Shown here in pieces: positions 1 through 64,000 of a stretch of DNA of 64,000 bases. The notes under the pieces were generated by a model, which did no database searches, had not been told where the DNA came from, and saw nothing but the letters and a program-made list of their open reading frames with translations. How positions within the stretch are numbered: the stretch's first letter is position 1; each line of letters opens with the position of its first letter. Made by a program: the position numbers and the translations under genes. This DNA comes from Pirellula staleyi DSM 6068. GTDB lineage: Bacteria > Planctomycetota > Planctomycetia > Pirellulales > Pirellulaceae. Where the stretch lies: positions 2,053-66,052 of the forward strand of contig CAMCMB010000036.1 of the NCBI GenBank assembly GCA_945875845.1, read 5' to 3'.

Positions 1-1
1 T

Positions 2-340
2 ATCCACCCCATCTGTCGCCGCCCTATCCGTCGGGTCCGCGGAATCTACCTTTGGGGCAGTGTGCCCCGTAACCCAGGATCGACTTAGGAAACCAAGCCC
101 TAGTCTTGGACTTACAGCAAGGACTCCGAACAGGAAGGCAGCTATTAAGGCTGCCGCACTCAGAAGGCCGCACCCAAAAAACCAAATACTTGGCTTTTGA
201 ACGAGATGAATTTGCGCAGAGAAAAGTGTTCCTAGCATTGCGCTTGACCATGCTATGCACACAGCTGCTTTGGTGTCGGCAAAACGTATGTACTCGTTCA
301 GATAGGCGTGTATTTTCCAAAGAAATTCAGAGTTCGGCAT
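2..340 (-). CDS. Partial small membrane protein (N-terminal 113 codons; 3' end lies left of the window), Pycsar-effector/DUF5706-like 2TM domain
   Basis: Hand translation of the minus strand from ATG 340-338 gives MPNSEFLWKIHAYLNEYIRFADTKAAVCIAWSSAMLGTLFSAQIHLVQKPSIWFFGCGLLSAAALIAAFLFGVLAVSPRLGLGF... I checked every triplet and found no stop down to position 2. It is absent from the ORF track because it runs off the edge. An FADTKA motif is followed by two hydrophobic helices, and a purine-rich GAGGGA sits just upstream of the ATG. Confidence 0.55.
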   Translation of the reverse strand, partial: MPNSEFLWKIHAYLNEYIRFADTKAAVCIAWSSAMLGTLFSAQIHLVQKPSIWFFGCGLLSAAALIAAFLFGVLAVSPRLGLGFLSRSWVTGHTAPKVDSADPTDRAATDGVD

Positions 341-375
341 CGTTCCCTCGATCAAGAAACAGTTTTTCGGTCGTG

Positions 376-416
376 ACACGTTAGACTAACACGTGTTCGC
401 CTATAGCGAATATAGC
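376..416. promoter_or_regulatory. Candidate operator cluster in the divergent promoter region between the 2TM gene and the XRE gene
   Basis: Perfect 10-bp palindrome AACACGTGTT at 388-397. ACACGT half-sites at 376-381 and 389-394. Direct repeat TATAGC-GAA-TATAGC at 402-416. Confidence 0.3.
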
Positions 417-491
417 AGCTAACCAAAACAAGTTCAACTAGGGGCGAACAGGTCTGTTGTCGCAACGAATCAGCCATGGTACGATTTGGGA

Positions 492-944
492 ATGGCAGCA
501 AAAAAAGTGGAAAAGCAAATCGAAACGTCACCTCTATCCCGGTTGTCGCAAAACATTCGGGCGGCGCGACTCGCTGCTGGCTTAACTTTGGAGCAGTTAG
601 CGGGCGAATCGGGAATCTCCAAAACCTACCTCTGGGAACTGGAGAACGACGAGAGCGGCCAGAAGCGGCCATCGGCGGAAATACTACTTAAGGTTGCAAA
701 CATCCTTAAGACAACCATCGCAGATTTAATGGGGCTTCCGTCGGTCCAAGTCAACAAAACCAAAGTTGAAGTGAGTCCATCCCTAATCGAGTTCCGAGAC
801 ATGATGGTTAGGATCGAAACACCGCTATCAGATGAAGACCTCCATTCGCTGGCTTCAACTCGTTTTCGAGGTGGGCAGCCCACATCCAAAGAAGGCTGGT
901 ACGATCTCTACTCGGCATTGAAAAGAGCGACTGGAAGGAAATGA
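492..944 (+). CDS. XRE-family helix-turn-helix transcriptional regulator with C-terminal extension
   Basis: HTH_3-type motif LSQNIRAARLAAGLTLEQLAGESGISKTYLWELEND. The track ORF starts at TTG 486; the first ATG is at 492. The stop lies 1 nt before the ImmA start. Confidence 0.85.
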   Translation: MAAKKVEKQIETSPLSRLSQNIRAARLAAGLTLEQLAGESGISKTYLWELENDESGQKRPSAEILLKVANILKTTIADLMGLPSVQVNKTKVEVSPSLIEFRDMMVRIETPLSDEDLHSLASTRFRGGQPTSKEGWYDLYSALKRATGRK

Positions 945-945
945 A

Positions 946-1896
946 ATGCCGAGAAATTCTGGCTCTGTAAGATACCACGAACATGTAATGGCAATCATCG
1001 CGGAAATGGGGTTGGAAGATCCGCGAGAAGCAGTGCGCCAAAAAGCAAGGGTAATGCTAGGTAACCTGCTCCCACTTTTTCCTAACCCGCCGCCATTCAA
1101 CATGCAGGAAATTGCAAGTTGCATTGGACTGCATGCTTCCGATGAAGAACCCAGCTTTAGTGCAGACTCAGAGATTGCCCCCGATGGCGATGGCAATGTC
1201 GTACTACGTATTAACAAGAGTCGCCCAATAACTCGACAACGCTTTAGCATCGCACATGAAATTGGCCACACACTTTTCCCCGATTACCAACTCGCTGTGA
1301 GATGTCGCAAGGCGCATGATAAAAGATGGAATGACGATGATTTCCTGGAAACCCTCTGCGATGTCGCTGCGTCCGAATTCATGTTTCCATTGCCATGGTT
1401 TGAAAACTCCATTGCATCACTACAAATGACTGGCGAAGGGGTTGCTAGCTTGGCTGATGAGTACCAGGCGTCACGAGAAGCAACCGTACGAAGGCTCGTC
1501 GAATTGCACCCAGAACCGATGGCCGCAGTGTTCTTTAGCTGGAAACTGAAACCCGTCGAGCACAAGCAAGTTCGACGCAATGCGGAAAAGCCCTTTCTTT
1601 CCACGATCTTTCGTCCCGATGAGCCCGAAAAGAAGCTCCGCGTCGACTATCCCATCCTGAACGAATCGTTTCGCAATCACGTGCTTGACCACATACCGGT
1701 TCACAAATCGATTCCGAACGATGGTCCCATCTATCAAGCAGCGATGACACTGTCCCCGTGCGATGGAACTGCTGTCGTAAGTTTTGGGCGCATCGAAAAT
1801 GAGTACCACATTGTCGCACTACCAATCTACACCGATGAAGCCGACTTTGGACCGAACAACGCAAGTTCGGTTGTTGCATTGTTGAGGCCTATCTAG
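946..1896 (+). CDS. ImmA/IrrE-family (M78) zinc metallopeptidase
   Basis: HEXXH motif AHEIGHTLF (HEIGH at 1255-1269). About 170 aa follow the peptidase core, as in IrrE/CapP-type proteins. Classic pairing directly behind an XRE repressor. Confidence 0.85.
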   Translation: MPRNSGSVRYHEHVMAIIAEMGLEDPREAVRQKARVMLGNLLPLFPNPPPFNMQEIASCIGLHASDEEPSFSADSEIAPDGDGNVVLRINKSRPITRQRFSIAHEIGHTLFPDYQLAVRCRKAHDKRWNDDDFLETLCDVAASEFMFPLPWFENSIASLQMTGEGVASLADEYQASREATVRRLVELHPEPMAAVFFSWKLKPVEHKQVRRNAEKPFLSTIFRPDEPEKKLRVDYPILNESFRNHVLDHIPVHKSIPNDGPIYQAAMTLSPCDGTAVVSFGRIENEYHIVALPIYTDEADFGPNNASSVVALLRPI

Positions 1897-1901
1897 AGTA
1901 T

Positions 1902-4900
1902 GTGCTTTCATTATCCCCAACGATCAACGGCGAGCCCGAGCAGGTTGCACAATTGGAAATAATCGATAACATCAATCAACTTTTGGGCGACAACCTCAAA
2001 ACAACCATCGCTCCAAAATCGAAGCTTAAGATTGCCGCGTCGTGTTTTTCGATCTATGCGTTCGAATCGCTAAAGAAGGAACTCGAAAAAATCGAGTCCC
2101 TTGAGTTCATTTTCACGTCGCCAACGTTTGTTCCCAACGAAGTCACCGACAAGATCAAGAAGGAACGACGCGAGTTCTATATCCCAAAACTTGAACGCGA
2201 ACGCGGGTTCTACGGAACCGAATTCGAAATCCAACTCAAGAACAAGCTGACCCAACGAGCCATCGCCAAAGAGTGTGCTGAGTGGATGCGAAGGAAAGCT
2301 AAGTTTCGCTCCAATTCCGGCAAAGCTCCGATGCAGCAGTTTGTTTGTGTCCAAAACCCAACGTCCCAAGCCGTTTACTTGCCACTACATGGCTTCACCG
2401 CAGTTGATCTTGGCTACCAGCAAGGCAATGCTGTTTCGAACATCGTCAATAAGATTGACGAACCATCGATGACAGGGATTTATCTTGGATTATTCGACCA
2501 AATCTGGAAAGATCCTGAGAAGCTCCAAGACGTAACATCTAGTCTTTGCGACCACATTGCATCGCTCTATCAGGAAAACTCTCCCGAACGTATCTACTTC
2601 TTGATGCTTTACAACATCTTCAACGACTTCTTAGAAGATATCAGCGACGATGTTCTCCCCAACGACATGACGGGATATCAGGACAGTCTCGTCTGGAAAA
2701 AGCTGTTCAACTTCCAACGGGATGCTGCCACGGGAATCATCAACAAGTTAGAGACCTTCAACGGTTGCATTCTTGCGGACAGCGTGGGGCTTGGAAAAAC
2801 CTTCACCGCGCTCGCCGTTATCAAATACTACGAGCTTCGCAATCGTGGTGTGCTCGTTCTTTGCCCCAAGAAGCTGTCCGACAATTGGCTCACGTTTAAT
2901 CGCAACGTCAAGACAAATTTATTCGCCAAAGATCGATTCAACTATGACGTGCTGTGTCATACGGATCTTGGGCGAACTCGAGGCGAATCATTTGGCACTC
3001 GTCTCGATCAAGTCAACTGGGGCAATTACGACTTGGTCGTTATCGACGAATCGCATAACTTTCGCAATGCGGAAGCCTTCAATGAAAAGGAGACGCGATA
3101 CGACAAGCTTATGAATGCTGTCATTCGGGCAGGTGTCAAAACCAAAGTTCTGATGTTATCGGCTACCCCGGTCAATAATCGTTTCAACGATCTCAAGAAC
3201 CAACTCGCCCTTGCCTACGAGGGAGACACTGAAGCCATCAATCGCAAATTAGATACGACTCGCGACATTAGCGAGATCTTCCGACGTGCTCAGCAAGCCT
3301 TCAATGCATGGACTAAGTTGCCGGCAGATCAGCGAACCAGCGATGCGATTTTGCGGAGTCTCGATTTTGACTTCTTCAAGCTGCTTGATAGTGTCACAAT
3401 CGCGCGATCTCGACGTCACATTCAGACCTTTTACGATACTGCCGAAGCAGGCAAGTTTCCGGTTCGGCTTCCGCCACAATCCTATCGGTGTCCTCTGACT
3501 CATCGCGGTGACGTTCCCAACTTGAACGAAATCTACAACAGTTTGGCATCACTCACATTGGCAGTTTACGCTCCGGTAGCGTACATTCACCCAAGTCGAC
3601 TGCCGTTTTACGCAGAGCAATACGACACCAAATTCGAGAGCGGCAATCGCTTCCGTCAAATCGACCGAGAGCGAAGTTTGCAGAATCTGATGACGGTCAA
3701 CCTCTTGAAGCGACTTGAAAGCAGTATAGAAGCCTTCCGAATCACACTGTCAAAATTGCAGCGCGGTCACCGAAGTTTGCTGGTGAAGATTGAAAAGTTT
3801 CAGCGATCTGGCGTTTCGGATCGCGTATGCGATGCGGGCGTTGGCTACGGAAGCGGTGAGTACGACGAAGACGAGGTTCTTGACCTCGATGCTGTCACCA
3901 CTGGCAAAGTTCAAATCCGTCTTGAAGACATGGACCTGCCTTCGTGGAAAGACGATCTTCAGCGTGATCTGAAGGTCATTGACGAGCTACTAGCTGAAAT
4001 GCAGAAAGTGACGCCAAGGGACGACGCGAAATTGCAGCACTTGCTGGGTTACCTAAAAGGAAAATACGCGTCACCGATAAATCCCGGAAATCGCAAGGTC
4101 CTTATCTTCACTGCTTTCGCGGATACATCGGAATATCTTTACGAGCATGTTGCGCCAGCGATAGCAGAATATGCGGATGCTGCTGCAGGTACTGTCAATC
4201 ACACCGGCGGCCATACAGCCACTGTTTCGGGAACTTTCCCTGCAAGAAGTACGATTGTCGATGAAAGCGGTCGGCCACGACGCTACGACTTTCAATCACT
4301 ATTGACCCTGTTTTCGCCGCGTTCGAAAGAGAAATCGCTCATACTGCCAGACGAACCATCTGAGATCGACGTATTGATCGGCACCGATTGCATCTCCGAA
4401 GGGCAAAACCTGCAGGATTGCGACTGCGTTATCAATTACGACATTCATTGGAACCCAGTGCGAATCATCCAACGTTTCGGCCGCGTTGATCGGATTGGAT
4501 CGCCCAATGATTTCATTCAACTGGTCAACTATTGGCCGGACATCACACTCGATGAATACATCAATCTAAAAGAGCGGGTGGAAAACCGCATGGTAATAGC
4601 GGACATGACCGCGACTGGTGATGACAATGTTCTACTCGATGGCAATCCAGCCAACAGTGAAGTTGCATATCGCAAGGAGCAGCTTCGTCGTCTGCAAGAC
4701 GAAGTCATCGAAATGGAGGACATTAAAACGGGTGTCTCCATTACAGACCTGGGCCTAAACGATTTTCGTATGGATTTGCTCGCCTATGTCAACGCAACTG
4801 GCGATTTAGCCAACGTTCCCAATGGAATGCATAGCGTTGTACCCGCCGAACCGGATCGTGGCTTGCATCCGGGCGTGATCTTCACACTTCGCAATCGAGA

Positions 4901-5282
4901 TTCCAGCGTAAACGTGGGTGGGCATAATCGGTTGCACCCATACTATATGGTCTACGTCGGCAGCGATGGCCGGGTCGTGATGGATTACACCGAAGTCAAA
5001 CGTCTGCTCGATCTAGCACGTGCCGCCTGCAAGGGACGGTCGAAGCATGTCGCGGAAGTCTGCAAACCGTTCAACGATGCGACAGATGATGGGCGGAATA
5101 TGACTTTTTATAGCGATCTGCTCGACGTTGCCATCGGCAGCATCATCGACCGAAAAGAAGAGTCCGACGTCGAAAGTCTGTTTTCCGGCGGACCAACAAC
5201 AGCTCTCGAGGGGAACATCAAGGGTCTTGATGACTTCGAACTGATTGCTTTCCTGGTCATCTTTGACCCCAAGCGAGGGTAG
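1902..5282 (+). CDS. SNF2-family (superfamily 2) helicase, 1126 aa, with uncharacterised N-terminal (~280 aa) and C-terminal (~330 aa) regions
   Basis: Motif I LADSVGLGKTFTA (GLGKT 2787-2801), motif II VVIDESHNFRN (DESH 3045-3056), motif III LMLSATPVNN, motif V GQNLQDCDCVINYDIHWNP, motif VI QRFGRVDRIGS. GTG start 5 nt after the ImmA stop. Confidence 0.9.
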   Translation: MLSLSPTINGEPEQVAQLEIIDNINQLLGDNLKTTIAPKSKLKIAASCFSIYAFESLKKELEKIESLEFIFTSPTFVPNEVTDKIKKERREFYIPKLERERGFYGTEFEIQLKNKLTQRAIAKECAEWMRRKAKFRSNSGKAPMQQFVCVQNPTSQAVYLPLHGFTAVDLGYQQGNAVSNIVNKIDEPSMTGIYLGLFDQIWKDPEKLQDVTSSLCDHIASLYQENSPERIYFLMLYNIFNDFLEDISDDVLPNDMTGYQDSLVWKKLFNFQRDAATGIINKLETFNGCILADSVGLGKTFTALAVIKYYELRNRGVLVLCPKKLSDNWLTFNRNVKTNLFAKDRFNYDVLCHTDLGRTRGESFGTRLDQVNWGNYDLVVIDESHNFRNAEAFNEKETRYDKLMNAVIRAGVKTKVLMLSATPVNNRFNDLKNQLALAYEGDTEAINRKLDTTRDISEIFRRAQQAFNAWTKLPADQRTSDAILRSLDFDFFKLLDSVTIARSRRHIQTFYDTAEAGKFPVRLPPQSYRCPLTHRGDVPNLNEIYNSLASLTLAVYAPVAYIHPSRLPFYAEQYDTKFESGNRFRQIDRERSLQNLMTVNLLKRLESSIEAFRITLSKLQRGHRSLLVKIEKFQRSGVSDRVCDAGVGYGSGEYDEDEVLDLDAVTTGKVQIRLEDMDLPSWKDDLQRDLKVIDELLAEMQKVTPRDDAKLQHLLGYLKGKYASPINPGNRKVLIFTAFADTSEYLYEHVAPAIAEYADAAAGTVNHTGGHTATVSGTFPARSTIVDESGRPRRYDFQSLLTLFSPRSKEKSLILPDEPSEIDVLIGTDCISEGQNLQDCDCVINYDIHWNPVRIIQRFGRVDRIGSPNDFIQLVNYWPDITLDEYINLKERVENRMVIADMTATGDDNVLLDGNPANSEVAYRKEQLRRLQDEVIEMEDIKTGVSITDLGLNDFRMDLLAYVNATGDLANVPNGMHSVVPAEPDRGLHPGVIFTLRNRDSSVNVGGHNRLHPYYMVYVGSDGRVVMDYTEVKRLLDLARAACKGRSKHVAEVCKPFNDATDDGRNMTFYSDLLDVAIGSIIDRKEESDVESLFSGGPTTALEGNIKGLDDFELIAFLVIFDPKRG

Positions 5283-5284
5283 TT

Positions 5285-5983
5285 GTGAACAAAGCAGGGG
5301 GAACACTATTCGCTTGGCCGAAGCAGGCCGAGTTTGGCCGCAAATTGAATAAGGAACTATTCTACGCGGGTGCTCGCAATAATCGAAAGCTAAAAGAATT
5401 GTTCACGGATCAAGTTGCGCGTGTCGCATGGAAGTACAAGCTCGCGTCGTCGACTCTCAATACGCCAGCGACCGTCGACGTTCCCGAGATCGAAGTTATC
5501 CAGATTGATGTTAGCGGAACAGATTTTGATCCAGCTATCCTCATCGCGATCGACAAAGCAATTCCAAATCCCACTATTCACGAAATCCATAGTGCTGGGC
5601 GTGTGAAGCAATCCGCGGCCTATAAGCGAGCCAGTGAGTCGGATGCAAACGCCTGGGTCATCAGTCATTACCTCTCCAGTGACTGGCAACCCGTGGATGC
5701 TGTTCGAATGCCGCTGCCAACATCTCTTAACCTGGGCATACTCTACGCCAGTCTGCTTCGAACGATGATCGATCTACTGCCGCAAAATGGGGAACCGTTG
5801 CGATCCCATGTAGAGCGTCATGGACAAGTCCTCCAACTTCGTCGTGATGCAGAACGCATTAGTCAAAAGATGAATGCTGAAAAGCAGCTCAATCGAAAAG
5901 TCGAGTGGAACTCGCAACTTCGATCCGTCAATCAAGAAATTCAAAAACTTACAAGAACTCCATTGCAGGAATCCAATGCCTGA
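5285..5983 (+). CDS. DUF4391-like protein (function unknown)
   Basis: 232 aa. The pattern FAWPKQAEFGRKLNKELFY...VARVAWKYKLASSTLN...EIEVIQIDV...LIAIDKAIPNP matches my recollection of DUF4391. GTG start 2 nt after the helicase stop; the stop overlaps the methylase start (ATGCCTGA). Confidence 0.6.
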   Translation: MNKAGGTLFAWPKQAEFGRKLNKELFYAGARNNRKLKELFTDQVARVAWKYKLASSTLNTPATVDVPEIEVIQIDVSGTDFDPAILIAIDKAIPNPTIHEIHSAGRVKQSAAYKRASESDANAWVISHYLSSDWQPVDAVRMPLPTSLNLGILYASLLRTMIDLLPQNGEPLRSHVERHGQVLQLRRDAERISQKMNAEKQLNRKVEWNSQLRSVNQEIQKLTRTPLQESNA

Positions 5984-7844
5984 AAAGCTAAAAATGCATA
6001 GCCCGGATTTGATCGCTTCCAATATCGATTGCATTGCGGAATTGTTTCCGAACTGTGTCACTGAAGCGGCAGGCGAAAACGGCCTAGTGACACGATTGAT
6101 TGACTTTGATTTACTTCGCCAAGAGTTGTCCGGAGACATCGTCGAGGGACCGCTTGAGCGCTATCATCTCAACTGGCCTGGTAAGCGAGAGGCGATGCTG
6201 GCAGCTAACGCCCCAATCGCAAAAACGCTACGTCCCTGTCGCGAAGAAAGCGTCGACTTCGACACTACAAAAAATTTGTTCATCGAAGGCGATAATTTGG
6301 AAGCGTTGAAGCTATTGCAGGAGACTTATCTCGGCAAAGTCAAGATGATCTACATCGACCCACCATACAATACGGGAAATGACTTTATCTACGACGATGA
6401 CTTTGCAGAAGATGCGGATGCCTTTCTTTTGCGATCAGAGCAAGTAGAGGAATCGGGCGTAAGGCTCATCGCAAATAGTAACGCAAATGGGCGTTTTCAT
6501 TCCGACTGGCTTTCGATGATGCTTCCACGGCTAAAGTTAGCTCGAAATGTTCTGCGTGAAGACGGATGCATCTTCATTTCGATCGATGACAACGAGATAT
6601 CCAGTCTTCGTAAGTTGTGTGATGAAATCTTTGGGCCATCCAACTTTATTGCGACGATTGTTTGGCAAAAACGTTATGTATCGAACGTCACTGCGAAATG
6701 GCTTTCAGACATGCACGACTATGTACTTGTCTACGCGAAACAAAGTGATTTATTGACAATCAATGATTGGAAACGCACAACCGAACAGGAATCCGCATAC
6801 AGAAATCCAGACGATGACCCGCGCGGTGTATGGCGTGCTCAAGATCTTTCAGCGAGTAAACCGTATGAAGCAGGGAAATTTACAATTACAGGACCAAATG
6901 GAGATTTCTTCACTCCACCTCCAAATCGCTATTGGAGATGTAATCGCGAACAGTTCGACCGTTGGTGCAAAGACAAACGAATATGGTGGGGTGTGAACGG
7001 TGATGCTAGGCCAATGCTAAAGGCATTCCTTTCAGAATCAACACGTGGAATTAAGCCGCATACTTGGTGGGGGCATGAATTTGCCGGTCACAACAAGGAG
7101 GCCACCCTCGAGTTAAAGGCTTTGTTCGATGGCGACGCTCCGTTTGACACGCCAAAGCCCGTGAAATTAATGAAGAAAATTCTGGAACTTGTGACAAGTG
7201 AAGGTGACATTGTAATGGACTTTTTTGCCGGTTCCGCGACTTTCGCTCAAGCAGTTCTTGAAATGGGAAATGCTCGTTTCATTGCCGTTCAGGCTGGTGA
7301 GATGGTTCAAGGTATCGATTCGTCGCCGAAATTCCAAACCATTGCTGAAGTAGCAAAAGAGAGGATTCGCCGGATATGTTCATCGCAGTCTGATAAAAAC
7401 CGAATGTTTGCGGAAGATTATTACAGTGGCTTCCGTGTCCTAAAAATCGATTCGTCCAACATGAAGGATGTTTACTATTCACCACAAGATACTTCGCAGG
7501 CGATGCTAAGTGGATTGGTCGACAACATCAAGCCTGATCGGACTGGGGAGGATTTGCTGTTCCAAGTCCTACTCGACTGCGGCGTTGACCTGGGACTTCC
7601 CCTGAAGCGAGAAACGCTCGACAATTGTGAAGTGTTCATCGTTAATGAAAGCAAGCACACGGTTCCCGATCTGATCGCCTGCTTCGAGGTAGATTTGCCT
7701 GAATCGCTTGTCACAACCATCGCTGACAAAAAGCCGCTGCGAGCCGTGTTTCGCGATCAATGCTACGCGACCGACGCTGAAAAAATCAACGTAGAACAAA
7801 TCTTCAAGCAACTATCGCCCAACACACAATTAAAGAGCCTCTAA
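5976..7844 (+). CDS. Site-specific DNA methyltransferase, beta-class N6A/N4C (Type III Mod-like, N6_N4_Mtase family)
   Basis: Motif IV IYIDPPYNTGNDF (DPPY 6357-6368) precedes motif I VMDFFAGSATFAQAV, which is the beta-class order. The track ORF starts at 5874, but ATG 5976 (MPEKLKMHSPD...) overlaps the upstream stop by 8 nt and is the likelier start. Confidence 0.9.
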   Translation: MPEKLKMHSPDLIASNIDCIAELFPNCVTEAAGENGLVTRLIDFDLLRQELSGDIVEGPLERYHLNWPGKREAMLAANAPIAKTLRPCREESVDFDTTKNLFIEGDNLEALKLLQETYLGKVKMIYIDPPYNTGNDFIYDDDFAEDADAFLLRSEQVEESGVRLIANSNANGRFHSDWLSMMLPRLKLARNVLREDGCIFISIDDNEISSLRKLCDEIFGPSNFIATIVWQKRYVSNVTAKWLSDMHDYVLVYAKQSDLLTINDWKRTTEQESAYRNPDDDPRGVWRAQDLSASKPYEAGKFTITGPNGDFFTPPPNRYWRCNREQFDRWCKDKRIWWGVNGDARPMLKAFLSESTRGIKPHTWWGHEFAGHNKEATLELKALFDGDAPFDTPKPVKLMKKILELVTSEGDIVMDFFAGSATFAQAVLEMGNARFIAVQAGEMVQGIDSSPKFQTIAEVAKERIRRICSSQSDKNRMFAEDYYSGFRVLKIDSSNMKDVYYSPQDTSQAMLSGLVDNIKPDRTGEDLLFQVLLDCGVDLGLPLKRETLDNCEVFIVNESKHTVPDLIACFEVDLPESLVTTIADKKPLRAVFRDQCYATDAEKINVEQIFKQLSPNTQLKSL

Positions 7845-7914
7845 GACTCTGAATTGCGGATTCAAAAACGCTCCTTCCTCATTCTCAAATAGTCATTCAC
7901 CCTCTGCTCCTTTC

Positions 7915-9606
7915 ATGACTCGAACTGAAACAGAATTGCAAAAACTGCTAATCCAGCTCATTTCAGATTGGGAGAGCGAAGTCGTGGAGTTCAAGAGCGT
8001 TGGAGACTCGTATTCTACGTCCGATATCGGCAAGTACTTGACCGCATTATCAAACGAAGCAAATTTGCGTGAAGTTGAGACGGCGTGGTTGGTTTTCGGT
8101 GTCGACAACAAGACGCGTCAGATCGTTGACTCGGACTACCGTCGCGATCGTGCTAGACTCGAAGGACTAAAGCATCAGATGACCGAGGGAAGTTCTCCTT
8201 CCATTTGTTTTCGCGAGATCCACGAAATCGCCGTCGCAGGCAAACGGGTGCTGATGTTCGAGATACCCGCCGCCCCACGTGGTATCGCAATTAGCTGGAA
8301 TGGACACTTCTATGCACGCAGTGGGGAAAGCCTAGGACCGCTTTCCATCGTAAAGCAAGACGAGATCCGCGGTCAAACCTTGCAGACGGACTGGACTGCC
8401 GCTGTGGTCTCTGAAGCGTCGCGAGCAGATCTGTCCGATGCGGCTGTTTCGCAGGCACGCGCTCGATTCGCTCTTCGTCACGCAAATCAGTTTACAAACG
8501 ACGAAATCGAAGCCTGGGACGATGCAGCGTTTCTGGATCGAGCCGGTCTGACAATCAACGGCATGATTACTAGATCGGCTCTGTTACTCGTCGGTAAACC
8601 GGATTCGGTCCATCTCCTCAGCCCATATCTCGCTCAACTAGTTTGGAAGCTGGTTGGCGTGGAAGCTGGCAATCAGATTTTTACGCCACCCTACTTGCTT
8701 GCGACGAGTGCTCTCTATGAAAAGGTGCGCAACGTGCAACTGAGGATACTTCCAGCCGATTCGTTAGTCGCGATTGAAGTTGCTAAATACGACCAAAAGA
8801 TTGTTCTTGAATCGCTGCACAATTGCATAGCCCACCAAGACTACCGTCTCGGGGCACGCGTGGTCGTAACGGAGATGATCGATCGCTTGGTCTTGGAGAA
8901 TTCGGGATCGTTTGTCGATGGTGAGCCGCTGGATTACCTGTCGGGTCATAAAACGCCTAGGTTTTATCGCAATCCGTTTTTGATGCAAGCGATGACACGG
9001 CTGAACATGATCGATACGATGGGCTATGGAATTCACAGAATGTTCGTTGGGCAAGCGAAACGTTATTTCCCGCTTCCGGACTATGACCTATCGGAATCGG
9101 GAACGGTTAGACTCACCATCCACGGGGCGATTGTTGATCCTGCATACTCGCGGGTTTTGATTGAGAACACCGATTTGCCTCTGCAAGATGTGTTCGCTCT
9201 TGATCGCGTTCAAAAGCAACTACCCATTGATGATGTAGCCACGAAACGATTGCGTCGCGCAGGATTGATCGAAGGAAGGCGTCCGAACATCCATATTTCC
9301 GGCAACGTAGCATCGGCAACAGATCGACGAGCCGAGTACATTCGAAATCGCCATCAAGATGACATTCATTACAAGCGACTGATCTTAGATTTCCTAAGTC
9401 GGTTTGATTCTGCTGGCAGGGAGGATATCGATAAAATGCTATTGAAGAACCTAAGCGACGTTTTGACGGAGGACCAGAAGCGAAACCGGGTGCGTAACCT
9501 GCTTCAGTCCATGCGTCGGGACGGGCTGATCGAGAATCTTGGCCCGCGGGTTCAACCGACCTGGTCGCTGACAACCATCGGGCGTTCCGCATTAACTAAA
9601 TCATGA
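7915..9606 (+). CDS. AlbA_2 (Schlafen-like divergent AAA) + HATPase_c_4 + C-terminal winged-helix protein; putative ATP-binding DNA-binding regulator
   Basis: N-terminus ESEVVEFKSVGDSYSTSDIGKYLTALSNEANL...AWLVFGVDNKTRQIV is AlbA_2-like. The middle region ESLHNCIAHQDY...LVLENSGSF is HATPase_c_4-like. C-terminus LLQSMRRDGLIENLG is wHTH-like. Confidence 0.7.
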   Translation: MTRTETELQKLLIQLISDWESEVVEFKSVGDSYSTSDIGKYLTALSNEANLREVETAWLVFGVDNKTRQIVDSDYRRDRARLEGLKHQMTEGSSPSICFREIHEIAVAGKRVLMFEIPAAPRGIAISWNGHFYARSGESLGPLSIVKQDEIRGQTLQTDWTAAVVSEASRADLSDAAVSQARARFALRHANQFTNDEIEAWDDAAFLDRAGLTINGMITRSALLLVGKPDSVHLLSPYLAQLVWKLVGVEAGNQIFTPPYLLATSALYEKVRNVQLRILPADSLVAIEVAKYDQKIVLESLHNCIAHQDYRLGARVVVTEMIDRLVLENSGSFVDGEPLDYLSGHKTPRFYRNPFLMQAMTRLNMIDTMGYGIHRMFVGQAKRYFPLPDYDLSESGTVRLTIHGAIVDPAYSRVLIENTDLPLQDVFALDRVQKQLPIDDVATKRLRRAGLIEGRRPNIHISGNVASATDRRAEYIRNRHQDDIHYKRLILDFLSRFDSAGREDIDKMLLKNLSDVLTEDQKRNRVRNLLQSMRRDGLIENLGPRVQPTWSLTTIGRSALTKS

Positions 9607-9816
9607 CCAGTTTTAGCTAATCAACAGTGAGTCCTAGCTGAAAAGTCGCTCCTAACGAACCTGCAAACCCTTGCCTGGAAAGCACTTAGAGCGAAAGACA
9701 TCGCATCATTCTAGCAAACGTTAGCTGGAAGAGACAACCAAATCCAAATTGAGTAAAGAACCAAATCTGCAAAATCATTCCGTGAGGAACCTAGGGAATT
9801 TGCGAGCCCCAATACG

Positions 9817-12800
9817 ATGAAAATTCAATTCAAAGTCCAAGATTACCAAACCGACGCAGTCCGGGCTGTCGTCGACTGTTTCGCCGGTCAGCCGCTCATT
9901 GCGACGCCGGATTATGAGATTGACCCTGGCGTAAATAAGAAACGAATCAAGCCGGTTGGACAGTTTACCCAACAAGACCTTCTCGACTCGCTCAAATTCG
10001 AGGGCTTTCGCAACGCCGATCTTCGTTTAACCATTTCTCAGCTGCTTGCAAACATTCAACAGATACAGCTCGAGCAAAACATCCCACAGTCTATATCGCT
10101 AGTTCCAAGCCAGTCATGCAAACTCAATCTCGATATCGAGATGGAAACCGGTACTGGCAAAACCTACTGCTACATCAAGACGATGTTCGAACTGCATGAG
10201 AAGTACGGATGGAATAAATTCATTGTTGTTGTCCCGAGCATTGCGATTCGCGAAGGGGTTCAAAAGTCATTCGAGATCACCGCTGAGCATTTTCTGCAAC
10301 AGTATGGTAGGCAGGCACGCCACTTTACTTACGACAGCAAGCAATTGCACGAATTGGAGAGCTTTTCATCTAACGCCGGTATTAATGTGATGATCATCAA
10401 CGCACAGGCGTTCAATGCATTCAAGGAGGACGCCGCGAACAATGCGGCCCGGATCATGTTCTCGCAACGAGATGACTTTCAATCTCGTCGTCCCATCGAT
10501 GTTCTAAAGAAGAACAAACCGATTCTGATCCTCGATGAACCGCAACGTATGGTGGGAACACAGACAGTAAAAGCCTTGGCTCAGTTCGATCCGCTTATGA
10601 TCCTGCGATACTCGGCGACACATAAGGTGGAGCACAATAAAATCTACCGGCTAGACGCTTTGGATGCCTACAACCAAAAACTGGTAAAGAAGATCGCGGT
10701 TCGCGGAATCGCGACGAAAGGGCTCAAGGGCACAAACGGCTATCTTTACCTAGAAAGCATCCGCCTGAGTAAAAGCAAACCGCCAGTTGGGGTTTTGGAA
10801 ATCGAACAGAAAACCGCGAGCGGAATTAAGCGGATTCGGAAATTGGTTAGTAAGAATACGAACCTCTTTGTCGAGTCGGGTGAACTAGATCAATACCAAG
10901 GCTTTGTCGTGGCCGACATCGACGCTCGCGGAGTGGAGGGCTTCGGCGAAGGATACATCGAGTTTACCAACGGAGAGCGTCTGACGGTCGGCACCGCTTG
11001 TGGCGATACGAATGAGGATACACTTCGTCGGCTTCAAATTCGCGAATCGATTAAAGCTCACTTTGAGAAGGAGCAAGAGCTTTATCCTAAGGGAATCAAG
11101 GTTCTCTCGCTTTTCTTCATCGACACTGTAGCCAAGTATCGCCAATACGACAAAGATGGCAACAAGCTTCTAGCGGACTATGGCCGATTTTTCGAGGACG
11201 AGTATGCAAAGATCCGGGAAGAATTTCGGACGTTGTTCGCTGAAGAAGCAAAGTACCAGTCCTACCTGGACGGCATAGATACCGCTCATACGCACGATGG
11301 CTACTTCTCGATCGACAAAAAGGGGCGATTGGTTGATCCTGAAGTTAAAAAGTCGGGAGACACCAAAGGTGAGACCGACGATGTCGATGCCTATGACCTT
11401 ATCCTAAAGGATAAAGAAACGCTTTTGTCCTTGCCTACGCAAGACGATGATGACCTGTCTCGACGGAGAAAGAATGTACGGTTCATCTTCTCGCACTCAG
11501 CACTTCGCGAGGGATGGGACAATCCGAATGTATTCGTGATCGGCATGCTCAAGCCGACTGACTACGAGGGGTCAACTGTCACGCGTCGCCAAGAGGTCGG
11601 CCGAGGACTGCGACTATGCGTTGATGCGACGGGCCAAAGGATTGACGACAAAGCAATTGTCCACGATGTCAACGTTCTAACTGTTGTCGCCAACGAGAGC
11701 TTCCAAGAGTTTGTAACCAAGCTTCAAGGCGAAATGCGAGAGTCTCTGTCAGCTCGCCCTCGATATGCGAGTGAAGTGTATTTTACAGGCAAACTATTGC
11801 GAACAGAGACAGGGGACAAGACAGTCGACGCCAAGATGGCTTCTCAAATCTTTTTTTACCTTGTTCAAAACGGGTATACGGATTACGACAAACGCATTAC
11901 TTCGAAGTACCACGATGCAAAACAGAATGGGGTTCTTGCCGAACTTCCTGAGTCACTGAAGCCTTTCGCCGAACCGATATTCAAACTCATCGATAGCGTT
12001 TTCGACGATTCGAAATTGCCAGGCTTCGGCAACGGCCGAAGCCCGAAGGGAAACCCTATCAATGCGAAAAACTTGGCTCGCAAAGAGTTTCAAGATCTGT
12101 GGAATAGAATCAATCATAAAGCCGTATATGTGGTTGATTTTGAAACAGATGAACTCATCGTCAACTGCGTCGGGACCCTCAACGCAGAATTGAACGTGTC
12201 AAAGCTTCGATACGAGGTCCACCGCGGCGTTCAAAAAGACGTTAACACGGTAGATGATCTCGATAACGGTACTGCGTTCGAGGTAAACGGGAACCAAACC
12301 GACATTGTCGATTCACCTGTCTCGACCGATATTCGTTACGACTTAGTTGGAAAGCTCAGTGAGGCGACACAACTAACTCGGAAGACAGTAGTCAGTATCT
12401 TGTCACGAATAAGTCCCATCACTTTTGAAATGTTTCGCATAAATCCCGAAGAATTTCTCGCCAAGGCTGCTAGCAAGATAAACGAGCAAAAAGCGACAAT
12501 CATCATCGAGCATTTGGTTTACAACCCACTCGATGGACAGCATTACACGGACATTTTCACCGCAGACAAGAAGGCTGACATATCCAGTGCATACGAAGCG
12601 CAGCGACACGTCTTCGACTATGTAATCACCGATAGCAAAAATGAACGTACCTTTGTCGAGACGCTAGACAAATCAACCGAAGTCGTTGTTTACGCCAAGC
12701 TCCCCAGGGCATTCTCAATACCAACGCCAGTCGGTAACTACAACCCCGACTGGGCGGTTGCATTCGAGCAAGACAAAGTCAAGCATGTTTTCTTCATCGC

Positions 12801-12954
12801 GGAAACCAAGGGCAGCATGAACTCGCTCGAACTGAATAAGATCGAGACCGCGAAAATCGCATGCGCCCGGAAGTTCTTCGCGAAGATTACGTCGGAACAA
12901 GTCAAATATGATGTAGTGGATAGCTACGCGACACTAATGGGACTGGTGATTTAG
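9817..12954 (+). CDS. Type III restriction enzyme Res subunit (SF2 helicase-ATPase + C-terminal PD-(D/E)xK nuclease)
   Basis: Walker A LDIEMETGTGKTYC and DEAH-like PILILDEPQRM. C-terminal YNPDWAVAF...VFFIAETKG, with D at 12748-12750 and E-T-K at 12802-12810. Confidence 0.85.
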   Translation: MKIQFKVQDYQTDAVRAVVDCFAGQPLIATPDYEIDPGVNKKRIKPVGQFTQQDLLDSLKFEGFRNADLRLTISQLLANIQQIQLEQNIPQSISLVPSQSCKLNLDIEMETGTGKTYCYIKTMFELHEKYGWNKFIVVVPSIAIREGVQKSFEITAEHFLQQYGRQARHFTYDSKQLHELESFSSNAGINVMIINAQAFNAFKEDAANNAARIMFSQRDDFQSRRPIDVLKKNKPILILDEPQRMVGTQTVKALAQFDPLMILRYSATHKVEHNKIYRLDALDAYNQKLVKKIAVRGIATKGLKGTNGYLYLESIRLSKSKPPVGVLEIEQKTASGIKRIRKLVSKNTNLFVESGELDQYQGFVVADIDARGVEGFGEGYIEFTNGERLTVGTACGDTNEDTLRRLQIRESIKAHFEKEQELYPKGIKVLSLFFIDTVAKYRQYDKDGNKLLADYGRFFEDEYAKIREEFRTLFAEEAKYQSYLDGIDTAHTHDGYFSIDKKGRLVDPEVKKSGDTKGETDDVDAYDLILKDKETLLSLPTQDDDDLSRRRKNVRFIFSHSALREGWDNPNVFVIGMLKPTDYEGSTVTRRQEVGRGLRLCVDATGQRIDDKAIVHDVNVLTVVANESFQEFVTKLQGEMRESLSARPRYASEVYFTGKLLRTETGDKTVDAKMASQIFFYLVQNGYTDYDKRITSKYHDAKQNGVLAELPESLKPFAEPIFKLIDSVFDDSKLPGFGNGRSPKGNPINAKNLARKEFQDLWNRINHKAVYVVDFETDELIVNCVGTLNAELNVSKLRYEVHRGVQKDVNTVDDLDNGTAFEVNGNQTDIVDSPVSTDIRYDLVGKLSEATQLTRKTVVSILSRISPITFEMFRINPEEFLAKAASKINEQKATIIIEHLVYNPLDGQHYTDIFTADKKADISSAYEAQRHVFDYVITDSKNERTFVETLDKSTEVVVYAKLPRAFSIPTPVGNYNPDWAVAFEQDKVKHVFFIAETKGSMNSLELNKIETAKIACARKFFAKITSEQVKYDVVDSYATLMGLVI

Positions 12955-12957
12955 GAA

Positions 12958-13722
12958 ATGAACCTTCAATTGTTTGACGAGACGTTTGAGCATTTGCCCT
13001 CTTCGCCGATCGTGGAGTCGGTTATTCAATGGACAGCGAGAGCAAGCGTTGCCGCGAATGATACCACTTGGCATAATCGCTTTTCGGAACTACTGCCGGA
13101 GTTTCCGAAGGCTCAGCCTGTGCACTGGCAATCAATCGAAACGATGATCGATTCTGACGGGTCGTCTCAGCAGACGGTGAATCGGCCTTGGATTGGCTTG
13201 CGTCTGGAGAGCGAAGACAGCACATGGATCGTGCAAGCTGATTGGCAGGGCGTGATTCTCAGTCGCTTGAGCCCCTACGTTGGTTGGACAGAATTCTCGA
13301 CGCTTGGAATCAAGGTTTGGAAGTCGTTCCTTGCGTGTACTCAACCGACAGAGATCCAAAAGCTCGGCGTTCGATCGATCAATCAAATCCCTATCGAATC
13401 TTTTGACGACGTACGTTATTATCTTAAACACCCGCCTGAGTGCTTAGATGACGCAGAGCTACCGGCAATGGGGTTTATGTACCAAAGTTTGCATCGAATC
13501 CCAAACCATCCTTATCAGGTAAACGTAATCCGCACTATCCCTCCCAAGAATTTGGGAACCACCGTACCGCCTAGCCTCATTGTAGATATTGATGCTATGA
13601 CAACTGATGGTCACTTAGAAGTGGGTAGTACCCAGGAACACTTTAAGGCCCTAAAATGGGTTAAGGACAAGACGTTTTTCAACTTAATTACCGATAAAGC
13701 AATCGAGATGTTTCGAAAATGA
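12958..13722 (+). CDS. Hypothetical protein, TIGR04255-like
   Basis: 254 aa. SPIVESVIQW near the N-terminus, then GVRSINQIPI, SLIVDIDAMT and C-terminal FFNLITDKAIEMF resemble the conserved blocks I recall for TIGR04255. Starts 3 nt after the Res stop. Confidence 0.5.
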   Translation: MNLQLFDETFEHLPSSPIVESVIQWTARASVAANDTTWHNRFSELLPEFPKAQPVHWQSIETMIDSDGSSQQTVNRPWIGLRLESEDSTWIVQADWQGVILSRLSPYVGWTEFSTLGIKVWKSFLACTQPTEIQKLGVRSINQIPIESFDDVRYYLKHPPECLDDAELPAMGFMYQSLHRIPNHPYQVNVIRTIPPKNLGTTVPPSLIVDIDAMTTDGHLEVGSTQEHFKALKWVKDKTFFNLITDKAIEMFRK

Positions 13723-14171
13723 CAAGGTTCACCACGGGGTTTAGCGACGCGGCTCAAATGGCAAGTCGATACTTGGTTGAGCAAGTTAACGGTATGCGTC
13801 GATCTCAGACTTTCGGTCTGGACAGCGAGCTTCGAGAGGAACTAGGAGACGTTTGGAGCGAATGCCAGACAGATAACTGGGATGGGTACAAAGCGTTGCC
13901 AGTGTCTCAGGATACCTTGCAACAAGTCTATGAATTGCTTGAGGAGCTTCCGGATGATTTTCCAGCTCCAAGCTTGTCTGCTGATCCAGATGGTGCTTTA
14001 GCCCTTGAGTGGTATACTTCCAAAGACCGGCAAATCTCCGTTAGTATCATTGATGGTGAGATTCATTATGCCGCGAAATTGGGCTCCGAGCGCCACCATG
14101 GCAACTATTTGCTGGTCGATGGCTGGCCGAAGTCGTTGTTTTCTTTGATTCAGAAAATTGCTGGTCGATGA
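13719..14171 (+). CDS. Hypothetical protein (150 aa)
   Basis: ATGA overlap with both the upstream and the downstream gene. Protein-like composition, including NWDGYKALPVS...PAPSLSADPDGALALEW. I recognised no domain. Confidence 0.6.
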   Translation: MTRFTTGFSDAAQMASRYLVEQVNGMRRSQTFGLDSELREELGDVWSECQTDNWDGYKALPVSQDTLQQVYELLEELPDDFPAPSLSADPDGALALEWYTSKDRQISVSIIDGEIHYAAKLGSERHHGNYLLVDGWPKSLFSLIQKIAGR

Positions 14172-14614
14172 TTGACGAAAACGATGTTCCCGATATCGAC
14201 GGCCGCGAAGAGCTTTCACGATGCGTCGTTTACAGCAAACATATCCGAGCTCCGAAGCCTGACGGTTCAGAACTTGGACGAGTTAAACCAAACGCATTCG
14301 TTCCGCATCCGTATGACGATTTGTCTGTAAACAGCCACGTGCAATCGACTGATGCTGAAATTTGGCTTCTTTGCCGCAACGTTGCTTTGAAGCAACAAAA
14401 GACGTTGTATGGCCGAGCAACAGTACTCGCAAGTGACTTTCAGTCGAAGAAGTTGACAATACAACCTGATCCCATTCGAGCTGACGAAGACAGCGAATTC
14501 CCCAACCCAAATCACGCGATCGTCGTAGGCTGGCCAGCTGAGAAGTCTGCCCAGATCGCAATCGCGCAAGACATTGCGGATAGTTGTAGGTTCTCTGAGC
14601 CGCCTAGCAACTAG
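14168..14614 (+). CDS. Hypothetical protein (148 aa)
   Basis: 4-nt ATGA overlap with the preceding gene. Plausible globular sequence (ELSRCVVYSKHIR...VKPNAFVPHPYDDLSVNSH...NPNHAIVVGWPAEKSAQIAIAQDIA). I prefer it over the antisense ORF 14267-14854. Confidence 0.6.
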   Translation: MIDENDVPDIDGREELSRCVVYSKHIRAPKPDGSELGRVKPNAFVPHPYDDLSVNSHVQSTDAEIWLLCRNVALKQQKTLYGRATVLASDFQSKKLTIQPDPIRADEDSEFPNPNHAIVVGWPAEKSAQIAIAQDIADSCRFSEPPSN

Positions 14615-14854
14615 CAATACAGCCGATGGAGTAGATTGCGTGGAGCTGGCGACCGGATCTGCACGGCTTACTTCGAACTCTATCCAAAGTCGTTTTTGTC
14701 CATCATCACGAGTAAGTAACACGTCGGCGCGTGCGGAATAACCGAGCACAGGTTGCCACTCTGTGTCTAGAACGTCAACTTCGTGTGTGCAGGTCCATCC
14801 TGCCGGACACGCAGCGGCGAAACGCTCTTGGAGAAATCCGGTTAAGCTTCCCAA
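14615..14854 (-). pseudogene. 5' remnant of a disrupted gene at the island's right junction
   Basis: The first ~70 aa of ORF 14267-14854(-) read like real protein (MGSLTGFLQERFAAACPAGWTCTHEVDVLDTEWQPVLGYSARADVLLTRDDGQKRLWIEFEVSRADPVA). The remainder is antisense to CDS 14168-14614 and is Cys/Arg/Leu-rich. Confidence 0.35.
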
Positions 14855-15001
14855 TTTAGGTTCCTCGCTTGGCTTTGATGTAAGAACGCACTAACACGTT
14901 GGTGAGAACGTTGGGGTGACGCTGCATGTGAGTGATTTCGTTCCATTTTATATTATCCATTTCCTCTCTCAATTCATGTGCTGGGTACTAGCCCTAGTAT
15001 T

Positions 15002-15211
15002 TCAATTAGCCTTCACCCTGGTTGGCCACTTCCTCGTTGAGGTAAGTTGCGGCGAATTCGCGAATCGCGTTTGCAGGATGTCTGATGCGGATACACCAAG
15101 ATCTCGAAGAATATCCAACGACTGCTGCGTGGTTGTTACGACCTCCTTCTTGGTGACACCCGCTTCGGTCCAAAACCGAACGGTCCTTATACTAGAATCC
15201 GCAAGTTGATT
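15002..15211 (-). pseudogene. Start-less fragment resembling the second half of a MerR/excisionase-type HTH protein
   Basis: Hand translation gives ..LADSSIRTVRFWTEAGVTKKEVVTTTQQSLDILRDLGVSASDILQTRFANSPQ..*. This is 69 open codons bounded by an upstream in-frame TGA, with no ATG or GTG before the HTH-like part. Confidence 0.25.
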
Positions 15212-15282
15212 TCAACAAAGAAAGAGACTTACGCGGAGGTGCCGAGAACGCGGGGTTCGTTGTAGGAATCTAAACACTTTAT

Positions 15283-15303
15283 GTCGCGGGCTTTCTCCGC
15301 GAC
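15283..15303 (-). terminator. Hairpin downstream of the PQQ-propeller gene
   Basis: GTCGCGG-N7-CCGCGAC about 50 nt after the stop at 15353. There is no clear U-tract. Confidence 0.35.
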
Positions 15304-15352
15304 TCCGCAACTCCGCGTGACATATCGATTGATCGGGGGATGTCGAATCGCC

Positions 15353-16696
15353 TTATCGCAAGCAGTAGATCGCGTCGGACGAACGAACTAGCAGCGATTG
15401 ATTTGCAATCGCAGGCGTCGACCAAAAGATTTCGTCTGCCGAACCGATTTGAAGCTCCGACTCGACCTTGAACTCCGACGCCGCATTCATCACGAGAAGT
15501 TTGCCCGACTCGTTGATCAAGTAAATCGTCTCGCCCACCGCAACCGGGCATCCTGCCGCTAACGTGCCACCCGGCAAGCGTGCCCGGAACAGCTCTTTGC
15601 CGTCCCGTTTGTTGTAACAAGTAGCCGTGTTTCCAAAGAAATACAGTCGCTCGCCTACCACAATCGGGGAAGGCATTCCGGCTCCGCTTTTGGTGTTCGA
15701 CCAAAGGATAGCAGGACTGGTTTCGGCCCCGTCGGCAAGGGTCAAATCTCCCTTCTGGCCAGGCGCGACCGCCATGATGGGTGCTCGACTACCGGGGCTT
15801 GAGGTACCCATATAGAGTCCGCTTTTGTCCGCTACCACGGAACAGGAAAAGGAAGTATCCAAGCCCCCCACTCGCCATTTTTCCGTACCCGTTTGCGGAT
15901 CGTATCCAATGACCATCCCCTTGCCCGCAGCCACGATTTCCATCGCGCCGTTGTTCATCCAAAGTACAGGTGTGCTCCAGGCAGTTCCCACGGATCGATC
16001 TGCTTGCCAAAGTGTTTTTCCATCTCGGGCGTCCATGCAAACGAGCTGAGCAAACTCTTCATTGTAGAGCTGAAGGAACAGCTTTCCTTCGTACAGTACT
16101 GGCGAGGAACCGGTTCCAAAGTCGTTCGACAGTTTCTGAACGCTTAGTTCCTTTTTCCAAAGTTGCTTTCCGCTGTGGTCATAAGCAGCCATCGCGCCGA
16201 CCGAACCAAACCAAACATAAACCGCATCGTTCGAGGCTGCTGGAGTTTCGGTTGCATACGTGTTGGATGCATGCTTGGCGTATTTGGGGATTGCGTCTGA
16301 GACGGTCTGTTCCCAAAGGATACTCCCCTTGTCGATGTCGAGGCAAATCAGTTTCCATTGGAGCGGGTCCTTGGGGACTGGAGCTCGGCCCATGGTGCTT
16401 GGATCCATGGCACCCGCCATCATTCCTTTCGGCCGCTCGGGCGTTTTCGAGATAGCGGTCGTGACAAAAACCTTGTTGCCCACTACCACAGGTTGCGACC
16501 AGCCTGTCCCTGGCAGTTGTGTTTTCCAAGCTACCGAAGCCCCATTTGGCGACCCCTTGAGAGGTTCTCCAGCGGACACGCTCATCGCAGTTCCACCTCG
16601 AAATTGGCTCCAATCCTCGGCGCGTGCCGCAGAGGAGATCACAGAGGAGATCAAGGGAACCATCGCCGCAATGGCAAAAAATGGGTTGAGTTTCAT
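15353..16696 (-). CDS. Secreted PQQ-like beta-propeller repeat protein (BamB/PQQ_2 family)
   Basis: Signal peptide MKLNPFFAIAAMVPLISSVISSAARAEDWSQFRGG. Repeated G-x-x-LW blades (GSILWEQ, GKQLWKK, GKTLWQA, GTEKWRV). Confidence 0.85.
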   Translation of the reverse strand: MKLNPFFAIAAMVPLISSVISSAARAEDWSQFRGGTAMSVSAGEPLKGSPNGASVAWKTQLPGTGWSQPVVVGNKVFVTTAISKTPERPKGMMAGAMDPSTMGRAPVPKDPLQWKLICLDIDKGSILWEQTVSDAIPKYAKHASNTYATETPAASNDAVYVWFGSVGAMAAYDHSGKQLWKKELSVQKLSNDFGTGSSPVLYEGKLFLQLYNEEFAQLVCMDARDGKTLWQADRSVGTAWSTPVLWMNNGAMEIVAAGKGMVIGYDPQTGTEKWRVGGLDTSFSCSVVADKSGLYMGTSSPGSRAPIMAVAPGQKGDLTLADGAETSPAILWSNTKSGAGMPSPIVVGERLYFFGNTATCYNKRDGKELFRARLPGGTLAAGCPVAVGETIYLINESGKLLVMNAASEFKVESELQIGSADEIFWSTPAIANQSLLVRSSDAIYCLR

Positions 16697-16880
16697 AAGG
16701 GAATCGTCGCTTGGTAGTTGGGCGGAGTCAAATCTGGACAGCTCTTAATAGAATACCGGGCCGTCAAGAGGGGTTATTGAAGCATTGGACCCCAGCTTAA
16801 CCTAAGGCAGATTAAAAAAGCTACGCTTTTTGACTCACCGGACGGCTTGCGCCGTTCCGCTACTAAAGAATAGCGGCAGG

Positions 16881-17592
16881 GCGCTAGCCTGGGCTGTTAA
16901 AAATCTGGTATTGACACTACATTCCGACAGATCATTTTTGTTCCTTTCGCTGGGAAGTAAAGTAGTGAAACCGCAACGTGAAGTTTAGGGTTTTTCTCTC
17001 CCCTTCTCCTCCTGTAATCAGGAGGAGAAGGGGCCGGGGGGATGAGGAGGTTGGAGCTAGACATGAAGTGGCAAGCCCAAGACGATTTCGCCAAACACCT
17101 ACGCCGAGCCTCCACGCCCGCGGAATATTTGATGTGGCAAGTTGTTCGTAATCGACAACGATGCCAAGCCAAGTTTCGACGACAACATAAACTCGGGCCT
17201 TACGTCTTGGACTTTTTCTGCCCTGAAGCGAAGCTTGCTGTCGAATGCGATGGACTACCGCACTTCACTCTGGAAGGAATCAAGAAGGATCGAATTCGAA
17301 CCCAATGGCTCAATCAACAAGGTATCGAAGTAATTAGGTTTACGAGTCATGAGATCGAGAACGACACGCAACGGGTTATGTTTGCGATCGACGTCGCCTT
17401 AAAAAAGCACATCAAGCAGGACCAACCTCCTCATCCCCCAACCCCTTCTCCTCCCGAGGAGGAGAAGGGGAGTTAGAACATCAGCTTCGCGATGTAGTAG
17501 CGGCGTTCGAATGGACTTGCCGATTGGAACAAAAACTGCGCAACCAAAAGCCGTGCCCATACCAGATTTTTAACAGCCCAGCGCTAGCCCTC
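16881..17592. repeat. Nested inverted-repeat cassette enclosing the DUF559 ORF (possibly a MITE-like mobile cassette)
   Basis: Outer inverted repeat: TGGGCTGTTAAAAATCTGGTAT at 16890-16911 versus its perfect reverse complement at 17559-17580. Inner ~55-bp inverted repeats at 16998-17054 and 17422-17472, each containing its own hairpin CCCCTTCTCCTCC..GGAGGAGAAGGGG. Confidence 0.6.
17042..17476 (+). CDS. DUF559 (Vsr-like endonuclease fold) domain protein
   Basis: AEYLMWQVVRNRQRCQAKFRRQHKLGPYVLDFFCPEAKLAVECDG...QGIEVIRFTSHEI. The N- and C-terminal codons (MRRLE.., ..PSPPEEEKGS) lie inside the inner inverted repeats. Confidence 0.8.
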   Translation: MRRLELDMKWQAQDDFAKHLRRASTPAEYLMWQVVRNRQRCQAKFRRQHKLGPYVLDFFCPEAKLAVECDGLPHFTLEGIKKDRIRTQWLNQQGIEVIRFTSHEIENDTQRVMFAIDVALKKHIKQDQPPHPPTPSPPEEEKGS

Positions 17593-17605
17593 CTGTGATG
17601 TCACT

Positions 17606-18922
17606 TCACAGTATCTCAACGACTCCATCGCCGATTTGCTTTTTCGCGACGACAGCCAACTGCTTCAGTTGTTGCATTTGTTCCGGTGACAAAAAGGAAT
17701 GATTGAGCCCTTGCATATAGCCTAGCGCCTTGCGCGGCCGCTGGTCTTGCAACCAGATTTTGACGAGCATCAATTGGATCGAGAAACGGTGCTCGTCGAA
17801 TGTCTCGATGTGCCGTTCCATCAACGGGATCGCTTCGGCGTAGCTTTTGGCCCGAAGCAGGCCTTGAATCACTCGGTACAAGTCGTTTTGCCTCCAGCCG
17901 ACGCTTGCATTGGAGGCGGCGATACGATTCTGAAGTTTTACTGCTAGCGAAAATTCTCCTTGATCAATCGCTTGTTCGACTTGTGTTTGCAACTTTCGGC
18001 CTTGCGCCCCAGGATCCGATACCACGTTTGCCTTGCGGTCCTCGGCATGGAGTTTGGCAGCAGCCTTTTCCTCGCGGGCTCGAACTTTGTCCCGACCTAC
18101 CGTGGACTCTTGGCCCGTCTTTCCATTCAAATAGGAAAACAAATCCCAGCCTTCGCAGTCCACATAGCCCAAGCGGACCATCCCCAAACCTATTGGCAAC
18201 GCGACCACAAATCCCATGATGTGGAGCAGTTCCGAACTCATGGTAAACCCGTGAATCCCAAAGAAAATGAGTTCTTGGGCTAAAAAGAAAAAACCGTACA
18301 TCAAGATCGAGATTTCAAACATCATTGGCCCCAAGCCGAACCAACTAACAATGGTGAATTCATTGGCCGGTGCCCAAGCCACGCACAGCGCCAACAACCC
18401 GAAAATCGCCGCCGAGGCACCGAGCGCTTCTCCCTCCCAACCGATCACGATGGAACTCAACTGCAGCACGAAGCCATAAAGGGTTCCAATACCCAGGTAC
18501 AACAACGAGAATACGGTGGGTCCAACTTTTCCCTCGACGATGAGCCCGAAAGCCCAAAGAAAAACCATGTTCCCAATCAAGTGCAGCCACCCCGCGTGCA
18601 TGAAGTTGTTCGTCAGCCATTGCCAAGGTTGAAATGTCCCGAACTCGATAGAAAATGTCGAAGTCCAACCGCCCTGCATCGTTTTGGGTTTCAATGACTC
18701 TACGAAGGCTTTGATCGCTTCGTCGTTGTTGTTGAATCTTTCGAGTGCATGATCGAGTTCTTCTTCGTTCTTGAATACCTGACCATCAGGCGCTTGTAGC
18801 GAAATGTCGGGCTGAGTCGTGTTGGTGCAAAAGGCAAGAAAGCATCCGACATTGATGGCTATCATCGCCACCGTTGCAATCGGGTAGTGATAGATTGGAG
18901 CATCGGTTGAGATTGGAATCAT
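17606..18922 (-). CDS. Rhomboid-family intramembrane serine protease with C-terminal soluble (TPR-like) extension
   Basis: NNFMHAGWLHLIGNMVFLW and the catalytic GASAAIFGLL motif, with multiple TM helices. Confidence 0.85.
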   Translation of the reverse strand: MIPISTDAPIYHYPIATVAMIAINVGCFLAFCTNTTQPDISLQAPDGQVFKNEEELDHALERFNNNDEAIKAFVESLKPKTMQGGWTSTFSIEFGTFQPWQWLTNNFMHAGWLHLIGNMVFLWAFGLIVEGKVGPTVFSLLYLGIGTLYGFVLQLSSIVIGWEGEALGASAAIFGLLALCVAWAPANEFTIVSWFGLGPMMFEISILMYGFFFLAQELIFFGIHGFTMSSELLHIMGFVVALPIGLGMVRLGYVDCEGWDLFSYLNGKTGQESTVGRDKVRAREEKAAAKLHAEDRKANVVSDPGAQGRKLQTQVEQAIDQGEFSLAVKLQNRIAASNASVGWRQNDLYRVIQGLLRAKSYAEAIPLMERHIETFDEHRFSIQLMLVKIWLQDQRPRKALGYMQGLNHSFLSPEQMQQLKQLAVVAKKQIGDGVVEIL

Positions 18923-19039
18923 TGTTTCCTAGTCAATCTGTCTTTCTCTAGTCCGAAATTCCGAAATGTCGATCGCTTGCGGCGGCGGCCAAAGCTGCAA
19001 CCCGCATTTTTAACAAAACCGAGGGTGAATTTCCATCCA

Positions 19040-19760
19040 ATTCTCTGCCCGACTGCGGTTTAGATAGCCTTTGTCGCTCGAGGCTGTGACTTTAGGATCG
19101 TCGCGTTTCGCTCCCGCGAAAGAACGCGTTCTCCGTCGGATAGGCTATGGTAACCCGTGCCCGTGAGCGAGGGGCCAACCGCGATCCCTCGCTTACCGGC
19201 TTGTTGCTTTAATGAAGTCGTTATTGGTTAAGGGCGGTATGACGGACTTCCAAGTCCGTCAATGGGGAATTCGACGGACTAGGAAGTCCGTCGTTCCATT
19301 AAATCAACAAGCCGTTACGCGTCGGGTTACCAAAGCGTGGCACGAGCGCGCTCGTGAATCCATGGGCGAGACGCCCATGCCACTTTCGAATACCCCGTGT
19401 CACAGCCCATTAAATCAACAGCCCGTTACGCGTCGGGTTGTGGAACTGACGCCAAAGAGTGGTCCATCCAAAAATTCACAGCCTCTCAGCGAAAGAACGC
19501 GGCACTCACGCATCTTTTGCGGAGCAAAAGGCGACTATGTTTTGGCCTTCTACTTGCTGTGCATTATTTTTTGCCACCGAGACACAGAGACACAGAGAAA
19601 AGCATTGTCTACCCGATCGGGATCGTTGGCATTCCCTCTGTGTCTTTGTGCTTCCGTGTGAAACCTTATCTCTACGACTGTCTTAAAAATTCTTCGGTCA
19701 TCACCGGTGGGCTCGCGCCCTGCCGCTAACATTGGGTAGCGGAACTGCGCGAGCCGGCAG
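19040..19760. repeat. Mosaic of host-specific palindromic intergenic repeats
   Basis: Hairpins GACGGACTTCCAAGTCCGTC (19241-19260) and CGACGGACTAGGAAGTCCGTCG (19272-19293). 16-bp palindrome CACGAGCGCGCTCGTG. CATGGGCG-AGA-CGCCCATG. GTGAGCGAGGG..CCCTCGCTTAC. A GGCTCGCGC..GCGCGAGCC long hairpin at about 19706-19755. The same units recur at 26033-26380, 35340-35720, 55156-55250, 60698-60782 and 63055-63790. Confidence 0.85.
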
Positions 19761-19878
19761 GCAGTAAATGATCTGTACTTGGTCTCTGTTGACACCTACC
19801 ATCCTCGATTGCCAGGGATTTGCTAGAATTCTGTTTCCTTAGTCCTTTCCCTCCTTTTTCAACTGCAGCCGCAACGCC

Positions 19879-21525
<1,647 letters not shown>

Positions 21526-21652
21526 AGCGACTACGCAAGGATGGCATGCTTCTATGCTCATTCCCTCGTCGATGGCTTAAAGCGTCACAGCCGACAAAAG
21601 TGAAAGTAGTAGGCACATTCCATGTGCCGTCCACCTGGAATCCTGGTAAATG

Positions 21653-21769
21653 CTTGACTGCGAACGGCACGTCGGAGCGTGCCTGCACCTTTTTGACTGC
21701 GAACGGCACGGCGGAGCGTGCCTGCTACAGCTTGACTGCGAACGGCACGGCGGAGCGTGCCTGCTACTT
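21653..21769. repeat. Three tandem 39-bp hairpin repeats between convergent genes
   Basis: TTGACTGCGAACGGCACG(T/G)CGGAGCGTGCCTGC.. starts at 21654, 21693 and 21732 (period 39). Each unit contains GGCACG-N6-CGTGCC. A further hairpin GGCACAT-TC-CATGTGCC lies at about 21611-21627. Confidence 0.85.
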
Positions 21770-21774
21770 TTGTG

Positions 21775-23085
21775 TCAAAGCGACTTGGTTTTCCAATCCA
21801 ACCGGGGGCGGATGACTGGGCCATGCCAGGATCCGGTGTACTCTTGACGCATCACCCCCGTATCGTGAACCAAAAACGACAAAACCGATTCCTGTCGCAC
21901 TGAGGTCACGCCAACTTCGGGACCTATCAGGACGCTGATGAAATAACGTGTGTCATTGAGGAAATTCGCAGGAATGCGGCATTCGCTACGATACATGCCG
22001 CACGGATGCGGTTTGCCAAACCAAGGATCGGGCGAGAGGCTCATCGACGGGGCGTTTGCGGACCAAAAAACATAGGAGCCAGTTTCGTCCTTGACCTGGA
22101 TCTGAACACTGACCTTGGCATTGTTGGACAAGACTTTGTAGTCGACTGCAACCACGATCTCATGGTCGATATCGACTTCACCGGTTGGAGCATCGACTCC
22201 ATTGCCTCGAACAGCGACGGCCTGCAATCGAACTTCATTTGAGCTGGGTGCCGATTCATTGTCACCCCAACTCCGTTGACCGCCCCCGCTTTGCGAATCG
22301 GACAAATACTGTTCGATGATGCTCTCGGGTGTCCCATCCGCTACGATTTTTCCGTTTTGCATCAACACGGCCCGACGGCAAAGATTGGCTACCGCAGATA
22401 AATTGTGCGACACAATCAGAATGGTTCGGCCCTGATCACCAAGCTGACTTGCTTTGCCCAAGCATTTGCGTTGAAAGGCTTGATCGCCGACGCTGAGCAC
22501 TTCGTCGATGATCAAAACATCGGGTTCTAAATGCGCAGCGACCGCGAAGGCAAGTCGCACCGCCATGCCGCTTGAATAGCGTTTTACGGGTGTATCCAAA
22601 AACGAATCGATCTCCGCAAAGGCAACGATCTCGTCAAAACGGCGCTTGATTTCGGCCCGAGGCATCCCCAAAAGTGCCCCATTGAGAAAGACGTTTTCGC
22701 GGCCTGTTAACTCCGGATGAAAGCCGGTACCTACCTCCAATAAGCTCCCTACTCGACCTCGCACACCCACCCGACCTTGAGTGGGCGTCACGATGCGGGA
22801 AAGGATTTTCAGAAGCGTGCTTTTGCCTGCACCGTTGCGGCCAACAATGCCAACGATTTCGCCAGTCGGAATAGATAAATCGATGTCTCGCAAAGCCCAA
22901 AACCATCCATCCTCCATCTGCTGCGTGGGTGAATCATTGCGCGAATCTGGCTTGGGAGTCGATGATCGCCGCAACCATTTCATAGCATTCGACGCGATCG
23001 CCTCAGTGAGTCGACCGTATTCATTTGCCGTTCCCAAACGAAATCGCTTGCATACGTTGTCTAGGTGAATCGATTCGATGCTCAT
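21775..23085 (-). CDS. ABC transporter ATP-binding protein, polysaccharide/O-antigen exporter type (Wzt/TagH-like) with C-terminal glycan-binding-like domain
   Basis: Walker A GIVGRNGAGKSTLLK, signature YSSGMAVRLAFA, Walker B VLIIDEVLSVGD. The likely start is MSIESIHLDNV at 23085, 2 nt after the permease stop; the track ORF extends to 23499. Confidence 0.85.
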   Translation of the reverse strand: MSIESIHLDNVCKRFRLGTANEYGRLTEAIASNAMKWLRRSSTPKPDSRNDSPTQQMEDGWFWALRDIDLSIPTGEIVGIVGRNGAGKSTLLKILSRIVTPTQGRVGVRGRVGSLLEVGTGFHPELTGRENVFLNGALLGMPRAEIKRRFDEIVAFAEIDSFLDTPVKRYSSGMAVRLAFAVAAHLEPDVLIIDEVLSVGDQAFQRKCLGKASQLGDQGRTILIVSHNLSAVANLCRRAVLMQNGKIVADGTPESIIEQYLSDSQSGGGQRSWGDNESAPSSNEVRLQAVAVRGNGVDAPTGEVDIDHEIVVAVDYKVLSNNAKVSVQIQVKDETGSYVFWSANAPSMSLSPDPWFGKPHPCGMYRSECRIPANFLNDTRYFISVLIGPEVGVTSVRQESVLSFLVHDTGVMRQEYTGSWHGPVIRPRLDWKTKSL

Positions 23086-23087
23086 CG

Positions 23088-23951
23088 TTAGATCCGATCC
23101 GCGAGCTGTTGGTCGGCATGTTGGAACCACGACAGTCCGCTCAAGAAAACGAGCAAAGTAATCGCGGCTGCCATCGCCATTCCTACGGTACTCGGTAGCG
23201 GTGTCCCGATGATTGCCCATCGAAACAAGCCCACACAGGTCGCAATCGGGTTGGCTTCGTACAACCATAACCATTTCTCGCTGAGCACATGCCGGAGGCG
23301 TTCGACATCGTACACAATCGGGGAAATGAACATGCCCAATTGCATGACAAACGGCAGCGCATACCCCACATCGCGATAATGGGCATTGAGCGATGAAAGC
23401 CAAGCGATACAGCCTGCGCAAAACAGTATCAGCCAGGCCGCGATCGGAATGGCAAGCCAAACGGTGCTCCAAACGACAGCCGTTCCGGTCACCCAACAAA
23501 CCGGTATGAGCAATAACGAGCCAATCAAAAAATCAAACGTCGCGCACAATAAACTCGCAAGCGGTAACAAGAGTCTTGGGAAATAAATCTTGGTGACGAC
23601 GTGGCGATAGTTCACCAGCGAACCCGTGGCATCGCGAAAGCTGCTCGACACCAGTTGCCAACATAGCATCCCGGTCAAAATGATAGGCGCATATGCGACG
23701 TTGGAACTGCCGGCATTCGTGCCCAATACCCAAAAGAGTCCCATGAAAATAAGCATCCCCATCATGGGTTGTAGCAAGACCCAGAGCACGCCCACCACAA
23801 CTTGGCGGTATCGAATCAACAAGTCCCTCAGAAAGAAGCTGTAGAGCAACTCTCGCATTTTCCAAACTTCGCGCAACTGGCCGAAACCAAACGAATCGGT
23901 TGGTCCATAGTATTGCATCGGTGGTATGGGTTCGTTGTCGCTGGAGATCAC
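23088..23951 (-). CDS. ABC-2 type transporter permease (Wzm-like)
   Basis: Six predicted TM helices. The LLIRYRQVVVGVLWVLLQP and YRDVGYALPFVMQLGMFISPIVY blocks are typical of ABC-2 permeases. Confidence 0.8.
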   Translation of the reverse strand: MISSDNEPIPPMQYYGPTDSFGFGQLREVWKMRELLYSFFLRDLLIRYRQVVVGVLWVLLQPMMGMLIFMGLFWVLGTNAGSSNVAYAPIILTGMLCWQLVSSSFRDATGSLVNYRHVVTKIYFPRLLLPLASLLCATFDFLIGSLLLIPVCWVTGTAVVWSTVWLAIPIAAWLILFCAGCIAWLSSLNAHYRDVGYALPFVMQLGMFISPIVYDVERLRHVLSEKWLWLYEANPIATCVGLFRWAIIGTPLPSTVGMAMAAAITLLVFLSGLSWFQHADQQLADRI

Positions 23952-23957
23952 TTGATT

Positions 23958-25940
23958 CTACATCCGTTCTACCGTCCCAATACCCAAAAGCTCTAGACCT
24001 TTTTTCAGTGTCAAGCCAGTCAAGTCCGTCAGCTTCAATCGCGACAAAACGGATTCAGGTGACTCGGCTTTCAGCACTGGACATTGTTCGTAAAAACTGC
24101 TGAACATTCGAGCCGTCTCGAACAGATACTCCGTTACCAGATTCGGTAAGTAGTCGCACATCGATTGGGTCAGCATGTCCTCAAAGCGCAACAATTGCAA
24201 GCCAAGGGTCAACTCGGGCCCCGCAACCAAATCCAACGTCGCGGAATTCCGTTGGTCGGAGGTGATCCCTTCGGATTCCGCCTTGCGAAGAATACTGCGC
24301 GTTCGAGCGTAGGAATACTGGATGTAGGCGGCAGTATTGCCCTCAAGCTGAACCATTTTGTCCATGTCGAAAACGTAATTGCTGGTTCGATTGTGACTTA
24401 AGTCCGCATATTTGATTGCACCGATCCCAACGGTTTCTGCGATGCTGCGTTTCTCTTGTTCAGTAAATTCGACGCCTGAGCTTTTGAGACGGTCCGGATT
24501 GCAAACCACTTGCCATGCCCGTTCAACCGCTTCGTCCAGCAACGATTCCAAACCGACCACCGTTCCCGAACGCGTCTTGAACGGCTTGCCATCTTTACCA
24601 AGTACCGTTCCAAAACAGACATGGTTCAACTCGGTATGCGTGATACCTATTTTGCGAAGCACATCAAACAATTTTTGAAAGTGTTCGCTTTGACGATGAT
24701 CGACCACGTAGAGCGACACATCGGGTTCGAACTCGCGCTCTCGGAAAACAGCCGTAGCGATGTCCGTGGTCGCATAGAGATACGCGCCGTCTTGCTTGCG
24801 AACGATCATCGGAGCCTCGTAACCATCGAGGAACAAGCAGATCGCACCATCGCTCTGCACTGCGAGCGATCGCGCGAGCAAGTCATCGACCACCATCGGC
24901 AACAAATCGTGGTAATAACTCTCGCCATATTCGTAGTCGAACTGAACATTCAATCGACGATAGACGCTATGAATCTCAGCCTTGCAATTCGGTAGAAAGT
25001 CTTCCCAGAGCTTGATGTTTTCTGCATCGCCTTCGTGCAGCTTGGAGGTCTCTTTGAGAACACGACTGTTCAAATCCGGATGCTCATTGGCAATGGCCAA
25101 AAACTCGGGATTCTGCTGAAACTCTGCGACTTCTGCTTTTGCTTTGGCAATTTCGTCGTGGGCTTCTCGGACCTGGTTTTCTGCATTGGCCACTTCCTTC
25201 GCCAACTTTTTATCCTTGGGGGCTGCCTCCGATTTCTGCTTGGCAAGGGCAACTTTTTGCTCGGCTTTCGGGATGGCTAACTCCAGCTTCGGAATGTTCC
25301 CGAGTGCATTTTGATAGCCAAGGATATTTTGGACCATTCGGTAGAGTCGGCTCAACTCCGCCACAGGAGCCTTTGCAAACGCATTATCATCGCGAAAGTG
25401 TTTGTAACCATAAATGATCATGCCGAACTGAGTTCCCCAATCGCCAAGATGGTTGTCCGTGATCACATGATGTCCAAGGAACTTGAGGATCTTGGCGACC
25501 GAGTCACCGATAACGGTGGAGCGAATGTGCCCAACGTGCATCGGCTTGGCAACGTTGGGCGAGGAGAAGTCAATGACGACGGTTTTGGGGGATGAAACCT
25601 TGGTAACGGCAAGTCGCTCCAGGTCAGCAAAGGCTTCTGTCAAGCACGAAGCGATCCATTGGGGCGATAGTCGCAAATTGACATATCCCTGTCCTGCGAT
25701 GGTTACCGACGAACAGATATCGGAAAGGTCGACTTTGGAAACGATTTCTTCGGCAATGGCAAGCGGTGGCTTTCCCACCTTTTTTTGCAAAGGCATGGCG
25801 ACGTTGGCTTGATAGTCCGCATGCAGAACTTCGCGAGATGGAACGATCCGGTCAAGGGCAGCGAGCAAGGCGGCTGGATCGTCGATCCACCCAGCCAAAA
25901 CAGGGGCGAATCTCGAACGGATGAGTGATAATACTCGCAT
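23958..25940 (-). CDS. argS: Arginine--tRNA ligase
   Basis: FSSPNVAKPMHVGHIRSTVIGD (HIGH region) and a C-terminal DALR anticodon-binding-like end ...LLGIGTVERM. Contains a Lys/Ala/Glu-rich insertion. Confidence 0.9.
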   Translation of the reverse strand: MRVLSLIRSRFAPVLAGWIDDPAALLAALDRIVPSREVLHADYQANVAMPLQKKVGKPPLAIAEEIVSKVDLSDICSSVTIAGQGYVNLRLSPQWIASCLTEAFADLERLAVTKVSSPKTVVIDFSSPNVAKPMHVGHIRSTVIGDSVAKILKFLGHHVITDNHLGDWGTQFGMIIYGYKHFRDDNAFAKAPVAELSRLYRMVQNILGYQNALGNIPKLELAIPKAEQKVALAKQKSEAAPKDKKLAKEVANAENQVREAHDEIAKAKAEVAEFQQNPEFLAIANEHPDLNSRVLKETSKLHEGDAENIKLWEDFLPNCKAEIHSVYRRLNVQFDYEYGESYYHDLLPMVVDDLLARSLAVQSDGAICLFLDGYEAPMIVRKQDGAYLYATTDIATAVFREREFEPDVSLYVVDHRQSEHFQKLFDVLRKIGITHTELNHVCFGTVLGKDGKPFKTRSGTVVGLESLLDEAVERAWQVVCNPDRLKSSGVEFTEQEKRSIAETVGIGAIKYADLSHNRTSNYVFDMDKMVQLEGNTAAYIQYSYARTRSILRKAESEGITSDQRNSATLDLVAGPELTLGLQLLRFEDMLTQSMCDYLPNLVTEYLFETARMFSSFYEQCPVLKAESPESVLSRLKLTDLTGLTLKKGLELLGIGTVERM

Positions 25941-26032
25941 TAGGCTGCAATAAATTAGGTTAATTCAGGAGTTCAAACGTCCAGAAACATATCCCAAAAC
26001 CACGATTTCTTCTAGTCTGGATCGATCGCCTT

Positions 26033-26380
26033 GGTAGCGGAACAGCGCGAGGCCGTCCGGTGGCCATTTGCAAAACCACCTGCAATTCACCGGGCGGCTC
26101 GCGCCGCTCCGCTACCGGGCTGTGAATTTATCATAGTCGCCTTTCGCTCCGCGAAAGATGCGTTCTCGGTCGGATAGTCATGGTAACCCGACGCGTGACG
26201 GCTTGTGGATTTAATGGTACGACGGACTTCCAAGTCCGTCGAATTCCCCATTGACGGACTTGGAAGTCCGTCATACCTCCCTTAATCAATAACGACTTCA
26301 CTAACGCAACAAGCCGTTATGCGTCGGGTTGTGAAACTGAAGTCAAAAAATGCACCATCCATAAAATCACAGCCCATCCG
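26033..26380. repeat. Palindromic intergenic repeat mosaic
   Basis: GGTAGCGGAACAGCGCGAGGC...GCGGCTCGCGCCGCTCCGCTACC at 26033-26116. GTCGCCTTTCGCTCCGCGAAAG unit. An inverted copy of the double-hairpin unit (GACGGACTTCCAAGTCCGTC 26221-26240; GACGGACTTGGAAGTCCGTC 26253-26272). Confidence 0.85.
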
Positions 26381-26388
26381 CGATTGCC

Positions 26389-27252
26389 TTACAGGCGGCA
26401 ATTGTTGATGGATGTTTCCAAGATCGCCAAAGCACCCAAGGACTCAAGCTTTTCCATGATCGGGATGATGTCGCACCGTTTGACCATGGCGCGCACGGCA
26501 CACCATGCCGCATCCTCTAAGCTCGTCACCGTTGGCGAAGTAAAACCTGGCGTAATCGCCTCGGCTGCCGCCAGCTTCGAACGGGGCACATTGTATTCGA
26601 GCAGCGAATAGTCTCTCGCGATGACGACCCCTTCTAATCTCCGAACAATCCTATCGGCTGTAGCCGTATCACGGCAATTAAGGCTCTGAATCAACACGGT
26701 TTCGTATTGTCCAATTTCCGTCAAAATTCGCAATTGATTCGCCGCCAGCGTACTGCCTGTTTCCACCAAGTCGACAATCGCATCCGCCACTCCCAGCGAA
26801 ATCATAACCTCCACAGACCCATTCAGCTTGACCAAATGCACCGGTGCATCATGTTGATTCAGAAAGCGTTGGGTTGTGTTCGGAAAACTGGTCGCGATCC
26901 GCTTTCCTTTGAGTTGACTCGGTTCCTGGATGTCGGAGTGCGTTGGAACACAAATGGCTAATCGGCATCTCCCCACCCCAAGTTTCATGCGGACAGCCAC
27001 GTCTGCTTGCGCTTCATGGACGAGATCGCTGCCGGTGATCCCAAGATCGATGGCGCCCTCGGCACACAGCGTTGGAATGTCATCCGTTCGAAGAAACGTT
27101 ATTTCGGCGGGGATGCTGCTGACTCGGGCGAACAAGGATCGGTCTTGGCGGCGGAAATTCAGCCCTGCCTGCAAAAGCAGTTCTGTGGCCAGTTCGCTTA
27201 AACGACCCTTGCTTGGGATTCCGATTCGAAGCGGGTTTACGGCATAACTCAC
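26389..27252 (-). CDS. hisG: ATP phosphoribosyltransferase (long form)
   Basis: LRIGIPSKGRLSE...AIDLGITGSDLV, 287 aa, with a HisG_C-like tail. 4-nt overlap with hisE. Confidence 0.9.
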   Translation of the reverse strand: MSYAVNPLRIGIPSKGRLSELATELLLQAGLNFRRQDRSLFARVSSIPAEITFLRTDDIPTLCAEGAIDLGITGSDLVHEAQADVAVRMKLGVGRCRLAICVPTHSDIQEPSQLKGKRIATSFPNTTQRFLNQHDAPVHLVKLNGSVEVMISLGVADAIVDLVETGSTLAANQLRILTEIGQYETVLIQSLNCRDTATADRIVRRLEGVVIARDYSLLEYNVPRSKLAAAEAITPGFTSPTVTSLEDAAWCAVRAMVKRCDIIPIMEKLESLGALAILETSINNCRL

Positions 27253-27590
27253 GAAGCTTTTTCCTGACCACGTTGGCGTTTTTCTTGCAAGCCAGACACG
27301 CCTTCTCGGCGTTCTAATTCTTTGCGCACATCTTCGACTGCAATGCCGCGACTTGCCAATAGGACCCAGAGGTGATAAATCACATCGCCTGCTTCACGAA
27401 TCGTGTGCTCGCGGCCAGCCTCACCGGGTACGGCGGCTGCTTCGATGACTTCATGGGCTTCCTCAAGTATCTTGCTCCCGATTTTCTCAACACCACCTTG
27501 CAAGAGTTTCGTGGTATAGGAGCCCTCAGGAAGTTCAGAAACTCGGCGATGAAGTTCGGTCATCAACCGATCAAAAATATCGTCAGCCAT
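27249..27590 (-). CDS. hisE: Phosphoribosyl-ATP pyrophosphohydrolase
   Basis: YTTKLLQGGVEKIGSKILEEAHEVIEAA...AGDVIYHLWVLL. Confidence 0.9.
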   Translation of the reverse strand: MADDIFDRLMTELHRRVSELPEGSYTTKLLQGGVEKIGSKILEEAHEVIEAAAVPGEAGREHTIREAGDVIYHLWVLLASRGIAVEDVRKELERREGVSGLQEKRQRGQEKAS

Positions 27591-27661
27591 TGTGGAGAGA
27601 GTTGGTTGTTAAAAGTCCGGATAAGTTGGAAGGCAGTTTACGTGTTGCGTGCATCCGTGTT

Positions 27662-30600
27662 TCAGGCGGCGTTTTGCAATTTTTGGTCACCTGCCACCGG
27701 CACCATCTTTGACTTGCTATCGAATCGTCTTCTCAACTCGTACCTCATAATGATCATGAAACGCGAGACTACGTTGTGACGTGATTGACTGGGCTCAAAG
27801 GCCTTGCCCAGAGGACCTGCTAAAATCGCGGGCAACAAGATTAATTCCGCAACGACGCCCGCAATCAGAATCGTCAGCATCAACCAGCCGAAGCGTTGCG
27901 TCGGCGTAAACGTGCTAAAGGCAAAGACAGACAGGCCAAGCCCGCTAATGCAAGCCGCTTGCAGCGTTGGTGTTGCGCAACGCTTGAAGGATGCGACAAT
28001 CGCCTCATGTCGATTGCCAATCTGCTTCAAGTCGCCACGAAACCATGATAAAAAGTGAATCGTGTCGTCGACCGCAACACCCAATGCGATACTAGCGGAC
28101 ATCATCGACCCAATATCGATCGGGATATTCAGCCATCCCATGGCCCCAAAGATCACCACAACAGGCAACACGTTTGGAATCATGGCAACGAATCCCGCAG
28201 AGATGCTTCGCGAGACAAACATCATCAGCGGAGTGATTGTCAAGAACGACCAAAGAGTGCTCTCGATCAAACTCTGCAGAAGAGCGCGTTGTGCCTTGTA
28301 AACGATCGGGACAACGCCTGTGTAAGTGGACGAAACCCAACGCTTTGGAGAGTTCGGATCCGTCGCTTGCAGGTCGATCACTTTCCCAAGCGTCACACCC
28401 AAGGTTCCTATGTCTTGATCCGAGAACGAACCGGTCAAGACAACGGCATCGAAGTCGCTCAACTTCTGGAGTTGGACCAACGGCACGGTTCCAGGATCGA
28501 TGGAGCCCCTTGTGACTTTGACGCGGGCTTTGGTCAAAAGGGCGGAAATCTCGTCCGATCGAAGCTTCGATTGGCTCGGACCATCGGATTCTTCTGCTTT
28601 CAAGTCGGCTGGATCCCAAATCATCACTTCCTTGCCAGTCAACTTCGCATCGCCTGTCCACGCCGCAATCTGCTTCAAAATGCGGACACGATCACTGTGT
28701 GCATCGACAATCGGGGAGACAGCATCACGCAGTTCGTGCACGAACTGCCCATAGTCAACACCTTGAAAGGCCGCAACACGCAGGCTGATTCGCCAAAGCT
28801 CTTCACCCGTGTCGGAGTCGACTCGCAGGAAACCGGAGCGTATGAACTCATCGCGTTTGCTCTCAAGAGCTTTGTTGTAAATGACGCGTTCCAGATACTT
28901 CTGCGTGCTAACCCCTTTGGTTGGCAAGCTGGATGCGAAGGTGGCAGCCGACATGCTGCGTCCGACGATCTTGGAACCTTTGTCGCCAAAATTGTTGTTG
29001 ATCGTTTCTTGGATTTGAACGGTCGTTTCCATCCGTTCCAAAAACGACAATCGGGTTGGGTCATCGACCGGGAGTTGCTCATCCTTTTTGGAACTGTCCT
29101 GCCTTGAGTCTTCCGACTTTGCCTCCGAGGTTTTGGCGATACTTTGAGGATCGAACTGGATGACAATCTCAAGCGGAACCAACATCCCTAAATTTTTCTC
29201 GAGCCAGCGGTAATCCTTGAGGATTCTTGCGTTGGAGTCGAACAGCTCCAGGAGATCGATACTGGTACGAGTTCGCGACAGCCCAAATCCGATGGCCGCG
29301 ACGACAAGCACACACGTGGCCGCAACTCCGAAATGGTTTCGGACGATGAAGCTGGCGATCATGCCCCAAAGTTTTTCGACCTTGGTGTCGGTGGGAACGT
29401 GAGCCATTTCAGGCTTCTTGGAACCCTTGCTGGCCGAAGGCTGCGGAGCGACCACCCACCTTCTCGCGTACCCGATAATATGCAATGCAGCCGGGAGCAA
29501 CAAAAATAAAATAATGTTCAGGATCATGACTCCTGTGGCAGCATAAAAACCGAATTTGCGAATCGGAGTTAGCTCCGACGCACACAGCGATAACAATCCG
29601 ATGGCGGTGGTGACTGAGCACAAAATGGCTGGCTTAAGTGCGTGGATGACCGCCCGTTCGGTCGATCCAGAGAGTCCACCATCCTGGACCGCGTCGCGAT
29701 AATAATTGATGAAGTGAACCGCACCGGAAATCGCAAGCACATAAACCAGAGAGGGCATCGAGAGAACAATTGCATCGACAGTCTCGCCGGTGGCCCAGAT
29801 CATTCCAAGCGACGCCGCAGCGCTCGTTACCGAACAGAAAAACACAATCAACGTCAAAACGACGCTTCGTAACGACCACCAAGCCAAGCCAATCCCAATT
29901 AAGCCTGAGAACCCAGCGAGCCGGACGAGTGTCTTTTCGCCTTCTTCATCGATCGAAATGTTGTCGACAGGAGGTCCGCCCAAATGCAAATCCGCGTCGG
30001 CAATTCCTGCCTGCTCAATCAATCGTCTCAGAACACCTGGCGGAACATTAGGTCGAAAGATTCGCATCTGGCCGTGACCCAGAATCGGCTTCAGCTTGAC
30101 CGTCGTTTCTGGGTCGAGGGAGACAATCACACAAGTCTGCCGACCATCCGGCCCTAGAATCGAACCTTTTAGCCGCTCGATCGCGTCGGGATACGTCAAA
30201 GGATGCGTCCCAGAAGTGAGTTGTTCTAATACCTGACGGCCCGTAGACACACCCTTAAAGTATTTTTTCGCCTCAACTGTATCGATGTTGTTTGGATCGA
30301 TTTCGGGTGGAGCAACTAATGCAGCCAATTTCGCGATCCGGGGATCATCCCCTTCCGACCCTGTGGACGGATCGTCACCAAGCTTACAACCATCCCAGCT
30401 TACGAGAATGAACTGGTCGGAGGGGAAGTTCTTGCGAAACCAAGCTAGCTCTCCCGTTTCAGCAAAGGACTTCGGAAGCCAATCCTCGATCTTGTTCACA
30501 TTGCTTTGAATGGCTTTGCCGGCGCTGAAAAATGCAAACGGCACGCACGACAAACTGCCAATGAGGATGATCCATCCCCAGCGGTCGTAGAAAGTTTTCT

Positions 30601-30667
30601 TACCCTTAATCGGTTGTTGCACGCTATCGCCTTTCGACTTCTTTTGGTGCCGATTTACTAGCACCAT
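27662..30667 (-). CDS. MMPL/RND-superfamily membrane transporter (1001 aa)
   Basis: Two 6-TM bundles with sterol-sensing-like blocks (LTLIVFFCSVTSAAASLGMIW...; IPNVLPVVVIFGAMGW...GVAVDDTIHFLSWF), separated by large soluble loops. Confidence 0.8.
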   Translation of the reverse strand: MVLVNRHQKKSKGDSVQQPIKGKKTFYDRWGWIILIGSLSCVPFAFFSAGKAIQSNVNKIEDWLPKSFAETGELAWFRKNFPSDQFILVSWDGCKLGDDPSTGSEGDDPRIAKLAALVAPPEIDPNNIDTVEAKKYFKGVSTGRQVLEQLTSGTHPLTYPDAIERLKGSILGPDGRQTCVIVSLDPETTVKLKPILGHGQMRIFRPNVPPGVLRRLIEQAGIADADLHLGGPPVDNISIDEEGEKTLVRLAGFSGLIGIGLAWWSLRSVVLTLIVFFCSVTSAAASLGMIWATGETVDAIVLSMPSLVYVLAISGAVHFINYYRDAVQDGGLSGSTERAVIHALKPAILCSVTTAIGLLSLCASELTPIRKFGFYAATGVMILNIILFLLLPAALHIIGYARRWVVAPQPSASKGSKKPEMAHVPTDTKVEKLWGMIASFIVRNHFGVAATCVLVVAAIGFGLSRTRTSIDLLELFDSNARILKDYRWLEKNLGMLVPLEIVIQFDPQSIAKTSEAKSEDSRQDSSKKDEQLPVDDPTRLSFLERMETTVQIQETINNNFGDKGSKIVGRSMSAATFASSLPTKGVSTQKYLERVIYNKALESKRDEFIRSGFLRVDSDTGEELWRISLRVAAFQGVDYGQFVHELRDAVSPIVDAHSDRVRILKQIAAWTGDAKLTGKEVMIWDPADLKAEESDGPSQSKLRSDEISALLTKARVKVTRGSIDPGTVPLVQLQKLSDFDAVVLTGSFSDQDIGTLGVTLGKVIDLQATDPNSPKRWVSSTYTGVVPIVYKAQRALLQSLIESTLWSFLTITPLMMFVSRSISAGFVAMIPNVLPVVVIFGAMGWLNIPIDIGSMMSASIALGVAVDDTIHFLSWFRGDLKQIGNRHEAIVASFKRCATPTLQAACISGLGLSVFAFSTFTPTQRFGWLMLTILIAGVVAELILLPAILAGPLGKAFEPSQSRHNVVSRFMIIMRYELRRRFDSKSKMVPVAGDQKLQNAA

Positions 30668-31146
30668 AACATCTGTTGCGGCTACTCAAGTCGATGGAGT
30701 TTACTAAAAGTCGATCGATTTCGACAGTTTGAAAATCAAGGTCATCCAAAGAATCTCCTGCAATCGATTCCGATGGAATTTAACAGGCAAACTTTGCACC
30801 CGAAGGATTCACATCACGAAAAGTTGCTGACATCGTCCTAAAAAAACCTTGCCATGCCTTCGGTCATCGTCTTTCTTGAGCAGAAGATCCTAGGAAATTA
30901 GCGCCAAATTCAGAAATCTGAAACAAATTGGAACCCATCAGCCCAGGTTCGGTTGCTTGCTTAGCTAGTATTCTGCCTGCGTTTTGACAACAAATAATGC
31001 GTTAAAGCTGTGCCATTGAGGAAATTGCCGAAAAGTCAGCTTTTCAGTCGCGTCGCGAGGGAGTATAGTTATCCCAGAAGGTCCTGTTGAAATTGAGTCT
31101 CAACTAAGCTTTGTTGGTTTACCGATAAAAACGAAGAGATTCAGTG

Positions 31147-31440
31147 ATGCAGTCGATCTGGTTTCGAATTAAGAAACTTTTTCCAATTCAGTGGTTTATG
31201 ATCACCGACTCGGTCCCCCTGCCAATCGAATTCCTTCCCTGCAATTCCCAGGGCACTATCGTAGAAATGTGCGGCCGCCCCTGCCAAGTGCAGAGACTCG
31301 AAGAGTTAGGCATTCGACAAGGGTGCAAGGTTCGCATGGTTTGTCGTGGGGAGCCCTTCTTGATTTGTATCGAAGGGCGTCGTATCAGCCTCCGACTGGG
31401 CGACTCGGCGGACATTTTTGTTGTTCCTACGGCTGAATAG
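31147..31440 (+). CDS. feoA: FeoA-domain protein
   Basis: GTIVEMCGRPCQVQRLEELGIRQGCKVRMVCRGEPFLICIEGRRISLRLGDSADIFV. The start is uncertain (GTG 31144, ATG 31147 or ATG 31198). Confidence 0.8.
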   Translation: MQSIWFRIKKLFPIQWFMITDSVPLPIEFLPCNSQGTIVEMCGRPCQVQRLEELGIRQGCKVRMVCRGEPFLICIEGRRISLRLGDSADIFVVPTAE

Positions 31441-31682
31441 TGTCTTCCATGAACATTCGGTTGGACGAACTCAGTCCGGGGGAGTCTGCTACGATCTTGG
31501 AAATTCTTGGCAATGATGTAATCGCAAGTCGGCTGATGGAGATGGGGCTCATCGACGGCGAGGAGATCCGTATGGTCGGACGAGCTCCCATGGGGGACCC
31601 AACCGAATTCTCCGTTCGAGGTTATCGCCTTAGCCTTCGCAAAACGGAGTCGTGCCGGGTGCTTGTTACTAAAGGTTCATGA
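31440..31682 (+). CDS. feoA: FeoA-domain protein (second copy)
   Basis: LSPGESATILEILGNDVIASRLMEMGLIDGEEIRMVGRAPMGDPTEFSVRGYRLSLRKTES. GTG at 31440, with an alternative ATG at 31449. Confidence 0.8.
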   Translation: MSSMNIRLDELSPGESATILEILGNDVIASRLMEMGLIDGEEIRMVGRAPMGDPTEFSVRGYRLSLRKTESCRVLVTKGS

Positions 31683-33910
31683 TGGCGACGGCTACCGTCT
31701 CAGAAAAATCAACCCGCACCGTGGCGTTGATCGGCAATCCTAATACCGGCAAGAGCAGTCTTTTTAATGCGCTCTGTGGCCTGAACGCGAGGGTTGGCAA
31801 CTATCCAGGGGTGACCGTTGAGCAGAAGGTCGGCCGTTTGACAGGCTCGAAACTGTCCATTGATGTCGTCGATTTACCTGGAACCTATTCGCTTGCTGCT
31901 CGATCGGCAGACGAAGCCGTAGCGGTCAGCGTGCTGTCCGGCGAGCTTGCTCATCAAGCGGCACCTGAAGTTGCCATTGTGATTTTGGATGCGTCCAATG
32001 TGGAACGAAATTTTTACTTGTTCAGCCAAGTCTACGAACTTGGGTTGCCTGTCATTGCCGTTTTGAACATGTGGGATCGGGTAGAAGTAGAAGGCTTGAC
32101 CGTTGACGCCGAAATGATTTCGAAACGACTGGGTGTGCCCGTCGTTTGTACGTCGGCAAACAAACGAAAGGGCATCGACGAGCTTCGCAGAACCATAGAA
32201 CAAACGCTCCAATCTCCCAGAACCCCACCTACTTCAGCGCAACTTGCCCGTGCTCTGTTCCCGGACGCGTTCCATCAAGAGGCCCAAAAGCTTGCGGAAT
32301 GGCTGCACTTAAAGGGACGCAAGACGTCGCTCTATCAAGTCGACCGACTCCTGATTGACTCGGATGGACATTTTCAAAAATCGTTGTGCCAATCGGGCCT
32401 CCACGAAATCAACACACAAATCGAACAAGCCAGGGAAAGGCTCCAGTTGGCTGGCTGCAAGGTTCCGATGTTTGAGACGAAAGCGCGATACGGCTGGATT
32501 CGGCAACTCCTCGATGGAACGGTTACGCGAAAAGAATCTCGCTCCGCATCCTCAAGCGATCGAATCGATAGATGGCTTACGCACCGATGGGTCGGGATGC
32601 TGGTTTTTGCATTGATCATGTTCGTCGTTTTCCAATCCCTATGGTGGTTTGCGAAGTGGCCCATGGACGGCATTCAATGGATTCAAAGCCAAGCGAGTAG
32701 TGGCATTGAAGCGTTTCTACCCCCAGGAGCGCTTCGCAGCTTATTGGTCGATGGAGTGATCGCTGGCGTGGGCGGGGTCGTCTTGTTCGTCCCTCAGATC
32801 GCGATTCTGTTCTTTTTTATCGCGGTACTTGAGGATTGCGGCTACATGGCGCGAGCGGCATTCGTGATGGACAAACTGATGACATCGGTGGGATTAAGTG
32901 GCAAATCGTTCTTGCCGTTGATGTCGTCGTTTGCATGCGCGGTACCTGGCATCATGGCAACGCGGACGATCGAGAACCGTAGGGACCGCATGGTGACATT
33001 GTTGATTGCTCCGCTGATGAGTTGTTCGGCTCGAATTCCGGTCTATGTATTGATGGTGAGTGCCTTTGTGCCCGCGATCAAGTATGCGGGCGGTTGGATT
33101 TCTTTGCAAGGAATCGTCCTGATGGGGATGCAATCGATTGGCGCGATCGTTGCAATCCCCGTGGCCTGGCTCCTCAAGCGATTCTTTTTTCCCGGTGAGC
33201 CAGCGACGTTCTTGATGGAGCTGCACAGTTACAAGTGGCCATCGATGTTTGTCATTTATCAACGCGTCTGGGAGCGAGTTGTTTCCTTTGTGGCTCGCGC
33301 GGGATCGCTGATTTTCTGCACCACCATTTTGGTTTGGGCGGCATGTTACTTTCCTGGCGATCACAAATTGCTTGACCAGTCGGTCGCATCGTTAGAGCAA
33401 CTTCAAAGCAAGCAAGCCGTCGACCCAGTCTCCGTTGAGGAGAAGCACATGGACGAGAAGCTGGGTGAAGTGAATCGACTTCGCAGCGAACTGATCGAAA
33501 CGAGTTTCTTGGGGAGGGTAGGGCATCGCATCGAACCTATCGTGAAGCCTTTGGGCTGGGACTGGAAGATCGGCGTCGCGGTGATTGCATCGTTTCCTGC
33601 GCGTGAAGTTATCATCGCAACGCTTGGCACGATTTATTCACTCGGCACGGGCGAGGATGAGAATAGCCAGAGCTTACAGGATCAAATGCAACAGGCGCGA
33701 CATTCCGATGGACGCCCTGTTTTTTCGCTTGCAACTGCCATGTCCATCATGGTGTTTTTCGCATTATGTGCTCAATGCTCTGCGACCTTGATGACAATAC
33801 GCCGCGAGACCAACTCATGGCGATGGCCGATCTTTTCCTTTGTCTACATGACGACATTGGCGTATATTGGAGCGTGGCTCACTTACCAATTCTTCGAAGC
33901 GTGGAGCTAG
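31679..33910 (+). CDS. feoB: Ferrous iron transporter B
   Basis: G-domain VALIGNPNTGKSSLFNAL..., DLPGTYSL, and a polytopic C-terminal permease. ATGA overlap with feoA. Confidence 0.95.
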   Translation: MMATATVSEKSTRTVALIGNPNTGKSSLFNALCGLNARVGNYPGVTVEQKVGRLTGSKLSIDVVDLPGTYSLAARSADEAVAVSVLSGELAHQAAPEVAIVILDASNVERNFYLFSQVYELGLPVIAVLNMWDRVEVEGLTVDAEMISKRLGVPVVCTSANKRKGIDELRRTIEQTLQSPRTPPTSAQLARALFPDAFHQEAQKLAEWLHLKGRKTSLYQVDRLLIDSDGHFQKSLCQSGLHEINTQIEQARERLQLAGCKVPMFETKARYGWIRQLLDGTVTRKESRSASSSDRIDRWLTHRWVGMLVFALIMFVVFQSLWWFAKWPMDGIQWIQSQASSGIEAFLPPGALRSLLVDGVIAGVGGVVLFVPQIAILFFFIAVLEDCGYMARAAFVMDKLMTSVGLSGKSFLPLMSSFACAVPGIMATRTIENRRDRMVTLLIAPLMSCSARIPVYVLMVSAFVPAIKYAGGWISLQGIVLMGMQSIGAIVAIPVAWLLKRFFFPGEPATFLMELHSYKWPSMFVIYQRVWERVVSFVARAGSLIFCTTILVWAACYFPGDHKLLDQSVASLEQLQSKQAVDPVSVEEKHMDEKLGEVNRLRSELIETSFLGRVGHRIEPIVKPLGWDWKIGVAVIASFPAREVIIATLGTIYSLGTGEDENSQSLQDQMQQARHSDGRPVFSLATAMSIMVFFALCAQCSATLMTIRRETNSWRWPIFSFVYMTTLAYIGAWLTYQFFEAWS

Positions 33911-33915
33911 TCGCG

Positions 33916-34128
33916 ATGAATGCTCAAACAGCTATTGCCGTTTTAGTCGTCTTGCTATGCGCAGGGATTATGCTTCGAGGATGGATTTCGTTTTGGATCG
34001 GTTTGATTTGGCCGTCGAATCTCTCGAAGCAAGCCAAATCGAGTTGCCAGAGTTGCGCGAACGGCTGCCAAAAGGGGCCAAGCTCCCCGAATTTTGTGGA
34101 ATTAAAGCGCGAGAAACCGAAGTCTTGA
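33916..34128 (+). CDS. FeoB-associated Cys-rich small membrane protein
   Basis: ATG at 33916 (internal to track ORF 33766-34128): MNAQTAIAVLVVLLCAGIMLRGW..., one TM helix followed by SCQSCANGC. Confidence 0.55.
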   Translation: MNAQTAIAVLVVLLCAGIMLRGWISFWIGLIWPSNLSKQAKSSCQSCANGCQKGPSSPNFVELKREKPKS

Positions 34129-34139
34129 GCCCTTACGTA

Positions 34140-35300
34140 TCAACGTCCGTCGTCGAACAGGATGCAAATGGCGGAGGGCGCAAAGACGCAGTTCTGATTA
34201 AAGGTCATGCGCCCCGTTGAGTTGTCGAGCTTAAATGCCGCGAGCGTGTGCGAACTTTGGCCAGCGGTTAGCAACCAATTCCCATCCGGCGAAATATTAA
34301 AGTTGCGAGGTGTTACGGCGCGAGCGTTTTCGCACTGAACCACCTTGAGCTCGCCATTGCTTGGATTGACTTCAAAAGCGGTGATCGAATCGTGTCCTCG
34401 GTTTGCAGAGTAGACAAATTTTCCGTTTGCATGAACACGTATCTCGGAAGCGCTTTTGGCTATCTCGCGCGCGAGTTCGGCAGCAGGTACCGTTTCAATC
34501 GTTTGCCTGGGCGTCATCGTTCCGGCTTTGGAATCGTAATCGAAAACGGTAACGCTCAAACTCAACTCATTGAGAACATAGACCCAGCGTCCGTTCGGGT
34601 GAAATTTCATATGGCGAGGTCCACTCCCTGGTGGCACAATTCCGAAGCCATGTGAAGTGAGTTTCGAGTGCTCCGCGTCCAGGCTATAGATGACAACGCG
34701 ATCGAGCCCCAGGTCGGGCACGAACGCAAAGCGATTGTCGCTTGAGAATCCTGTCCAGTGCGCGTGCGGAGTATCTTGACGCCCCGGAACGACTCGCGAG
34801 CCACCCTCATGCTTGATCAACTGCGTGCGTTCCTTGATGGAACCGTTCGGATTCACGGAGAAAACTGCGACCGAACCGGAACCGTATTGTGCGGTCAACA
34901 ATGTCTTGCCGAAGGCATCTAGCGAAACGTGAGCCGCACCGCCATCGCCGATTGGCAAGGCATTGATGAGCGTTAGGCTTTTCTTGTCTTGCGAGCCTTC
35001 GATGGCAAAGGCGGCTACCACTTGTTCATTCTTGAGCCCGCCTACGGCATAGAGAACCGGCAAGACGGGGTGCTTGGCTAGGAAACCAGGGCCCTCCATT
35101 TCTGCGACCAGCGAAGGATCGGTCAGCTTACCGTTCGTACTATCAAGCTTGCAGTGATAGATGCCCCGACTGAGAGGGCTGCGTCCGGTACCGAGCCAAA
35201 CATCGATGCCCTCGGCCAACGCCATGGGCGAAAGGGTGCAAAATGACATGGAATAGGCTCCGAGCAATAAAAGAACGTGAATCGTGGTTCGAAGTCTCAT
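34140..35300 (-). CDS. Secreted lactonase-family 7-bladed beta-propeller (6-phosphogluconolactonase-like)
   Basis: Signal peptide. AAHVSLD, PHAHWTGFSSDNRFAFVPDLGLDRVVIY, GSGPRHMKFHPNGRWVYVLNELS. Confidence 0.8.
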   Translation of the reverse strand: MRLRTTIHVLLLLGAYSMSFCTLSPMALAEGIDVWLGTGRSPLSRGIYHCKLDSTNGKLTDPSLVAEMEGPGFLAKHPVLPVLYAVGGLKNEQVVAAFAIEGSQDKKSLTLINALPIGDGGAAHVSLDAFGKTLLTAQYGSGSVAVFSVNPNGSIKERTQLIKHEGGSRVVPGRQDTPHAHWTGFSSDNRFAFVPDLGLDRVVIYSLDAEHSKLTSHGFGIVPPGSGPRHMKFHPNGRWVYVLNELSLSVTVFDYDSKAGTMTPRQTIETVPAAELAREIAKSASEIRVHANGKFVYSANRGHDSITAFEVNPSNGELKVVQCENARAVTPRNFNISPDGNWLLTAGQSSHTLAAFKLDNSTGRMTFNQNCVFAPSAICILFDDGR

Positions 35301-35339
35301 CGCAGGGGTGTCTCGGGTTTAAAAAAGGGTATCGATTGC

Positions 35340-35720
35340 AGAGTGCGAGCTAGTTCGCACGCCGGAACATTGTACAGTCAGTTCCTCGCTCACGCGTCGG
35401 GTTGTGATTGGAGTGGCTCCCCCAGTCCCCGGTTTTTTGGTAACTCGACGCGTAACGGCTCGTCGCTTTCATGGATTGTAAGACGGGGTATTCGAAAGTG
35501 GCATGGGCGTCTCGCCCATGGGCTCTTCGGAAGGTGCCTGGCACCTATTGCCCTGGCGCCCCATGGGCTCTTCGGAAGGTGCCTGGCACCTATTGCCGGC
35601 ACCTATTGCCGGCACCTATCGCCCTGGCGTGGCACCTATCGCCCTGGCGCCCCTTGCGAATATCACCGTGTCGCAGCAGGCTCCTCGCTTACGGGCACGG
35701 GTTACCAAAGGGTTGTAGAA
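35340..35720. repeat. Palindromic/tandem repeat mosaic
   Basis: CATGGGCG-TCT-CGCCCATG. A duplicated ~44-bp unit CATGGGCTCTTCGGAAGGTGCCTGGCACCTATTGCC. GGCACCTAT(T/C)GCC occurs five times between about 35540 and 35642. Confidence 0.8.
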
Positions 35721-35723
35721 ACG

Positions 35724-35753
35724 AAAAAACCCAGTGTTGTTTGCACCGGGTTT
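35724..35753 (-). terminator. Rho-independent terminator of the rplM-rpsI operon
   Basis: The minus strand reads AAACCCGGTG-CAAACAA-CACTGGGTTTTTT, about 30 nt after the rpsI stop. Confidence 0.7.
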
Positions 35754-35783
35754 CTGATCGAATTGCCTTGTTGGAAAAAGCAA

Positions 35784-36197
35784 CTAACGCTTGGAGAACT
35801 GAACTCCACGGCGAGCACCGCGAAGACCGTACTTCTTTCGTTCCTTCATTCGCGAATCGCGAGTCAGGTATCCGTCGTCGCGGAGAGGACCGAAGTTCTC
35901 TTCATTAAGGCTGACCAAAGCTCGAGCGAGGCCCATTCGCACGGCTCCGGCTTGGCTGCACGTTCCGCCGCCATTGACTCGGATGAAAACATCGACCTTA
36001 TCTCGGTGGCCGACATGGTCCAAAGTCTGCAATACGAGTCTCCGCTCGGTGTCGTTTACGAAATAAGTTTCGAATTCGCGATCGTTTACTGTGATCTTAC
36101 CTGCGCCCAACTTGATCCGCACTCTCGCCACCGAGCTCTTGCGTCGTCCCGTTCCAAGGCTTTCACCACTTACTTTGTCTTTTTTGCCTACAAGCAT
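35784..36197 (-). CDS. rpsI: 30S ribosomal protein S9
   Basis: ...GGGTCSQAGAVRMGLARAL...RDSRMKERKKYGLRGARRGVQFSKR. Confidence 0.97.
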   Translation of the reverse strand: MLVGKKDKVSGESLGTGRRKSSVARVRIKLGAGKITVNDREFETYFVNDTERRLVLQTLDHVGHRDKVDVFIRVNGGGTCSQAGAVRMGLARALVSLNEENFGPLRDDGYLTRDSRMKERKKYGLRGARRGVQFSKR

Positions 36198-36252
36198 TAG
36201 GTTGTTTCTTTGCTCTGAATAAATCGATCGATGGACGGATAAGTTTTACGTT

Positions 36253-36705
36253 TTAGCTGGCTTGGTGGCCAAACGAAGCGGGTTGAGGCTGTTGCGCCTG
36301 GTGAGGATGCTCGCTACCAGCATAAACCTTTAGTTTTGCAAGCATGTGGCGGCCGAGTGCATTTTTTGGAAGCATCCGCTTTACAGCCATGGTGACCAAG
36401 TCGGTCGGCTTTCGTTCGAGCCGTTCCGCGTAGCTTTCCAGTTTTTGGCGGTGGTAGCCGTTGTACCAAGCATAATGGCGTACTTTGAGCTTGTTGCCAG
36501 TCATCACAACCTTTTCGGCGTTGATGACGACAACAAATTCGCCCGTGTCCACGTGAGCGGTGTACTGAGGTCGATGTTTTCCCATCAAAACCATTGCGAT
36601 ATCGCTGGCCAATCGTCCCAAAATGCAATCAGTTGCATCTGCTAGGTACCATTTTTGATCGACTGTGCCCGTTTTGGCTACGTATGTTTTCGGTTGTGCT
36701 ACCAT
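36253..36705 (-). CDS. rplM: 50S ribosomal protein L13
   Basis: WYLADATDCILGRLASDIAMVLMGKHRPQYTAHVDTGEFVVVINAEKV. Confidence 0.97.
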   Translation of the reverse strand: MVAQPKTYVAKTGTVDQKWYLADATDCILGRLASDIAMVLMGKHRPQYTAHVDTGEFVVVINAEKVVMTGNKLKVRHYAWYNGYHRQKLESYAERLERKPTDLVTMAVKRMLPKNALGRHMLAKLKVYAGSEHPHQAQQPQPASFGHQAS

Positions 36706-37000
36706 GAATAAATCCTTTGGTTTTTGACTCTCAGCAGGTCCAGTTCGGGGAAAATCGGTCCCAGAAAAAGTCCTAACTTCTTCAAATAACCAGTTTTACA
36801 GAGAATGTGAGGTGAGGAGTATATCGGCCCGTTTTCGCAATCACAAGTGCTTTTCGTGGCTTCTTGACTGGGATTTTGGCTCCCTCAACGGCGCATGAAT
36901 GTCAATATGGGAATTTTGGGCAGAAAATAGGGTGTACCGAGTTTGCCGAATCGCAGGTATAAACAATGTCCGATAAAGGATTTAGCGGAGTGTTCCATTT

Positions 37001-40000
37001 TTGTTCGCAGTCCTGATTGCTGTGATTAGTTTGCTAGGGGAACTTTTTGTGTTGGATTTAACCCGATTTCACGCTCCATTCAATCCTCCCAAGTCCACAT
37101 TGGTGGACGTGCTCCGATATTGGGCGAACACTCAGCCCAACAAGGTTGCCTTTTATTACACGGACGGTGAAACCGACGAAGACACGTCGATCACCTTTGC
37201 GGAGTTAGACCACGTAGCTCGCGCCGTGGCAGTCAAAATTCTTGAGACGAATAAACCCGGCTCACGTGGATTGCTGCTTTACCCACCTGGGGCAGATGAG
37301 TTCGTCACTGGTTTTTTTGGCTGTTTGTATGCAGGCTGCATTTGCGTTCCTGCTTATCCGCCTCGCCGCAGCCGAAAGGGAGCTCGAATTCAAGGTATCG
37401 CTCACGACTGCCAAGCCGAGTTTGCACTGACGACCAGCGAGACGATTTCGCAAATTCTCAAGGAGGAATCGACCCGAGAGGAGACTGCATCCATGCAGTT
37501 AATCTCCACCGATGCCATCGATAGGTCGCTCGCGATCCAATTCTCGGAAATGCCGATACCGCCCTCGGACCTTGCTGTGCTGCAGTACACGTCGGGTTCA
37601 ACGGGGCAGCCCAAGGGTGTGATGCTAACCCATTCCAACCTGATTCGAAATTGTGAAATGATCACCGCCCTATTCGACGGAACCAATAATGCAATAGGCG
37701 TCAGTTGGTTGCCCATGTATCACGACATGGGGTTGGTAGGGGGCGTCCTCTCGCCGATGTACATGGGGCTCAGCATGGTACTGATGAGTCCGATGTCTTT
37801 CATGCAGCGCCCGGTGCGTTGGCTAAAGACGCTGTCCAAATACAAAGGTACAACGAGCGGTGGACCGAACTTCGCATACCAGCTTTGCGTGGACAAGGTG
37901 ACCGAAGAAGAGATGCAAGGACTGGACTTAAGCTCATGGTCTTTGGCGTTTAACGGTGCCGAACCGGTTCGAGCCAACACGCTAGAGCAGTTTAGCCGCA
38001 AGTTCGAACGCGTTGGGTTTTCGCACACCTCCCATTTTCCTTGCTATGGAATGGCCGAAACGACGCTGATTGTGACGGGCGGCCCACGGCAGTGCCCGCC
38101 GGTCATCAAGCACTTTGATGGCCGATGTCTTGACGCTCGGATGGTAAAGCCTGTCCGAGAAGACGCGCCCGATGCTCGCAGTTTGGTCGGTTGCGGTCGT
38201 GCCACCGAGAATGAATCACTGATTATCGTGGATACAGAAACACACAAGTCCTTGCCAGAAGATTCCATAGGCGAGATCTGGATTCAAAGTCCAAGCGTTG
38301 GCAAAGGCTATTGGGAAAAAGAGGAATTGTCGCAAAGCAACTTCCAAGCGAGAACGGCCGACGGTGACGGCCCCTACTTGCGAACTGGCGACTTGGGTTT
38401 TTGGAGCGATGGACAACTCTATGTTGCGGGTCGCGTGAAAGACTTGATCATTGTCCGCGGGGTAAATCGCTATCCACAGGATATCGAGCAAACGGTAGAA
38501 GAATGTCATGAGTCCATTTCCTCGTCAGCCGCTGCCGCGTTTGCGGATGACACAGGACCTCGAGAACGACTCATTATTGCGGTCGAAGTTCAACGTTCGC
38601 TGGAAGACGATTGGAACCCAGTGGTCTATGCGATTCGGCGGAGCGTAACCCAAAGTCATGAGCTTCCACCGGATGCAGTGGTGCTTGTTCGTCACGGATC
38701 TTTGCCTCGCACTTCTTCTGGCAAGATTCAGCGGCATGCGTGCTTGAAAGATTTCCGCGAAGGAAATTTGCGGGTCATTCATCAATGGCTATCGTGGGAT
38801 GACAATTTGCCAGAACAAACCCCGATGATCGCCGCCGCGACAGTCGATGACCTTCGCTCGGGATTCCGAGGGCGCGGCAACTACGGTTCAGCTCTACCGC
38901 ACAAGAAAAAACGCGACCCGGATATCGATGTCGTGGAACTTGTAAAGCGGGCTGTCAAAAACGTTGCCCAAGAGCGAGCCAAATTACTCGATCTCGACAC
39001 CAATATTGTTGTGGACTTGGGACTCGACAGTCTAGAACGTCTGCAAATTGCACATGTGCTTGAGAGCTCGGTCGGGGGTCGTTTTCCCGAAGAAGTCTTG
39101 CAAGAAATTGAAACCGTACGAGAAATCGCCGAAGCGATCGAAGAGCACTTCGGAAAGGATCGCATTCGAACGGATGTTGTCTCCGAGCACGACGCAGAAC
39201 CGGTCAAGCGAGAAGTTGCCCCAGAGGACTATCGTTTTGATTTGATCCCAGAGTATCGACGGTTGAGACAGACCATGGGCCAATTCGAAATGACGGGATT
39301 GCCCAATCCCTATTTCTCGATTCACCAAGGCCTGACTCGCGATACGACGATGGTCGATGGGCGCCAGCTCATTAGCTTTGCGAGCTACAATTATCTTGGA
39401 ATGAGCGGCGATCCCTTTGTTACCCAAGCTGTCGTGGAAGCTGTCCAAAAGTACGGGACCAGCGTTTCCGCTTCGCGATTAGTCAGTGGCGAAAAGGACA
39501 TCCACCGACAACTGGAACGTTCGATCGCGGATTGGATTGGGGTCGAGGATTCTATCGTTCTGGTAGGAGGTCACTCGACCAACGAAACGGTCATCGGGCA
39601 CGTTGTCGGACAACAAGATTTGATCCTGCACGATTCGCTTTCGCATAACAGCATCGTCCAAGGTGCAATCTTGTCCGGTAGTCGCCGCCGAGCGTTTCCC
39701 CACAACGACTTCGTCGCACTTGACGAAGCTCTTACTGAACTGCGCACGCGATATCGCCGAGTCCTCGTCATCGTCGAAGGGGTCTATAGTATGGACGGTG
39801 ACTTTCCGAACCTTCCGAAGTTCATCGAGATCTGCAAAAAACACAAGTGCTGGTTGATGGTTGACGAAGCCCACTCGATCGGAACGATGGGTGCACATGG
39901 ACGTGGAATCGCGGAGCACTTTGGTGTCAACCCGCAGGACGTCGATATATGGATGGGAACTCTTAGCAAATCCTTTGGGTCGTGCGGCGGATACATCGCT

Positions 40001-40471
40001 GGCCGAAAAGAATTGGTCGAATTCCTGAAGTACACAGCTCCGGGATTCGTATTTAGTGTGGGTTTGTCGCCGAGCAACACCGCGGCAGCCATCGCTTCTC
40101 TGCAAGTTCTCAAGCGCGAGCCGACGCGAGTCACACGGCTCAAGGACGCATCCCGACTGTTCTTGACGGAAGCAAAGAAACGCGGACTCAATACGGGTAG
40201 CAGCGGTGAGACAGCGGTGATTCCCGTGATTACGGGCAATTCGTTGCACGCCTTACAGCTATCGAGACGGATGATTGAATCGGGCGTCAATGTACAACCG
40301 ATTTTGTATCCGGCAGTCGAAGAGTCCGCGACTCGTCTTCGGTTCTTTATCAATTCGACGCATACGAACCAACAGATACTTTATGCCGTCGACAAATGTG
40401 CAGAGCATTTGCAAGCGATCGCGCCCGAGTATTTCCGATCAAGCCCGCCCGAGCCCGCGATGGCAGGATGA
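37001..40471 (+). CDS. Tri-domain fatty acyl-AMP ligase (FAAL) - acyl carrier protein - alpha-oxoamine synthase (AONS/SPT family, PLP-dependent)
   Basis: FAAL cores LQYTSGSTGQPKGVMLTH and YLRTGDLGF..GRVKDLIIVRGVNRYPQDIE. ACP motif DLGLDSLERLQI (Ser codon 39029-39031). AOS block GTLSKSFGSCGGYIAG (Lys codon 39968-39970). The exact start is uncertain (non-ATG at 37001). Confidence 0.85.
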   Translation: MFAVLIAVISLLGELFVLDLTRFHAPFNPPKSTLVDVLRYWANTQPNKVAFYYTDGETDEDTSITFAELDHVARAVAVKILETNKPGSRGLLLYPPGADEFVTGFFGCLYAGCICVPAYPPRRSRKGARIQGIAHDCQAEFALTTSETISQILKEESTREETASMQLISTDAIDRSLAIQFSEMPIPPSDLAVLQYTSGSTGQPKGVMLTHSNLIRNCEMITALFDGTNNAIGVSWLPMYHDMGLVGGVLSPMYMGLSMVLMSPMSFMQRPVRWLKTLSKYKGTTSGGPNFAYQLCVDKVTEEEMQGLDLSSWSLAFNGAEPVRANTLEQFSRKFERVGFSHTSHFPCYGMAETTLIVTGGPRQCPPVIKHFDGRCLDARMVKPVREDAPDARSLVGCGRATENESLIIVDTETHKSLPEDSIGEIWIQSPSVGKGYWEKEELSQSNFQARTADGDGPYLRTGDLGFWSDGQLYVAGRVKDLIIVRGVNRYPQDIEQTVEECHESISSSAAAAFADDTGPRERLIIAVEVQRSLEDDWNPVVYAIRRSVTQSHELPPDAVVLVRHGSLPRTSSGKIQRHACLKDFREGNLRVIHQWLSWDDNLPEQTPMIAAATVDDLRSGFRGRGNYGSALPHKKKRDPDIDVVELVKRAVKNVAQERAKLLDLDTNIVVDLGLDSLERLQIAHVLESSVGGRFPEEVLQEIETVREIAEAIEEHFGKDRIRTDVVSEHDAEPVKREVAPEDYRFDLIPEYRRLRQTMGQFEMTGLPNPYFSIHQGLTRDTTMVDGRQLISFASYNYLGMSGDPFVTQAVVEAVQKYGTSVSASRLVSGEKDIHRQLERSIADWIGVEDSIVLVGGHSTNETVIGHVVGQQDLILHDSLSHNSIVQGAILSGSRRRAFPHNDFVALDEALTELRTRYRRVLVIVEGVYSMDGDFPNLPKFIEICKKHKCWLMVDEAHSIGTMGAHGRGIAEHFGVNPQDVDIWMGTLSKSFGSCGGYIAGRKELVEFLKYTAPGFVFSVGLSPSNTAAAIASLQVLKREPTRVTRLKDASRLFLTEAKKRGLNTGSSGETAVIPVITGNSLHALQLSRRMIESGVNVQPILYPAVEESATRLRFFINSTHTNQQILYAVDKCAEHLQAIAPEYFRSSPPEPAMAG

Positions 40472-41178
40472 TGCCGAACGAGGATACCAATGACGAAGAG
40501 GCGAGAGGTACTCGCCCGCGTTCCGGGGCAATGCAACCCAATTACGTCCCAGTCGCGACCGTGACGCGATTGGCTTTGTATCTGCGAGAATTGCAACAGT
40601 TGCAGAGATCCGGCGCTCAGCGAATTCAAAGTGGTGCGATCGCAAAACGTCTCGGACTCAACGACTCCCAAGTGCGTCGTGATTTGTCTTGCTTTGGGCA
40701 ATTTGGTCAGCGCGGAGTAGGCTACGACATCGCTGGTTTAATGAAAGCCATTCAGGTGATTCTTGGGACCGATCGTTCTTGGAATGTGATTTTGGTCGGA
40801 GCCGGTAACCTGGGCCGAGCGTTGTCGGGATACCGAGGCTTTGATCAACAAGGCTTCCGATTGGTCGGGGTCTTCGATTGCTCCAATGAGAAAATAGGGT
40901 CCAAATTAGGTAAGCTCGTGATTCGCTCGCTGGATGATCTTGAGCCAGTGGTCGAGAAAGAAATGGTCGAACTCGCAATCGTCGCCGTACCCGCCGAGTC
41001 GGCCATTGCCGTTGCCCAGCGGCTTGAAATTGCCGGCATCACCGGAATACTTAACTTCGCTCCGGTTACCGTACGAAGACCCACGAGCCGCCTTACCGTG
41101 GTCGACGTCGACTTGGCGGTTGAACTGCAACGACTGGCATTCGCCGTGGTGAATAAAAACAAAGTGTCGGAGGGATAG
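40468..41178 (+). CDS. rex: Redox-sensing transcriptional repressor Rex
   Basis: RLALYLRELQQLQRSG...SQVRRDLSCFGQFGQRGVGYDI and the Rossmann motif ILVGAGNLGRAL. ATG 40468 overlaps the upstream stop (ATGA). Confidence 0.9.
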   Translation: MMPNEDTNDEEARGTRPRSGAMQPNYVPVATVTRLALYLRELQQLQRSGAQRIQSGAIAKRLGLNDSQVRRDLSCFGQFGQRGVGYDIAGLMKAIQVILGTDRSWNVILVGAGNLGRALSGYRGFDQQGFRLVGVFDCSNEKIGSKLGKLVIRSLDDLEPVVEKEMVELAIVAVPAESAIAVAQRLEIAGITGILNFAPVTVRRPTSRLTVVDVDLAVELQRLAFAVVNKNKVSEG

Positions 41179-41194
41179 GGTTAGACGGTCTGTT

Positions 41195-41412
41195 TTGCCC
41201 CTTCAGGGCGATTCGTGTCGTGTTGGGTTGGTTACCCAGGGCGGCGCTTCGCTCAGCCCTGGGCTATGTTGTTTAAGCCCGTTGGGCTATCGAATCCATA
41301 AGCCCAGCGGCTACCGAACACCTGGCCCCTGCGGGCTCGGAGATAAATTTGGTTTGGCTTTTGCATTTCGCCCCGAATGGGGCGGCAATGTTAAGCCCGT
41401 TGGGCTATCCTC
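41195..41412. repeat. Palindromic repeat mosaic
   Basis: 19-nt direct repeat TTAAGCCCGTTGGGCTATC at 41273-41291 and 41391-41409. Hairpins CCCAGGGC..GCCCTGGG and CGCCCC-GAAT-GGGGCG. Confidence 0.8.
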
Positions 41413-41414
41413 CA

Positions 41415-42569
41415 TCATCCAGGTCCATTGAGCCACATCCATAGCTTTTTACCGGACGAACTGAGAGCAAGCTCTGCCAGAGGGTCTTGATCCGCCCACT
41501 CGATTTCGATCGCGGAGTTCCATTGGGTCCTGTGACCGTCCTCTATCTGGGCTTCGAAACTATTGAGTGTGATTCGATAGCGTGTCACTGCATGTTTCAA
41601 CGTATGCAGCTCTTTGCCAATGAGAACGGGGCGACCGAATCGTTCCTGAAAAAGCTCAGCCAGTCGCTTGCGGACCGACGAGCAACCCGAGTAGCCAGTG
41701 ATGTCGAAACGCGGAAAATCCCAAAGCCCTGCCCATCGTTCGTCCGCTGCACAGCGTCGCATCAGGATGCGTCCTCGCCGATCGCGGATGACCAACGCGG
41801 CCTCTTCCAAGTCCGTAAACTCCTTCGGCTTTTTTGGGGCGGGGATGGTTGCATGCCGTCCGCTGGAAAAGGTAGGACAGAGCGATTGCAACGGACAGAT
41901 CGCGCAAAGAGGATTTTTGGGCAGGCAGATTTGTGAACCGATTTCCATCAATGCTTGATTTGTTTGGCCACTCCCGGATTGCTTGGGTAGGACTTGCTCG
42001 GCGAATGACCATAGCTGCACTTGCGATTCCTTGGACGTCGTTTCGGCGCTGAGATGCAGCAGTCTTGCATAAAGTCGTTGGGTGTTCGCTTCCACGATCG
42101 GCAAGCGTTGATCGCTCGAAAACGAAAGGATGGCTCCAGCCGTGTATCGACCAATGCCGGGCAACGCGAGTACTTTGGAAAAGTCCTTAGGGAAAAGACC
42201 GTCGTGTTCTTGAACGATTGCGTTGGCCGCTTGGTGCAATTGGCGAGCCCGCCGGTAGTATCCTAGGCCAGCCCAGTGCTGATAGACTTCATCCAGGGTC
42301 GAGTTTGCGAGAATTGCGACGCTTGGAAAGCGGGCTAGGAATCGCAAGAAAAAAGGGATCACCGTCGCAACCTGCGTTTGTTGCAGCATGATCTCGCTGA
42401 CCCAGATGGCATAGGGGTCCGACGTGGCGCGCCAAGGCAGTTCTCGCCCATGCTGGACATACCATGCCACTGCTTTGCTTCGGAGTTTTCGCAGTTCAGC
42501 CGTTGACCAAGTCGTTGTTTCGGTGCTCACTACTTTAGCGGTCTCTCGGAATCTCTTGTCTCCGTCCAA
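41415..42569 (-). CDS. mutY: A/G-specific adenine DNA glycosylase
   Basis: LPWRATSDPYAIWVSEIMLQQTQVATVIPFF, WAGLGYYRRARQL, a Cys cluster C..P..PLCAICPLQSLC, and a NUDIX-like C-terminal domain. Confidence 0.9.
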   Translation of the reverse strand: MDGDKRFRETAKVVSTETTTWSTAELRKLRSKAVAWYVQHGRELPWRATSDPYAIWVSEIMLQQTQVATVIPFFLRFLARFPSVAILANSTLDEVYQHWAGLGYYRRARQLHQAANAIVQEHDGLFPKDFSKVLALPGIGRYTAGAILSFSSDQRLPIVEANTQRLYARLLHLSAETTSKESQVQLWSFAEQVLPKQSGSGQTNQALMEIGSQICLPKNPLCAICPLQSLCPTFSSGRHATIPAPKKPKEFTDLEEAALVIRDRRGRILMRRCAADERWAGLWDFPRFDITGYSGCSSVRKRLAELFQERFGRPVLIGKELHTLKHAVTRYRITLNSFEAQIEDGHRTQWNSAIEIEWADQDPLAELALSSSGKKLWMWLNGPG

Positions 42570-43878
42570 GCGTGACCGGCAGCGTCAAAGTCTCTCGCTT
42601 TTCCTTTGTTTGAAGTCGGCCTCTGAGGCGTTCAAGCTCCTCCCGGGTTAACCTTGCGTCATCTGGCAACTCCGTTTTGTCAGGCAACTCAAAGGCATAG
42701 GAGACTCGCTCCAACTCAATCACGACTTGTTCACCTACCGCAAACTTGGCGAGTTCGCGCCGCAGGTCTTCGAAAACGGTCACGGGAATATTGTTGATGC
42801 GACGAATTCGATCGTTTCTCCGTAGACCGGCTATCTCGGCTGCACCGGAGACCGTATCGATAATGACAGATGTCGCCTGACATTGGACACCCAAAAAACC
42901 TCCACGAGCAAAGACAAAATCCACCCCATCAATTCTAGACCTCAGTTCTTGTTGGCCGTCTTGAGTGAGATTGGTACCGAACAAATAAAAATCCCCTAAC
43001 ACTGGCACCCGACTCAGTACATCCACTGCTTCGTCGCCGATCGAGCTGTAAATGATTTCGAGCAAATCCAAGTCTGGGGCTTCCGTCAAAGCCTCGAGGT
43101 CTTCCGAACGCAACTCGGTTTGAACCAATTGAAGTCGTTTTAGGCCTCGCATCTTGGCGACATGCTTCAACACCTCCCGATTGATCTTGGGCCCTTCGAG
43201 TTTCACGAACTCAACGTCCGATAACCATTTCAGACATTCCAAATCCGAATCTGTCCCAGGAAAGTTTGTTTCAATGACCAATGCATTGCGAACATAAACG
43301 CGCGACGAGATCACTTGGAAATAGCGGTCGCGAAGCTCGATCTGCAGCCTTTGTAGCCGGTCCAGTGATAATTCTCTCTGCTCGTCGCCGATCACCTGAA
43401 GAATTTTCTGTGCTCGCATCGCCTTGCTAGTCGTTCGCGCTGCCGCGACTTTTTCAATGGCGTTGTATGCAATGTCGCCATCCGGGCTGTTTGGGTCTGC
43501 GGCAATCGAGGAAAGAAACTGGAACAGCCGATCGGCTTTCTCTCCGCTTGCATTTTCGAGGGCCGATATTGCGAACGGAACTGCTTCTGCTTTGTGGCGA
43601 ATGAACAGGATTGTTGCGAGCTGGCGCTGCGAGTAGTCGTCGGATGCCATGTCCGAGATCCAAGCTTCGAACTGCTGAGCCGATGGCTTTTCTAAGTCAC
43701 TTTGTGCCGACGCGGATCGGACTGTAGCTGACGCGAAAAGGGCGATGACTAGCAACCGACAAATATTTTGAGGGAAAGAATTGCAGCGAACCCCGCTTGT
43801 AGGATGTCGGCCTTGTGAGTCACAATGCGACGCGCAGTCTTGGCTGCACTGAGGAATTGGAATCGTTTTCGAACTCAT
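42535..43878 (-). CDS. Secreted leucine-rich-repeat + C-terminal PDZ domain protein
   Basis: Signal-like LLVIALFASATVRSASA. LRR-like LKWLSDVEFVKLEG..LKRLQLVQTELRSEDLEAL. PDZ GFLGVQC...VSGAAEIAGLRRNDRIRRINNIPV. The 3' end overlaps the annotated mutY start by 35 nt. Confidence 0.65.
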   Translation of the reverse strand: MSSKTIPIPQCSQDCASHCDSQGRHPTSGVRCNSFPQNICRLLVIALFASATVRSASAQSDLEKPSAQQFEAWISDMASDDYSQRQLATILFIRHKAEAVPFAISALENASGEKADRLFQFLSSIAADPNSPDGDIAYNAIEKVAAARTTSKAMRAQKILQVIGDEQRELSLDRLQRLQIELRDRYFQVISSRVYVRNALVIETNFPGTDSDLECLKWLSDVEFVKLEGPKINREVLKHVAKMRGLKRLQLVQTELRSEDLEALTEAPDLDLLEIIYSSIGDEAVDVLSRVPVLGDFYLFGTNLTQDGQQELRSRIDGVDFVFARGGFLGVQCQATSVIIDTVSGAAEIAGLRRNDRIRRINNIPVTVFEDLRRELAKFAVGEQVVIELERVSYAFELPDKTELPDDARLTREELERLRGRLQTKEKRETLTLPVTLGRRQEIPRDR

Positions 43879-43947
43879 TCGACTTGCTTTCGATAACAGC
43901 CAAAGTGTTTTTAGGCGAACGGCGGATGGAAAACGATCAATCTTAAC

Positions 43948-43988
43948 CCGACGCGTAAGCGAGGGACAGTCCCTCGCTTACGCGTCGG
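43948..43988. repeat. 41-bp perfect palindrome in a divergent promoter region
   Basis: CCGACGCGTAAGCGAGGGAC-A-GTCCCTCGCTTACGCGTCGG (arms 43948-43967 and 43969-43988). It belongs to the TAAGCGAGGGAC repeat family also seen at about 19160, 63569 and 63725. Confidence 0.9.
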
Positions 43989-44041
43989 ACGGGGATATTC
44001 AATACTGCCTCTCGCTATAGAACTTTTTAGGAATAACTCTG

Positions 44042-44962
44042 ATGGAACATAGTTTTATTGCATGGGCCAAACAACGCGCCGCCCGTTTGCCGAAAGTTAA
44101 GCTCGGCATCGGTGACGATTGTGCATTGATGGGATTCGAATCAATGAATTCCGCGGAATCTGACTTGGTTGTAACGACAGATTCACTTTGCGACGGAACA
44201 CACTTTATTCTATCCGAATGTGGAGCCCAAGCGGCAGGCCGAAAATTGATGGCGGTCAACTTAAGCGATTTAGCGAGCATGGCCGCCAAACCGCTAGCGG
44301 TCTTCCTTTCACTGTGTTTACCCAAGGAAAATGCGGGTGACATCGCTGCCGGCGTGTTTGAGGGCGTGCATGAACTGGCCGCCAAATATCAAGTTTCCAT
44401 CGCAGGAGGGGATACCAATGTTTGGAAAGGACCGCTTTGCATCCACCTGACCGCCATTGGCAAAGTAGCGTCAGGAGCGGCTTGGCTGAGAAGCGGAGCG
44501 TCCTCGGGAGACGCAATTGTGGTCACCGGAAGCCTTGGAGGGAGCATTCTCGGCAAGCATTTGACGTTTGAGCCAAGATTGCAGTTGGCGGAAGAACTGA
44601 GCCGCTTGGGAGTGGTATCCGCGGCGACCGATATCAGCGATGGACTCGGTATTGATTTGCTCAACATGACGGTCGCCAGCAAATGCGGCGCAGAAGTTTT
44701 CTTGGATCAAATCCCAATTAGCTCCGATGCGGAAAAAAGCGCCATGCAATCGGGTCGCAGTCCGCTCGATCATGCACTCGGAGACGGGGAAGACTTTGAA
44801 TTGCTGCTGGCTGTCCCGCAATCGCAGCTTGATAGGCTACCTCCCGAGATCTGCGGTGTACCGCTCACCCGTATCGGCAATTTCGTAAACCGCACAGGGC
44901 TCTGGGCTCGCGACAAGCACGGAGTGCGGCAATTGCCCCCTCGCGGATATGTGCACTCGTAG
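44042..44962 (+). CDS. thiL: Thiamine-monophosphate kinase
   Basis: LGIGDDCALM...LVVTTDSLCDGTHF...GRKLMAVNLSDLASMAAKPLAVFLSLCLP. Confidence 0.9.
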   Translation: MEHSFIAWAKQRAARLPKVKLGIGDDCALMGFESMNSAESDLVVTTDSLCDGTHFILSECGAQAAGRKLMAVNLSDLASMAAKPLAVFLSLCLPKENAGDIAAGVFEGVHELAAKYQVSIAGGDTNVWKGPLCIHLTAIGKVASGAAWLRSGASSGDAIVVTGSLGGSILGKHLTFEPRLQLAEELSRLGVVSAATDISDGLGIDLLNMTVASKCGAEVFLDQIPISSDAEKSAMQSGRSPLDHALGDGEDFELLLAVPQSQLDRLPPEICGVPLTRIGNFVNRTGLWARDKHGVRQLPPRGYVHS

Positions 44963-44972
44963 AGTGACTGAT

Positions 44973-44996
44973 GGTCGCACCCGGCAGGTGGCGACC
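44973..44996. terminator. Possible bidirectional terminator hairpin between convergent genes
   Basis: GGTCGCAC-CCGGCAG-GTGGCGACC. Imperfect stem and no strong U-tract. Confidence 0.3.
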
Positions 44997-45040
44997 TAAC
45001 GTAGGTCACTCTTGCCGAGAGTGACTTTGCACGTCTCATT

Positions 45041-46273
45041 TTACAATGGACTGAGCGATGCTTTTTCAAACTCGTTCATCCAATCGAACGACTGCTTGAG
45101 GTTCGCCCAACGAGAACTTAATTGCAACAATTGACGCTCAATTTCCGAGCGTTGATCTTCGGCTTTCGATACATCAGAGTTATTTGCGGCACCTTTGCTA
45201 GCTAGGACCTTTGTTTGGTCGAAAGCTTCTGTGGCGTTTTCTAACTGCCGTTGTACGAGCTTTTGCTCCTTATCAATGACATCCAGGTTGTTTTTAAACT
45301 GCAACTTCTCAAAATCCCAACCGGCACGCGTTTCGTCAATCGAGCTTTGCAATTGGATCGCACGTCGGCTTGGGTTCGGAATCTGATCGATCGCGTTCTC
45401 GTCTGCGAGATCCTTTAATAGTTGCTTGAGCCTAAAACCGATCGCAATGAACGATTTCTGTGAGGTTTGGTTCTGTGAGGTTAGGTCTGTCGAATTCGAA
45501 CCGATATCAGAGACATCACTTTTCAGGACAAAGTTTTGGTCGCTGCTTTCCGATTTGGGTGCTGTCGGCGGCGGAACGGTAATGTCGTTTGGGGGTAGGG
45601 AAGAATTCGGAATGCCGGGTGGCGGAAGAGTAGTTGAGGGACTTTGGCCAGAAGGACTAAAAGGAAAATCGTATGGAACCGACATTGCAATCGGATCCCA
45701 ACCAAGTTCGTCCAGTTGTCCTGTCAACTCCTTGATCCGGCGCTCAATGATCTGCGACTTGAGCTTCTCACGTTTTTCGATTAGCTCCTGAGTTTTTTGT
45801 ACTTCCCCCTGAAGTTTCATAAGTTGGGATACATGACTTTTTTGTCGAGCGTCAAACGACTCCGTCAGCTTCGATTGAAGTTCACGATTGAGTCGTTCGC
45901 GTTTTTCGGAATTGGCAGAAAGAAACTCGATGGCAAGACGTTGCACCTCTGCGTCCAATGCACTTCCTGGAAACCGTTCAGTAGATTGCGGGATTCGCGA
46001 TTGTGGGACTGGCGATGGCATCGACAAACTGTACACGGGGCTTCCCATCATCGCAGGAGGACTACTTTCATATCTTGACTGGAATTCTCGTACGGCCCTG
46101 GCTTGATCCTCTTGTGATCGTACCATCTCGGCTCGTGCCCTGCTCATGAAAATGCCGAACGCGATGAGCAATCCCAACGCCAAACAGCCAAACAGCGATA
46201 AGACGATCGTGATCGCGCCAAAAAAGCGTTTTACCGGGGCTCGACCGGCTGCGACATTTGTTTCGTTTTCCAT
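45041..46273 (-). CDS. Membrane-anchored coiled-coil protein (function unknown)
   Basis: N-terminal TM ITIVLSLFGCLALGLLIAFGIFM, long heptad-like segments, and a Pro/Ser-rich linker. Starts 3 nt after the kinase stop. Confidence 0.65.
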   Translation of the reverse strand: MENETNVAAGRAPVKRFFGAITIVLSLFGCLALGLLIAFGIFMSRARAEMVRSQEDQARAVREFQSRYESSPPAMMGSPVYSLSMPSPVPQSRIPQSTERFPGSALDAEVQRLAIEFLSANSEKRERLNRELQSKLTESFDARQKSHVSQLMKLQGEVQKTQELIEKREKLKSQIIERRIKELTGQLDELGWDPIAMSVPYDFPFSPSGQSPSTTLPPPGIPNSSLPPNDITVPPPTAPKSESSDQNFVLKSDVSDIGSNSTDLTSQNQTSQKSFIAIGFRLKQLLKDLADENAIDQIPNPSRRAIQLQSSIDETRAGWDFEKLQFKNNLDVIDKEQKLVQRQLENATEAFDQTKVLASKGAANNSDVSKAEDQRSEIERQLLQLSSRWANLKQSFDWMNEFEKASLSPL

Positions 46274-46276
46274 GGT

Positions 46277-47761
46277 TTATTCTCGATTCTCTAAAGTAGT
46301 TACAGGACGTTCGTCTTGAATTGCCAGCCCACGGCATTCGGCTTCAATACTCTGTTGTAAGTCGGCAAGTTCCAGGCCGATTCGCTGTACTAGGTTCAGC
46401 ACTTCCGAATCAATGCTTGTTTCCGATGACTGGCTCCCAGGGATATGGCTCCCAGGAATGTTGTTGTTCCAAGGTGCGGCTTGTTGAACGGATTGATTCA
46501 GACTCGACGGTGCCAATTGCGTTTCGAACGCGTTCAATGCAACGTAAAGGATTGGAACCATCAAGAACAACAAACCAAACGTTCCGGCCAACCATGTGCC
46601 CCTTGCACGGCCCCGCAGATGCAGTTTTCGCGGCAATGGGTTGTGCGCTGGCGATCGAGAATGGGCCAAAGCGGTTCGCAACAGTTCGGCGGCGCTCTCT
46701 GCGTTGCCGATTCGCTCGTCGGCTTGCTTCGCCAGGAAGCAGTTCACCAATCGATCGAACCATATCGGGATTGTTTCGTTGATATCGTAAATGGGTACCG
46801 GCTTCTCTTCACCGACGAGTCGCAGTATTGCCAGTGTCGAATCACCGCGCACTGGCGGCCGCCCCGTTGCCATCGCATACAATACGGCACCCAAGCTATA
46901 CAAATCCGAACGATGATCGATCGAGGCACCCCGAGCTTGTTCGGGACTCATATATTGCGGTGTCCCGGCCACCATGCCACTATTGGTTAGCGAAGCATCG
47001 TCGATCGTGCGAGCCAACCCAAAATCGCTGAGAAGCACTCGATGTCCTCCTTCGTCCAGCAAAATGTTGGCAGGTTTGATATCGCGATGCACCAAACCAA
47101 GACGGTGGGCGGCTACCAACGCTTCCGCAATCTGCACGCCGACCGATAGGATCTCAGAGATCGGTAATGGACCTTCGCGGTCCAGTCGCTGCTGTAAGTT
47201 GCCACCGGCGACGAAGGGCATCACTAGATAGGGCAAAACGCCTTCGGTTGCAACCGTGTAGATCGGCACAATGTTGGGGTGAACGACGGCAGCAGCGGCT
47301 TGCGCCTCGCGAAAGAACCGTTGGCGGGCGGCACCATTGCTTGCAAGCATGGGCGAAAGCAACTTCACCGCCAAGGGACGATGCAGTTCTTCGTCCCAAA
47401 CCTTAAGCACAACTCCCATTCCGCCTTGACCGATGACTTCTCGAACGGCGCGACCATCCAACGTGCCTATCGAATGCTTGTCATTGGCTGGTTTCAGCAG
47501 ATTTACGACCCAGGCGACTGCATTGTCAATCGGTGGGCATATGTTGGGCTCTACGGAAAGGCTCAATGCATAGGAGTCCTTGAGAGTCCGTTGTGTATCG
47601 AGCCACCAACCATCGGGGGCCGTTATTTGGTCCAGTTTTCGACGGCAGGCTGCACAACTGTCCAAATGAGTCGTAATGGAGAGCTCATCGGCCTGCGTGA
47701 GTCGAGCATGGAGCAACTCGGCCAACAAATCTGGGTTGCATTCGTCGCGGCGAGCAATCAT
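46277..47761 (-). CDS. Ser/Thr protein kinase with N-terminal zf-HC2 anti-sigma-like motif and C-terminal TM segment
   Basis: HLDSCAACRRKL. Kinase motifs IGQGGMGVV, LAVKLL, HRDIKPANILL, DFGLAR and GTPQYMSPEQ. TM helix WLAGTFGLLFLMVPILYVAL. Confidence 0.85.
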   Translation of the reverse strand: MIARRDECNPDLLAELLHARLTQADELSITTHLDSCAACRRKLDQITAPDGWWLDTQRTLKDSYALSLSVEPNICPPIDNAVAWVVNLLKPANDKHSIGTLDGRAVREVIGQGGMGVVLKVWDEELHRPLAVKLLSPMLASNGAARQRFFREAQAAAAVVHPNIVPIYTVATEGVLPYLVMPFVAGGNLQQRLDREGPLPISEILSVGVQIAEALVAAHRLGLVHRDIKPANILLDEGGHRVLLSDFGLARTIDDASLTNSGMVAGTPQYMSPEQARGASIDHRSDLYSLGAVLYAMATGRPPVRGDSTLAILRLVGEEKPVPIYDINETIPIWFDRLVNCFLAKQADERIGNAESAAELLRTALAHSRSPAHNPLPRKLHLRGRARGTWLAGTFGLLFLMVPILYVALNAFETQLAPSSLNQSVQQAAPWNNNIPGSHIPGSQSSETSIDSEVLNLVQRIGLELADLQQSIEAECRGLAIQDERPVTTLENRE

Positions 47762-48351
47762 GACGCTTCCTCATCGATAAACGGATCGATCAAATTCTTG
47801 ATACGAGCAAGGGTCCGACACCGAGCCACATAGACGGCGCCAACGGTCATGTCCAATCTTCGAGCTACCTCGATCGCGGGGAGCCTCTCAACGGCAGTCA
47901 ACCAAAACGCCTGCCAAGTGACTGGCTGACTGGATTGTCGAATCTGTTCGGCGGCCCATTGAAAATGCTGCTGACGCTCTTCGATCAGAAACATACTAGA
48001 TTCATCGGATTCGACTCGCGGAATTTCAGATAGTCGTCGAAGGACATCGCTACCGCCGATAGGCCTTTCGCGTCGACGGCGGATCAAATCAATGCTTGCA
48101 TGTCTCGCAATTTTGGAAAGCCAACCACGAAACCGACCACCAGCTTGAGTGTCAAACAGTTCCACTTTTTTGCTGACAACGAGCAGCACTTCCTGGGAAA
48201 CCTCGCGAGCATCGGCATCTTGCAAACCAAATCGTTTTGCGAATCGATAGATGACAGGCTCGTAGATAGCGCAAAACTCCGACCAAGCGGTCGCGTCCGC
48301 ACGATCGTGCAGGCGTCGCAGCAATGAGTGTCGGGTTTGGGGAATTACCAT
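47758..48351 (-). CDS. ECF-type RNA polymerase sigma factor
   Basis: Region 2: FCAIYEPVIYRFAKRFGLQDADAREVSQEVLL. Region 4: LPAIEVARRLDMTVGAVYVARCRTLARI. ATGA overlap with the kinase gene. The start is uncertain (48351, 48378 or 48420). Confidence 0.85.
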   Translation of the reverse strand: MVIPQTRHSLLRRLHDRADATAWSEFCAIYEPVIYRFAKRFGLQDADAREVSQEVLLVVSKKVELFDTQAGGRFRGWLSKIARHASIDLIRRRRERPIGGSDVLRRLSEIPRVESDESSMFLIEERQQHFQWAAEQIRQSSQPVTWQAFWLTAVERLPAIEVARRLDMTVGAVYVARCRTLARIKNLIDPFIDEEAS

Positions 48352-48552
48352 CGTGGTTGGCTCCAAGGAAATATGCATTCTGCTTGAAACACGAGCATGG
48401 TGGCAATTCCTTACAAGCAATAGTCATAATTAATAAAAAAAGACAGCGGCACCCATGGGACCAATGCCCCGATCCATCGTTTGGACGGGACAGTGGCGTA
48501 AGCTTCCAGCTTGCGATGCATCCCAGACGGCAAGCTAGAAGCTTACCCCACT

Positions 48553-49665
48553 TTAATTCTCAACCGAAAATCGAAAGATTGTCTTGGACGCCCAGTTTTC
48601 ATTGGGACGAAGCGTCGTCGACGGAAATTCGGGCCTATTGGGCGAGTCCGGATAGTGCTGCGTCTCTAAACAAAAGCCGCCATGTTTGGGAAACGGATTG
48701 CCGTTAAAACCGTTGGCCGTGTAAAGCTGGACTCCGGGTTCGGTGGTTAGGCATTCCATCACGCGCCCAGACTTCTTGTCGGTCACTTTGGCTGCGGGAC
48801 GAAGTGTACCCGCTTTCCCCGCTAAGACATAATTGTGGTCGTAACCGCGTGTCGATTCGCTCAACTGTTCGATTCTCTCTCCGATTCGGTGTGGCTGCCT
48901 GAAATCAAGCGGGGTTCCAACGACGGATGCAATCTCACCCGTAGGGATCAATGCCTTGTCGGCTACCGTATAAGTGGCCGACATCAACTGCAATTCCTGA
49001 TCCAGGATGTCGGAACCGTTGCCGGCCAAATTGAAGTATGCGTGATTGGTTAAGTTGACAACCGTTGGCTTATCTGTTTTGGCTTGATAGTCAATGGACA
49101 GTTCGTTTCGATCCGAAAGGGAATAGGTAACCGTGACGACGAGTTTACCTGGGAAACCTTCTTCGCCATCCCGGCTTTCGTAGGTTAATGCAACCTGAGG
49201 CACGCCATCGCTGAGTGAAGCGACTCCCTTCCAGAACACTTTGGCAAAATTGCTTTTTCCGCCGTGGATGTGGTTTTCCCCTGAATTTTTGGTCAGGAGA
49301 TAGGTGCGACCGTCTAACGGAAATTGGGCACCTTGAATACGGTTTGCATAGCGACCAATGATCGAGGCCGCCGGGAATCCCTTGACGTATGCCTCTAGCG
49401 AATCGGAGCCAAGAACAACGTTGTTCAACTTGCCGTTTCGATCCGGGACGAGCAATTGAGTCAGTGTTGCTCCGTATTCAATAACATCCGCCTGAAGACC
49501 ACGGCTATTGATCAGCGTAAACTTCTTGACATCGTCACCATTGGGCAATGTGCCAAACGACTTTGTTTCGATGCTGGGTTCCGAACCGATAGATAACAAA
49601 CTGGAATAAAGGAATAGTCCTGCCGTGAATAGGATTGAACCGGGGCGAATGAGGCGTCGTGACAT
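48553..49665 (-). CDS. galM: Aldose 1-epimerase (galactose mutarotase), secreted
   Basis: IGRYANRIQGAQFPLDGRTYLLTKNSGENHIHGG, LTNHAYFNL, RGYDHNYVL. The likely start is MSRRLIRPGSILF... at 49665; the track ORF extends to 49905. Confidence 0.85.
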   Translation of the reverse strand: MSRRLIRPGSILFTAGLFLYSSLLSIGSEPSIETKSFGTLPNGDDVKKFTLINSRGLQADVIEYGATLTQLLVPDRNGKLNNVVLGSDSLEAYVKGFPAASIIGRYANRIQGAQFPLDGRTYLLTKNSGENHIHGGKSNFAKVFWKGVASLSDGVPQVALTYESRDGEEGFPGKLVVTVTYSLSDRNELSIDYQAKTDKPTVVNLTNHAYFNLAGNGSDILDQELQLMSATYTVADKALIPTGEIASVVGTPLDFRQPHRIGERIEQLSESTRGYDHNYVLAGKAGTLRPAAKVTDKKSGRVMECLTTEPGVQLYTANGFNGNPFPKHGGFCLETQHYPDSPNRPEFPSTTLRPNENWASKTIFRFSVEN

Positions 49666-49969
49666 GTTGGATCTCGAGCGAGGGGAGGAATCTGGTAGCA
49701 AAGTCCCAATCCATGATAACCGAACGACTCGGGCTCGACGTGAATGAGACGCAAGGGTCAGAAAGCAAACGACTAACCATAGAGGCACCGAGGACACAGA
49801 GTTTCCTCGCGAAGTTCTCTGTGAACTCAGATGTCTCTGTGAAATACCAACGAAACAAATTTTACTTGCTATCAACAGAACTTTCATGCACTGAGTTAAA
49901 CTCATTGGGTGTTACACAGCGTAACTTTTTCGCGAGTCACCCACCGCAAAAACCGGCTGAACAGAATTC

Positions 49970-52900
49970 ATGAACATCGATAAATGCTCTTGCTTGGTCG
50001 CTACCAACCGTTTGGAATCGCTTGGATATTATGAAATTGCATCACGATTGAAACTATCGAACGGATGTGGTTGGCCGAAAAGCGTTTTGTGTCTCTTAGC
50101 CTTGCTGCTCCAATTTTCACCGATTGGCTTGGCAATGAGTGCAGAGGAAACGGAGCGATGCGATCTGTTGCTTCGAAACGGCACGATTCACGTTGGGGAC
50201 GGGAGCGAGGGTTTTATCGGCGACGTCGCGATTCGAAATGGGCGAATCCTCGCGATTGGGAAAAATCTCAGTCGACCCGCCGATAGGGTTTTGAATTGCG
50301 AAGGGCTCGTGGTCTCCCCCGGCTTTATCGACCTGCATACGCACAGCGACGATCCCATTCTGAAACGCGACACACGAGCCAACATCAACTACTTGCTACA
50401 AGGATGTACGACCTCTGTGACTGGCAATTGCGGTTCTGGGCCCACCGATGTCGGCAAGTTCTTGGATCAAGTGGATAAAGAAGGTGCCGGCACGCACGTC
50501 ATCCATCTATTACCACACGGTAGCCTTCGCGAACGTGTCATGGGGAAAGAAAACAAATTGCCAACCGAGGCAGATCTCGAAAAGATGCGCGTTCTGGCCG
50601 ACAAAGCCATGCAGGACGGGGCTTTTGGAATGTCGACTGGCCTCATCTATATTCCTGGAACCTTCTCAAAAACCGAGGAGTTGATCGAGATAGCCAAGGT
50701 CGTTGCGAAACACAAAGGCATCTACGCAAGCCACGTTCGAAACGAAGGAACGCAACTGATCGATAGCATCGAAGAAATAGTCCGAATTGGAAAAGAAGCG
50801 GGTCTGCCAGTTCACGTATCCCACTTCAAAGCCAGCGGTACTCCATCCTGGGGAACGCTGCACGTCGCTACCGCCCTTATCGAGAAAGTGCGAGCGGAGG
50901 GGTTGGCAATCACCGCCGATCAGTATCCGTATACTGCGTCGAGCACTTCACTGGAAGCGACTCTCCTACCAAGCTGGGCAAGGGAAGGCGGCCGAGAAGA
51001 ACTGAAAAAACGCCTCAATGACCCAGCCACGGCAGACAAAATTCGCGTGGCGATCGTCAAGTCGCTGGCAACCACCCACCGCATTCAATTGGCCACATGT
51101 AAGTTTCGGTCGGATTGGATAGGAAAGACCCTCGACGAAATCGCGACGGCCGAGAAAAGCGAAATCGCGGACATCGTCATGAAGATTGAGCGCGAGGGTG
51201 GCGCAGCAGTCGTCCATTTTGGAATGAACGAAGAAGACGTACGAATGGCGATGAAATTTCCTTGGGTCGCAACCGCCAGCGATGGGGGCGCGAAAGTTCC
51301 TACTGCCAGCCAACCGCATCCGCGTTCCTTTGGGACATTCCCACGCAAAATTGGCCGATACGCGATCGAGGACGGAGTGCTATCGCTCGCCGCTGCAATC
51401 CGAAGTTCAACTTCGTTGCCGGCGGACATCTTGGGACTAACCGATCGCGGTCGGCTCAAAGTAGACACGATGGCCGACCTCGTTGTTTTTGATCCCAAGG
51501 CGTTCCGCGATCAAGCGACCTACGACCAACCCTACTTGACTCCCTCAGGCATCCGGCACGTCATCGTGGAAGGCGCGATGGCGGTGTTCGAAGGACAAGC
51601 CACGGGCGCACTGGCCGGCCATGCGATCCGCAAACCGAAAGCGACAACAGTCGCAACCACACGGCCGGAAACCAACGTCAATCCAGCTTGGTCGGTCGAC
51701 AAACTCGTCGCAATGCTCAAGGCGGCTCCCGTCCGTACCGGCCTCGATCGAAGCGTCTCAACGACGCCCTTTGCTTCGATCGATTTCACGGCGTACGCGG
51801 GGGACCGAAGCCAACTTCCGATAGGGGTTTTTGATTCGGGTATTGGAGGATTAACCGTTCTTGAAGCGATCTTGGCCAGCGACTTGCACAACAACAAGTC
51901 GGGAAAGCCAGGTGCCGACGGCATCCCGGATTTTCAGTCCGAGCGGTTCATCTATCTTGGCGATCAAGCCAACATGCCTTATGGCAACTATCCAGAACGT
52001 GGCCGTGAAGATTTTTTGCGAGAACTGATTATCAAGGATTCGATCTTTCTGTTGGGCAATCGTTATTGGGCGACCCGCGATGCGATGAAACCCTCGTTTG
52101 ATAAGCCGCCGGTCAAGGCCATCGTGATCGCATGCAATACCGCCACCGCCTTTGGTCTAGAAGATCTCCGAAGAGCCTTGGAGCAATGGGAGATTCCCAT
52201 CGTGACGGTCGGAGTGGTCGAAGCAGGCGCAGGGGCGATCATGGATCAAGTCAAAGAAGGTGACAAGCAAGGTGGCAAGCAAGGGGCGGTGGCGGTGCTG
52301 GCAACCTTGGGGACTTGCAATAGCGGAGCGTACCCCAGGGCCATCGGCCAAACCGCTGGTCGCCGTGGGTTGTTGGTACCCAAGATTCTGCAACAAGGTA
52401 GCCTGGGACTCGCCGGAGCCATCGAAGGGGATCCTGCATTCGTGGCGATCCCAAGCAACTCCACTGAGAAGGCGAACGCGATCCAATATCGAGGTCCTTC
52501 GACCGACCGGCCCGAGGCAACCATCGATCCAAAGCTACTGCAAGAGTACGGCTTTGACATGGAAAAGGTAATTGGCAATCCGAATGAGGTAAGCACTTGG
52601 CAACTCAACTCAATCGAAAACTACATTCGGTACGATGTGACGACGCTGATGGAAAACTATCGTAAATCGATCGTTGGGAATCCAGTGCCGATTCAGTACA
52701 TCCTGTTGGGTTGTACTCATTTCCCGTTCGAATCGGATCGAATTGAAAAGGCCTTTGGAAGATTGCGATCGTTTCGCGACTCAACTGGTCAGCTTCCCTA
52801 TCAGGCGTTGATCGCGGAAAATGTTCAGCTTGTGAACACGTCGCAGCTGACTGCCAAAGACTTGTTTAGGCAACTCTTTTTGCAGCGGCTTTTGGCAAAG

Positions 52901-53149
52901 CCGGACTTGAACTCGGTTTCCCCAAAACACCAAATCTATCTCTCGGTTCCCAATACAGCGCAGGTTGCGGAAAATGCGCTTGAGCAGGGTTGGCTAACGT
53001 TTGATTTCAAGTACGGCCGTTCTGCTGGAGAGTACGCGATGGAGCATACCAAGGTTGTCCCGCTTGAACCAAATCTGTTGCCAGCGAACTCGGCAAGCCT
53101 TTTAAAATCCTATGCGCCCAACGTGTGCAAACTGATAGGACTGAACTGA
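49970..53149 (+). CDS. Fusion protein: N-acyl-D-amino-acid deacylase (D-aminoacylase, amidohydrolase fold) + glutamate racemase-like (Asp/Glu racemase) domain
   Basis: N-terminal half: LLRNGTIHVGDG..., VVSPGFIDLHTHSD, YASHVRNEG. C-terminal half: PIGVFDSGIGGLTVLEAI (from about 51821), VIACNTATA (Cys codon 52133-52135), LLGCTHFPF (Cys codon 52712-52714). The start is uncertain (49970, TTG 50048 or ATG 50135). Confidence 0.8.
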   Translation: MNIDKCSCLVATNRLESLGYYEIASRLKLSNGCGWPKSVLCLLALLLQFSPIGLAMSAEETERCDLLLRNGTIHVGDGSEGFIGDVAIRNGRILAIGKNLSRPADRVLNCEGLVVSPGFIDLHTHSDDPILKRDTRANINYLLQGCTTSVTGNCGSGPTDVGKFLDQVDKEGAGTHVIHLLPHGSLRERVMGKENKLPTEADLEKMRVLADKAMQDGAFGMSTGLIYIPGTFSKTEELIEIAKVVAKHKGIYASHVRNEGTQLIDSIEEIVRIGKEAGLPVHVSHFKASGTPSWGTLHVATALIEKVRAEGLAITADQYPYTASSTSLEATLLPSWAREGGREELKKRLNDPATADKIRVAIVKSLATTHRIQLATCKFRSDWIGKTLDEIATAEKSEIADIVMKIEREGGAAVVHFGMNEEDVRMAMKFPWVATASDGGAKVPTASQPHPRSFGTFPRKIGRYAIEDGVLSLAAAIRSSTSLPADILGLTDRGRLKVDTMADLVVFDPKAFRDQATYDQPYLTPSGIRHVIVEGAMAVFEGQATGALAGHAIRKPKATTVATTRPETNVNPAWSVDKLVAMLKAAPVRTGLDRSVSTTPFASIDFTAYAGDRSQLPIGVFDSGIGGLTVLEAILASDLHNNKSGKPGADGIPDFQSERFIYLGDQANMPYGNYPERGREDFLRELIIKDSIFLLGNRYWATRDAMKPSFDKPPVKAIVIACNTATAFGLEDLRRALEQWEIPIVTVGVVEAGAGAIMDQVKEGDKQGGKQGAVAVLATLGTCNSGAYPRAIGQTAGRRGLLVPKILQQGSLGLAGAIEGDPAFVAIPSNSTEKANAIQYRGPSTDRPEATIDPKLLQEYGFDMEKVIGNPNEVSTWQLNSIENYIRYDVTTLMENYRKSIVGNPVPIQYILLGCTHFPFESDRIEKAFGRLRSFRDSTGQLPYQALIAENVQLVNTSQLTAKDLFRQLFLQRLLAKPDLNSVSPKHQIYLSVPNTAQVAENALEQGWLTFDFKYGRSAGEYAMEHTKVVPLEPNLLPANSASLLKSYAPNVCKLIGLN

Positions 53150-53160
53150 AAACAAAGGAA

Positions 53161-53350
53161 AGGGTGAGGCGCCTAACCCCACCCCTCTAAACATGCTTTC
53201 CTCGACTTAGCCCAATCCATTCCTTGCTTGGGAGGGTGAGGCTCCTGCCGAACCATTGCGTCGTAAGCTCGGCAGGAGCCTCGCCCTCCCATTGGTTTCC
53301 AATGCATTCGCCATTGCAAAGATGTTTAGAGGGGTGGCCTCACCCTCCCC
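53161..53350. repeat. Nested palindromic element between convergent genes
   Basis: Inner hairpin GGGAGGGTGAGGCTCCTGCCGA (53230-53251) pairs with TCGGCAGGAGCCTCGCCCTCCC (53269-53290): a 22-bp stem with one G-T pair. Outer inverted repeat 53161-53194 versus 53322-53350 (..CACCCCTCTAAACAT / ATGTTTAGAGGGGTG..). Confidence 0.85.
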
Positions 53351-53504
53351 GTCCATCTGCCACAAACAATGTTTGATCTGGAGTGATAAACATGCCAGAC
53401 GGGGCCATCCCTCCAAACTGTCGCAAGTACTAACCGTCCGAATCACGCGCCGCGTTGAACTTGACGACGCGTGAATTGCCATATCGAACCGTGAGCGTAA
53501 ATTT

Positions 53505-54584
53505 TCAGTCCGCGTGATAACCCTGCCATGTCCAGATGAGCGTGTCCGCCAGGGTCTGCTCGAAGACTTGCTTGTCGCAGTGCTTGGTCTCGCGGCTGAA
53601 TACGTAGCGGTAATCATAGCCTTTGGCTTTGAGGGCAGCGGCTGTACGCTGGTTGGCCATCACCCAGTTGTGGTAGGTTTCTTCGGGATCTTTGGCTCGG
53701 AGGTCGTTCTCGGAGACATGCGTGAAGATTCGAAGCGGTTTCTTGTCACTCTTTTCGATGAGCTTCATACTTGAGTGGTATTCCCATGCCCCAAGTGGAT
53801 ATTTCGCTTCCTCCGGTGCATCGTCGTCTTGTTGATCCACAAACGTACCGGAATAAGTGATCAAACGACGAAACAGGTCCGGGCGAAACCATCCCATTGA
53901 GAGAGCCGCCGCGCCACCCGAACTGCAGCCCATCGCGGCTTTGCCCCAAGGGTTGTCCGTAAACGCGATCTTGGGGAAAGCAGCTTTAATTTCCGCGTTA
54001 TTTAGCACCGCCGATAAAACTTCGTCGTTAATAAACCTAGCCAAGCGGTCTGACATCGTATCGTATTCGAGACCTCGTTGGCTCCCTTTGCCGTCGTTGC
54101 CACCGTTCTGAACGCCTATCGCAATGAACGCAGGCAGCTTGCGAGCTGGATCCTTAGAAATGGTCAAATTGTCCAACGCATTGCGAACTAAATTGAGATT
54201 GCTTGGTCCATCATGCATGACAAGGATCGGTGCCTTGGTACCGTCTTGATATGCGGCGGGAACGTAAACGGAAATCTCGCGTTCTTTCTTCACGTCCTTT
54301 TTCGGGTCTAGGGTGGAGTCGTCGCCGCGAAATATTTTGCTGTCGGCTAGACGCATCGAGAACTTGAAGAGCTTTCCCTTGGGATTCCCTTGATCCTTGA
54401 GTTCGGGAGCGATCGCATAGTCTGGGCCGATGACAAAGTTACCATTTCCTTCGGTCCCGGGCCTCTCGGAATAACCCTCTTGGGAAAGCGTCGAACTGGA
54501 ACTCAAACCGACGAGGGCCGCCGCGAAACACGTACGAGCGAAAATGGACGGGAACGTTGATTTCAACATCATGGTGAAGAACAA
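53505..54584 (-). CDS. Secreted alpha/beta-hydrolase esterase (esterase D / enterochelin-esterase-like)
   Basis: Signal peptide, nucleophile elbow AAMGCSSGGAAAL, PILVMHDGP. Confidence 0.75.
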   Translation of the reverse strand: MFFTMMLKSTFPSIFARTCFAAALVGLSSSSTLSQEGYSERPGTEGNGNFVIGPDYAIAPELKDQGNPKGKLFKFSMRLADSKIFRGDDSTLDPKKDVKKEREISVYVPAAYQDGTKAPILVMHDGPSNLNLVRNALDNLTISKDPARKLPAFIAIGVQNGGNDGKGSQRGLEYDTMSDRLARFINDEVLSAVLNNAEIKAAFPKIAFTDNPWGKAAMGCSSGGAAALSMGWFRPDLFRRLITYSGTFVDQQDDDAPEEAKYPLGAWEYHSSMKLIEKSDKKPLRIFTHVSENDLRAKDPEETYHNWVMANQRTAAALKAKGYDYRYVFSRETKHCDKQVFEQTLADTLIWTWQGYHAD

Positions 54585-54770
54585 TTAAGAAAGGAGAGGG
54601 GTTGTGAATGGGAAAGCTGCAGGACGAATCCCAGTTCAGAATAGCGAAAATTGTTGGCCATGGTGATTCGCATCGAAAAATTACGACTCTCCAGAATTTC
54701 CCTTCCAGTTCGACTGCTCTACGATAAAGAAGATCAATAGGTGAAATGCTCACTGGAAGGGGATCGAACT

Positions 54771-54932
54771 ATGGACAAATACTCAAGGTCTTTGGCACGT
54801 TTTCTCGAAATGCGAGTGCAAGTTCGTTTGGGAACGTATACCACGGTATTCGGCAACTTGGTTGAGGTGAACTCGGAATTCTTGCGACTGGAAAACTCGC
54901 GTATCGTCGACGAATACGAGGAGTCGGATTGA
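54771..54932 (+). CDS. Small Sm/LSm-like protein, terminated by an in-frame TGA (see findings)
   Basis: MDKYSRSLARFLEMRVQVRLGTYTTVFGNLVEVNSEFLRLENSRIV shows an Sm1-like pattern. The track ORF starts at GTG 54741. Confidence 0.45.
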   Translation: MDKYSRSLARFLEMRVQVRLGTYTTVFGNLVEVNSEFLRLENSRIVDEYEESD

Positions 54933-55155
54933 GGAAGCAAACTTACCGAAGGGGACCCCGAAATGATTGCCGCCAGTTCGGACGGTGAGTCGTTGATTTT
55001 AATGAACTATGTTTCGTCCGTCACCTGCATGCCCGACCAACTCGAATCTCCGCGATCTTCTCAGTCGTCTCGATCTTCGGATTCAACGATGGCGTGGCGT
55101 GAACTTGCAAACGAATCGTCGAGCCAAGATGTCTCTGCGAAAGATGCGTCATTCA

Positions 55156-55250
55156 CGCTTCTTTTGCGGAGCAAAAGGCGGCGATGTTTTGGCCTTCCAC
55201 TCGCTGTGCATTATTTTTTACCACAGAGACACAGAGACACAAAGAAAGGT
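55156..55250. repeat. Copy of the ~95-bp repeat also present at 19509-19605
   Basis: CGCTTCTTTTGCGGAGCAAAAGGCGGCGATGTTTTGGCCTTCCACTCGCTGTGCATTATTTTTTACCACAGAGACACAGAGACACAAAG compared with 19509-19605; most positions are identical by eye. Confidence 0.85.
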
Positions 55251-55314
55251 ATTCGCATATTTGGGAGTACCTTGTTTGTCATGCTTTTTCCCAGGCTGGA
55301 AGCCTAGGCCACCC

Positions 55315-57294
55315 CTATCGCCGGGTAGCGGGTTGCCATTGTCCTGCAAATTGATCAGTCTTGTACATCGGCAAATAGCGGTAGTAGACTTCGAGACACA
55401 TGCAAGCGACCGCCGTTGAATAGACGCGGCCACCGTAGCCTCCCCAGAGACAACTTGGATTCCATGAACCTTCCTCTTGTCCTCTAGGGATTTGAGTCGA
55501 ACAGAGCTGTTGCTTGAGCGAATCGTTCCATTGATTCCATGCGAGCTGCGATGGGCTGTTCAATTCTCCATCGCCTCGCAATTGGTACATGGCCAAGGTG
55601 GCATAGTACCAGTAGTAAAGGTTTTCCTCGCTCTTCCCGGGCAAGTTCTTGAGGATCATGCGTTGTGCCTCTTCGGCTGCAAGCGGAGTGCTCGGGAAAC
55701 TTAGCAACAATCGCGAAGCAAGCAATTCGGCAGTCATGGCCGGAGTCGCTAGTTCGGAGGCGGCCATCTGTCCCGCTTTCGGACGGTAGATGCCCAAACC
55801 TCCATTTCGACCTGCGCTTACCGAATCCAAGAATCGTTGCAGGACCAAGCGAGTCGGAGGGGCCAACGTGATTGCTTGATTATTGGCGGAGCTGTTCAGC
55901 AACATGGCTTGCCAACCGAATTGGCTCATGTCTCCTGGGTCTTCTGTAGGGAACTCGTATCGCCATCCACCTGTTCGCGGGTTCATCGCCCCAAGCGTAT
56001 ATTTGCACGCGGACTGAACCGCTGGCAGCATCACGGGGTCGCCCGTCATTCCGTACGCCTCGGTGAGTGCGAGAGCCGCCATGCCGTGGCTGTACATGCG
56101 TGCAAAACGGACGGTTGGCTCGCGACCAACTTGATCGCGTCCTGACAAATCTCCTGAAGGCAATTGTTGATCCTTGAGGTACAGCAACCCTCGGGTTACC
56201 ACTTCCTGGTATTTTCCATCGACGTGGGAATGGCCGGCACCTAGAAATGCAAGCAGAGCCAGCCCGGTCATGGCTGTATTGGCTTTCAAGCCAGCTTGGT
56301 GACGGTATTCGCTGTCGGTACGTTTCTTTGAGGCGGAGGGAACACGACCTGCGCCATGTTCGGCTGCGTGCCAGCCTCCGTCGAGGCCTTGCGCATGGGC
56401 GAGCCATACCAAGGCTCGTTCGACAGCAGATTCCGTGTTCACGTCACCTCCGTTGAGCATCGCATATTGCTGGCGTTGTGGCGACAGACGCATTTGATAA
56501 TGGATCGGAACGGGTTTGTGGTCGACTTTGCGAGTTTGTGTCGCCGCAGCCCCCGCGATGGCTTTGCTGCGATCCATCGGTTGGCCGTCCAATGGGGGCG
56601 TGTTGGGTTGTTGGGGTAGCTGCAATTGGCTCGGAAGCATTTCGTTTGCTGGATTGGCCAGGGCGGCAAGCATTGCGATTTGCTCTGCCGAGTCTATGGG
56701 AGGTAACTCTGGCTCGGGCGTGTCGCTTACCGCCGAGTGGTTCACCAGCGTTGGTCTCACCTCCAGAATAGGAAACTCCGGCGTCTTGGGTGTCTCGGTC
56801 GCTGTGGAAACCGAGCGTTCCTCTTGGTCGGGTTGATTGCGATTGAGAGGTGCTTCCCAGGGTGCGATCTCGAGTTCCTTTGTTGGGGGTTCCTCGGTGG
56901 ACTCCTGTTCCGACGTGGTCTCATGCTCAGAGGTAGAGGGTGTTTCGATGGCGGGCAAAGCTTCGATGAGTGTCATCGTGATCGCGCCGTTGTCGCTGCG
57001 TATTCCCCCTTGGTTGCCCCCTCCGAAACCAGGCGTCGCAATGCGGGTTCCGTATGCGTACATCAGGAGCCAAACGTGGGCAAGAAATGCTAAGGCAATG
57101 CATTTGGTAAGCGATTTGGTCTGTCCCCATTTGGTCCAAGATGCGACCAACAACGCAATTGCGACCACGGCCAAAAGGATACCAAGAACGATGGCCCAGA
57201 TGCGACCTCTACTGATGTCACCGATGGCCGCAAACATCCCTGGCGTTAGTCGCATTGCGAATTCGAAGATAGGACCAACGATGCGACTGGGCAT
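55315..57294 (-). CDS. Membrane-anchored protein with C-terminal prenyltransferase/squalene-cyclase-like (alpha/alpha toroid) repeats
   Basis: N-terminal TM helices and an acidic/Pro-rich linker. Repeats ALVWLAHAQGLDGGWH, GLALLAFLGAGHSH, LLYLKDQQLPSGD, MYSHGMAALALTEAY, NPRTGGWRYE. Confidence 0.7.
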   Translation of the reverse strand: MPSRIVGPIFEFAMRLTPGMFAAIGDISRGRIWAIVLGILLAVVAIALLVASWTKWGQTKSLTKCIALAFLAHVWLLMYAYGTRIATPGFGGGNQGGIRSDNGAITMTLIEALPAIETPSTSEHETTSEQESTEEPPTKELEIAPWEAPLNRNQPDQEERSVSTATETPKTPEFPILEVRPTLVNHSAVSDTPEPELPPIDSAEQIAMLAALANPANEMLPSQLQLPQQPNTPPLDGQPMDRSKAIAGAAATQTRKVDHKPVPIHYQMRLSPQRQQYAMLNGGDVNTESAVERALVWLAHAQGLDGGWHAAEHGAGRVPSASKKRTDSEYRHQAGLKANTAMTGLALLAFLGAGHSHVDGKYQEVVTRGLLYLKDQQLPSGDLSGRDQVGREPTVRFARMYSHGMAALALTEAYGMTGDPVMLPAVQSACKYTLGAMNPRTGGWRYEFPTEDPGDMSQFGWQAMLLNSSANNQAITLAPPTRLVLQRFLDSVSAGRNGGLGIYRPKAGQMAASELATPAMTAELLASRLLLSFPSTPLAAEEAQRMILKNLPGKSEENLYYWYYATLAMYQLRGDGELNSPSQLAWNQWNDSLKQQLCSTQIPRGQEEGSWNPSCLWGGYGGRVYSTAVACMCLEVYYRYLPMYKTDQFAGQWQPATRR

Positions 57295-57297
57295 GAT

Positions 57298-57726
57298 TTA
57301 ATGGCGCTGTCCGGGCATTTGATACGTGGCTAACGCGACACCATTTAGTTTCGCGCCAGATCTGTGTACGGCACTGGCTATGTCGGCGGCTTGTTGAAAC
57401 GGAATAGAGCCATCCAGCTTGATTTGCACGGACGTGTCAGGAAAGTTCCGAACGGCTTGGGCCAGCAGATTCGTCAGTTGTTCTTGATTTACTTGTTGAC
57501 CATCGATTCGAATGACGCCGTCGGTCGTCAAATAAACCGTTTTGCTAGAGGGGCTCGGCAGCATCGCTCCATTCGGTGCAACCTTTGGCAAGTTGATTTG
57601 AATGTTCGATTCGCTCTCAGTGAATTTCGTGCCAACCATGAAGAAGATGATCAGCAGAAAGAGGATATCGATCATGCTGGTCAAATTAATCGTTGGCGAT
57701 TCCTCTTGGTTGAGTTTGAGCGGCAT
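57298..57726 (-). CDS. exbD: ExbD/TolR-family biopolymer transport protein
   Basis: INLTSMIDILFLLIIFFMV followed by a periplasmic domain. Confidence 0.85.
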   Translation of the reverse strand: MPLKLNQEESPTINLTSMIDILFLLIIFFMVGTKFTESESNIQINLPKVAPNGAMLPSPSSKTVYLTTDGVIRIDGQQVNQEQLTNLLAQAVRNFPDTSVQIKLDGSIPFQQAADIASAVHRSGAKLNGVALATYQMPGQRH

Positions 57727-57740
57727 TCGCGACGGCTCCC

Positions 57741-58763
57741 TTAAGCTGCTTTACGCGTACGAGTGCGAGTTCGAGTCGTGTCGTTTTCCTGCAAGCCCTC
57801 GGCGCTAATGACTTCGACCAACTGCTGCGCGAAACGATCCATCTCCATGGTCAGCTGATCGGTGCGTCCAAGGAAATACATGTACAGCAAGTATGCAGGG
57901 ATTGCGACCAATAGCCCAGCGGCGGTTGTCAGTAGGGCTTGGCCAATGCCGCCGGCCAATTGTTCAGGGCGTCCCATGGCTTGAGCGCCCGATATATCGT
58001 TGAACGATTGGATCATCCCCATGACCGTTCCAAGCATCCCGAGCAAAGGTGCCACGTTGCTAATGGCGCTGAGCAGGCGCATATGTCGTCGCAGCTTGTT
58101 GCTCTCTCGTTCACCCGCATCGAGAACCGCTTGCTCAATCTCAACAGCGGATTTTCCGTATCGCTTGATCGCAGCCACCAAGATAGAAACCATCGGGCTC
58201 GGATTGCGCTCACAAAGCTCTAATGCCTCCTCGCGATCGATTTGTTGTTGCTGAAGTTGTTCGATCAGCCGCTTGACGAAGGGCCTCGGAATGACCCTGC
58301 CGGTTCGCAAATGGATGAACCGCTCAAACGCAAACACGGTTAGCACGAAGGAGCAAAGTGCGATGGGGTACATCATTAAGCCGCCGTCCTGAAAAATCTG
58401 CAAAAGATTTCTCACGGGGATAATGGAGTCCTTCGCGGAGGCCGGATTTGAGGGACTTGCGGGAGCTGAAGTGGATGCTGGTACCCCAATGCCCGAGGCC
58501 GCAGCATTCGGGTTATTGGCTACGCGAGTCGCCGGTTCGAAGCCGCCTGGATTTGGAGAGTTGCTCCATTGCGGGTTGTTGAACGACTGCCTTGGCAGGG
58601 CAGTACCGTTCGTATTGTTCGGACGACTGTTGTAGTTGCCTTGAGGGGGCCCTTGGGCTTCCACGTGTTGGCTGATAGCAACGCAGGAAAACAGCCAAAC
58701 GAGCGGAACGATGCGGCTGCCCCAACGTGTCGGCGAATAGGCGACGTTACGGCTATTCATCAT
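57741..58763 (-). CDS. exbB: MotA/TolQ/ExbB proton-channel family protein with long N-terminal extension
   Basis: LGMLGTVMGMIQSFNDI and LAGGIGQALLTTAAGLLVAIPAYLLY. Confidence 0.85.
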   Translation of the reverse strand: MMNSRNVAYSPTRWGSRIVPLVWLFSCVAISQHVEAQGPPQGNYNSRPNNTNGTALPRQSFNNPQWSNSPNPGGFEPATRVANNPNAAASGIGVPASTSAPASPSNPASAKDSIIPVRNLLQIFQDGGLMMYPIALCSFVLTVFAFERFIHLRTGRVIPRPFVKRLIEQLQQQQIDREEALELCERNPSPMVSILVAAIKRYGKSAVEIEQAVLDAGERESNKLRRHMRLLSAISNVAPLLGMLGTVMGMIQSFNDISGAQAMGRPEQLAGGIGQALLTTAAGLLVAIPAYLLYMYFLGRTDQLTMEMDRFAQQLVEVISAEGLQENDTTRTRTRTRKAA

Positions 58764-60622
58764 CGCTTGGTTCCTGACGAGCTTTGGTTGGGTTGAGTTG
58801 CGAGCGAAGAGGATGGGAGTAGTGATAATCGTTGTTTGGCCCGGGAAGCAAATGGACTTTCGCCAAATTCATTGGCAAGTTGGGAATACGCGTTGTGCGC
58901 ACCTTGCATATCTTGCGTTGCTTCGCAGCATTGCCCAATTTGCAAGAGCGCGGCTGAGTGCCAGTGGTTTTGTTTCGGAATTTTGAGTACTTGCTGATAT
59001 GCGTTTCTTGCTTCTTCGTATTTACGTTGCATCAAATACGTTTCCCCTGCCATCCAATTCGCGCGAGCCAATAACTCAGCAGGCGTGTTGTTGATGGAGC
59101 TTGTTAACGTATCGAGTACTTTTCGGGCGGCATCGAAGTCGGCTTTGGAGATCAAACACCTTGCAAAGAGATAATCGACTTCGTAACGGCGATTGCATTT
59201 GGGAAAATCGTTACGAATACGCAAAACGATTTCCTCAGCCCGGTCCCACTCCATTTTCAATGCAAGCAATTCCGCCGTCCGCAGGAGAATGACAGGAAGC
59301 CAGTCCGGGGGGGAACCAGATTCGGATTGCGATTGGGCAAACTGTTTCAGCCAAGTCCAGTGTGTTTCTGCCTCGGGCCAGCGCTCGAGTTGGTAGAGTG
59401 TTTCTGCAAGATGGAAATGAACGGAAACCTTCAGTTCCAAATTCGCGCTTTCGTGCTTAAGTGCTAGCTCAAAATCCGTTCGTGCTCCGTCCAGATCCCC
59501 AAGTTCCAACTTAGCTCGCCCTAGCAGCATTTCGGCATGCGGTAGCAAAGGTTCGGAGCATCCCATTCGGATCGCTTGTTCGGACCATTGAAGCGATTCC
59601 TGCCACTGATTGGAATCTATGGCATTGCGAGCAAGCCTAACTCTCGCCTCAATCGAGATGGGGGTATGAGGGAACCGGTGAACGAGTTGCAAGAGTATTT
59701 CGTTCGAGTTCGCGTTGTCCCCTGCATCCAGCAACGCCATCGCGAGTTCGTACAGCACCGACGCTTGAGGATTGCTAGCAATCGCGAGTCGAATGATAGG
59801 ATCGAGTGCCTGCACGGTATCGATGGACTCTCCGACGGCTTTCGATACTTTGATTTGCAGAAGCTTGAGTTGAATGGCGAGATTGTCGTCGAGCGTCTTG
59901 TCTGCCAGTTGGTCCAAGTACGATTTCGCTTCTGTGAATTGTTCCTCATGAAAGCAAGCTAGGGCAATTCCCCAGGTCGCTTGAGTGGCGATGTCCTCCG
60001 AATCACCGCAACATCCAAGTGCGTTTTGGAAGCATTCTTTGGCAGAACCCCAATCTTGGTGACGTTCCAAAAGGAGCGAGCCGAGTTCGAGCCAAGCTGC
60101 AGGCGAGCGTCTCGGCTGTTTGCTTTCGTTGGCCGAGTTTTTGAGAAATCCTCTTAAACGGGCTTCTGCCAACTCGAAGCGTTGTTTTTGGCGGTCCCAC
60201 TTGGCATGCAATACGTTGGTATTCTCCATCCATCGATGTATCCATTTGTCATCGAAGGATCGGTTGGCAGCCAACGCTTCGTCACGAAAGCTCGTCGTTT
60301 TCGCGAGCCAATCGGATAGCTTCGAGGCGGTCGCGTCCGACGGTTCCAGCGTCCAATTCGAAATGGCGGCAAAGTACTCGCATTGAATGGCCAACTCGGA
60401 CCCTTGGCATTGATTAGCAACGCTGTGAAAGAGCGCAGCTGATTTTTGAAACTGCTTTTGGGCGTAGGCTGCTCGGGCTTCTTGATATTGAGCGACAAGC
60501 GGGTTTTCCGGTTGTTGAGAAACGCATCGCAATGTCGTTAACAACACGATTGCTGCGGTCGCGAGGAAACCAACGGGGAATACAAACGGGTTTTGCCTGG
60601 GATTTCTCATACGCAAACGCAT
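58760..60622 (-). CDS. Tetratricopeptide-repeat protein (620 aa), secreted or anchored
   Basis: N-terminal hydrophobic segment and many TPR-like A/Y/W/L heptads. 4-nt overlap with exbB. Confidence 0.75.
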   Translation of the reverse strand: MRLRMRNPRQNPFVFPVGFLATAAIVLLTTLRCVSQQPENPLVAQYQEARAAYAQKQFQKSAALFHSVANQCQGSELAIQCEYFAAISNWTLEPSDATASKLSDWLAKTTSFRDEALAANRSFDDKWIHRWMENTNVLHAKWDRQKQRFELAEARLRGFLKNSANESKQPRRSPAAWLELGSLLLERHQDWGSAKECFQNALGCCGDSEDIATQATWGIALACFHEEQFTEAKSYLDQLADKTLDDNLAIQLKLLQIKVSKAVGESIDTVQALDPIIRLAIASNPQASVLYELAMALLDAGDNANSNEILLQLVHRFPHTPISIEARVRLARNAIDSNQWQESLQWSEQAIRMGCSEPLLPHAEMLLGRAKLELGDLDGARTDFELALKHESANLELKVSVHFHLAETLYQLERWPEAETHWTWLKQFAQSQSESGSPPDWLPVILLRTAELLALKMEWDRAEEIVLRIRNDFPKCNRRYEVDYLFARCLISKADFDAARKVLDTLTSSINNTPAELLARANWMAGETYLMQRKYEEARNAYQQVLKIPKQNHWHSAALLQIGQCCEATQDMQGAHNAYSQLANEFGESPFASRAKQRLSLLPSSSLATQPNQSSSGTKR

Positions 60623-60697
60623 ACGAAAAGCAGGCGATCTATTTCAAGTGCAATTGAAGAAACTTTGAAGTTTGGTGGATGAAATGGCTGGCGAGTT

Positions 60698-60782
60698 TGT
60701 CGCGGAACAGCGCAAGGCAATCCGGTGAGGATTCGTAAAGCACTTGCCAATTCAAAGGGCGGCTAGCACCGCTCCGCTACCC
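60698..60782. repeat. Copy of the GGTAGCGGAACAGCGC...GCTCCGCTACC long-hairpin repeat
   Basis: GTCGCGGAACAGCGCAAGGCAATCCGGTGAGG...GGGCGGCTAGCACCGCTCCGCTACC, compared with 26033-26116. Confidence 0.75.
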
Positions 60783-60819
60783 AAAAAATTTGTCCAAACC
60801 GAAAGTGTGTGCCCACTGC

Positions 60820-60885
60820 CCACTAACCACTAACCACTAACCACTAACCACTAACCACTAACCACTAACCACTAACCACTAACCA
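60820..60885. repeat. Heptanucleotide microsatellite (CCACTAA)x9
   Basis: Nine perfect CCACTAA units at 60820-60882 plus a partial CCA. It lies in the divergent region between the TPR operon and the M28 peptidase gene. Confidence 0.95.
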
Positions 60886-61178
60886 ATGCGAATGCCTACT
60901 TGGCTTGCCACTGTTGCTCTCAATACCCTAAACTCCCACCTAGCATTTTTCTCATTTCACCCTTGTTGGAAAACAGATTGGTTAAGAGCTCGCCGCGCCG
61001 AGTGGAATAGAGCAGGCCCTTGGGGAAATTGTTCACCAAACTACGGAACCTGCACTGTTTTTTGTTGGCGACTTCACGGCAATGATGGCATAATCCAACG
61101 CTTCAGCCGGACAGCCTGAAAAGAGTCCGTCGCTACGTTCGTTGTGAGCTTTCCGTTTGTAAACTTAACGAGGATTTC

Positions 61179-63050
61179 ATGCTTGCTAGATTATCCGCAG
61201 TTGCGTGTTTGATTTGTTCCATGTTCTGTTCGAATGTGTCCCTTGGTAGACAAACGACCGATCAAGCCACGAACGAAATGATCGCGAAGATCAAAGAAGA
61301 AGGACTTGAGCGATCCCAAGTGATGGACACGGTTAGCCATTTGACCGACGTTTATGGACCCCGATTAACGGGTTCTCCCATTACCAAGTCGGCTGGCGAG
61401 TGGACACGAAAAAAACTCTCTGACTGGGGATTAGAAAATTCTCACTTAGAACCATGGGGACCATTCGGACGGGGTTGGACGTTGGAGACCTTCACCGCCA
61501 ACATGGTCGAGCCCTCCTTTTCGTCGGTGATCGGCTATCCAAAAGCTTGGTCTCCAAGTACACCCAAGACTATTCGAGGCGAACCGATCTTGCTCGATGT
61601 TTCGAAAGCAGAAGATTTTGAGAAGTACCGTGGCAAGCTGTTGCGAGCCATCGTGATGATCAGTCCTCCTCGCGAGGTCAAAGCCCTTTTCGAGCCACCC
61701 GCCACACGACAGACCGACGAGTCACTGCTGGCGCTTGCGAATGCGGAGCCAGGTTCTCGTCGAGTTCGCCGACCTGGTGGAACGAGTGCCCCCGGCGGCG
61801 CATCTGGACCAAGTGGCGGGCCAGCAAATGCTGCCTCTCCACCTCAAGCAGGGACTTCCGGTAGTGGAACAGGAGGTGGTGGTTCTGACGGTCGATCTTC
61901 ACTCATGCTCCAGTCGGATAAATGGCAGTTTGCCTACAGCGAAGGTGCTGCGGTTGTCCTCGAACCTGGCCGAGGTGATGGCGGCACGGTCTTTGTGGGC
62001 TCCGTCACGCTACCGCGCCGACCTGAAAACGCGAACCGAAATCCAAACGATGCTACGGGGGGACGCAGCGCTCGCTCCTCGCCATGGTCACCCGAAGCGA
62101 CCGAAGTCATACCGCAAGTTGTCTTATCGGTAGAACACTACAACCGACTCGCAAGAATGCTTCAAAAGGGAGCTCATCCGATTTTGGAAATTGATATCGG
62201 CTGCCGCTACTACTCGGAAGATCTCAACAGCTTCAATATCATCGCCGAAATCCCTGGTACCGATCTGAAGGATGAGATCGTCATGTTAGGCGCTCACTTT
62301 GATTCATGGCACGCCGGAACCGGTGCTACCGATAATGCGATTGGATGCGCGGTTGCGATGGAGGCCGTCCGAATTCTCAAGACCATTGGGGCTCAGCCAA
62401 GGCGGACGATTCGAATTGGTTTGTGGACAGGCGAAGAGCAAGGATTATTGGGTTCAAAAGCCTATGTCGCCGAGCATTTCGGCCGAATGGTTCCTTCGAG
62501 CTCAGCAGACGAGGCGCGGGGACGCAATACCGATTCTGGTGCTGAAAACCAACGTGCTGAGCGAGCGAGACCCAAGTACGAACTCAAGGCGGAACACGAG
62601 AAGCTTTCCGCTTATTTTAACTTAGATAACGGTGCGGGCAAGATTCGCGGTATCTATCTGCAAGGCAACGATGCGGTTCGATCCACGTTTCGCGAATGGC
62701 TTGGACCGTTCGCCGAAATGGGAGCATCGACCGTGACACAATCCAACACGGGCGGTACCGATCACCTTTCTTTCGACGGCGTTGGCCTGCCAGGATTCCA
62801 GTTCATTCAGGATCCACTGGAATATGACACACGAACGCACCATTCCAGCATGGACGTTTACGAGCGAGTTCAAGCGGACGATGCCAAACAAGCCTCCATC
62901 ATTATGGCAACCTTCGTCTATCAGACAGCCATGTTGAAGGACAAGCTGCCTCGCAAGCCACTGGGTGGCGACGTGGTAACTCCTGCTACCGAAGCAGCGG
63001 AAGTGCCTGCGGCGGTTGCCGCACCGGCGACAACCGCCACGACTCCCTAG
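61179..63050 (+). CDS. Secreted M28-family aminopeptidase with Gly/Ser/Pro-rich insertion
   Basis: Signal peptide. MLGAHFDSWHAGTGATDNAIGCAVAMEAVRIL, WTGEEQGLLGS, GGTDHLSF. Low-complexity RRPGGTSAPGGASGPSGGPANAASPPQAGTSGSGTGGGGSDG. Confidence 0.85.
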   Translation: MLARLSAVACLICSMFCSNVSLGRQTTDQATNEMIAKIKEEGLERSQVMDTVSHLTDVYGPRLTGSPITKSAGEWTRKKLSDWGLENSHLEPWGPFGRGWTLETFTANMVEPSFSSVIGYPKAWSPSTPKTIRGEPILLDVSKAEDFEKYRGKLLRAIVMISPPREVKALFEPPATRQTDESLLALANAEPGSRRVRRPGGTSAPGGASGPSGGPANAASPPQAGTSGSGTGGGGSDGRSSLMLQSDKWQFAYSEGAAVVLEPGRGDGGTVFVGSVTLPRRPENANRNPNDATGGRSARSSPWSPEATEVIPQVVLSVEHYNRLARMLQKGAHPILEIDIGCRYYSEDLNSFNIIAEIPGTDLKDEIVMLGAHFDSWHAGTGATDNAIGCAVAMEAVRILKTIGAQPRRTIRIGLWTGEEQGLLGSKAYVAEHFGRMVPSSSADEARGRNTDSGAENQRAERARPKYELKAEHEKLSAYFNLDNGAGKIRGIYLQGNDAVRSTFREWLGPFAEMGASTVTQSNTGGTDHLSFDGVGLPGFQFIQDPLEYDTRTHHSSMDVYERVQADDAKQASIIMATFVYQTAMLKDKLPRKPLGGDVVTPATEAAEVPAAVAAPATTATTP

Positions 63051-63054
63051 CCTC

Positions 63055-63150
63055 GAAGATTAACCGGTGAAGCCGTTTGCGTCGCCTTTCGCTCCGCAAA
63101 AGAATGCGTTCTCCGTCGTGTTACCCTCGCGTGGCACGAGCGCGCTCGTT
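63055..63150. repeat. Copy of the GTCGCCTTTCGCTCCGC(A/G)AAAG repeat plus the CACGAGCGCGCTCGT palindrome
   Basis: Compare with 19099-19155, 26138-26205 and 19339-19354. Confidence 0.8.
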
Positions 63151-63160
63151 GCAGTGCTAG

Positions 63161-63427
63161 GTAGTCGCGATCAACGATCCCAAAAATTCCAAAGCCAAAA
63201 CTTCCAAAGCAGGTAAAAAATCGGAGGCAACAATCCAGGAACCGACGGGTGAGCCGAACATCGAAGAGCGAAAAGGGCCGTCTGTTCTGAAACTTTCGCG
63301 GTTGATTGAGATGAAGATCGCGAGCGGCCCTAGCTGCGTGCAGCGGAAGCACAAGGATTTTGCAGACGTAGTCGAGCTAATTGCAATACGAAATTTGGAT
63401 AGCGCGTTCGCTCAAACCTTGCATTAG
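63161..63427 (+). pseudogene. Start-less C-terminal fragment resembling a minimal nucleotidyltransferase-fold (AbiEii/MNT-like) protein
   Basis: Hand translation: ..GPSVLKLSRLIEMKIASGPSCVQRKHKDFADVVELIAIRNLDSAFAQTLH*. It is bounded upstream by an in-frame TAG (63158-63160), and the first ATG appears only at 63311. Confidence 0.25.
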
Positions 63428-63539
63428 TCGATTCGCTAGACATTCAAGGAACTTGTGTGCAGCCCTCAGTCACAAGATTGAGGTCCATTCGCGAGCTTTC
63501 GCGCCGCGCTTTCGCTATAATCGATTCCGTCCTACGCCG

Positions 63540-63790
63540 AGCGGCAGATTGCAGGGTCCAAAACCGAAGCGTAAGCGAGGGACCATTTCGCAAGTCCCTC
63601 ACTTACGGGCTTGTTGATTTAGTGAAGTCCTTATTGGTTAAGGGCGGTATGACGGACTTCCAAGTCCGTCAACAGGGAGTTCGACGGACTTGGAAGTCCG
63701 TCGTACCATTAAAGCAACAAGCCGGTAAGCGAGGGACAATTTCGCAAGTCCCTCACTTACGTATCGGGTTATGATTGGTAGGTTACAGTC
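63540..63790. repeat. Palindromic repeat mosaic
   Basis: TAAGCGAGGGAC..GTCCCTCACTTAC hairpins at about 63569 and about 63725 flank the double-hairpin unit (GACGGACTTCCAAGTCCGTC 63651-63670; GACGGACTTGGAAGTCCGTC 63683-63702). Confidence 0.85.
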
Positions 63791-63859
63791 TGCCGCTCGC
63801 CTAGCAATAAGTTTTTGTCGGTTTCGTTGGTTCCACGATCGAACAGGCTGCGATTGATC

Positions 63860-64000
63860 ATGATATTGAATGTCCGTGCTTTGGTAGCGAGTCTTTCTCT
63901 CTGCTTAATTCTATTGGCCTCTCGAAGTTCGCTAAGTCTCGCTCAAGGAAGCAAGCTTCCTTTGGTCAGCGCGGTTGCAGCCCAGCCGGTTTCGGTTCAC
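63860..64000 (+). CDS. Partial CDS (first 47 codons) of a secreted protein; continues beyond the window
   Basis: ATG 63860: MILNVRALVASLSLCLILLASRSSLSLAQGSKLPLVSAVAAQPVSVH. Signal-peptide-like, with no stop before the window end. Confidence 0.5.
   Translation, partial: MILNVRALVASLSLCLILLASRSSLSLAQGSKLPLVSAVAAQPVSVH

What the first reader, a model, noticed from the sequence alone, without database searches (positions are those of the whole stretch)
2..1896. Edge-truncated 2TM effector-like ORF (missed by the ORF track) diverges from a CapH/CapP-like XRE + ImmA pair
The minus-strand ORF 340->2 is open to the window edge. It encodes an FADTKA motif followed by two TM helices, which I associate with Pycsar-effector/DUF5706-type membrane-disrupting effectors. 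It is transcribed divergently from an XRE repressor and ImmA/IrrE metallopeptidase pair. That is the logic of ImmR/ImmA (ICEBs1), DdrO/IrrE (Deinococcus) and CapH/CapP (CBASS), where a stress- or DNA-damage-activated protease cleaves the repressor. So a second immune operon may lie just left of the window, and one damage-responsive switch could control both it and the helicase/R-M array.
Basis: partly seen in the sequence, partly recalled or inferred. Interest (0 to 1): 0.65.

Follow-up and report, generated by a model that had tools for sequence, protein, structure and literature searches.

The report
Pycsar operon under a CapH/CapP switch
The cut-off gene at the window edge is the membrane effector of a two-gene Pycsar anti-phage system, and it faces a CapH/CapP DNA-damage switch of a published kind, so this is a well-supported but ordinary example, with a neat swap of defence cassettes around the switch.

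Summary

- **Effector:** ORF 340->2 is the first 113 codons of a 192-aa PycTM effector (Pfam PF18967 2e-10; PADLOC PycTM 2e-26).
- **Cyclase:** A near-identical contig extends the locus 2 kb leftwards. The next gene is a PycC cyclase (PADLOC 1.7e-123), so a complete Pycsar operon lies just left of the window.
- **Regulators:** The XRE protein is a CapH/DdrO-type repressor with an invariant F|RGGQP cleavage motif. The M78 peptidase has the full IrrE/CapP fold.
- **Promoters:** The 151-bp spacer carries back-to-back promoters and repeated GTTCRMC-N-RCGAAY units, found upstream of capH in 28 of 34 related loci.
- **Cassette swap:** The closest relatives share window 387-1896 (spacer, capH, capP) but carry a patatin/CD-NTase/E2 CBASS where the window has Pycsar.
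- **Right-hand operon:** A SNF2/DUF4391/type III R-M operon starts 5 bp after capP here. The same operon follows capP in five relatives. Control of both operons by one switch is plausible but untested.

CapH/CapP-regulated defence operons, including Pycsar, are already published, so this is a new member of a known kind. Interest is modest.

The parts
2..340 (-). pycTM, codons 1-113 of 192. This is the Pycsar membrane effector. The rest of the gene and pycC lie left of the window, at L002 515-1093 and L002 1118-2446.
   Evidence: Translation. 100% match to 192-aa P0001 carrying PF18967. Pfam PycTM 2e-10 and PADLOC PycTM 2e-26 on the full length. The reverse complement of L002 overlaps window 1-854 with 1 mismatch.
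341..386 (-). Cassette-specific part of the pycTM 5' leader. It has no homology to the CBASS-bearing relatives.
   Evidence: blastn homology to L004, L005, L011, L022, L047 and L048 begins at window 387-395. Alignment A2.
387..491 (.). Conserved regulatory core that travels with capH-capP. It holds two back-to-back promoters and three operator-like units.
   Evidence: Alignment A2. 30-locus listing. The motif TCAAC-N3-5-RCGAAY lies within 200 nt upstream of capH in 28 of 34 loci, accounting for 36 of 53 hits in 1.6 Mb.
395..412 (.). Operator-like unit O1, GTTCGCCTATAGCGAATA (palindrome TTCGC-N5-GCGAA). It overlaps the -10 element and predicted start of the leftward promoter.
409..437 (-). Leftward promoter for pycTM-pycC: -35 TTGAAC (437-432), 17-nt spacer, TG-extended -10 TATATT (414-409).
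   Evidence: Consensus scan. The same hexamers were found independently in L048. The hexamers are conserved in A2.
432..450 (.). Operator-like unit O2, GTTCAACTAGGGGCGAACA. It overlaps the leftward -35 element.
457..485 (+). Inferred rightward promoter for capH: -35 TTGTCG (457-462), 17-nt spacer, extended -10 TGgTACGAT (477-485). The third unit, TTGTCGCAACGAAT (457-470), overlaps it. The ATG lies 6 nt after the -10 element, so the capH mRNA is probably leaderless.
   Evidence: My reading of the sequence. The bases are invariant in A2. The 6-nt spacing from -10 to ATG recurs in L004-L011 and L022. The site scores 8/12, below the scan tool's threshold.
492..944 (+). capH: an XRE-type HTH repressor of 150 aa. 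The predicted CapP cleavage site is F125|R126, in the motif TRF|RGGQP.
   Evidence: Pfam HTH_3 3.2e-11. PADLOC capH 9.5e-15. PDB 7t5u (best PDB hit; I take it to be the CapH HTH domain of Lau et al.) 6.3e-11, and DdrO 6jq1 4.2e-9 over the full length. FRGxQP is invariant in 29 homologues.
946..1896 (+). capP: an M78 Zn-metallopeptidase of 316 aa with HEIGH at residues 104-108, Cys120 in a candidate cysteine-switch loop, an HTH-like linker and a C-terminal GAF-like domain.
   Evidence: Pfam Peptidase_M78 1.9e-11. PADLOC capP 1.6e-23. AF2 model with pLDDT 88.5 and pTM 0.85. Foldseek hits to PprI/IrrE at 2.7e-13 and Thauera CapP 7t5t at 4e-8, over ~300 columns. Invariant residues.
1902..5282 (+). 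SNF2-family helicase starting 5 bp after the capP stop codon. An alternative TTG start lies at 1953.
   Evidence: Pfam SNF2-rel_dom and Helicase_C. PADLOC C3a139 1.8e-124. No + strand terminator-like site lies after the capP stop codon.
5285..5983 (+). DUF4391 protein.
   Evidence: Pfam DUF4391 5.1e-47.
5976..7844 (+). Type III methyltransferase (Mod). This is the 622-aa gene call; the longest ORF starts at 5874.
   Evidence: PADLOC MTase_III 2.6e-210. Gene call in L001.
7915..9606 (+). SLFN_AlbA_2 / HATPase_c_4 protein inserted between Mod and Res.
   Evidence: Pfam. No tblastn match in the related loci.
9817..12954 (+). Type III restriction enzyme (Res).
   Evidence: PADLOC REase_III 4e-294. 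Pfam ResIII and RE_endonuc.

Best explanation
**What it is.** The window starts inside a two-gene Pycsar anti-phage operon, pycTM then pycC. It is transcribed leftwards from a promoter that belongs to a portable CapH/CapP regulatory module at window 387-1896.

**Proposed resting state.** CapH dimers sit on repeated GTTCRMC-N-RCGAAY units. These overlap the -10 and -35 elements of the leftward promoter and the -35 element of capH's own promoter. Pycsar is thereby kept nearly silent and capH-capP is autoregulated.

**Proposed activated state.**
1. Phage infection or DNA damage produces single-stranded DNA.
2. The DNA binds CapP between its peptidase and GAF domains and activates it.
3. CapP cuts CapH at F125|R126, removing its dimerisation helices.
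4. CapH leaves the DNA and both promoters fire.
5. PycC then makes a cyclic pyrimidine mononucleotide, most likely cCMP.
6. That signal activates PycTM to damage the membrane and abort the infection.

**Possible coupling to the R-M operon.** The SNF2/DUF4391/type III R-M operon begins 5 bp after capP with no predicted terminator, so it probably receives read-through from the same switch.

**Shown here:** the gene identities, the three-domain fold of CapP, the conserved motifs and promoter hexamers, the module boundaries, and the swap of CBASS for Pycsar.

**Inferred:** DNA binding, the cleavage site, ssDNA activation, the nucleotide made, and co-transcription of the R-M genes.
For: - **Pycsar identity.** PycTM is supported. 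PycC is supported (1.7e-123; cytidylate cyclase 8jsf, 5.5e-32, with the class III motifs FMDIESST and GDAVMAYFGG aligned).
- **CapH.**, plus the invariant FRGxQP motif. Lau et al. mapped E. coli CapH cleavage to F82|R83.
- **CapP.** HEIGH motif and invariant residues. Confident model. Full-length fold match to ssDNA-bound PprI and to Thauera CapP.
- **Promoter and operators.** The leftward promoter was detected in the window and again in L048. The operator motif is position-specific in 28 of 34 loci.
- **Orientation.** The divergent layout matches the published rule for capHP.
- **Same cassette elsewhere.** The same PycTM-then-PycC cassette faces capHP in L012 and L049.
- **Module boundaries.** Homology to CBASS-bearing relatives starts at 387-395 and, in L047, ends exactly at 1896.
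- **Published link.** The literature states that CapH+CapP (and CapW) regulate adjacent Pycsar, CBASS, BREX and DISARM operons.
Against: - Nothing here is experimental. No transcription, DNA-binding or cleavage data exist for this locus.
- CapP matches characterised CapP only weakly by sequence (7t5t, E 1.5e-3). It is closer to IrrE, so details such as the cysteine switch may differ. The loop around Cys120 is modelled with pLDDT below 50.
- The rightward promoter scores only 8/12 and was not found by the scan.
- The operator half-sites are too short to be significant across the window on their own.
- The PycC clade also occurs with a CapW-type regulator or with none, so CapHP control is not intrinsic to this Pycsar.
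Confidence: 0.78

Rival explanations
1. CapH/CapP controls only the divergent Pycsar operon. The SNF2/DUF4391/type III R-M array is expressed on its own, from a constitutive promoter inside or just after capP. It sits there only because defence genes cluster in islands.
For: Lau et al. found that the operon associated with capHP always lies on the opposite strand. L047 (CapP 87%) has the identical module with homology ending exactly at the capP stop codon and no R-M array. L005 and L016 also lack it. In L004 and L048 the gap from capP to SNF2 is about 112-117 bp, and homology of SNF2 to the window starts at 1954, so the true start here may be TTG 1953 with a 56-bp gap. From general knowledge, a methyltransferase normally needs steady expression.
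Against: The gap is 5 bp in the window and in L011, 1 bp in L022, and 2 bp to the inserted gene in L006. No + strand terminator or promoter-like site was found between capP and SNF2 in the window or in L048. The capHP-SNF2-DUF4391-Mod-Res order is kept in five relatives whose CapP identity ranges from 53 to 93%. Other capHP loci have type I R-M, Hma, or DruE-like or UvrD-like helicases co-oriented downstream.
Confidence: 0.45
2. The XRE/M78 pair is an ImmR/ImmA-type immunity switch of an integrated mobile element or prophage, or a COG2856/XRE toxin-antitoxin pair. It is not a regulator of the neighbouring defence genes.
For: ImmA/IrrE-family annotation in databases. The PDB entry 7t5t names the molecule 'CapP toxin'. 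The island has lower G+C (0.47-0.50) than the rest of the window (0.526).
Against: No Pfam match to an integrase or phage protein was found among the ORFs scanned, and the window holds no tRNA gene. Housekeeping genes follow from about 15 kb. In about 30 related loci the pair faces CBASS, Pycsar, SIR2-HerA or E1/E2/JAB operons across a conserved promoter region. CapP has the GAF domain of IrrE/CapP.
Confidence: 0.05
3. The edge ORF is a CBASS-type 2TM effector or an unrelated small membrane protein, not a Pycsar effector.
For: The fragment also hits PADLOC CBASS '2TM Effector' models, at 4e-5 to 5e-3. The fragment alone fails Pfam PycTM.
Against: PycTM models score far better: 2e-26 against 2.5e-10 on the full length. 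The adjacent gene is PycC, not a CD-NTase. The same gene pair recurs in L012, L049, L051 and L053.
Confidence: 0.03

Closest known systems
CapH/CapP of CBASS operons (E. coli MS115-1, Thauera sp. K11; Lau et al. 2022, bioRxiv 10.1101/2022.04.27.489752; Calloji et al. 2026, PMC13228613)
   Same: - An HTH repressor plus an HExxH peptidase with an HTH-like linker and a GAF domain.
- Encoded upstream of, and divergent from, an abortive-infection operon.
- An F|R cleavage site at the start of the repressor's C-terminal dimerisation region.
- A conserved Cys about 12-13 residues after the second His, like the cysteine switch.
- The closest relatives of this very module do regulate a CBASS operon.
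   Different: - Sequence similarity to characterised CapP is low (7t5t E 1.5e-3; 11% identity in the fold alignment).
- The CapH C-terminal domain resembles DdrO (WxxLYxxLKR).
- The cargo here is Pycsar, not CBASS.
- A second, co-oriented R-M-type operon abuts capP, an arrangement Lau et al. did not describe.
- The putative operators overlap the -10 and -35 elements, whereas the E. coli site is a 22-bp element upstream of the -35.
DdrO/IrrE (PprI) of Deinococcus
   Same: These are the best structural and sequence matches for both proteins: PprI/IrrE 8sln, 8slm and 3dte, and DdrO 6jq1 and 6rmq. The logic is the same: an ssDNA-stimulated peptidase cleaves a dimeric repressor. The cleavage position aligns (DdrO ...ELRG against TRF|RGG here).
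   Different: DdrO controls a dispersed DNA-repair regulon through RDRM sites (own knowledge). Here the module is a 1.5-kb portable unit wedged between defence operons in Planctomycetota.
Pycsar (PycC + PycTM; Tal et al. 2021, Cell, cited from my own knowledge; solved cytidylate cyclase 8jsf)
   Same: A class III cyclase with an AGS-C domain sits next to a PF18967 membrane effector.
   Different: The effector gene precedes the cyclase. This order is shared by the whole clade (L012, L049, L051, L053). PycTM carries an insertion of about 30 residues (83-114). Expression is put under a damage switch.
CapK/CapS loci sandwiched between an R-M operon and an abortive-infection operon (EMBO J 2026, PMC13373217)
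   Same: An ssDNA-sensing regulator pair lies between a front-line R-M system and a late-acting suicide system. That paper proposes that such pairs coordinate the two systems.
   Different: The proteins are unrelated (a kinase plus a STAS-wHTH protein). There, the R-M operon is upstream and the regulated operon downstream on the same strand. Here, the suicide system is divergent and the R-M system follows the regulators.
ImmR/ImmA of ICEBs1 and phage-like elements
   Same: An XRE repressor is cleaved by an M78-family peptidase after DNA damage.
   Different: No mobile-element genes are present. CapP has the GAF domain and IrrE-like fold.

Membership tests
Pycsar | A PycC-type class III nucleotide cyclase | tested here: met
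   L002 1118-2446: PADLOC PycC PDLC00764 1.7e-123 over the full length. Pfam AGS_C 2.2e-11. PDB cytidylate cyclase 8jsf 5.5e-32.
Pycsar | An adjacent effector gene, here of the PycTM type (PF18967) | tested here: met
   The full-length 192-aa protein scores 41.5 bits against Pfam PycTM (cut-off 27.2) and 2e-26 against PADLOC PycTM. It lies 24 bp upstream of pycC.
Pycsar | Synthesis of cCMP or cUMP on infection, and effector activation by it | not testable with these tools
   Only homology to a cytidylate cyclase is available.
CapH/CapP regulator pair | CapH: an N-terminal XRE HTH plus a C-terminal dimerisation domain carrying an F|R (DdrO: L|R) cleavage site | tested here: met
   HTH_3 3.2e-11. 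PADLOC capH 9.5e-15. 7t5u 6.3e-11 and DdrO over the full length. FRGxQP is invariant in 29 homologues. The published site is F82|R83. Actual cleavage was not tested.
CapH/CapP regulator pair | [quoted passage not shown] | tested here: met
   HEIGH at 104-108, with E135 invariant. AF2 model pLDDT 88.5. Foldseek hits to PprI/IrrE at 2.7e-13 and CapP 7t5t at 4e-8, aligned over about 294-323 columns.
CapH/CapP regulator pair | Cysteine-switch loop. Lau et al. found it in only 33% of CBASS CapPs, so it is not obligatory. | tested here: inconclusive
   Cys120 lies 12 residues after His108 (Thauera: C113 lies 13 after H100). It is at least 90% conserved. The loop 119-130 is modelled with pLDDT below 50, so Zn contact cannot be judged.
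CapH/CapP regulator pair | Encoded upstream of, and on the opposite strand to, the regulated defence operon | tested here: met
   pycTM (minus strand) and capH (plus strand) diverge across 341-491.
CapH/CapP regulator pair | CapH binds the promoter, and ssDNA-activated CapP cleaves it | not testable with these tools
   Only conserved operator-like repeats over the promoter elements are available.
ImmR/ImmA of mobile elements | Located in, and controlling, an integrative element or prophage (integrase, excisionase, transfer or phage genes) | tested here: not met
   No Pfam match to an integrase or phage protein among the ORFs scanned between 1 and 30.7 kb, and no tRNA gene in the window. Neighbours in about 30 related loci are defence operons.
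Type III restriction-modification (right-hand operon) | Mod methyltransferase plus Res helicase-nuclease | tested here: met
   PADLOC MTase_III 2.6e-210 and REase_III 4e-294. It has extra SNF2 helicase, DUF4391 and AlbA_2 genes, so it is an extended variant.

The most novel reading that the evidence does not exclude
The 1.5-kb capH-capP module may be a two-sided hub. One set of CapH operators over back-to-back promoters would gate an abortive-infection cassette on the left (Pycsar here, CBASS in the closest relatives). By read-through from capP it would also gate a DNA-targeting helicase/R-M operon on the right.

In that case, ssDNA produced when the R-M system cuts phage DNA would feed forward through CapP. 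It would boost the R-M system and arm the suicide system as a second line. The cassettes on either side would be exchanged by recombination at fixed junctions (window ~387 and 1896).
Probability: 0.3. Interest if true: 0.6.

Novelty: new member of a known kind. Interest (0 to 1): 0.35.

Why it matters
The locus gives a clean natural experiment. The same regulator module, promoter included, is found with Pycsar or with CBASS on one side, and with or without an R-M array on the other.

That makes it a good place to test two questions. The first is how damage-sensing regulators are re-used by different defence systems. The second is whether front-line R-M and late abortive-infection systems are transcriptionally coupled. 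That idea has so far been proposed in print for the unrelated CapK/CapS pair.

It also extends CapH/CapP and Pycsar to Planctomycetota, where this CapP clade is common. The basic mechanism is already published, so the gain is incremental.

Tried and rejected
- **capH look-ups.** Exact-sequence look-ups of capH with starts at 492 and 486 found no recorded gene. The capP look-up gave only a contig that starts at window 835. The left flank came from the full-length PycTM protein instead.
- **Pfam on the fragment.** Pfam on the 113-aa fragment alone gave nothing at E<=0.01 and only 0.67 for PycTM.
- **Word-indexed search for PycTM.** It found just 2 relatives of PycTM. The exhaustive HMMER search showed 641, so the low number was a sensitivity artefact.
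- **Window-wide operator searches.** Searches for TTCG-N7-CGAA and GCGAACAG were not above chance. Support for the operators rests on conservation of position across loci, not on enrichment.
- **A first reading of the 442-aa neighbour.** Its AGS_C hit first suggested a CD-NTase (CBASS). I rejected this because PADLOC PycC scores 1.7e-123 against 8.7e-8 for CD-NTase models, and the class III cyclase motifs are present.
- **A single long inverted repeat.** I considered 391-406/438-453 as the operator. The 30-locus comparison fits repeated 15-19-bp units better.
- **Not attempted.** I did not extend beyond the 2,044 bp left of the window. L002 ends in a truncated ASCH-like gene.
Full report
**1. 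Observation**

The minus-strand frame from 340 down to 2 is open for 113 codons and runs off the window. It begins MPNSEFLWKIHAYLNEYIRFADTKAAV. FADTKA sits at residues 20-25. It is followed by a moderately hydrophobic stretch (about 25-45, Kyte-Doolittle maximum 1.44) and a strongly hydrophobic one (50-86, maximum 2.46).

The ORF lister omits ORFs that leave the source, which explains why it was 'missed'. The fragment alone matches PADLOC PycTM models at 5e-14. It does not reach Pfam significance (PF18967 E 0.67).

**2. What lies left of the window**

A protein search returned P0001, a 192-aa protein that is 100% identical over the 113 residues and carries PF18967. Looking up its encoding contigs gave L002, a 2,898-bp metagenome contig from ENA ERZ27280308. 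Its reverse complement overlaps window 1-854 with a single mismatch at 852, and it extends 2,044 bp further left.

On L002 the ORF continues to 192 aa. Full length, it scores Pfam PycTM 2e-10 (41.5 bits, cut-off 27.2) and PADLOC PycTM 2e-26.

A 442-aa gene starts 24 bp later. It matches PADLOC PycC over its full length at 1.7e-123 and carries Pfam AGS_C. Its best solved relative is a cytidylate cyclase, 8jsf, at 5.5e-32, with the class III cyclase motifs aligned.

So a complete two-gene Pycsar operon, effector first, lies across and beyond the window edge. An exhaustive HMMER search found 641 representative relatives of the effector. Most match in two stretches (1-80 and 115-190), so residues ~83-114 are an insertion.

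Beyond pycC there is only the first ~50 codons of an ASCH-like gene.

**3. The regulator pair**

The XRE protein (492-944) has an HTH_3 domain. Its best defence-family hit is capH at 9.5e-15. Its best PDB hit, 7t5u, which I take to be the CapH HTH domain of Lau et al., scores 6.3e-11. It aligns over its full length with Deinococcus DdrO.

An alignment of 29 homologues shows an invariant FRGxQP motif. The F125|R126 bond matches the experimentally mapped F82|R83 cut in E. coli CapH and aligns with the ELRG region of DdrO.

The peptidase (946-1896) has HEIGH at 104-108 and a conserved Cys120, and it belongs to a family of about 316-aa proteins common in Planctomycetota. An AlphaFold model (pLDDT 88.5, pTM 0.85) matches ssDNA-bound PprI/IrrE (2.7e-13) and Thauera CapP (4e-8) across about 300 columns. 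That covers the peptidase, the HTH-like linker and the GAF domain.

The loop holding Cys120 is poorly modelled, so a cysteine switch is likely but not shown.

**4. The 151-bp spacer**

A consensus scan finds one promoter. It points left, with -35 TTGAAC at 437-432 and a TG-extended -10 TATATT at 414-409. The identical hexamers were found independently in relative L048.

Reading the sequence, I infer a rightward promoter with -35 TTGTCG at 457-462 and an extended -10 TGgTACGAT at 477-485. Its -10 element ends 6 nt before the capH ATG. That spacing recurs in at least nine relatives and suggests a leaderless capH mRNA.

Three related units cover these elements:
- GTTCGCCTATAGCGAATA at 395-412
- GTTCAACTAGGGGCGAACA at 432-450
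- TTGTCGCAACGAAT at 457-470

The derived pattern TCAAC-N3-5-RCGAAY occurs 53 times in 1.6 Mb of fetched sequence. Of these, 36 lie within 200 nt upstream of capH on the capH strand, in 28 of 34 loci. The half-sites alone are not enriched in the window. These units are the likely CapH operators. Binding itself is inferred.

**5. Comparative genomics**

A scan of species-representative genomes with a CapP alignment gave 43 loci. Two more loci came from look-ups. capH always directly precedes capP.

The closest relatives (L011 93%, L047 87%, L005 85%, L048 70%, L004 68%, L006 58%, L022 53% CapP identity) carry a different divergent partner. It is a CBASS operon of patatin effector, CD-NTase and E2 (scanned in L011: PADLOC 2e-107, 1.5e-116, 2e-57).

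DNA homology between the window and these loci begins at window 387-395. In L047 it ends exactly at 1896. So the spacer core plus capH-capP is a discrete 1.5-kb module.

On the far side of the cassette, 75 bp of the ASCH-like gene is 92% identical between L002 and L011. This indicates replacement of CBASS by Pycsar, or the reverse, between the same flanks.

The same PycTM-PycC clade faces capHP in L012 and L049. It follows a CapW-like WYL regulator in L053 and has no regulator in L051. Other capHP loci face SIR2-HerA or E2/E1/JAB operons.

**6. The right-hand operon and the 'one switch' idea**

The right-hand genes run on the capP strand from 5 bp after its stop codon:
- SNF2 helicase, 1902-5282
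- DUF4391, 5285-5983
- type III Mod, 5976-7844
- an AlbA_2 protein, 7915-9606
- type III Res, 9817-12954

No + strand terminator-like site follows the capP stop codon, and no + strand promoter-like site was found, in the window or in L048. The capHP-SNF2-DUF4391-Mod-Res order is kept in L004, L006, L011, L022 and L048.

Other capHP loci have other systems co-oriented downstream:
- type I R-M (scanned in L014; L032 carries homologues by clustering)
- Hma (L025)
- a DruE-like helicase with a NERD/UvrD protein (L012)
- a UvrD-like helicase (L010)

Against this, L047, L005 and L016 lack any such operon. Lau et al. describe only opposite-strand targets. The SNF2 start may be TTG 1953, because homology to the more distant relatives (L004, L006, L022, L048) starts at 1954. 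Dual control is therefore plausible, at about 0.3-0.45, but not shown.

**7. Mechanism**

*Shown here:* the identities, the fold, the motifs, the module boundaries and the cassette swap.

*Taken from the family's published biochemistry:* CapH dimers repress, ssDNA activates CapP, and CapP cuts CapH at the F|R bond.

*Inferred for this locus:*
1. Operator occupancy over both promoters.
2. Cleavage at F125|R126.
3. Induction of pycTM-pycC.
4. Synthesis of cCMP, or possibly cUMP.
5. Membrane damage by PycTM.
6. Possible read-through into the R-M genes.

**8. Comparison and novelty**

CapH/CapP is a published regulator of CBASS, DISARM and ubiquitin-like operons. A 2026 paper lists Pycsar among the operons regulated by CapW or CapH+CapP. 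The idea of a damage sensor sandwiched between R-M and abortive-infection operons is published for CapK/CapS.

This locus is therefore a new member of a known kind. Three things appear new, though they are incremental:
- the precisely bounded portable module
- the in-place swap of CBASS for Pycsar
- the recurrent co-oriented DNA-targeting operons downstream of capP

**9. Context**

The defence island ends by about 14 kb. Housekeeping genes follow (a BamB-like protein, a rhomboid protein, CysRS, ArgRS and HisG). There is no tRNA gene and no Pfam match to an integrase among the ORFs scanned. Relatives place the organism in Planctomycetota.

Noticed in passing
window 387-1896, compared with L047 4028-5537: In L047 (CapP 87%) the DNA homology to the window is exactly 387-1896 at 85.9% identity. 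It ends at the capP stop codon, and both flanks are unrelated. The spacer core plus capH-capP therefore behaves as a discrete 1.5-kb recombination unit.
   Followed up: partly
L002 2556-2897 (about 1.7-2.0 kb left of window position 1); L011 6011-6487: An ASCH-like gene (LSIRQPWAEQIMRGEK) lies just beyond the cassette. It is intact (158 aa) in L011. In L002 it is recognisable only for about 50 codons, after which the reading frame turns into unrelated sequence. This is either a truncated remnant or a second junction.
   Followed up: partly
window 835-854 (inside capH): In sample ERZ27280308 the assembly breaks inside capH. Contig L002 ends at window 854 and contig L001 starts at window 835, with one mismatch at 852. 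This may reflect co-existing strain variants around the module.
   Followed up: no
L006 10942-12789; L007 10947-12797 and 12907-13284: A 615-aa HEC-05/PDC-M55C-like gene is inserted between capP and SNF2 in L006 and L007. L007 keeps only a 125-aa remnant of the SNF2 helicase.
   Followed up: partly
window 7915-9606: The SLFN_AlbA_2/HATPase_c_4 gene between Mod and Res has no counterpart in the related loci. L048 has none, L011 has a 136-aa ORF, and L004 and L022 have a 405-aa gene in that position.
   Followed up: no
window 5874-5983: The longest Mod ORF (start 5874) overlaps DUF4391 by 110 bp. The database gene call starts at 5976, an 8-bp overlap, which looks like the real start.
   Followed up: no
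L053 4630-15304: The same PycTM-then-PycC clade sits behind a CapW/BrxR-like HTH-WYL-WCX regulator and is followed by a Wadjet jetABCD operon. In L051 it sits on a plasmid-like contig with a second small cyclase and a CYTH protein, and no regulator.
   Followed up: no
L005 1870-4303: In L005 (low coverage, CapP 85%), capP and the patatin gene are each split into two ORFs. This is either a decaying locus or sequencing error.
   Followed up: no
window 12958-14854: Three ORFs after Res have no Pfam hit: 254 aa and 150 aa on the + strand, and 195 aa on the - strand. They may be the tail of the defence island.
   Followed up: no
P0001 residues 83-114 (window 2-94 and beyond): This PycTM carries an insertion of about 30 residues (GFLSRSWVTGHTAPKVDSADPTDRAATDGVDR...) between the second hydrophobic segment and the conserved C-terminal half. 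Most relatives lack it.
   Followed up: partly

Follow-up and report, generated by a model that had tools for sequence, protein, structure and literature searches.

A probable modular defence locus around a co-inherited SNF2–DUF4391–Mod–Res unit in Pirellula staleyi

Gene content and organization of the locus

The window analysed here is a stretch of 64,000 nucleotides from a Pirellula staleyi DSM 6068 contig (CAMCMB010000036.1), in which ten co-directional genes occupy positions 486 to 14614. All ten plus-strand reading frames were found at the coordinates claimed in an earlier note on this DNA, and the recomputed spacings between them (1, 5, 2, -8, 70, 210, 3, -4 and -4 nt) match the values given there. 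Its domain assignments were reproduced by Pfam, PADLOC and NCBIfam profile searches, and its motif positions proved exact (DESH at 3045–3056, DPPY at 6357–6368 and PD...ETK at 12748–12810). The genes are as follows:

486–944, + strand, XRE-family HTH protein (Pfam HTH_3, PADLOC capH)
946–1896, + strand, M78 (ImmA/IrrE-type) metallopeptidase (Pfam Peptidase_M78, PADLOC capP)
1902–5282, + strand, SNF2-family ATPase, core gene 1 (Pfam SNF2-rel_dom and Helicase_C)
5285–5983, + strand, DUF4391 protein, core gene 2 (Pfam DUF4391, 5e-47)
5976–7844, + strand, Type III Mod, core gene 3 (N6_N4_Mtase, PADLOC MTase_III)
7915–9606, + strand, Schlafen/AlbA_2 and HATPase_c_4 protein, cargo gene (Pfam SLFN_AlbA_2, HATPase_c_4)
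9817–12954, + strand, Type III Res, core gene 4 (Pfam ResIII and RE_endonuc, PADLOC REase_III)
12958–13722, + strand, TIGR04255-family protein, cassette gene 1 (NCBIfam TIGR04255, 2.7e-29)
13719–14171, + strand, acidic 150-aa protein, cassette gene 2 (no Pfam match)
14168–14614, + strand, acidic 148-aa protein, cassette gene 3 (no Pfam match)

The open reading frame list begins Mod at 5874. A start at 5976 is likely: alignment to the PADLOC Mod profile begins at residue 36, and close relatives show the identical -8 overlap. As the earlier note had it, no integrase was present among the scanned window proteins; no tRNA was found in the window either. Downstream of the locus, from about 15 kb, lie housekeeping genes (CysRS, ArgRS, HisG), and a promoter and terminator scan of the locus returned no signal above chance. 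Judged by comparison with other genomes, the co-directional packing exceeds chance for four of the genes and not for the remaining six.

A co-diverging four-gene core

Some 190 related loci, drawn from genomes, plasmids, viral contigs and metagenomes, were compared, and the only genes common to them are SNF2, DUF4391 and the Type III pair Mod and Res. The order SNF2–DUF4391–Mod–Res is kept in essentially all sufficiently long loci among the 80 DUF4391-anchored genome loci (the 80 best matches kept per scan), which span Planctomycetota, Pseudomonadota, Acidobacteriota, Verrucomicrobiota, Actinomycetota and Myxococcota. The identical order recurs in 24 IMG/VR contigs and three plasmids, with DUF4391 identity down to 24–27%. 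A homologue free of cargo genes lies on the E. coli plasmid CP099103 (3213–12241). Anchoring on Res in metagenomes gave a similar picture: SNF2 and DUF4391 were present in 43 of 48 informative loci, three of the 43 having the permuted order Mod–Res–SNF2–DUF4391, so the linkage of the SNF2–DUF4391 and Mod–Res halves survives rearrangement. Very distant DUF4391 members, beyond the best 80 matches, may behave differently.

This dependence runs one way. No SNF2–DUF4391 pair without Mod–Res was seen on long-enough contigs among 107 DUF4391-anchored and 43 Res-anchored loci. Mod–Res occurs without SNF2 or DUF4391 in L119, inside a murD-ftsW-murG cluster, and likewise in L168, indicating that restriction need not require the motor pair.

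Across 86 loci, pairwise distances correlate strongly between SNF2 and Res (0.91), SNF2 and DUF4391 (0.89) and DUF4391 and Res (0.87), as do those of the Mod core with the other core proteins (0.77–0.82). The Mod recognition domain is uncorrelated with any core protein (0.01–0.07). The four core proteins thus co-diverge (rho 0.77–0.91), and the target-recognition domain of Mod swaps independently. Some loci carry cargo genes between DUF4391 and Mod, a tolerance which argues against translational coupling of the two halves. Taken as a whole, SNF2–DUF4391–Mod–Res is a widespread four-gene unit, apparently without a name.

The core proteins

The SNF2 protein (1126 aa) has a split motor, with lobes at about residues 263–433 and 817–887 and a conserved C-terminal region. 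Its ATPase motifs GLGKT, DESH, SAT and QRFGRxDRIG show at least 90% conservation in 60 orthologues, and its best PADLOC model is 'HKD+Snf2' C3a139 (1.8e-124, residues 198–1119). The N-terminal domain (about residues 18–250) has a PLD fold: an AF2 model of residues 1–262, only moderately confident (pLDDT 72.6), resembles SauUSI and NgoAVII in their PLD nuclease domains (Foldseek, E 3e-5). The HKD histidine is missing, with no conserved histidine in the domain alignment, which suggests that the domain is catalytically dead. No other recognisable nuclease domain was found by Pfam, alignment or structure model, and since the histidine is not conserved, the protein is probably not the nuclease of the system.

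DUF4391 (232 aa) combines an alpha/beta domain with a long C-terminal helical hairpin in a confident AF2 model (pLDDT 91.7), for which neither PDB nor BFVD offered a structural neighbour. In other genomes, the SNF2 stop and DUF4391 usually overlap by 4 nt, and the strongest partial co-variation of DUF4391 is with SNF2 (0.47; 0/300 permutations). It evolves faster than its partners (mean identity 42% vs 62–66%). A DUF4391 model is absent from both PADLOC v2 and NCBIfam (2026), and searchable literature yielded no functional mention of the family.

Mod and Res are a genuine Type III restriction-modification pair in which all catalytic motifs are intact. Mod (PADLOC MTase_III, 2.6e-210) belongs to the beta class of N6-adenine methyltransferases and carries DPPY and FAGSAT; it matches H. 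pylori Mod (6k0w, 1e-67) and EcoP15I Mod (4zcf_A, 1e-53) in the PDB, and has a variable target-recognition domain marked by a conservation dip at about residues 221–400. Res (PADLOC REase_III, 4e-294) joins an SF2 ATPase to a C-terminal PD-(D/E)xK nuclease (Pfam RE_endonuc, 7e-34), and EcoP15I Res (4zcf_C, 5e-57) is the one PDB entry related to it in sequence. Its Walker A, DEPQ, SAT, motif VI and PD...ExK elements are invariant in 20 sequences; the Mod motifs are invariant too.

Exchangeable genes around the core

Upstream of the core, the XRE protein matches HTH_3 (3e-11) and capH (9.5e-15). The 316-aa M78 protein matches Peptidase_M78 (1.9e-11) and, over residues 50–197 only, capP (1.6e-23), and carries a HEIGH motif within SIAHEIGHTLF. 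No homologue of either was found in the 80 best DUF4391-anchored genome loci. Of 96 loci, the window itself is the one with M78 5' of SNF2; regulators in that position elsewhere are HTH_17 (15 loci) and WYL (six). The two genes thus look like lineage-specific regulators outside the conserved core. There is published evidence that CapH/CapP regulates immune operons (Lau et al. 2022, bioRxiv 10.1101/2022.04.27.489752), and the arrangement is alike here: an M78 peptidase gene carrying HExxH comes directly after an XRE HTH gene, immediately 5' of a defence operon. However, the M78 protein is longer, the capP match is partial, and the pairing with an SNF2–DUF4391 system is seen in the window alone.

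Between Mod and Res, flanked by the 70- and 210-nt spacers, lies the 563-aa AlbA_2 and HATPase_c_4 protein. Its gene occurs in 11 of 81 clustered loci, every time in this slot, which elsewhere holds Fic, PLD-like, DUF1016/YhcG, AAA_21 or RhuM genes; even in close planctomycete relatives it is replaced by unrelated genes. Cargo genes at related loci are typical defence genes, and the AlbA_2/HATPase gene is one among many alternative inserts.

Behind Res, the TIGR04255-family gene (254 aa product) and the two small genes form an independent three-gene cassette. No homologues of the three occur in the 80 best DUF4391-anchored genome loci, and the TIGR04255 gene travels with both small genes in L085–L090 whether or not Res lies upstream: the trio follows a different Res (34% identical) in L085–L087 and stands without Res in L088–L090. 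For the 150-aa protein just 18 homologue clusters were found. Its gene sits between the homologues of cassette genes 1 and 3 where these are intact (L085–L090), these homologues being truncated in L082–L084. The 148-aa protein is 55–71% identical in L085–L090. Both have weak PADLOC matches, to PDC-M32A (4e-4) and PDC-M32B (6e-4), respectively. Nucleotide homology of the window to L085 stops at 14604.

Relation to known systems

Of the canonical Type III systems (EcoP15I and EcoP1I, Mod2Res), EcoP15I is homologous to Mod and Res over their full length; DPPY and FxGxG, the SF2 motifs, the C-terminal PD-ExK nuclease and the variable middle recognition domain of Mod are all present. Unlike in those systems, SNF2 (with its probably dead PLD-fold domain) and DUF4391 almost always precede Mod/Res and co-diverge with them, other defence genes accumulate in two slots of the operon, and Res scores 361 bits against an NCBIfam canonical-family cut-off of 564. 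The almost universal linkage of SNF2 and DUF4391 to this Mod/Res clade bears out the earlier view that the content goes beyond plain Type III.

Type-2 BREX-related (BR) systems comprise a DUF499 ATPase, a DUF1156 N6-methylase, an HKD-Swi2/Snf2 helicase and a standalone DUF3780, with the HKD-SNF2 as proposed effector (Rakesh & Krishnan 2026, PMC12839542). The window SNF2 is best matched by the 'HKD+Snf2' model and has the N-terminal PLD fold; in each system an SNF2 motor is accompanied by a methylase, another large ATPase and a small standalone protein of alpha+beta type, and both have auxiliary effectors. However, profile searches matched no DUF499, DUF1156 or DUF3780 in the window, which has Type III Mod and Res instead. 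The HKD histidine is not conserved in the SNF2 clade of the window, and the small proteins, DUF4391 here and DUF3780 there, are set apart by family assignment.

Hma (Type-1 BR) consists of HmaA, an SNF2 protein with a NOV_C (DUF3883) nuclease, HmaB (DUF1156) and HmaC (DUF499) (Payne 2021; Liu 2024, PMC11232893). HmaA alone protects against T4, and defence genes are inserted inside the operon in 66.5% of hma loci. The combination of helicase, methylase and ATPase and the operon-internal defence genes are shared, but the resemblance to Hma drawn earlier fails: the HmaA match is just 2e-23 and confined to the helicase motifs, and NOV_C/DUF3883, DUF1156 and DUF499 are all absent from the locus. 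Class 1 DISARM comprises DrmD (SNF2), DrmMI, DrmA, DrmB and DrmC, the last being a separate PLD-superfamily protein. It likewise encodes an adenine methylase alongside an SNF2 helicase in a single operon, and has a PLD-superfamily element. However, the DrmD match reaches 146 bits where the cut-off is 610, DrmA and DrmB (DUF1998) are absent, and the nuclease here is Type III Res, in keeping with the earlier judgement that the locus is neither BREX nor DISARM. Hma, BR, DISARM and BREX identities were all rejected for the locus.

Proposed mechanism and alternative explanations

We consider it fairly probable that the region is a modular defence locus centred on the co-inherited SNF2–DUF4391–Mod–Res unit, with the motor pair aiding the Type III enzyme and three add-ons. 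Following the established Type III mechanism, Mod would methylate a single strand at an asymmetric site chosen by its freely exchanged recognition domain, and Res would cut DNA with unmethylated sites, using ATP and its PD-ExK nuclease. We infer the role of SNF2–DUF4391 purely from linkage: the two would form a complex, given their translational coupling and the strongest co-variation of DUF4391 being with SNF2. This complex would probably cooperate with the Type III enzyme, serving as a DNA motor that is driven by ATP and indifferent to sequence, and could extend, accelerate or license restriction; as the SNF2 nuclease domain lacks the HKD histidine, cleavage would be left to Res. By analogy, the CapH/CapP-like pair in front may de-repress the operon upon DNA damage or infection, and the AlbA_2/HATPase cargo in the Mod|Res insertion slot probably serves as a second line of defence.

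The composite nature suspected in the earlier note is borne out by the related loci, and gene order is conserved for SNF2–DUF4391–Mod–Res but not for XRE, M78, AlbA_2/HATPase and the trio. That all ten genes work as a single composite anti-phage system is accordingly very improbable and already contradicted by the comparative data, even with their tight co-directional packing (overlaps of -8, -4 and -4 nt, gaps of 1–5 nt) and the recurrence of the trio behind a Type III Res in L085–L087. XRE, M78 and the trio lack homologues in the 80 best DUF4391-anchored loci, M78 precedes SNF2 in the window alone (1/96), AlbA_2 is confined to 11 of 81 loci and replaceable by unrelated genes, and the trio also stands without Res or behind the 34%-identical one.

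The role of the motor pair itself allows two further readings. SNF2–DUF4391 could be a self-sufficient two-gene defence, such as a helicase effector or abortive infection, that merely co-travels on mobile defence islands. Mod–Res without the pair in L119 and L168 would agree with this, as would the free insertion of defence genes between DUF4391 and Mod and the effector role of related SNF2 proteins elsewhere (HmaA alone against T4; the proposed HKD-SNF2 of Type-2 BR). We nevertheless find it unlikely, because the pair never occurs without Mod–Res on the long-enough contigs, the distance matrices of the four proteins are tightly correlated (0.77–0.91), linkage is kept under permuted gene order, and SNF2 lacks both a conserved HKD histidine and any other recognisable nuclease. 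The asymmetric dependence, with the pair always beside Mod–Res and Mod–Res sometimes without the pair, also suits a guard or backup that stays silent until a phage knocks out Mod or Res with its anti-restriction proteins, for which PrrC, embedded in a Type I locus, is a model. Fast evolution of DUF4391 would be expected if it faces phage inhibitors, and operons of this kind are known to house second-line genes. Such a guard seems quite unlikely, however, as a toxic effector domain is recognised in neither SNF2 nor DUF4391, the catalytic histidine is missing from the SNF2 PLD domain, and the very strong conservation of SNF2 across phyla fits a core enzymatic role better than that of a sensor.

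A four-gene unit within the array

The ten plus-strand ORFs within 486-14614 were recovered in the ORF list with spacings of 1, 5, 2, -8, 70, 210, 3, -4 and -4 nt, where the -8 nt value follows from taking the Mod start as 5976, the point at which the PADLOC profile alignment begins and which gives the same overlap in close relatives. Pfam, PADLOC and NCBIfam reproduced every domain call of the earlier note (XRE HTH, M78, SNF2, DUF4391, Mod, AlbA_2 with HATPase_c_4, Res and TIGR04255), two of the ten proteins being without a family, and the DESH, DPPY and PD...ETK motifs lie exactly where they had been read. The suggestion that all ten genes form one system is contradicted by 80 DUF4391-anchored loci, in which only SNF2, DUF4391, Mod and Res belong together. 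The idea of a composite system stands in part: a Type III system is conserved together with SNF2 and DUF4391, while the remaining genes are add-ons that can be exchanged. As judged from sequence, the unit of interest, a Type III system to which an SNF2 motor and DUF4391 are added, is smaller than first proposed, yet far more widespread.

Searching a one-genome-per-species collection with DUF4391 yielded 521 confirmed relatives; the 80 best loci were retrieved and compared with the ten window proteins by tblastn and ORF clustering. Among these 80, the closest DUF4391 relatives come from Pirellulaceae-type planctomycetes, and the order SNF2, DUF4391, Mod, Res on a single strand is invariant wherever the contig reaches, in hosts from Planctomycetota, Alpha-, Beta- and Gammaproteobacteria, Acidobacteriota, Verrucomicrobiota, Actinomycetota and Myxococcota. 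The SNF2 and DUF4391 genes typically share a 4-nt overlap. Beyond these genomes, 24 contigs of IMG/VR keep the identical order, as do three annotated plasmids (an E. coli IncFIB plasmid, Acinetobacter NEB149 pMsp65 and Aeromonas pAhD4-1), even where DUF4391 identity is 24-27%. The clade comprises at least 521 confirmed hits at one genome per species and also 44 plasmids; DUF4391 lies on 14 E. coli plasmids, and a related chromosomal locus is present in 165 of 5,426 complete E. coli genomes. The XRE, M78, TIGR04255 and two small genes of the window have no homologue in the 80 genome loci and remained singletons in clustering.

Linkage was also examined from the Res side, by searching metagenomes with a profile of 20 Res sequences and scanning all ORFs of the resulting loci with the DUF4391 HMM. 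Among the 48 loci with sufficient flanking DNA, SNF2-DUF4391 lies upstream in 40, three are ambiguous, and two (L119 and L168) are without the pair although their flanks extend for 2.5 kb or more on each side. In the remaining three, all on human-gut metagenome contigs, the order is permuted to Mod-Res-SNF2-DUF4391:

L163, 1-8521, permuted four-gene locus
L165, 1512-10736, permuted four-gene locus
L178, 7992-17135, permuted four-gene locus

At L119 (85-12378), Mod-RhuM-Res is inserted directly after murD-ftsW-murG and before a DUF2334 gene; its Res is 58% identical to that of the window, and SNF2 and DUF4391 are absent on both sides. The pair was never seen without Mod-Res and Mod-Res occasionally occurs alone, making the dependence asymmetric.

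Several individual copies show further features. SNF2, Mod or Res is broken into two to four ORFs at five loci (L020, L026, L048, L075 and L076), reflecting either pseudogenes or assembly frameshifts. On the E. coli IncFIB plasmid CP099103 (L091), a compact, cargo-free four-gene copy at 3213-12241 adjoins repA, and the plasmid also encodes dnaE, recA-like and exonuclease genes. On pMsp65 (L092), an IS1-like element at 14302-15003 separates Mod from Res; a literature search found no methylome paper for NEB149, whose plasmid carries the system.

Co-divergence of the four proteins

Pairwise distances were correlated over 86 loci at which all four proteins are full length. The coefficients reach 0.91 for SNF2-Res, 0.89 for SNF2-DUF4391 and 0.87 for DUF4391-Res, with the Mod core at 0.77-0.82 against the other three, and the four genes are, in this comparison of sequences, inherited as a unit. 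The Mod recognition domain (residues 221-400) correlates with none of them (0.01-0.07), a pattern typical of specificity exchange in restriction-modification (R-M) systems. Mean pairwise identity is 66% for SNF2, 62% for both Res and the Mod core, 42% for DUF4391 and 24% for the recognition domain.

With the other proteins controlled for, the strongest co-variation of DUF4391 is with SNF2 (partial r 0.47, reached by 0 of 300 permutations), and none was detected with the Mod recognition domain (partial r 0.11, reached by 24 of 300 permutations). DUF4391 therefore looks like a partner of SNF2 rather than a reader of the Mod target site, a role we rejected given that its divergence does not follow that of the recognition domain.

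Mod and Res as Type III subunits

Type III enzymes hemi-methylate an asymmetric site, and their ATP-dependent cleavage needs two unmethylated sites. By homology and motif content, Mod and Res are genuine Type III subunits. Mod is a beta-class N6-adenine methyltransferase with motif IV (DPPY, 6357-6368) before motif I (FxGxG) and the recognition domain, its variable region, between them; it matches PADLOC MTase_III at 2.6e-210 and, among PDB sequences, the Mod subunits of EcoP15I (1e-53) and H. pylori (1e-67). Res, encoded next to Mod, combines SF2 ATPase motifs with a C-terminal PD-(D/E)xK nuclease (PD...ETK, 12748-12810) and matches PADLOC REase_III (4e-294) and Pfam RE_endonuc (7e-34), EcoP15I being its only sequence relative in the PDB (5e-57). 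The ATPase, nuclease and methylase motifs of the two proteins are all invariant, those of Res in 20 sequences. The mod gene contains no phase-variation repeats.

SNF2 motor and DUF4391

The motor motifs of the 1126-aa SNF2 protein are all at least 90% conserved across phyla, and its prediction as ATPase-competent is well founded. In PADLOC it is matched best by the 'HKD+Snf2' model C3a139 (1.8e-124), with an alignment covering residues 198-1119 only, and residues 1-262 have no Pfam match. The N-terminal domain defines a large family, whose representatives at 50% identity number 2,011; the matches listed in a representative search were close relatives only, providing no active-HKD relative for alignment. 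An AlphaFold model of the domain (pLDDT 72.6) matches PLD-superfamily domains, led by the nuclease domains of SauUSI and NgoAVII (E 3e-5) and including FAM83, PssA, TrmBL2, Tdp1 and Zucchini. The domain alignment contains no invariant or nearly invariant histidine, indicating that the HKD catalytic motif has been lost, and from model and alignment together we infer that the PLD domain is nuclease-dead. The same domain (1902-2687) matches the phage family phrog_26785, a 1087-residue model, at 2.6e-29.

The model of DUF4391 (pLDDT 91.7) joins an alpha/beta domain to a long helical hairpin, a structure for which no structural neighbor was found in the PDB (best E 0.05, TM at most 0.22) or among viral models (BFVD). 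With no match to so confident a model, a PD-(D/E)xK or other known nuclease or reader fold was rejected for DUF4391. PADLOC v2 and NCBIfam hold no DUF4391 model, and the searchable literature does not mention a function, the name appearing only in an enrichment table and as a typo for DUF7941; neither PF14335 nor TIGR04255 occurs there. DUF4391 is also present in two uncultured gut phage records, so the system travels on phage-like elements as well.

Comparison with described defense systems

The earlier note had placed the locus outside BREX and DISARM, and both are rejected here on the absence of their defining genes in Pfam, PADLOC and NCBIfam searches. The PglZ phosphatase and BrxC ATPase of BREX have no domain or HMM match in the array; DrmB (DUF1998) of DISARM is missing from all ten proteins by Pfam, and the DrmA and DrmD HMMs match only SNF2 helicase motifs, DrmD at 146 against a cut-off of 610 bits.

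Hma, or Type-1 BREX-related (BR), systems comprise an SNF2 helicase with a C-terminal NOV_C/DUF3883 PD-ExK nuclease, a DUF1156 methylase and a DUF499 ATPase, and their operons are likewise reported to hold inserted genes (Liu 2024, PMC11232893). The resemblance to Hma first noticed fails on composition, and membership was rejected: by Pfam, the NOV_C/DUF3883 fusion is absent from the window SNF2 protein, and DUF1156 and DUF499 are absent from all ten proteins, while the HmaA HMM reaches only 2e-23, on helicase motifs. Type-2 BR systems combine a Swi2/Snf2 protein bearing an N-terminal HKD-endoDNase with a DUF499 ATPase, a DUF1156-type N6-methylase and a standalone DUF3780 (Rakesh & Krishnan 2026, PMC12839542). 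Their HKD-Swi2/Snf2 (the C3a139 match) is the nearest described helicase, and the architecture is parallel in that Type-2 BR likewise combines its helicase with a methylase, a large ATPase and, as a small standalone protein of alpha+beta type, DUF3780. However, the N-terminal domain of the window SNF2 has the PLD fold but not the conserved histidine, and thus lacks the active HKD feature. Moreover, the partners differ, being Type III Mod and Res rather than DUF1156 and DUF499. By Pfam, DUF499, the DUF1156-type N6-methylase and DUF3780 are all absent from the ten proteins, and BR membership fails on these defining genes. Searches of PADLOC v2, NCBIfam and the accessible literature turned up neither a name nor a model for the four genes as a unit.

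Proposed function and alternatives

A Type III enzyme is considered complete with its two subunits, and SNF2 helicases play a debated role in DISARM, BREX type 3, BREX-related systems and Zorya. We propose that SNF2 and DUF4391 would form a complex acting with Mod and Res as a sequence-independent DNA motor, with DNA cleavage left to Res, as the PLD domain of SNF2 is without its histidine. The SNF2(dead PLD)-DUF4391-Mod-Res unit could represent a distinct, widespread and as yet unnamed four-component R-M class, in which an SNF2 motor and DUF4391, as an adaptor of new fold, have made a Type III enzyme functionally dependent on them or have altered it substantially, forming an evolutionary and mechanistic bridge from classical Type III enzymes to helicase-containing BREX-related and DISARM systems. 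We put this classification forward tentatively, as plausible rather than probable.

The capacity of Mod-Res to stand alone would also fit SNF2-DUF4391 being an independent system that travels alongside it, a reading made unlikely by the complete linkage of the pair to Mod-Res, the co-divergence of the four proteins and the nuclease missing from SNF2. Solitary Mod-Res would likewise fit a guard, with SNF2-DUF4391 triggered by anti-restriction proteins, which we consider very unlikely.

The near-constant presence of a strongly conserved SNF2 motor and an unknown-fold protein in a large Type III clade suggests an unrecognized layer in the execution or control of restriction. An SNF2 protein that appears to have lost its nuclease, tied to a well-understood nuclease and methylase, would offer a clean model for what such motors do, and native cargo-free E. 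coli versions make the role of SNF2-DUF4391 directly testable. Type III operons emerge as landing pads for other defense genes, and current annotation tools would call only 'RM type III' here, missing two of the four core genes.

Upstream regulators and insertion slots

Of the 96 same-strand genes immediately preceding SNF2, 15 encode a small HTH_17 protein and six a WYL regulator, as in E. coli H5; an M78 peptidase occupies this position in the window only. A CapH/CapP switch pairs a repressor with a peptidase, and repressor cleavage, stimulated by ssDNA or DNA damage, de-represses the operon. The window pair has this arrangement, an XRE HTH gene next to one for an M78 (HExxH) peptidase, the two preceding an immune operon: XRE matches PADLOC capH (9.5e-15), M78 matches capP (1.6e-23) and carries HEIGH, and the gaps from XRE to M78 to SNF2 are 1 and 5 nt. 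CapH/CapP is documented as a DNA-damage-responsive switch for many immune operons (Lau et al. 2022, bioRxiv 10.1101/2022.04.27.489752), and in the window the pair would induce the operon upon infection or DNA damage. No further contig matched in an exact search with the XRE protein, and scans of the array spacers for promoters, terminators and inverted repeats returned nothing above chance.

The DUF4391|Mod and Mod|Res junctions serve as insertion slots. AlbA_2/HATPase fills the Mod|Res slot in 11 of the 81 loci clustered and, among metagenome loci, in several more; alternative slot genes encode Fic, DUF2130, DUF2779, an OLD-family ATPase-nuclease, a PLD-like protein, SIR2 plus HerA, DUF1016/YhcG, AAA_21 or RhuM, and contents differ even among close planctomycete relatives. 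The AlbA_2 gene and the three-gene cassette behind Res (TIGR04255 and the two small genes) may be additional, independent defense or accessory modules. PDB sequence searches with AlbA_2/HATPase and the three cassette proteins gave no significant match.

The trailing cassette and its surroundings

The contexts of the cassette in L082-L090, which include copies without Res or behind a different Res, mark it as a separate module. A conserved cassette of 254, 150 and ~150 aa is found in L085-L090, and its middle gene has 18 homologue clusters only. In L085-L087, where the corresponding DNA is 80.7% identical to window 12853-14604, the cassette lies behind a different Type III Res (34% identical) that is preceded by Fic. 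Between this Res and the cassette, 35 residues are left over from the C-terminus of a window-like Res (L085 4869-4973, also L086 and L087), suggesting that one restriction system was replaced by another while the cassette stayed as a fixed flank. Decayed fragments of Mod (413-511), Res (165-201) and the TIGR04255 gene (192-254) stand in a row at L082 173-1479, and likewise in L083 and L084, followed by an intact copy of the ninth gene, and look like the deletion scar of a whole system. L088-L090 have the cassette and no Res at all.

The only functional lead for the cassette, and a weak one, comes from PDC-M32, a candidate in PADLOC: the second gene matches PDC-M32A (positions 270-328 of 375, 4e-4) and the third PDC-M32B (6e-4), both weakly and partially. 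On the Crinalium plasmid pCRI9333.03 (L198 5992-7822), a distant TIGR04255 gene likewise has two small genes behind it, of 182 and 171 aa (one overlapping), which show no BLASTP similarity to the ninth and tenth genes of the window.

The window begins 485 nt before the first gene, and no tRNA was found in it. A 195-aa minus-strand ORF without family match (14267-14854) runs antisense to the tenth gene and is probably spurious, given the protein-level conservation of the sense gene in other contigs. Beyond ~15 kb lies ordinary chromosome, with CysRS, ArgRS and HisG. Amid housekeeping genes, 2.4 kb downstream of the locus, a plus-strand ORF of 144 aa (17042-17476) encodes DUF559, a Vsr-like endonuclease domain.

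Follow-up and report, generated by a model that had tools for sequence, protein, structure and literature searches.

The window (the whole 64,000-nt stretch of DNA analysed here) contains, directly behind a type III res gene, three small genes that we call g1, g2 and g3 and refer to together as the trio (Table 1). The res stop codon (TAG, 12952–12954) is followed by the triplet GAA and then by the ATG of g1 at 12958, and an ATGA is common to both genes at the g1/g2 and at the g2/g3 junction. An earlier note on this DNA had described the start 3 nt after the res stop, the ATGA overlaps and an architecture of one protein of about 250 aa followed by two of about 150 aa, and our analysis of the locus confirms this description. 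All three ORFs are real genes, because their dN/dS values against the L014 orthologues are low (0.07 for g1, 0.07 for g2 and 0.11 for g3; for g1 the values span 0.06–0.07). Around the trio, we found no Rfam RNA, tRNA or flanking repeat, and no signal of a promoter or terminator that exceeded the background of shuffled sequence.

Table 1. Features of the trio and of its immediate surroundings in the window
Feature	Position	Strand	Basis
Type III res 3′ end, last ~200 codons including the RE_endonuc domain	12337..12954	+	Identity to L008
g1, TIGR04255-family protein of 254 aa, opening the cassette	12958..13722	+	ORF, NCBIfam match
g2, 150-aa protein with an 'NWDG' β-meander domain, putative partner/neutraliser of g3	13719..14171	+	ORF, AF2
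g3, 148-aa α/β protein, putative enzyme/effector	14168..14614	+	ORF, AF2, conservation
Truncated gene of ~330 aa, N-terminal 73 codons, right edge of the block	14636..14854	-	tblastn

Sequence and predicted structure of the three proteins

The g1 protein is a full-length member of the TIGR04255 family (NCBIfam 'sporadTIGR04255'): residues 13–252 match positions 2–251 of the 252-position model with an E-value of 2.7e-29 and a score of 102.8 bits (cut-off 30). Residues P17, E20, Y107, W110, W121, R139, N142, D210 and F240 are invariant. No Pfam or PDB match was obtained with g1, including with a 42-sequence profile, nor did it match PHROGs, and no internal duplication was detected in it. The TIGR04255 family is without known function; a full-text literature search on TIGR04255 found no paper. 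Of the three proteins, g1 is the only one with a named family, and the trio is uncharacterised, as the earlier note had put it. Distant family members, two of them on plasmids of Crinalium and Thermus and another in a prophage-type record of Ralstonia, also precede one or two small genes. The Ralstonia partner is homologous to g2 (hhalign probability 89%, E=2.6e-6) and is the sole such partner of the three, the Crinalium and Thermus partner genes showing no homology to g2 or g3. The Thermus gene stands near pAgo, VapBC and CRISPR.

The AF2 model of g2 has a pLDDT of 73 overall, below 50 for residues 1–34 and above 83 from residue 61 onwards. The N-terminal 55 residues or so, which are modelled with low confidence, are probably disordered or helical; they are followed by a conserved 'NWDG' β-meander domain and then by a C-terminal helix. 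Neither the single sequence nor a profile of g2 matched Pfam, NCBIfam, PHROG or PDB sequences, and a Foldseek search of the PDB with the g2 model returned no fold match (best E=0.05, TM ≤0.33). The Pfam search also revealed in g2 no DNA-binding domain such as classical type II antitoxins have.

In a representative search, the g3 family comprises 859 proteins at E≤1e-3, of which 224 also pass E≤1e-10; nearly all are stand-alone proteins of 92–233 aa, and all bear the source name 'hypothetical protein'. In an alignment of 77 sequences, H116 is invariant and lies in an NPNHAxxxGWP motif, and conservation reaches 90% or more at E14, R18, F44, P46, S53, R56, G82 and R83. For g3, as for g2, searches of Pfam, NCBIfam, PHROG and PDB sequences with the single protein and with a profile returned nothing. 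Its AF2 model (pLDDT 84, pTM 0.78) matched nothing in the PDB or BFVD by Foldseek (best E=0.4, TM ≤0.38), and no catalytic precedent for the predicted fold was found in these two databases. The ART, Tpt1 and HIT folds were weighed for g3 on motif grounds and dropped; the best matches of ART fold, KptA (TM 0.37–0.38, E above 2.5) and AvrPphF ORF2 (TM 0.26, E=0.8), were not significant. Note that some g3 relatives carry a C-terminal extension of about 90 aa, which to the eye resembles an OB fold but had no PDB match and is left unassigned.

Distribution and genomic context of the trio

A genome scan keyed solely on the g3 peptide motif yielded 80 loci, 79 of them distinct, spanning at least 12 phyla. 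They come from Planctomycetota, Cyanobacteria, Acidobacteriota, Verrucomicrobiota, Spirochaetes, Nitrospirota, Hydrogenedentota, Sumerlaeota and Binatia, as well as from beta-, gamma- and delta-proteobacterial groups. In 70 of these 79 unrelated loci the three genes follow one another in unchanged order on a single strand, a recurrence far beyond chance. The trio thus does travel together, a question that the earlier note had raised, and the possibility that its homologues would prove unlinked to each other is not borne out. Five of the nine loci without a full trio are cut by contig ends, and g1 is absent in just four of the 79. The g2 and g3 genes overlap by 4 nt in 41 of the 70 complete trios and are spaced by 9 nt or less in 65 of them; a 4-nt overlap between g1 and g2 is present in 24. 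In g1-less loci, the g2–g3 pair is preceded by a TIR-domain gene (L097, with a gap of 22 nt) or by an HNH gene (L059). These TIR and HNH genes are possibly mere neighbours. Pseudogenisation of the cassette is frequent among the loci, and in two decayed loci (L011–13 and L094) g2 is the sole gene left intact.

Genes of restriction–modification (R-M) systems are the only recurrent neighbour families, the other neighbours being varied housekeeping genes. In the set of the 140 nearest ORFs, Methylase_S, N6_Mtase, Eco57I, HsdM_N and ResIII rank highest among Pfam families, and GmrSD_N is represented too. Type I hsd genes are present in 13 of the 79 loci (HsdM in 10, HsdS in 8 and HsdR in 8) and lie on the same strand as the trio in 12; the earlier note had proposed to survey such linkage elsewhere. 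In five loci the trio even stands between hsd subunit genes, on the same strand, in the order hsdM-hsdS-trio-...-hsdR (L033, L060 and L080) or hsdR-trio-hsdS (L062 and L066); in the window, it follows the last R-M gene. Two observations on the neighbourhoods count against a role in defence: in about 84% of the loci no R-M gene lies within 6 kb, and the genes next to the trio are in many cases housekeeping ones, those for tRNA synthetases, TGT, NadA and MurJ for example. Note that the TGT neighbours occur in three loci, all from Acidobacteria, and may represent one orthologous site. The absence of family relatives from IMG/VR viral contigs and of any credible homologue in a tblastn search of 72,556 plasmids with g2 and g3 likewise counts against defence. 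The same search of phages with g2 and g3 gave no real matches either. The one Acinetobacter match in these searches was spurious, falling inside an integrase gene. Two distant TIGR04255 proteins, whose partner genes are unrelated to g2 and g3, were all that the plasmids yielded.

The close association with type III res is confined to the closest relatives of the window's trio. These relatives follow three different type III operons, and a window-like type III Res was found within 6 kb in none of the 79 loci, so the earlier view of the trio as the distal part of a res operon does not hold as a rule. Where the association exists it is tight: the res stop and g1 are 3 nt apart in the window and 4–5 nt apart in L008–L010, and the res 3′ end is co-inherited with the trio. 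The window and L008 are 87% identical at the nucleotide level over 12337–15252 and about 65% identical over the rest of res (9817–12336), which by this comparison is a swapped allele. In L014–16 the last 35 codons of res persist as a relic just upstream of g1, and their functional Res is a different one (34% identity). Altogether, the closest relatives have a Res 60% or 34% identical to that of the window, versus 71–99% identity for the trio. The Pirellula-type solo loci L001–L007 have their own upstream intergenic region and no window-like Res, the trio of Pirellula-type relatives standing alone among flagellar, ABC-transporter or other genes. Judging from these solo loci and from the divergence of Res while the trio stays conserved, the tight coupling to res is a lineage-specific placement and not a functional requirement.

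At the right edge of the block, homology ends 22 nt past the g3 stop. A tblastn search with a full-length homologue of the truncated gene (L039:482-1456) matches only 14854–14636, with 60% identity, and the remainder of this homologue is absent from the window. The trio also has a GC content slightly below that of its flanks. By all these signs the trio is horizontally mobile, because its flanks are unrelated even among Pirellula-type relatives and because of the mosaic structure of the window and L008, the truncated gene 22 nt past g3 and the slightly lower GC.

Candidate roles and alternatives

We favour the view that the trio is an autonomous cassette, repeatedly placed inside or beside R-M operons, and that it is a candidate anti-phage or abortive-infection system rather than a subunit of an R-M system; we give this view about an even chance of being right. 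We infer both the defence function and the roles of all three genes. Arguing for defence are (i) the fact that R-M genes are the only recurrent neighbours, with the trio found between hsd genes; (ii) the weak matches of g2 and g3 to both components of the PADLOC candidate PDC-M32, described below; (iii) the TIR or HNH gene that precedes g2–g3 in variant loci where g1 is missing; and (iv) the synteny across phyla, the coupling, the mobility and the pattern of decay that leaves only g2. Against it, besides the points made above, no homology of g1, g2 or g3 to any validated defence protein was found.

In this lineage, where it lies flush with the res 3′ end, the trio is probably read through from the res transcript. 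If the trio is such a cassette, the g3 protein would be an effector enzyme: an invariant His together with conserved Arg, Ser and Glu residues suggests chemistry on a phosphate-bearing substrate (such as a nucleic acid or a nucleotide). The g2 protein, made in a fixed ratio with g3 by translational coupling, would keep g3 inactive, and g1 would be an exchangeable input or output module tying g2–g3 to an infection cue. A bolder version of this scheme, which we consider unlikely, makes the trio a phylum-spanning immune module of three components that has escaped recognition so far, in which g3 has a new fold with a new His/Arg-based activity and which guards R-M systems, firing once a phage disables the neighbouring R-M enzyme, in a way that would resemble PrrC but be unrelated to it; g2–g3 would then be a portable core, also wired to TIR or HNH genes instead of the TIGR04255 protein.

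The trio could instead be a selfish addiction module with no role in defence, g3 acting as toxin, g2 as antitoxin and g1 as a third component, which would persist by post-segregational killing and stabilise its host island. The tight and widely conserved g2–g3 coupling, the small size of the genes, their sporadic occurrence in variable contexts, the survival of g2 alone in decayed loci and the predicted disorder of its N-terminal region all fit this scheme. The earlier note had proposed a toxin–antitoxin-like module, and this stands insofar as a toxin–antitoxin-like g2–g3 pair is plausible, because 41 of 70 loci show a 4-nt overlap and two decayed loci keep g2 alone intact; the domains of classical type II systems, however, are absent. 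Addiction modules are common on plasmids, yet there is no credible g2 or g3 homologue among those searched; moreover, g2 is without a DNA-binding domain, toxin–antitoxin pairs do not usually include a third, conserved gene of 254 aa, and R-M genes are the only recurrent neighbours. Pure addiction is in our view improbable.

Equally, the roles could be reversed, g1 being the effector and g2–g3 a sensor or regulator pair wired to different effectors. TIR-domain and HNH nuclease proteins are classic defence effectors, and the g1-less loci hold genes of precisely these kinds upstream of g2–g3 (TIR in L097, HNH nuclease in L059). On the Crinalium and Thermus plasmids, too, TIGR04255 proteins have small partners, unrelated to g2 and g3, and the g2-like segment is C-terminal in the 375-aa PDC-M32A, which suggests a variable N-terminal module fused to a g2 domain. 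But just four of the 79 loci are without g1 and the adjacency may be a coincidence, the enzyme-like signature of invariant His and Arg is carried by g3 and not by g1, and g1 has no match to PDC-M32A; a swap of roles thus appears doubtful.

We consider it somewhat less likely still that the trio is a non-defence accessory, acting for instance in a stress response or in nucleic-acid or nucleotide modification, and tolerated in R-M loci as a genomic sink. Most neighbours are housekeeping genes, tRNA-related ones recur among them (TGT in three loci, class I tRNA synthetases), and neither phages nor viral contigs show a link to the trio. This reading accounts poorly for a sporadic lateral spread that reaches at least 12 phyla and is accompanied by no conserved metabolic partner, for same-orientation embedding inside type I operons, for the TIR and HNH variants and for the frequent pseudogenisation. 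Finally, although the trio of the window clade always stands behind a type III res, even after replacement of the R-M cassette, at gaps of 3 to 5 nt, with the res 3′ end inherited as one block with it and kept as a relic in L014–16, it is very improbable that the trio is a dedicated type III R-M accessory (sensor, effector or regulator) working only with Res/Mod, and we conclude that it is not an accessory of Res, given the inconsistent co-occurrence with type III Res/Mod (no window-like Res near any of the 79 loci, solo loci with their own upstream regions), the divergence of Res beside a conserved trio and the embedding of the same trio in type I systems elsewhere.

If the trio, as we favour, is a defence system, then current annotation tools are overlooking a widespread family: g3 alone accounts for about 860 sequence clusters in at least 12 phyla, among them many environmental lineages ill-served by screens centred on E. 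coli, and as a putative effector it is without precedent in sequence or structure. The rule of 'guilt by embedding', drawn from type I R-M, BREX and DISARM, would then also cover type III R-M, and TIGR04255 proteins would for the first time be placed in a functional context.

Comparison with known systems

The closest known system is PDC-M32 (CAS_00128, FAM_01821>>FAM_00608), whose A-then-B order is the same as that of g2 and g3. The g2 protein matches PDC-M32A weakly, over positions 270–328 of 375 (E=4e-4) and hence not over most of the model, and g3 gives a weak partial match to PDC-M32B (positions 13–93 of 123, E=6e-4), as do nine of 77 g3 relatives (best E=5e-7). The latter matches point to remote homology, not to family-level membership. 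The Ralstonia variant shows the same pair of PDC-M32 matches. PDC-M32 has two genes, whereas the cassette has its three-gene form in 70 of 79 loci, and the separate TIGR04255 gene, g1, does not match PDC-M32A; moreover, PDC-M32 is itself a candidate and lends the cassette no mechanism. PDC systems were defined by their embedding in type I R-M, BREX or DISARM (Payne et al. 2024, bioRxiv 10.1101/2024.01.29.577857), a context seen here with type I R-M in 13 of 79 loci. The guilt-by-embedding criterion of that work, a place on one strand between genes of a known multi-gene defence system, applies to the trio in the five loci where it stands between hsd genes.

With type II and tripartite toxin–antitoxin systems the trio shares small, ATGA-coupled genes and a sporadic distribution, g2–g3 being an adjacent, co-oriented small pair. 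The upstream partner and putative antitoxin, g2, has a region predicted to be disordered and persists in decayed loci. The trio differs from these systems in that g2 lacks a DNA-binding domain, no credible homologue of g2 or g3 was found on plasmids, and g3 is unlike any toxin family in Pfam, NCBIfam or PADLOC.

PrrC, a single ABC-ATPase-fused anticodon nuclease, is found almost only embedded, the order of the EcoprrI locus being hsdM-hsdS-prrC-hsdR. The trio is made of three small genes, has no sequence or domain similarity to PrrC (no PADLOC PrrC match) and is without R-M genes within 6 kb in about 84% of loci. In L033, L060 and L080, however, it occupies, between hsdS and hsdR and on the same strand, the position of prrC in the type I R-M locus, which is described by Payne et al. 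(2024, 10.1101/2024.01.29.577857) and is also familiar from established work on the prr locus, and by analogy this prrC-like position suggests a possible 'guard of R-M system' logic for the trio.

Organisation of the trio and of the array ahead of it

As described in the earlier note, three genes (g1, g2 and g3, together the trio or cassette) follow the type III res gene after a 3-nt gap, and this description is confirmed as written: the res stop codon (TAG, 12952–12954) is separated from the ATG of g1 by three bases (GAA), ATGA overlaps are present at both the g1/g2 and g2/g3 junctions, and the products are a TIGR04255-like protein and two unknowns. Since no promoter or terminator signal around the trio exceeds the shuffled background, the trio is likely co-transcribed with res in this genome.

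Features of the trio, the upstream island and the region beyond (window coordinates)
Feature	Position	Strand	Description
CapH-like HTH gene	486–944	+	
CapP-like M78 peptidase gene	946–1896	+	IrrE/ImmA
SNF2 helicase gene	1902–5282	+	
DUF4391 gene	5285–5983	+	
Type III Mod gene	5874–7844	+	
Schlafen gene	7915–9606	+	AlbA_2/HATPase_c_4
Type III res	9817–12954	+	1045 aa; PADLOC REase_III, E=4e-294; Pfam ResIII + RE_endonuc
g1	12958–13722	+	254 aa, TIGR04255 protein
g2	13719–14171	+	150 aa
g3	14168–14614	+	148 aa
Truncated gene	14636–14854	−	N-terminal 73 codons; unknown family, full length ~330 aa
DUF559 gene	17042–17476		Vsr-like endonuclease

The gene array upstream of the trio, all on the forward strand, is a defence island of ~14 kb, whose GC content is slightly below that of the housekeeping flank (0.47–0.50 versus 0.51–0.55). 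The CapH-like/CapP-like pair heads this SNF2–DUF4391–Mod–Res island. Such pairs control CBASS and other defence operons, so that this one may govern the entire 14-kb array, trio included. The Schlafen gene, for which no PADLOC match was found, lies between the type III mod and res genes and is thus itself ‘embedded’. Further downstream, 2.4 kb from the trio and past a PQQ β-propeller gene, is the DUF559 gene.

Sequence families and predicted folds of the three proteins

The g1 protein matches the NCBIfam family TIGR04255 over its full length (E=2.7e-29, 102.8 bits for a cut-off of 30); a profile of 42 g1 sequences retrieved nothing from the PDB, and a search for internal repeats found none. 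The other two proteins have no sequence match in Pfam, NCBIfam, PHROG or the PDB. The AlphaFold2 model of g3, a six-stranded α/β protein, is confident (pLDDT 84, pTM 0.78); Foldseek found nothing significant for it in the PDB (best E=0.4, the top TM-scores of 0.37–0.38 being those of KptA), and BFVD contained no match. In the g2 model, pLDDT is below 50 for residues 1–34 and low up to about residue 60, with block means of at least 83 from residue 61; the confident region, predicted to form a helix, a five-stranded β-meander and a C-terminal helix, has no significant fold match either. The earlier view of the trio as uncharacterised holds, with TIGR04255 for g1 as the only family returned by the Pfam and NCBIfam searches and with g2 and g3 lacking known homologues.

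In an alignment of 77 g3 sequences, H116 is invariant and conservation reaches at least 90% at E14, R18, F44, P46, S53, R56, L80, G82, R83, L96, P123 and A133, with NPNHAxxxGWP as the core motif. Purifying selection acts on all three genes, with dN/dS values of 0.07 (g1), 0.07 (g2) and 0.11 (g3) against L014, a relative with the trio behind a type III res. Four g3 relatives of 228–233 aa (P0070, P0109, P0169 and P0192) carry a conserved, β-rich C-terminal extension of ~90 aa; to the eye it resembled an OB-fold, but a PDB profile search returned no match.

Distribution, exchange and decay of the trio

An exhaustive g3-profile search yielded 859 representatives (clusters at 50% identity) at E≤1e-3, 224 of them at E≤1e-10; with few exceptions these are free-standing proteins of ~92–233 aa, and all source names seen were ‘hypothetical protein’. 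A scan of one genome per species with the g3 core motif gave 80 loci, 79 of which were new (one duplicates L007, a Pirellula-type locus with a solo trio), in Planctomycetota, Cyanobacteria, Acidobacteriota, several proteobacterial classes, Desulfuromonadales, Geomonas, Syntrophus, Verrucomicrobiota, Spirochaetales, Nitrospirales, Hydrogenedentota, Sumerlaeota and Binatia. HMM searches run locally on every ORF of the 79 loci found homologues of all three genes, ordered g1–g2–g3 on a single strand, in 70 of them, so the homologues do travel together, a point that the earlier note had left to a survey; among the nine exceptions, five are cut by contig ends and four lack g1. As g3 was the sole bait for these loci, the synteny is strong evidence that the three genes form one functional unit. 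The g2–g3 coupling is very tight (a 4-nt overlap in 41/70 loci, spacing of at most 9 nt in 65/70); g1 and g2 overlap by 4 nt in 24/70. The trio is a conserved three-gene operon that moves laterally. A scan of IMG/VR viral contigs returned no member of the family, and tblastn of g2 and g3 against a plasmid collection gave no credible homologue.

Clustering of all other flank ORFs of the 79 loci gave few recurring families, the largest being restriction–modification (R-M) genes, as confirmed by Pfam: HsdM (10 loci), HsdS (8) and two HsdR groups (4 each). Type I hsd genes lie within 6 kb of the trio in 13/79 loci, on the same strand in 12. The order is hsdM–hsdS–trio–...–hsdR in L033 (Burkholderiales), L060 (a cyanobacterium) and L080 (Chromatiales), and hsdR–trio–hsdS in L062 and L066 (Planctomycetota). 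The top Pfam families among 140 adjacent ORFs were Methylase_S (7), N6_Mtase (5), Eco57I (5), HsdM_N (4), TGT (3) and ResIII (3), with GmrSD_N (2) further down; the remainder are housekeeping singletons or pairs. Hence, the linkage to R-M or defence genes envisaged earlier stands in part: R-M genes are the only recurrent neighbours, true embedding in type I operons included, and the other adjacent ORFs are of the housekeeping kind. A window-like type III Res was found within 6 kb in 0/79 loci, so that a role as an accessory of Res is unsupported as a general rule, with co-transcription still likely here.

A word-indexed homology search returned 12–24 clusters per protein, all at least 54% identical and from Pirellula-type planctomycetes only. 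In the more distant group (57–68% identical), a 254/150/148-aa trio stands solo, preceded by an intergenic region of its own. It occurs in three unrelated settings: beside flagellar genes and a PSCyt1-WD40 gene; beside an ABC transporter, a Fer2_BFD gene and a convergent SNF2 gene; and beside a PAP2 gene. The closest relatives have the trio behind a type III res, but a different one. In L008–L010, the trio is 89–99% identical to that of the window and Res ~60%; in L014–L016, Res identity is down to 34% and a Fic gene precedes res. Directly upstream of g1, the latter loci still carry the remains of a window-like res, its final 35 codons (L014:4869–4973, 74% identity), which is evidence for R-M cassette replacement beside a retained trio. 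Compared to L008, the window DNA is 87% identical from position 12337, within res, to 15252 and only ~65% identical across the remaining res, and dS is 0.96 for g1 versus 0.02 for g2 and g3. The identity drop and the uneven dS indicate that recombination has swapped R-M alleles about a conserved block, the res 3' end plus the trio. Placement flush behind a type III res is lineage-specific, with R-M turnover around the trio. Breakpoints lie at 12337 and at the g1/g2 boundary near 13719. The truncated gene, which begins 22 nt past the g3 stop, delimits the block on the right, since its remainder is absent from the window. Its full-length homologue (L039:482–1456, 60% identity, no Pfam match) lies ~0.9 kb upstream of another trio copy in a Spirulina MAG; the fragment itself shows 98% protein identity in L008.

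Of the four loci entirely devoid of g1, L097 has a TIR-domain gene (4573–5565) ending 22 nt before g2, and L059 an HNH nuclease gene (3816–4442) 115 nt upstream of the g2–g3 pair. Crinalium and Thermus plasmids carry distant TIGR04255 genes followed by unrelated small genes, the Thermus one near pAgo, VapBC and CRISPR. In L019 (Ralstonia phage YO139_2 record), a TIGR04255 gene is linked by an ATGA overlap to a g2 homologue (hhalign probability 89%, E=2.6e-6), and the third gene shares an NPxHA motif with g3 (E=1.2e-3). This variant occupies 34.5–36.4 kb of 36.6 kb, the extreme end of an unverified prophage record; as a DUF4123 (T6SS adaptor) gene comes next, the stretch may be host DNA at a prophage edge rather than phage DNA. 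In L032, a second, divergent TIGR04255 + NWDG-domain (g2-like) module (10653–12369) shares the locus with a canonical trio; its third ORF starts with FRRVP...PSVLRS and in this resembles the third Ralstonia gene. Downstream of the trio in L082 (4112–9626), three more g2-like ORFs are intermixed with a YhcG/DUF1016 nuclease gene and an ORF of 516 aa that bears putative Fic-like motifs; the g2 domain is therefore also found outside the trio. Decayed loci are common: L011–L013 keep an intact g2 alongside truncated g1 and g3; L094 combines an internal deletion in g1 and a nonsense codon at position 115 of g3 with an intact g2; all three genes are damaged in L086. P0134 (185 aa, metagenomic) fuses a res C-terminus to a short piece of g1 and the N-terminus of g3; this chimeric ORF is a further decayed res–trio junction on an independent contig.

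Possible roles and relation to known systems

We infer that the cassette is a candidate defence or abortive-infection module. The invariant His and the conserved Arg, Ser and Glu suggest that g3 would be an enzyme acting on a phosphate-bearing substrate. Its translational coupling, its probably disordered N-terminus and its survival as the only intact gene in decayed loci point to g2 as a putative stoichiometric neutraliser of g3, and g1 could be an exchangeable input or output module, given that TIR or HNH genes fill its slot in the g1-less variants. Alternatively, the roles may be reversed, g1 being the effector and g2–g3 a sensor or regulator; the trio may also be a purely selfish addiction module or have a function outside defence. 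Real, coherent and uncharacterised, the trio is best filed among R-M-embedded candidate defence cassettes; it is noteworthy as its g3 family is large, spans many phyla and escapes current tools, with a putative effector that lacks a structural precedent.

The only defence-database matches of the trio are weak ones to the candidate system PDC-M32: g2 with positions 270–328 of the 375 of PDC-M32A (E=4e-4) and g3 with PDC-M32B (E=6e-4). The Ralstonia pair also matches PDC-M32A and PDC-M32B, and PDC-M32B is matched by 9/77 g3 relatives (best E=5e-7). PDC-M32 (CAS_00128), a two-gene cassette with 98 occurrences, is one of 145 putative ‘phage defence candidates’ obtained from cassettes that lie within type I R-M, BREX and DISARM systems (Payne et al., bioRxiv 10.1101/2024.01.29.577857). 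Given the weakness of these matches, the trio would be at most a remote relative of PDC-M32, with three genes instead of two, and PADLOC v2 would not call it. Finally, despite the absence of any sequence relationship with PrrC, the embedded trio is similar in architecture to the EcoprrI locus, where PrrC lies between hsdS and hsdR.
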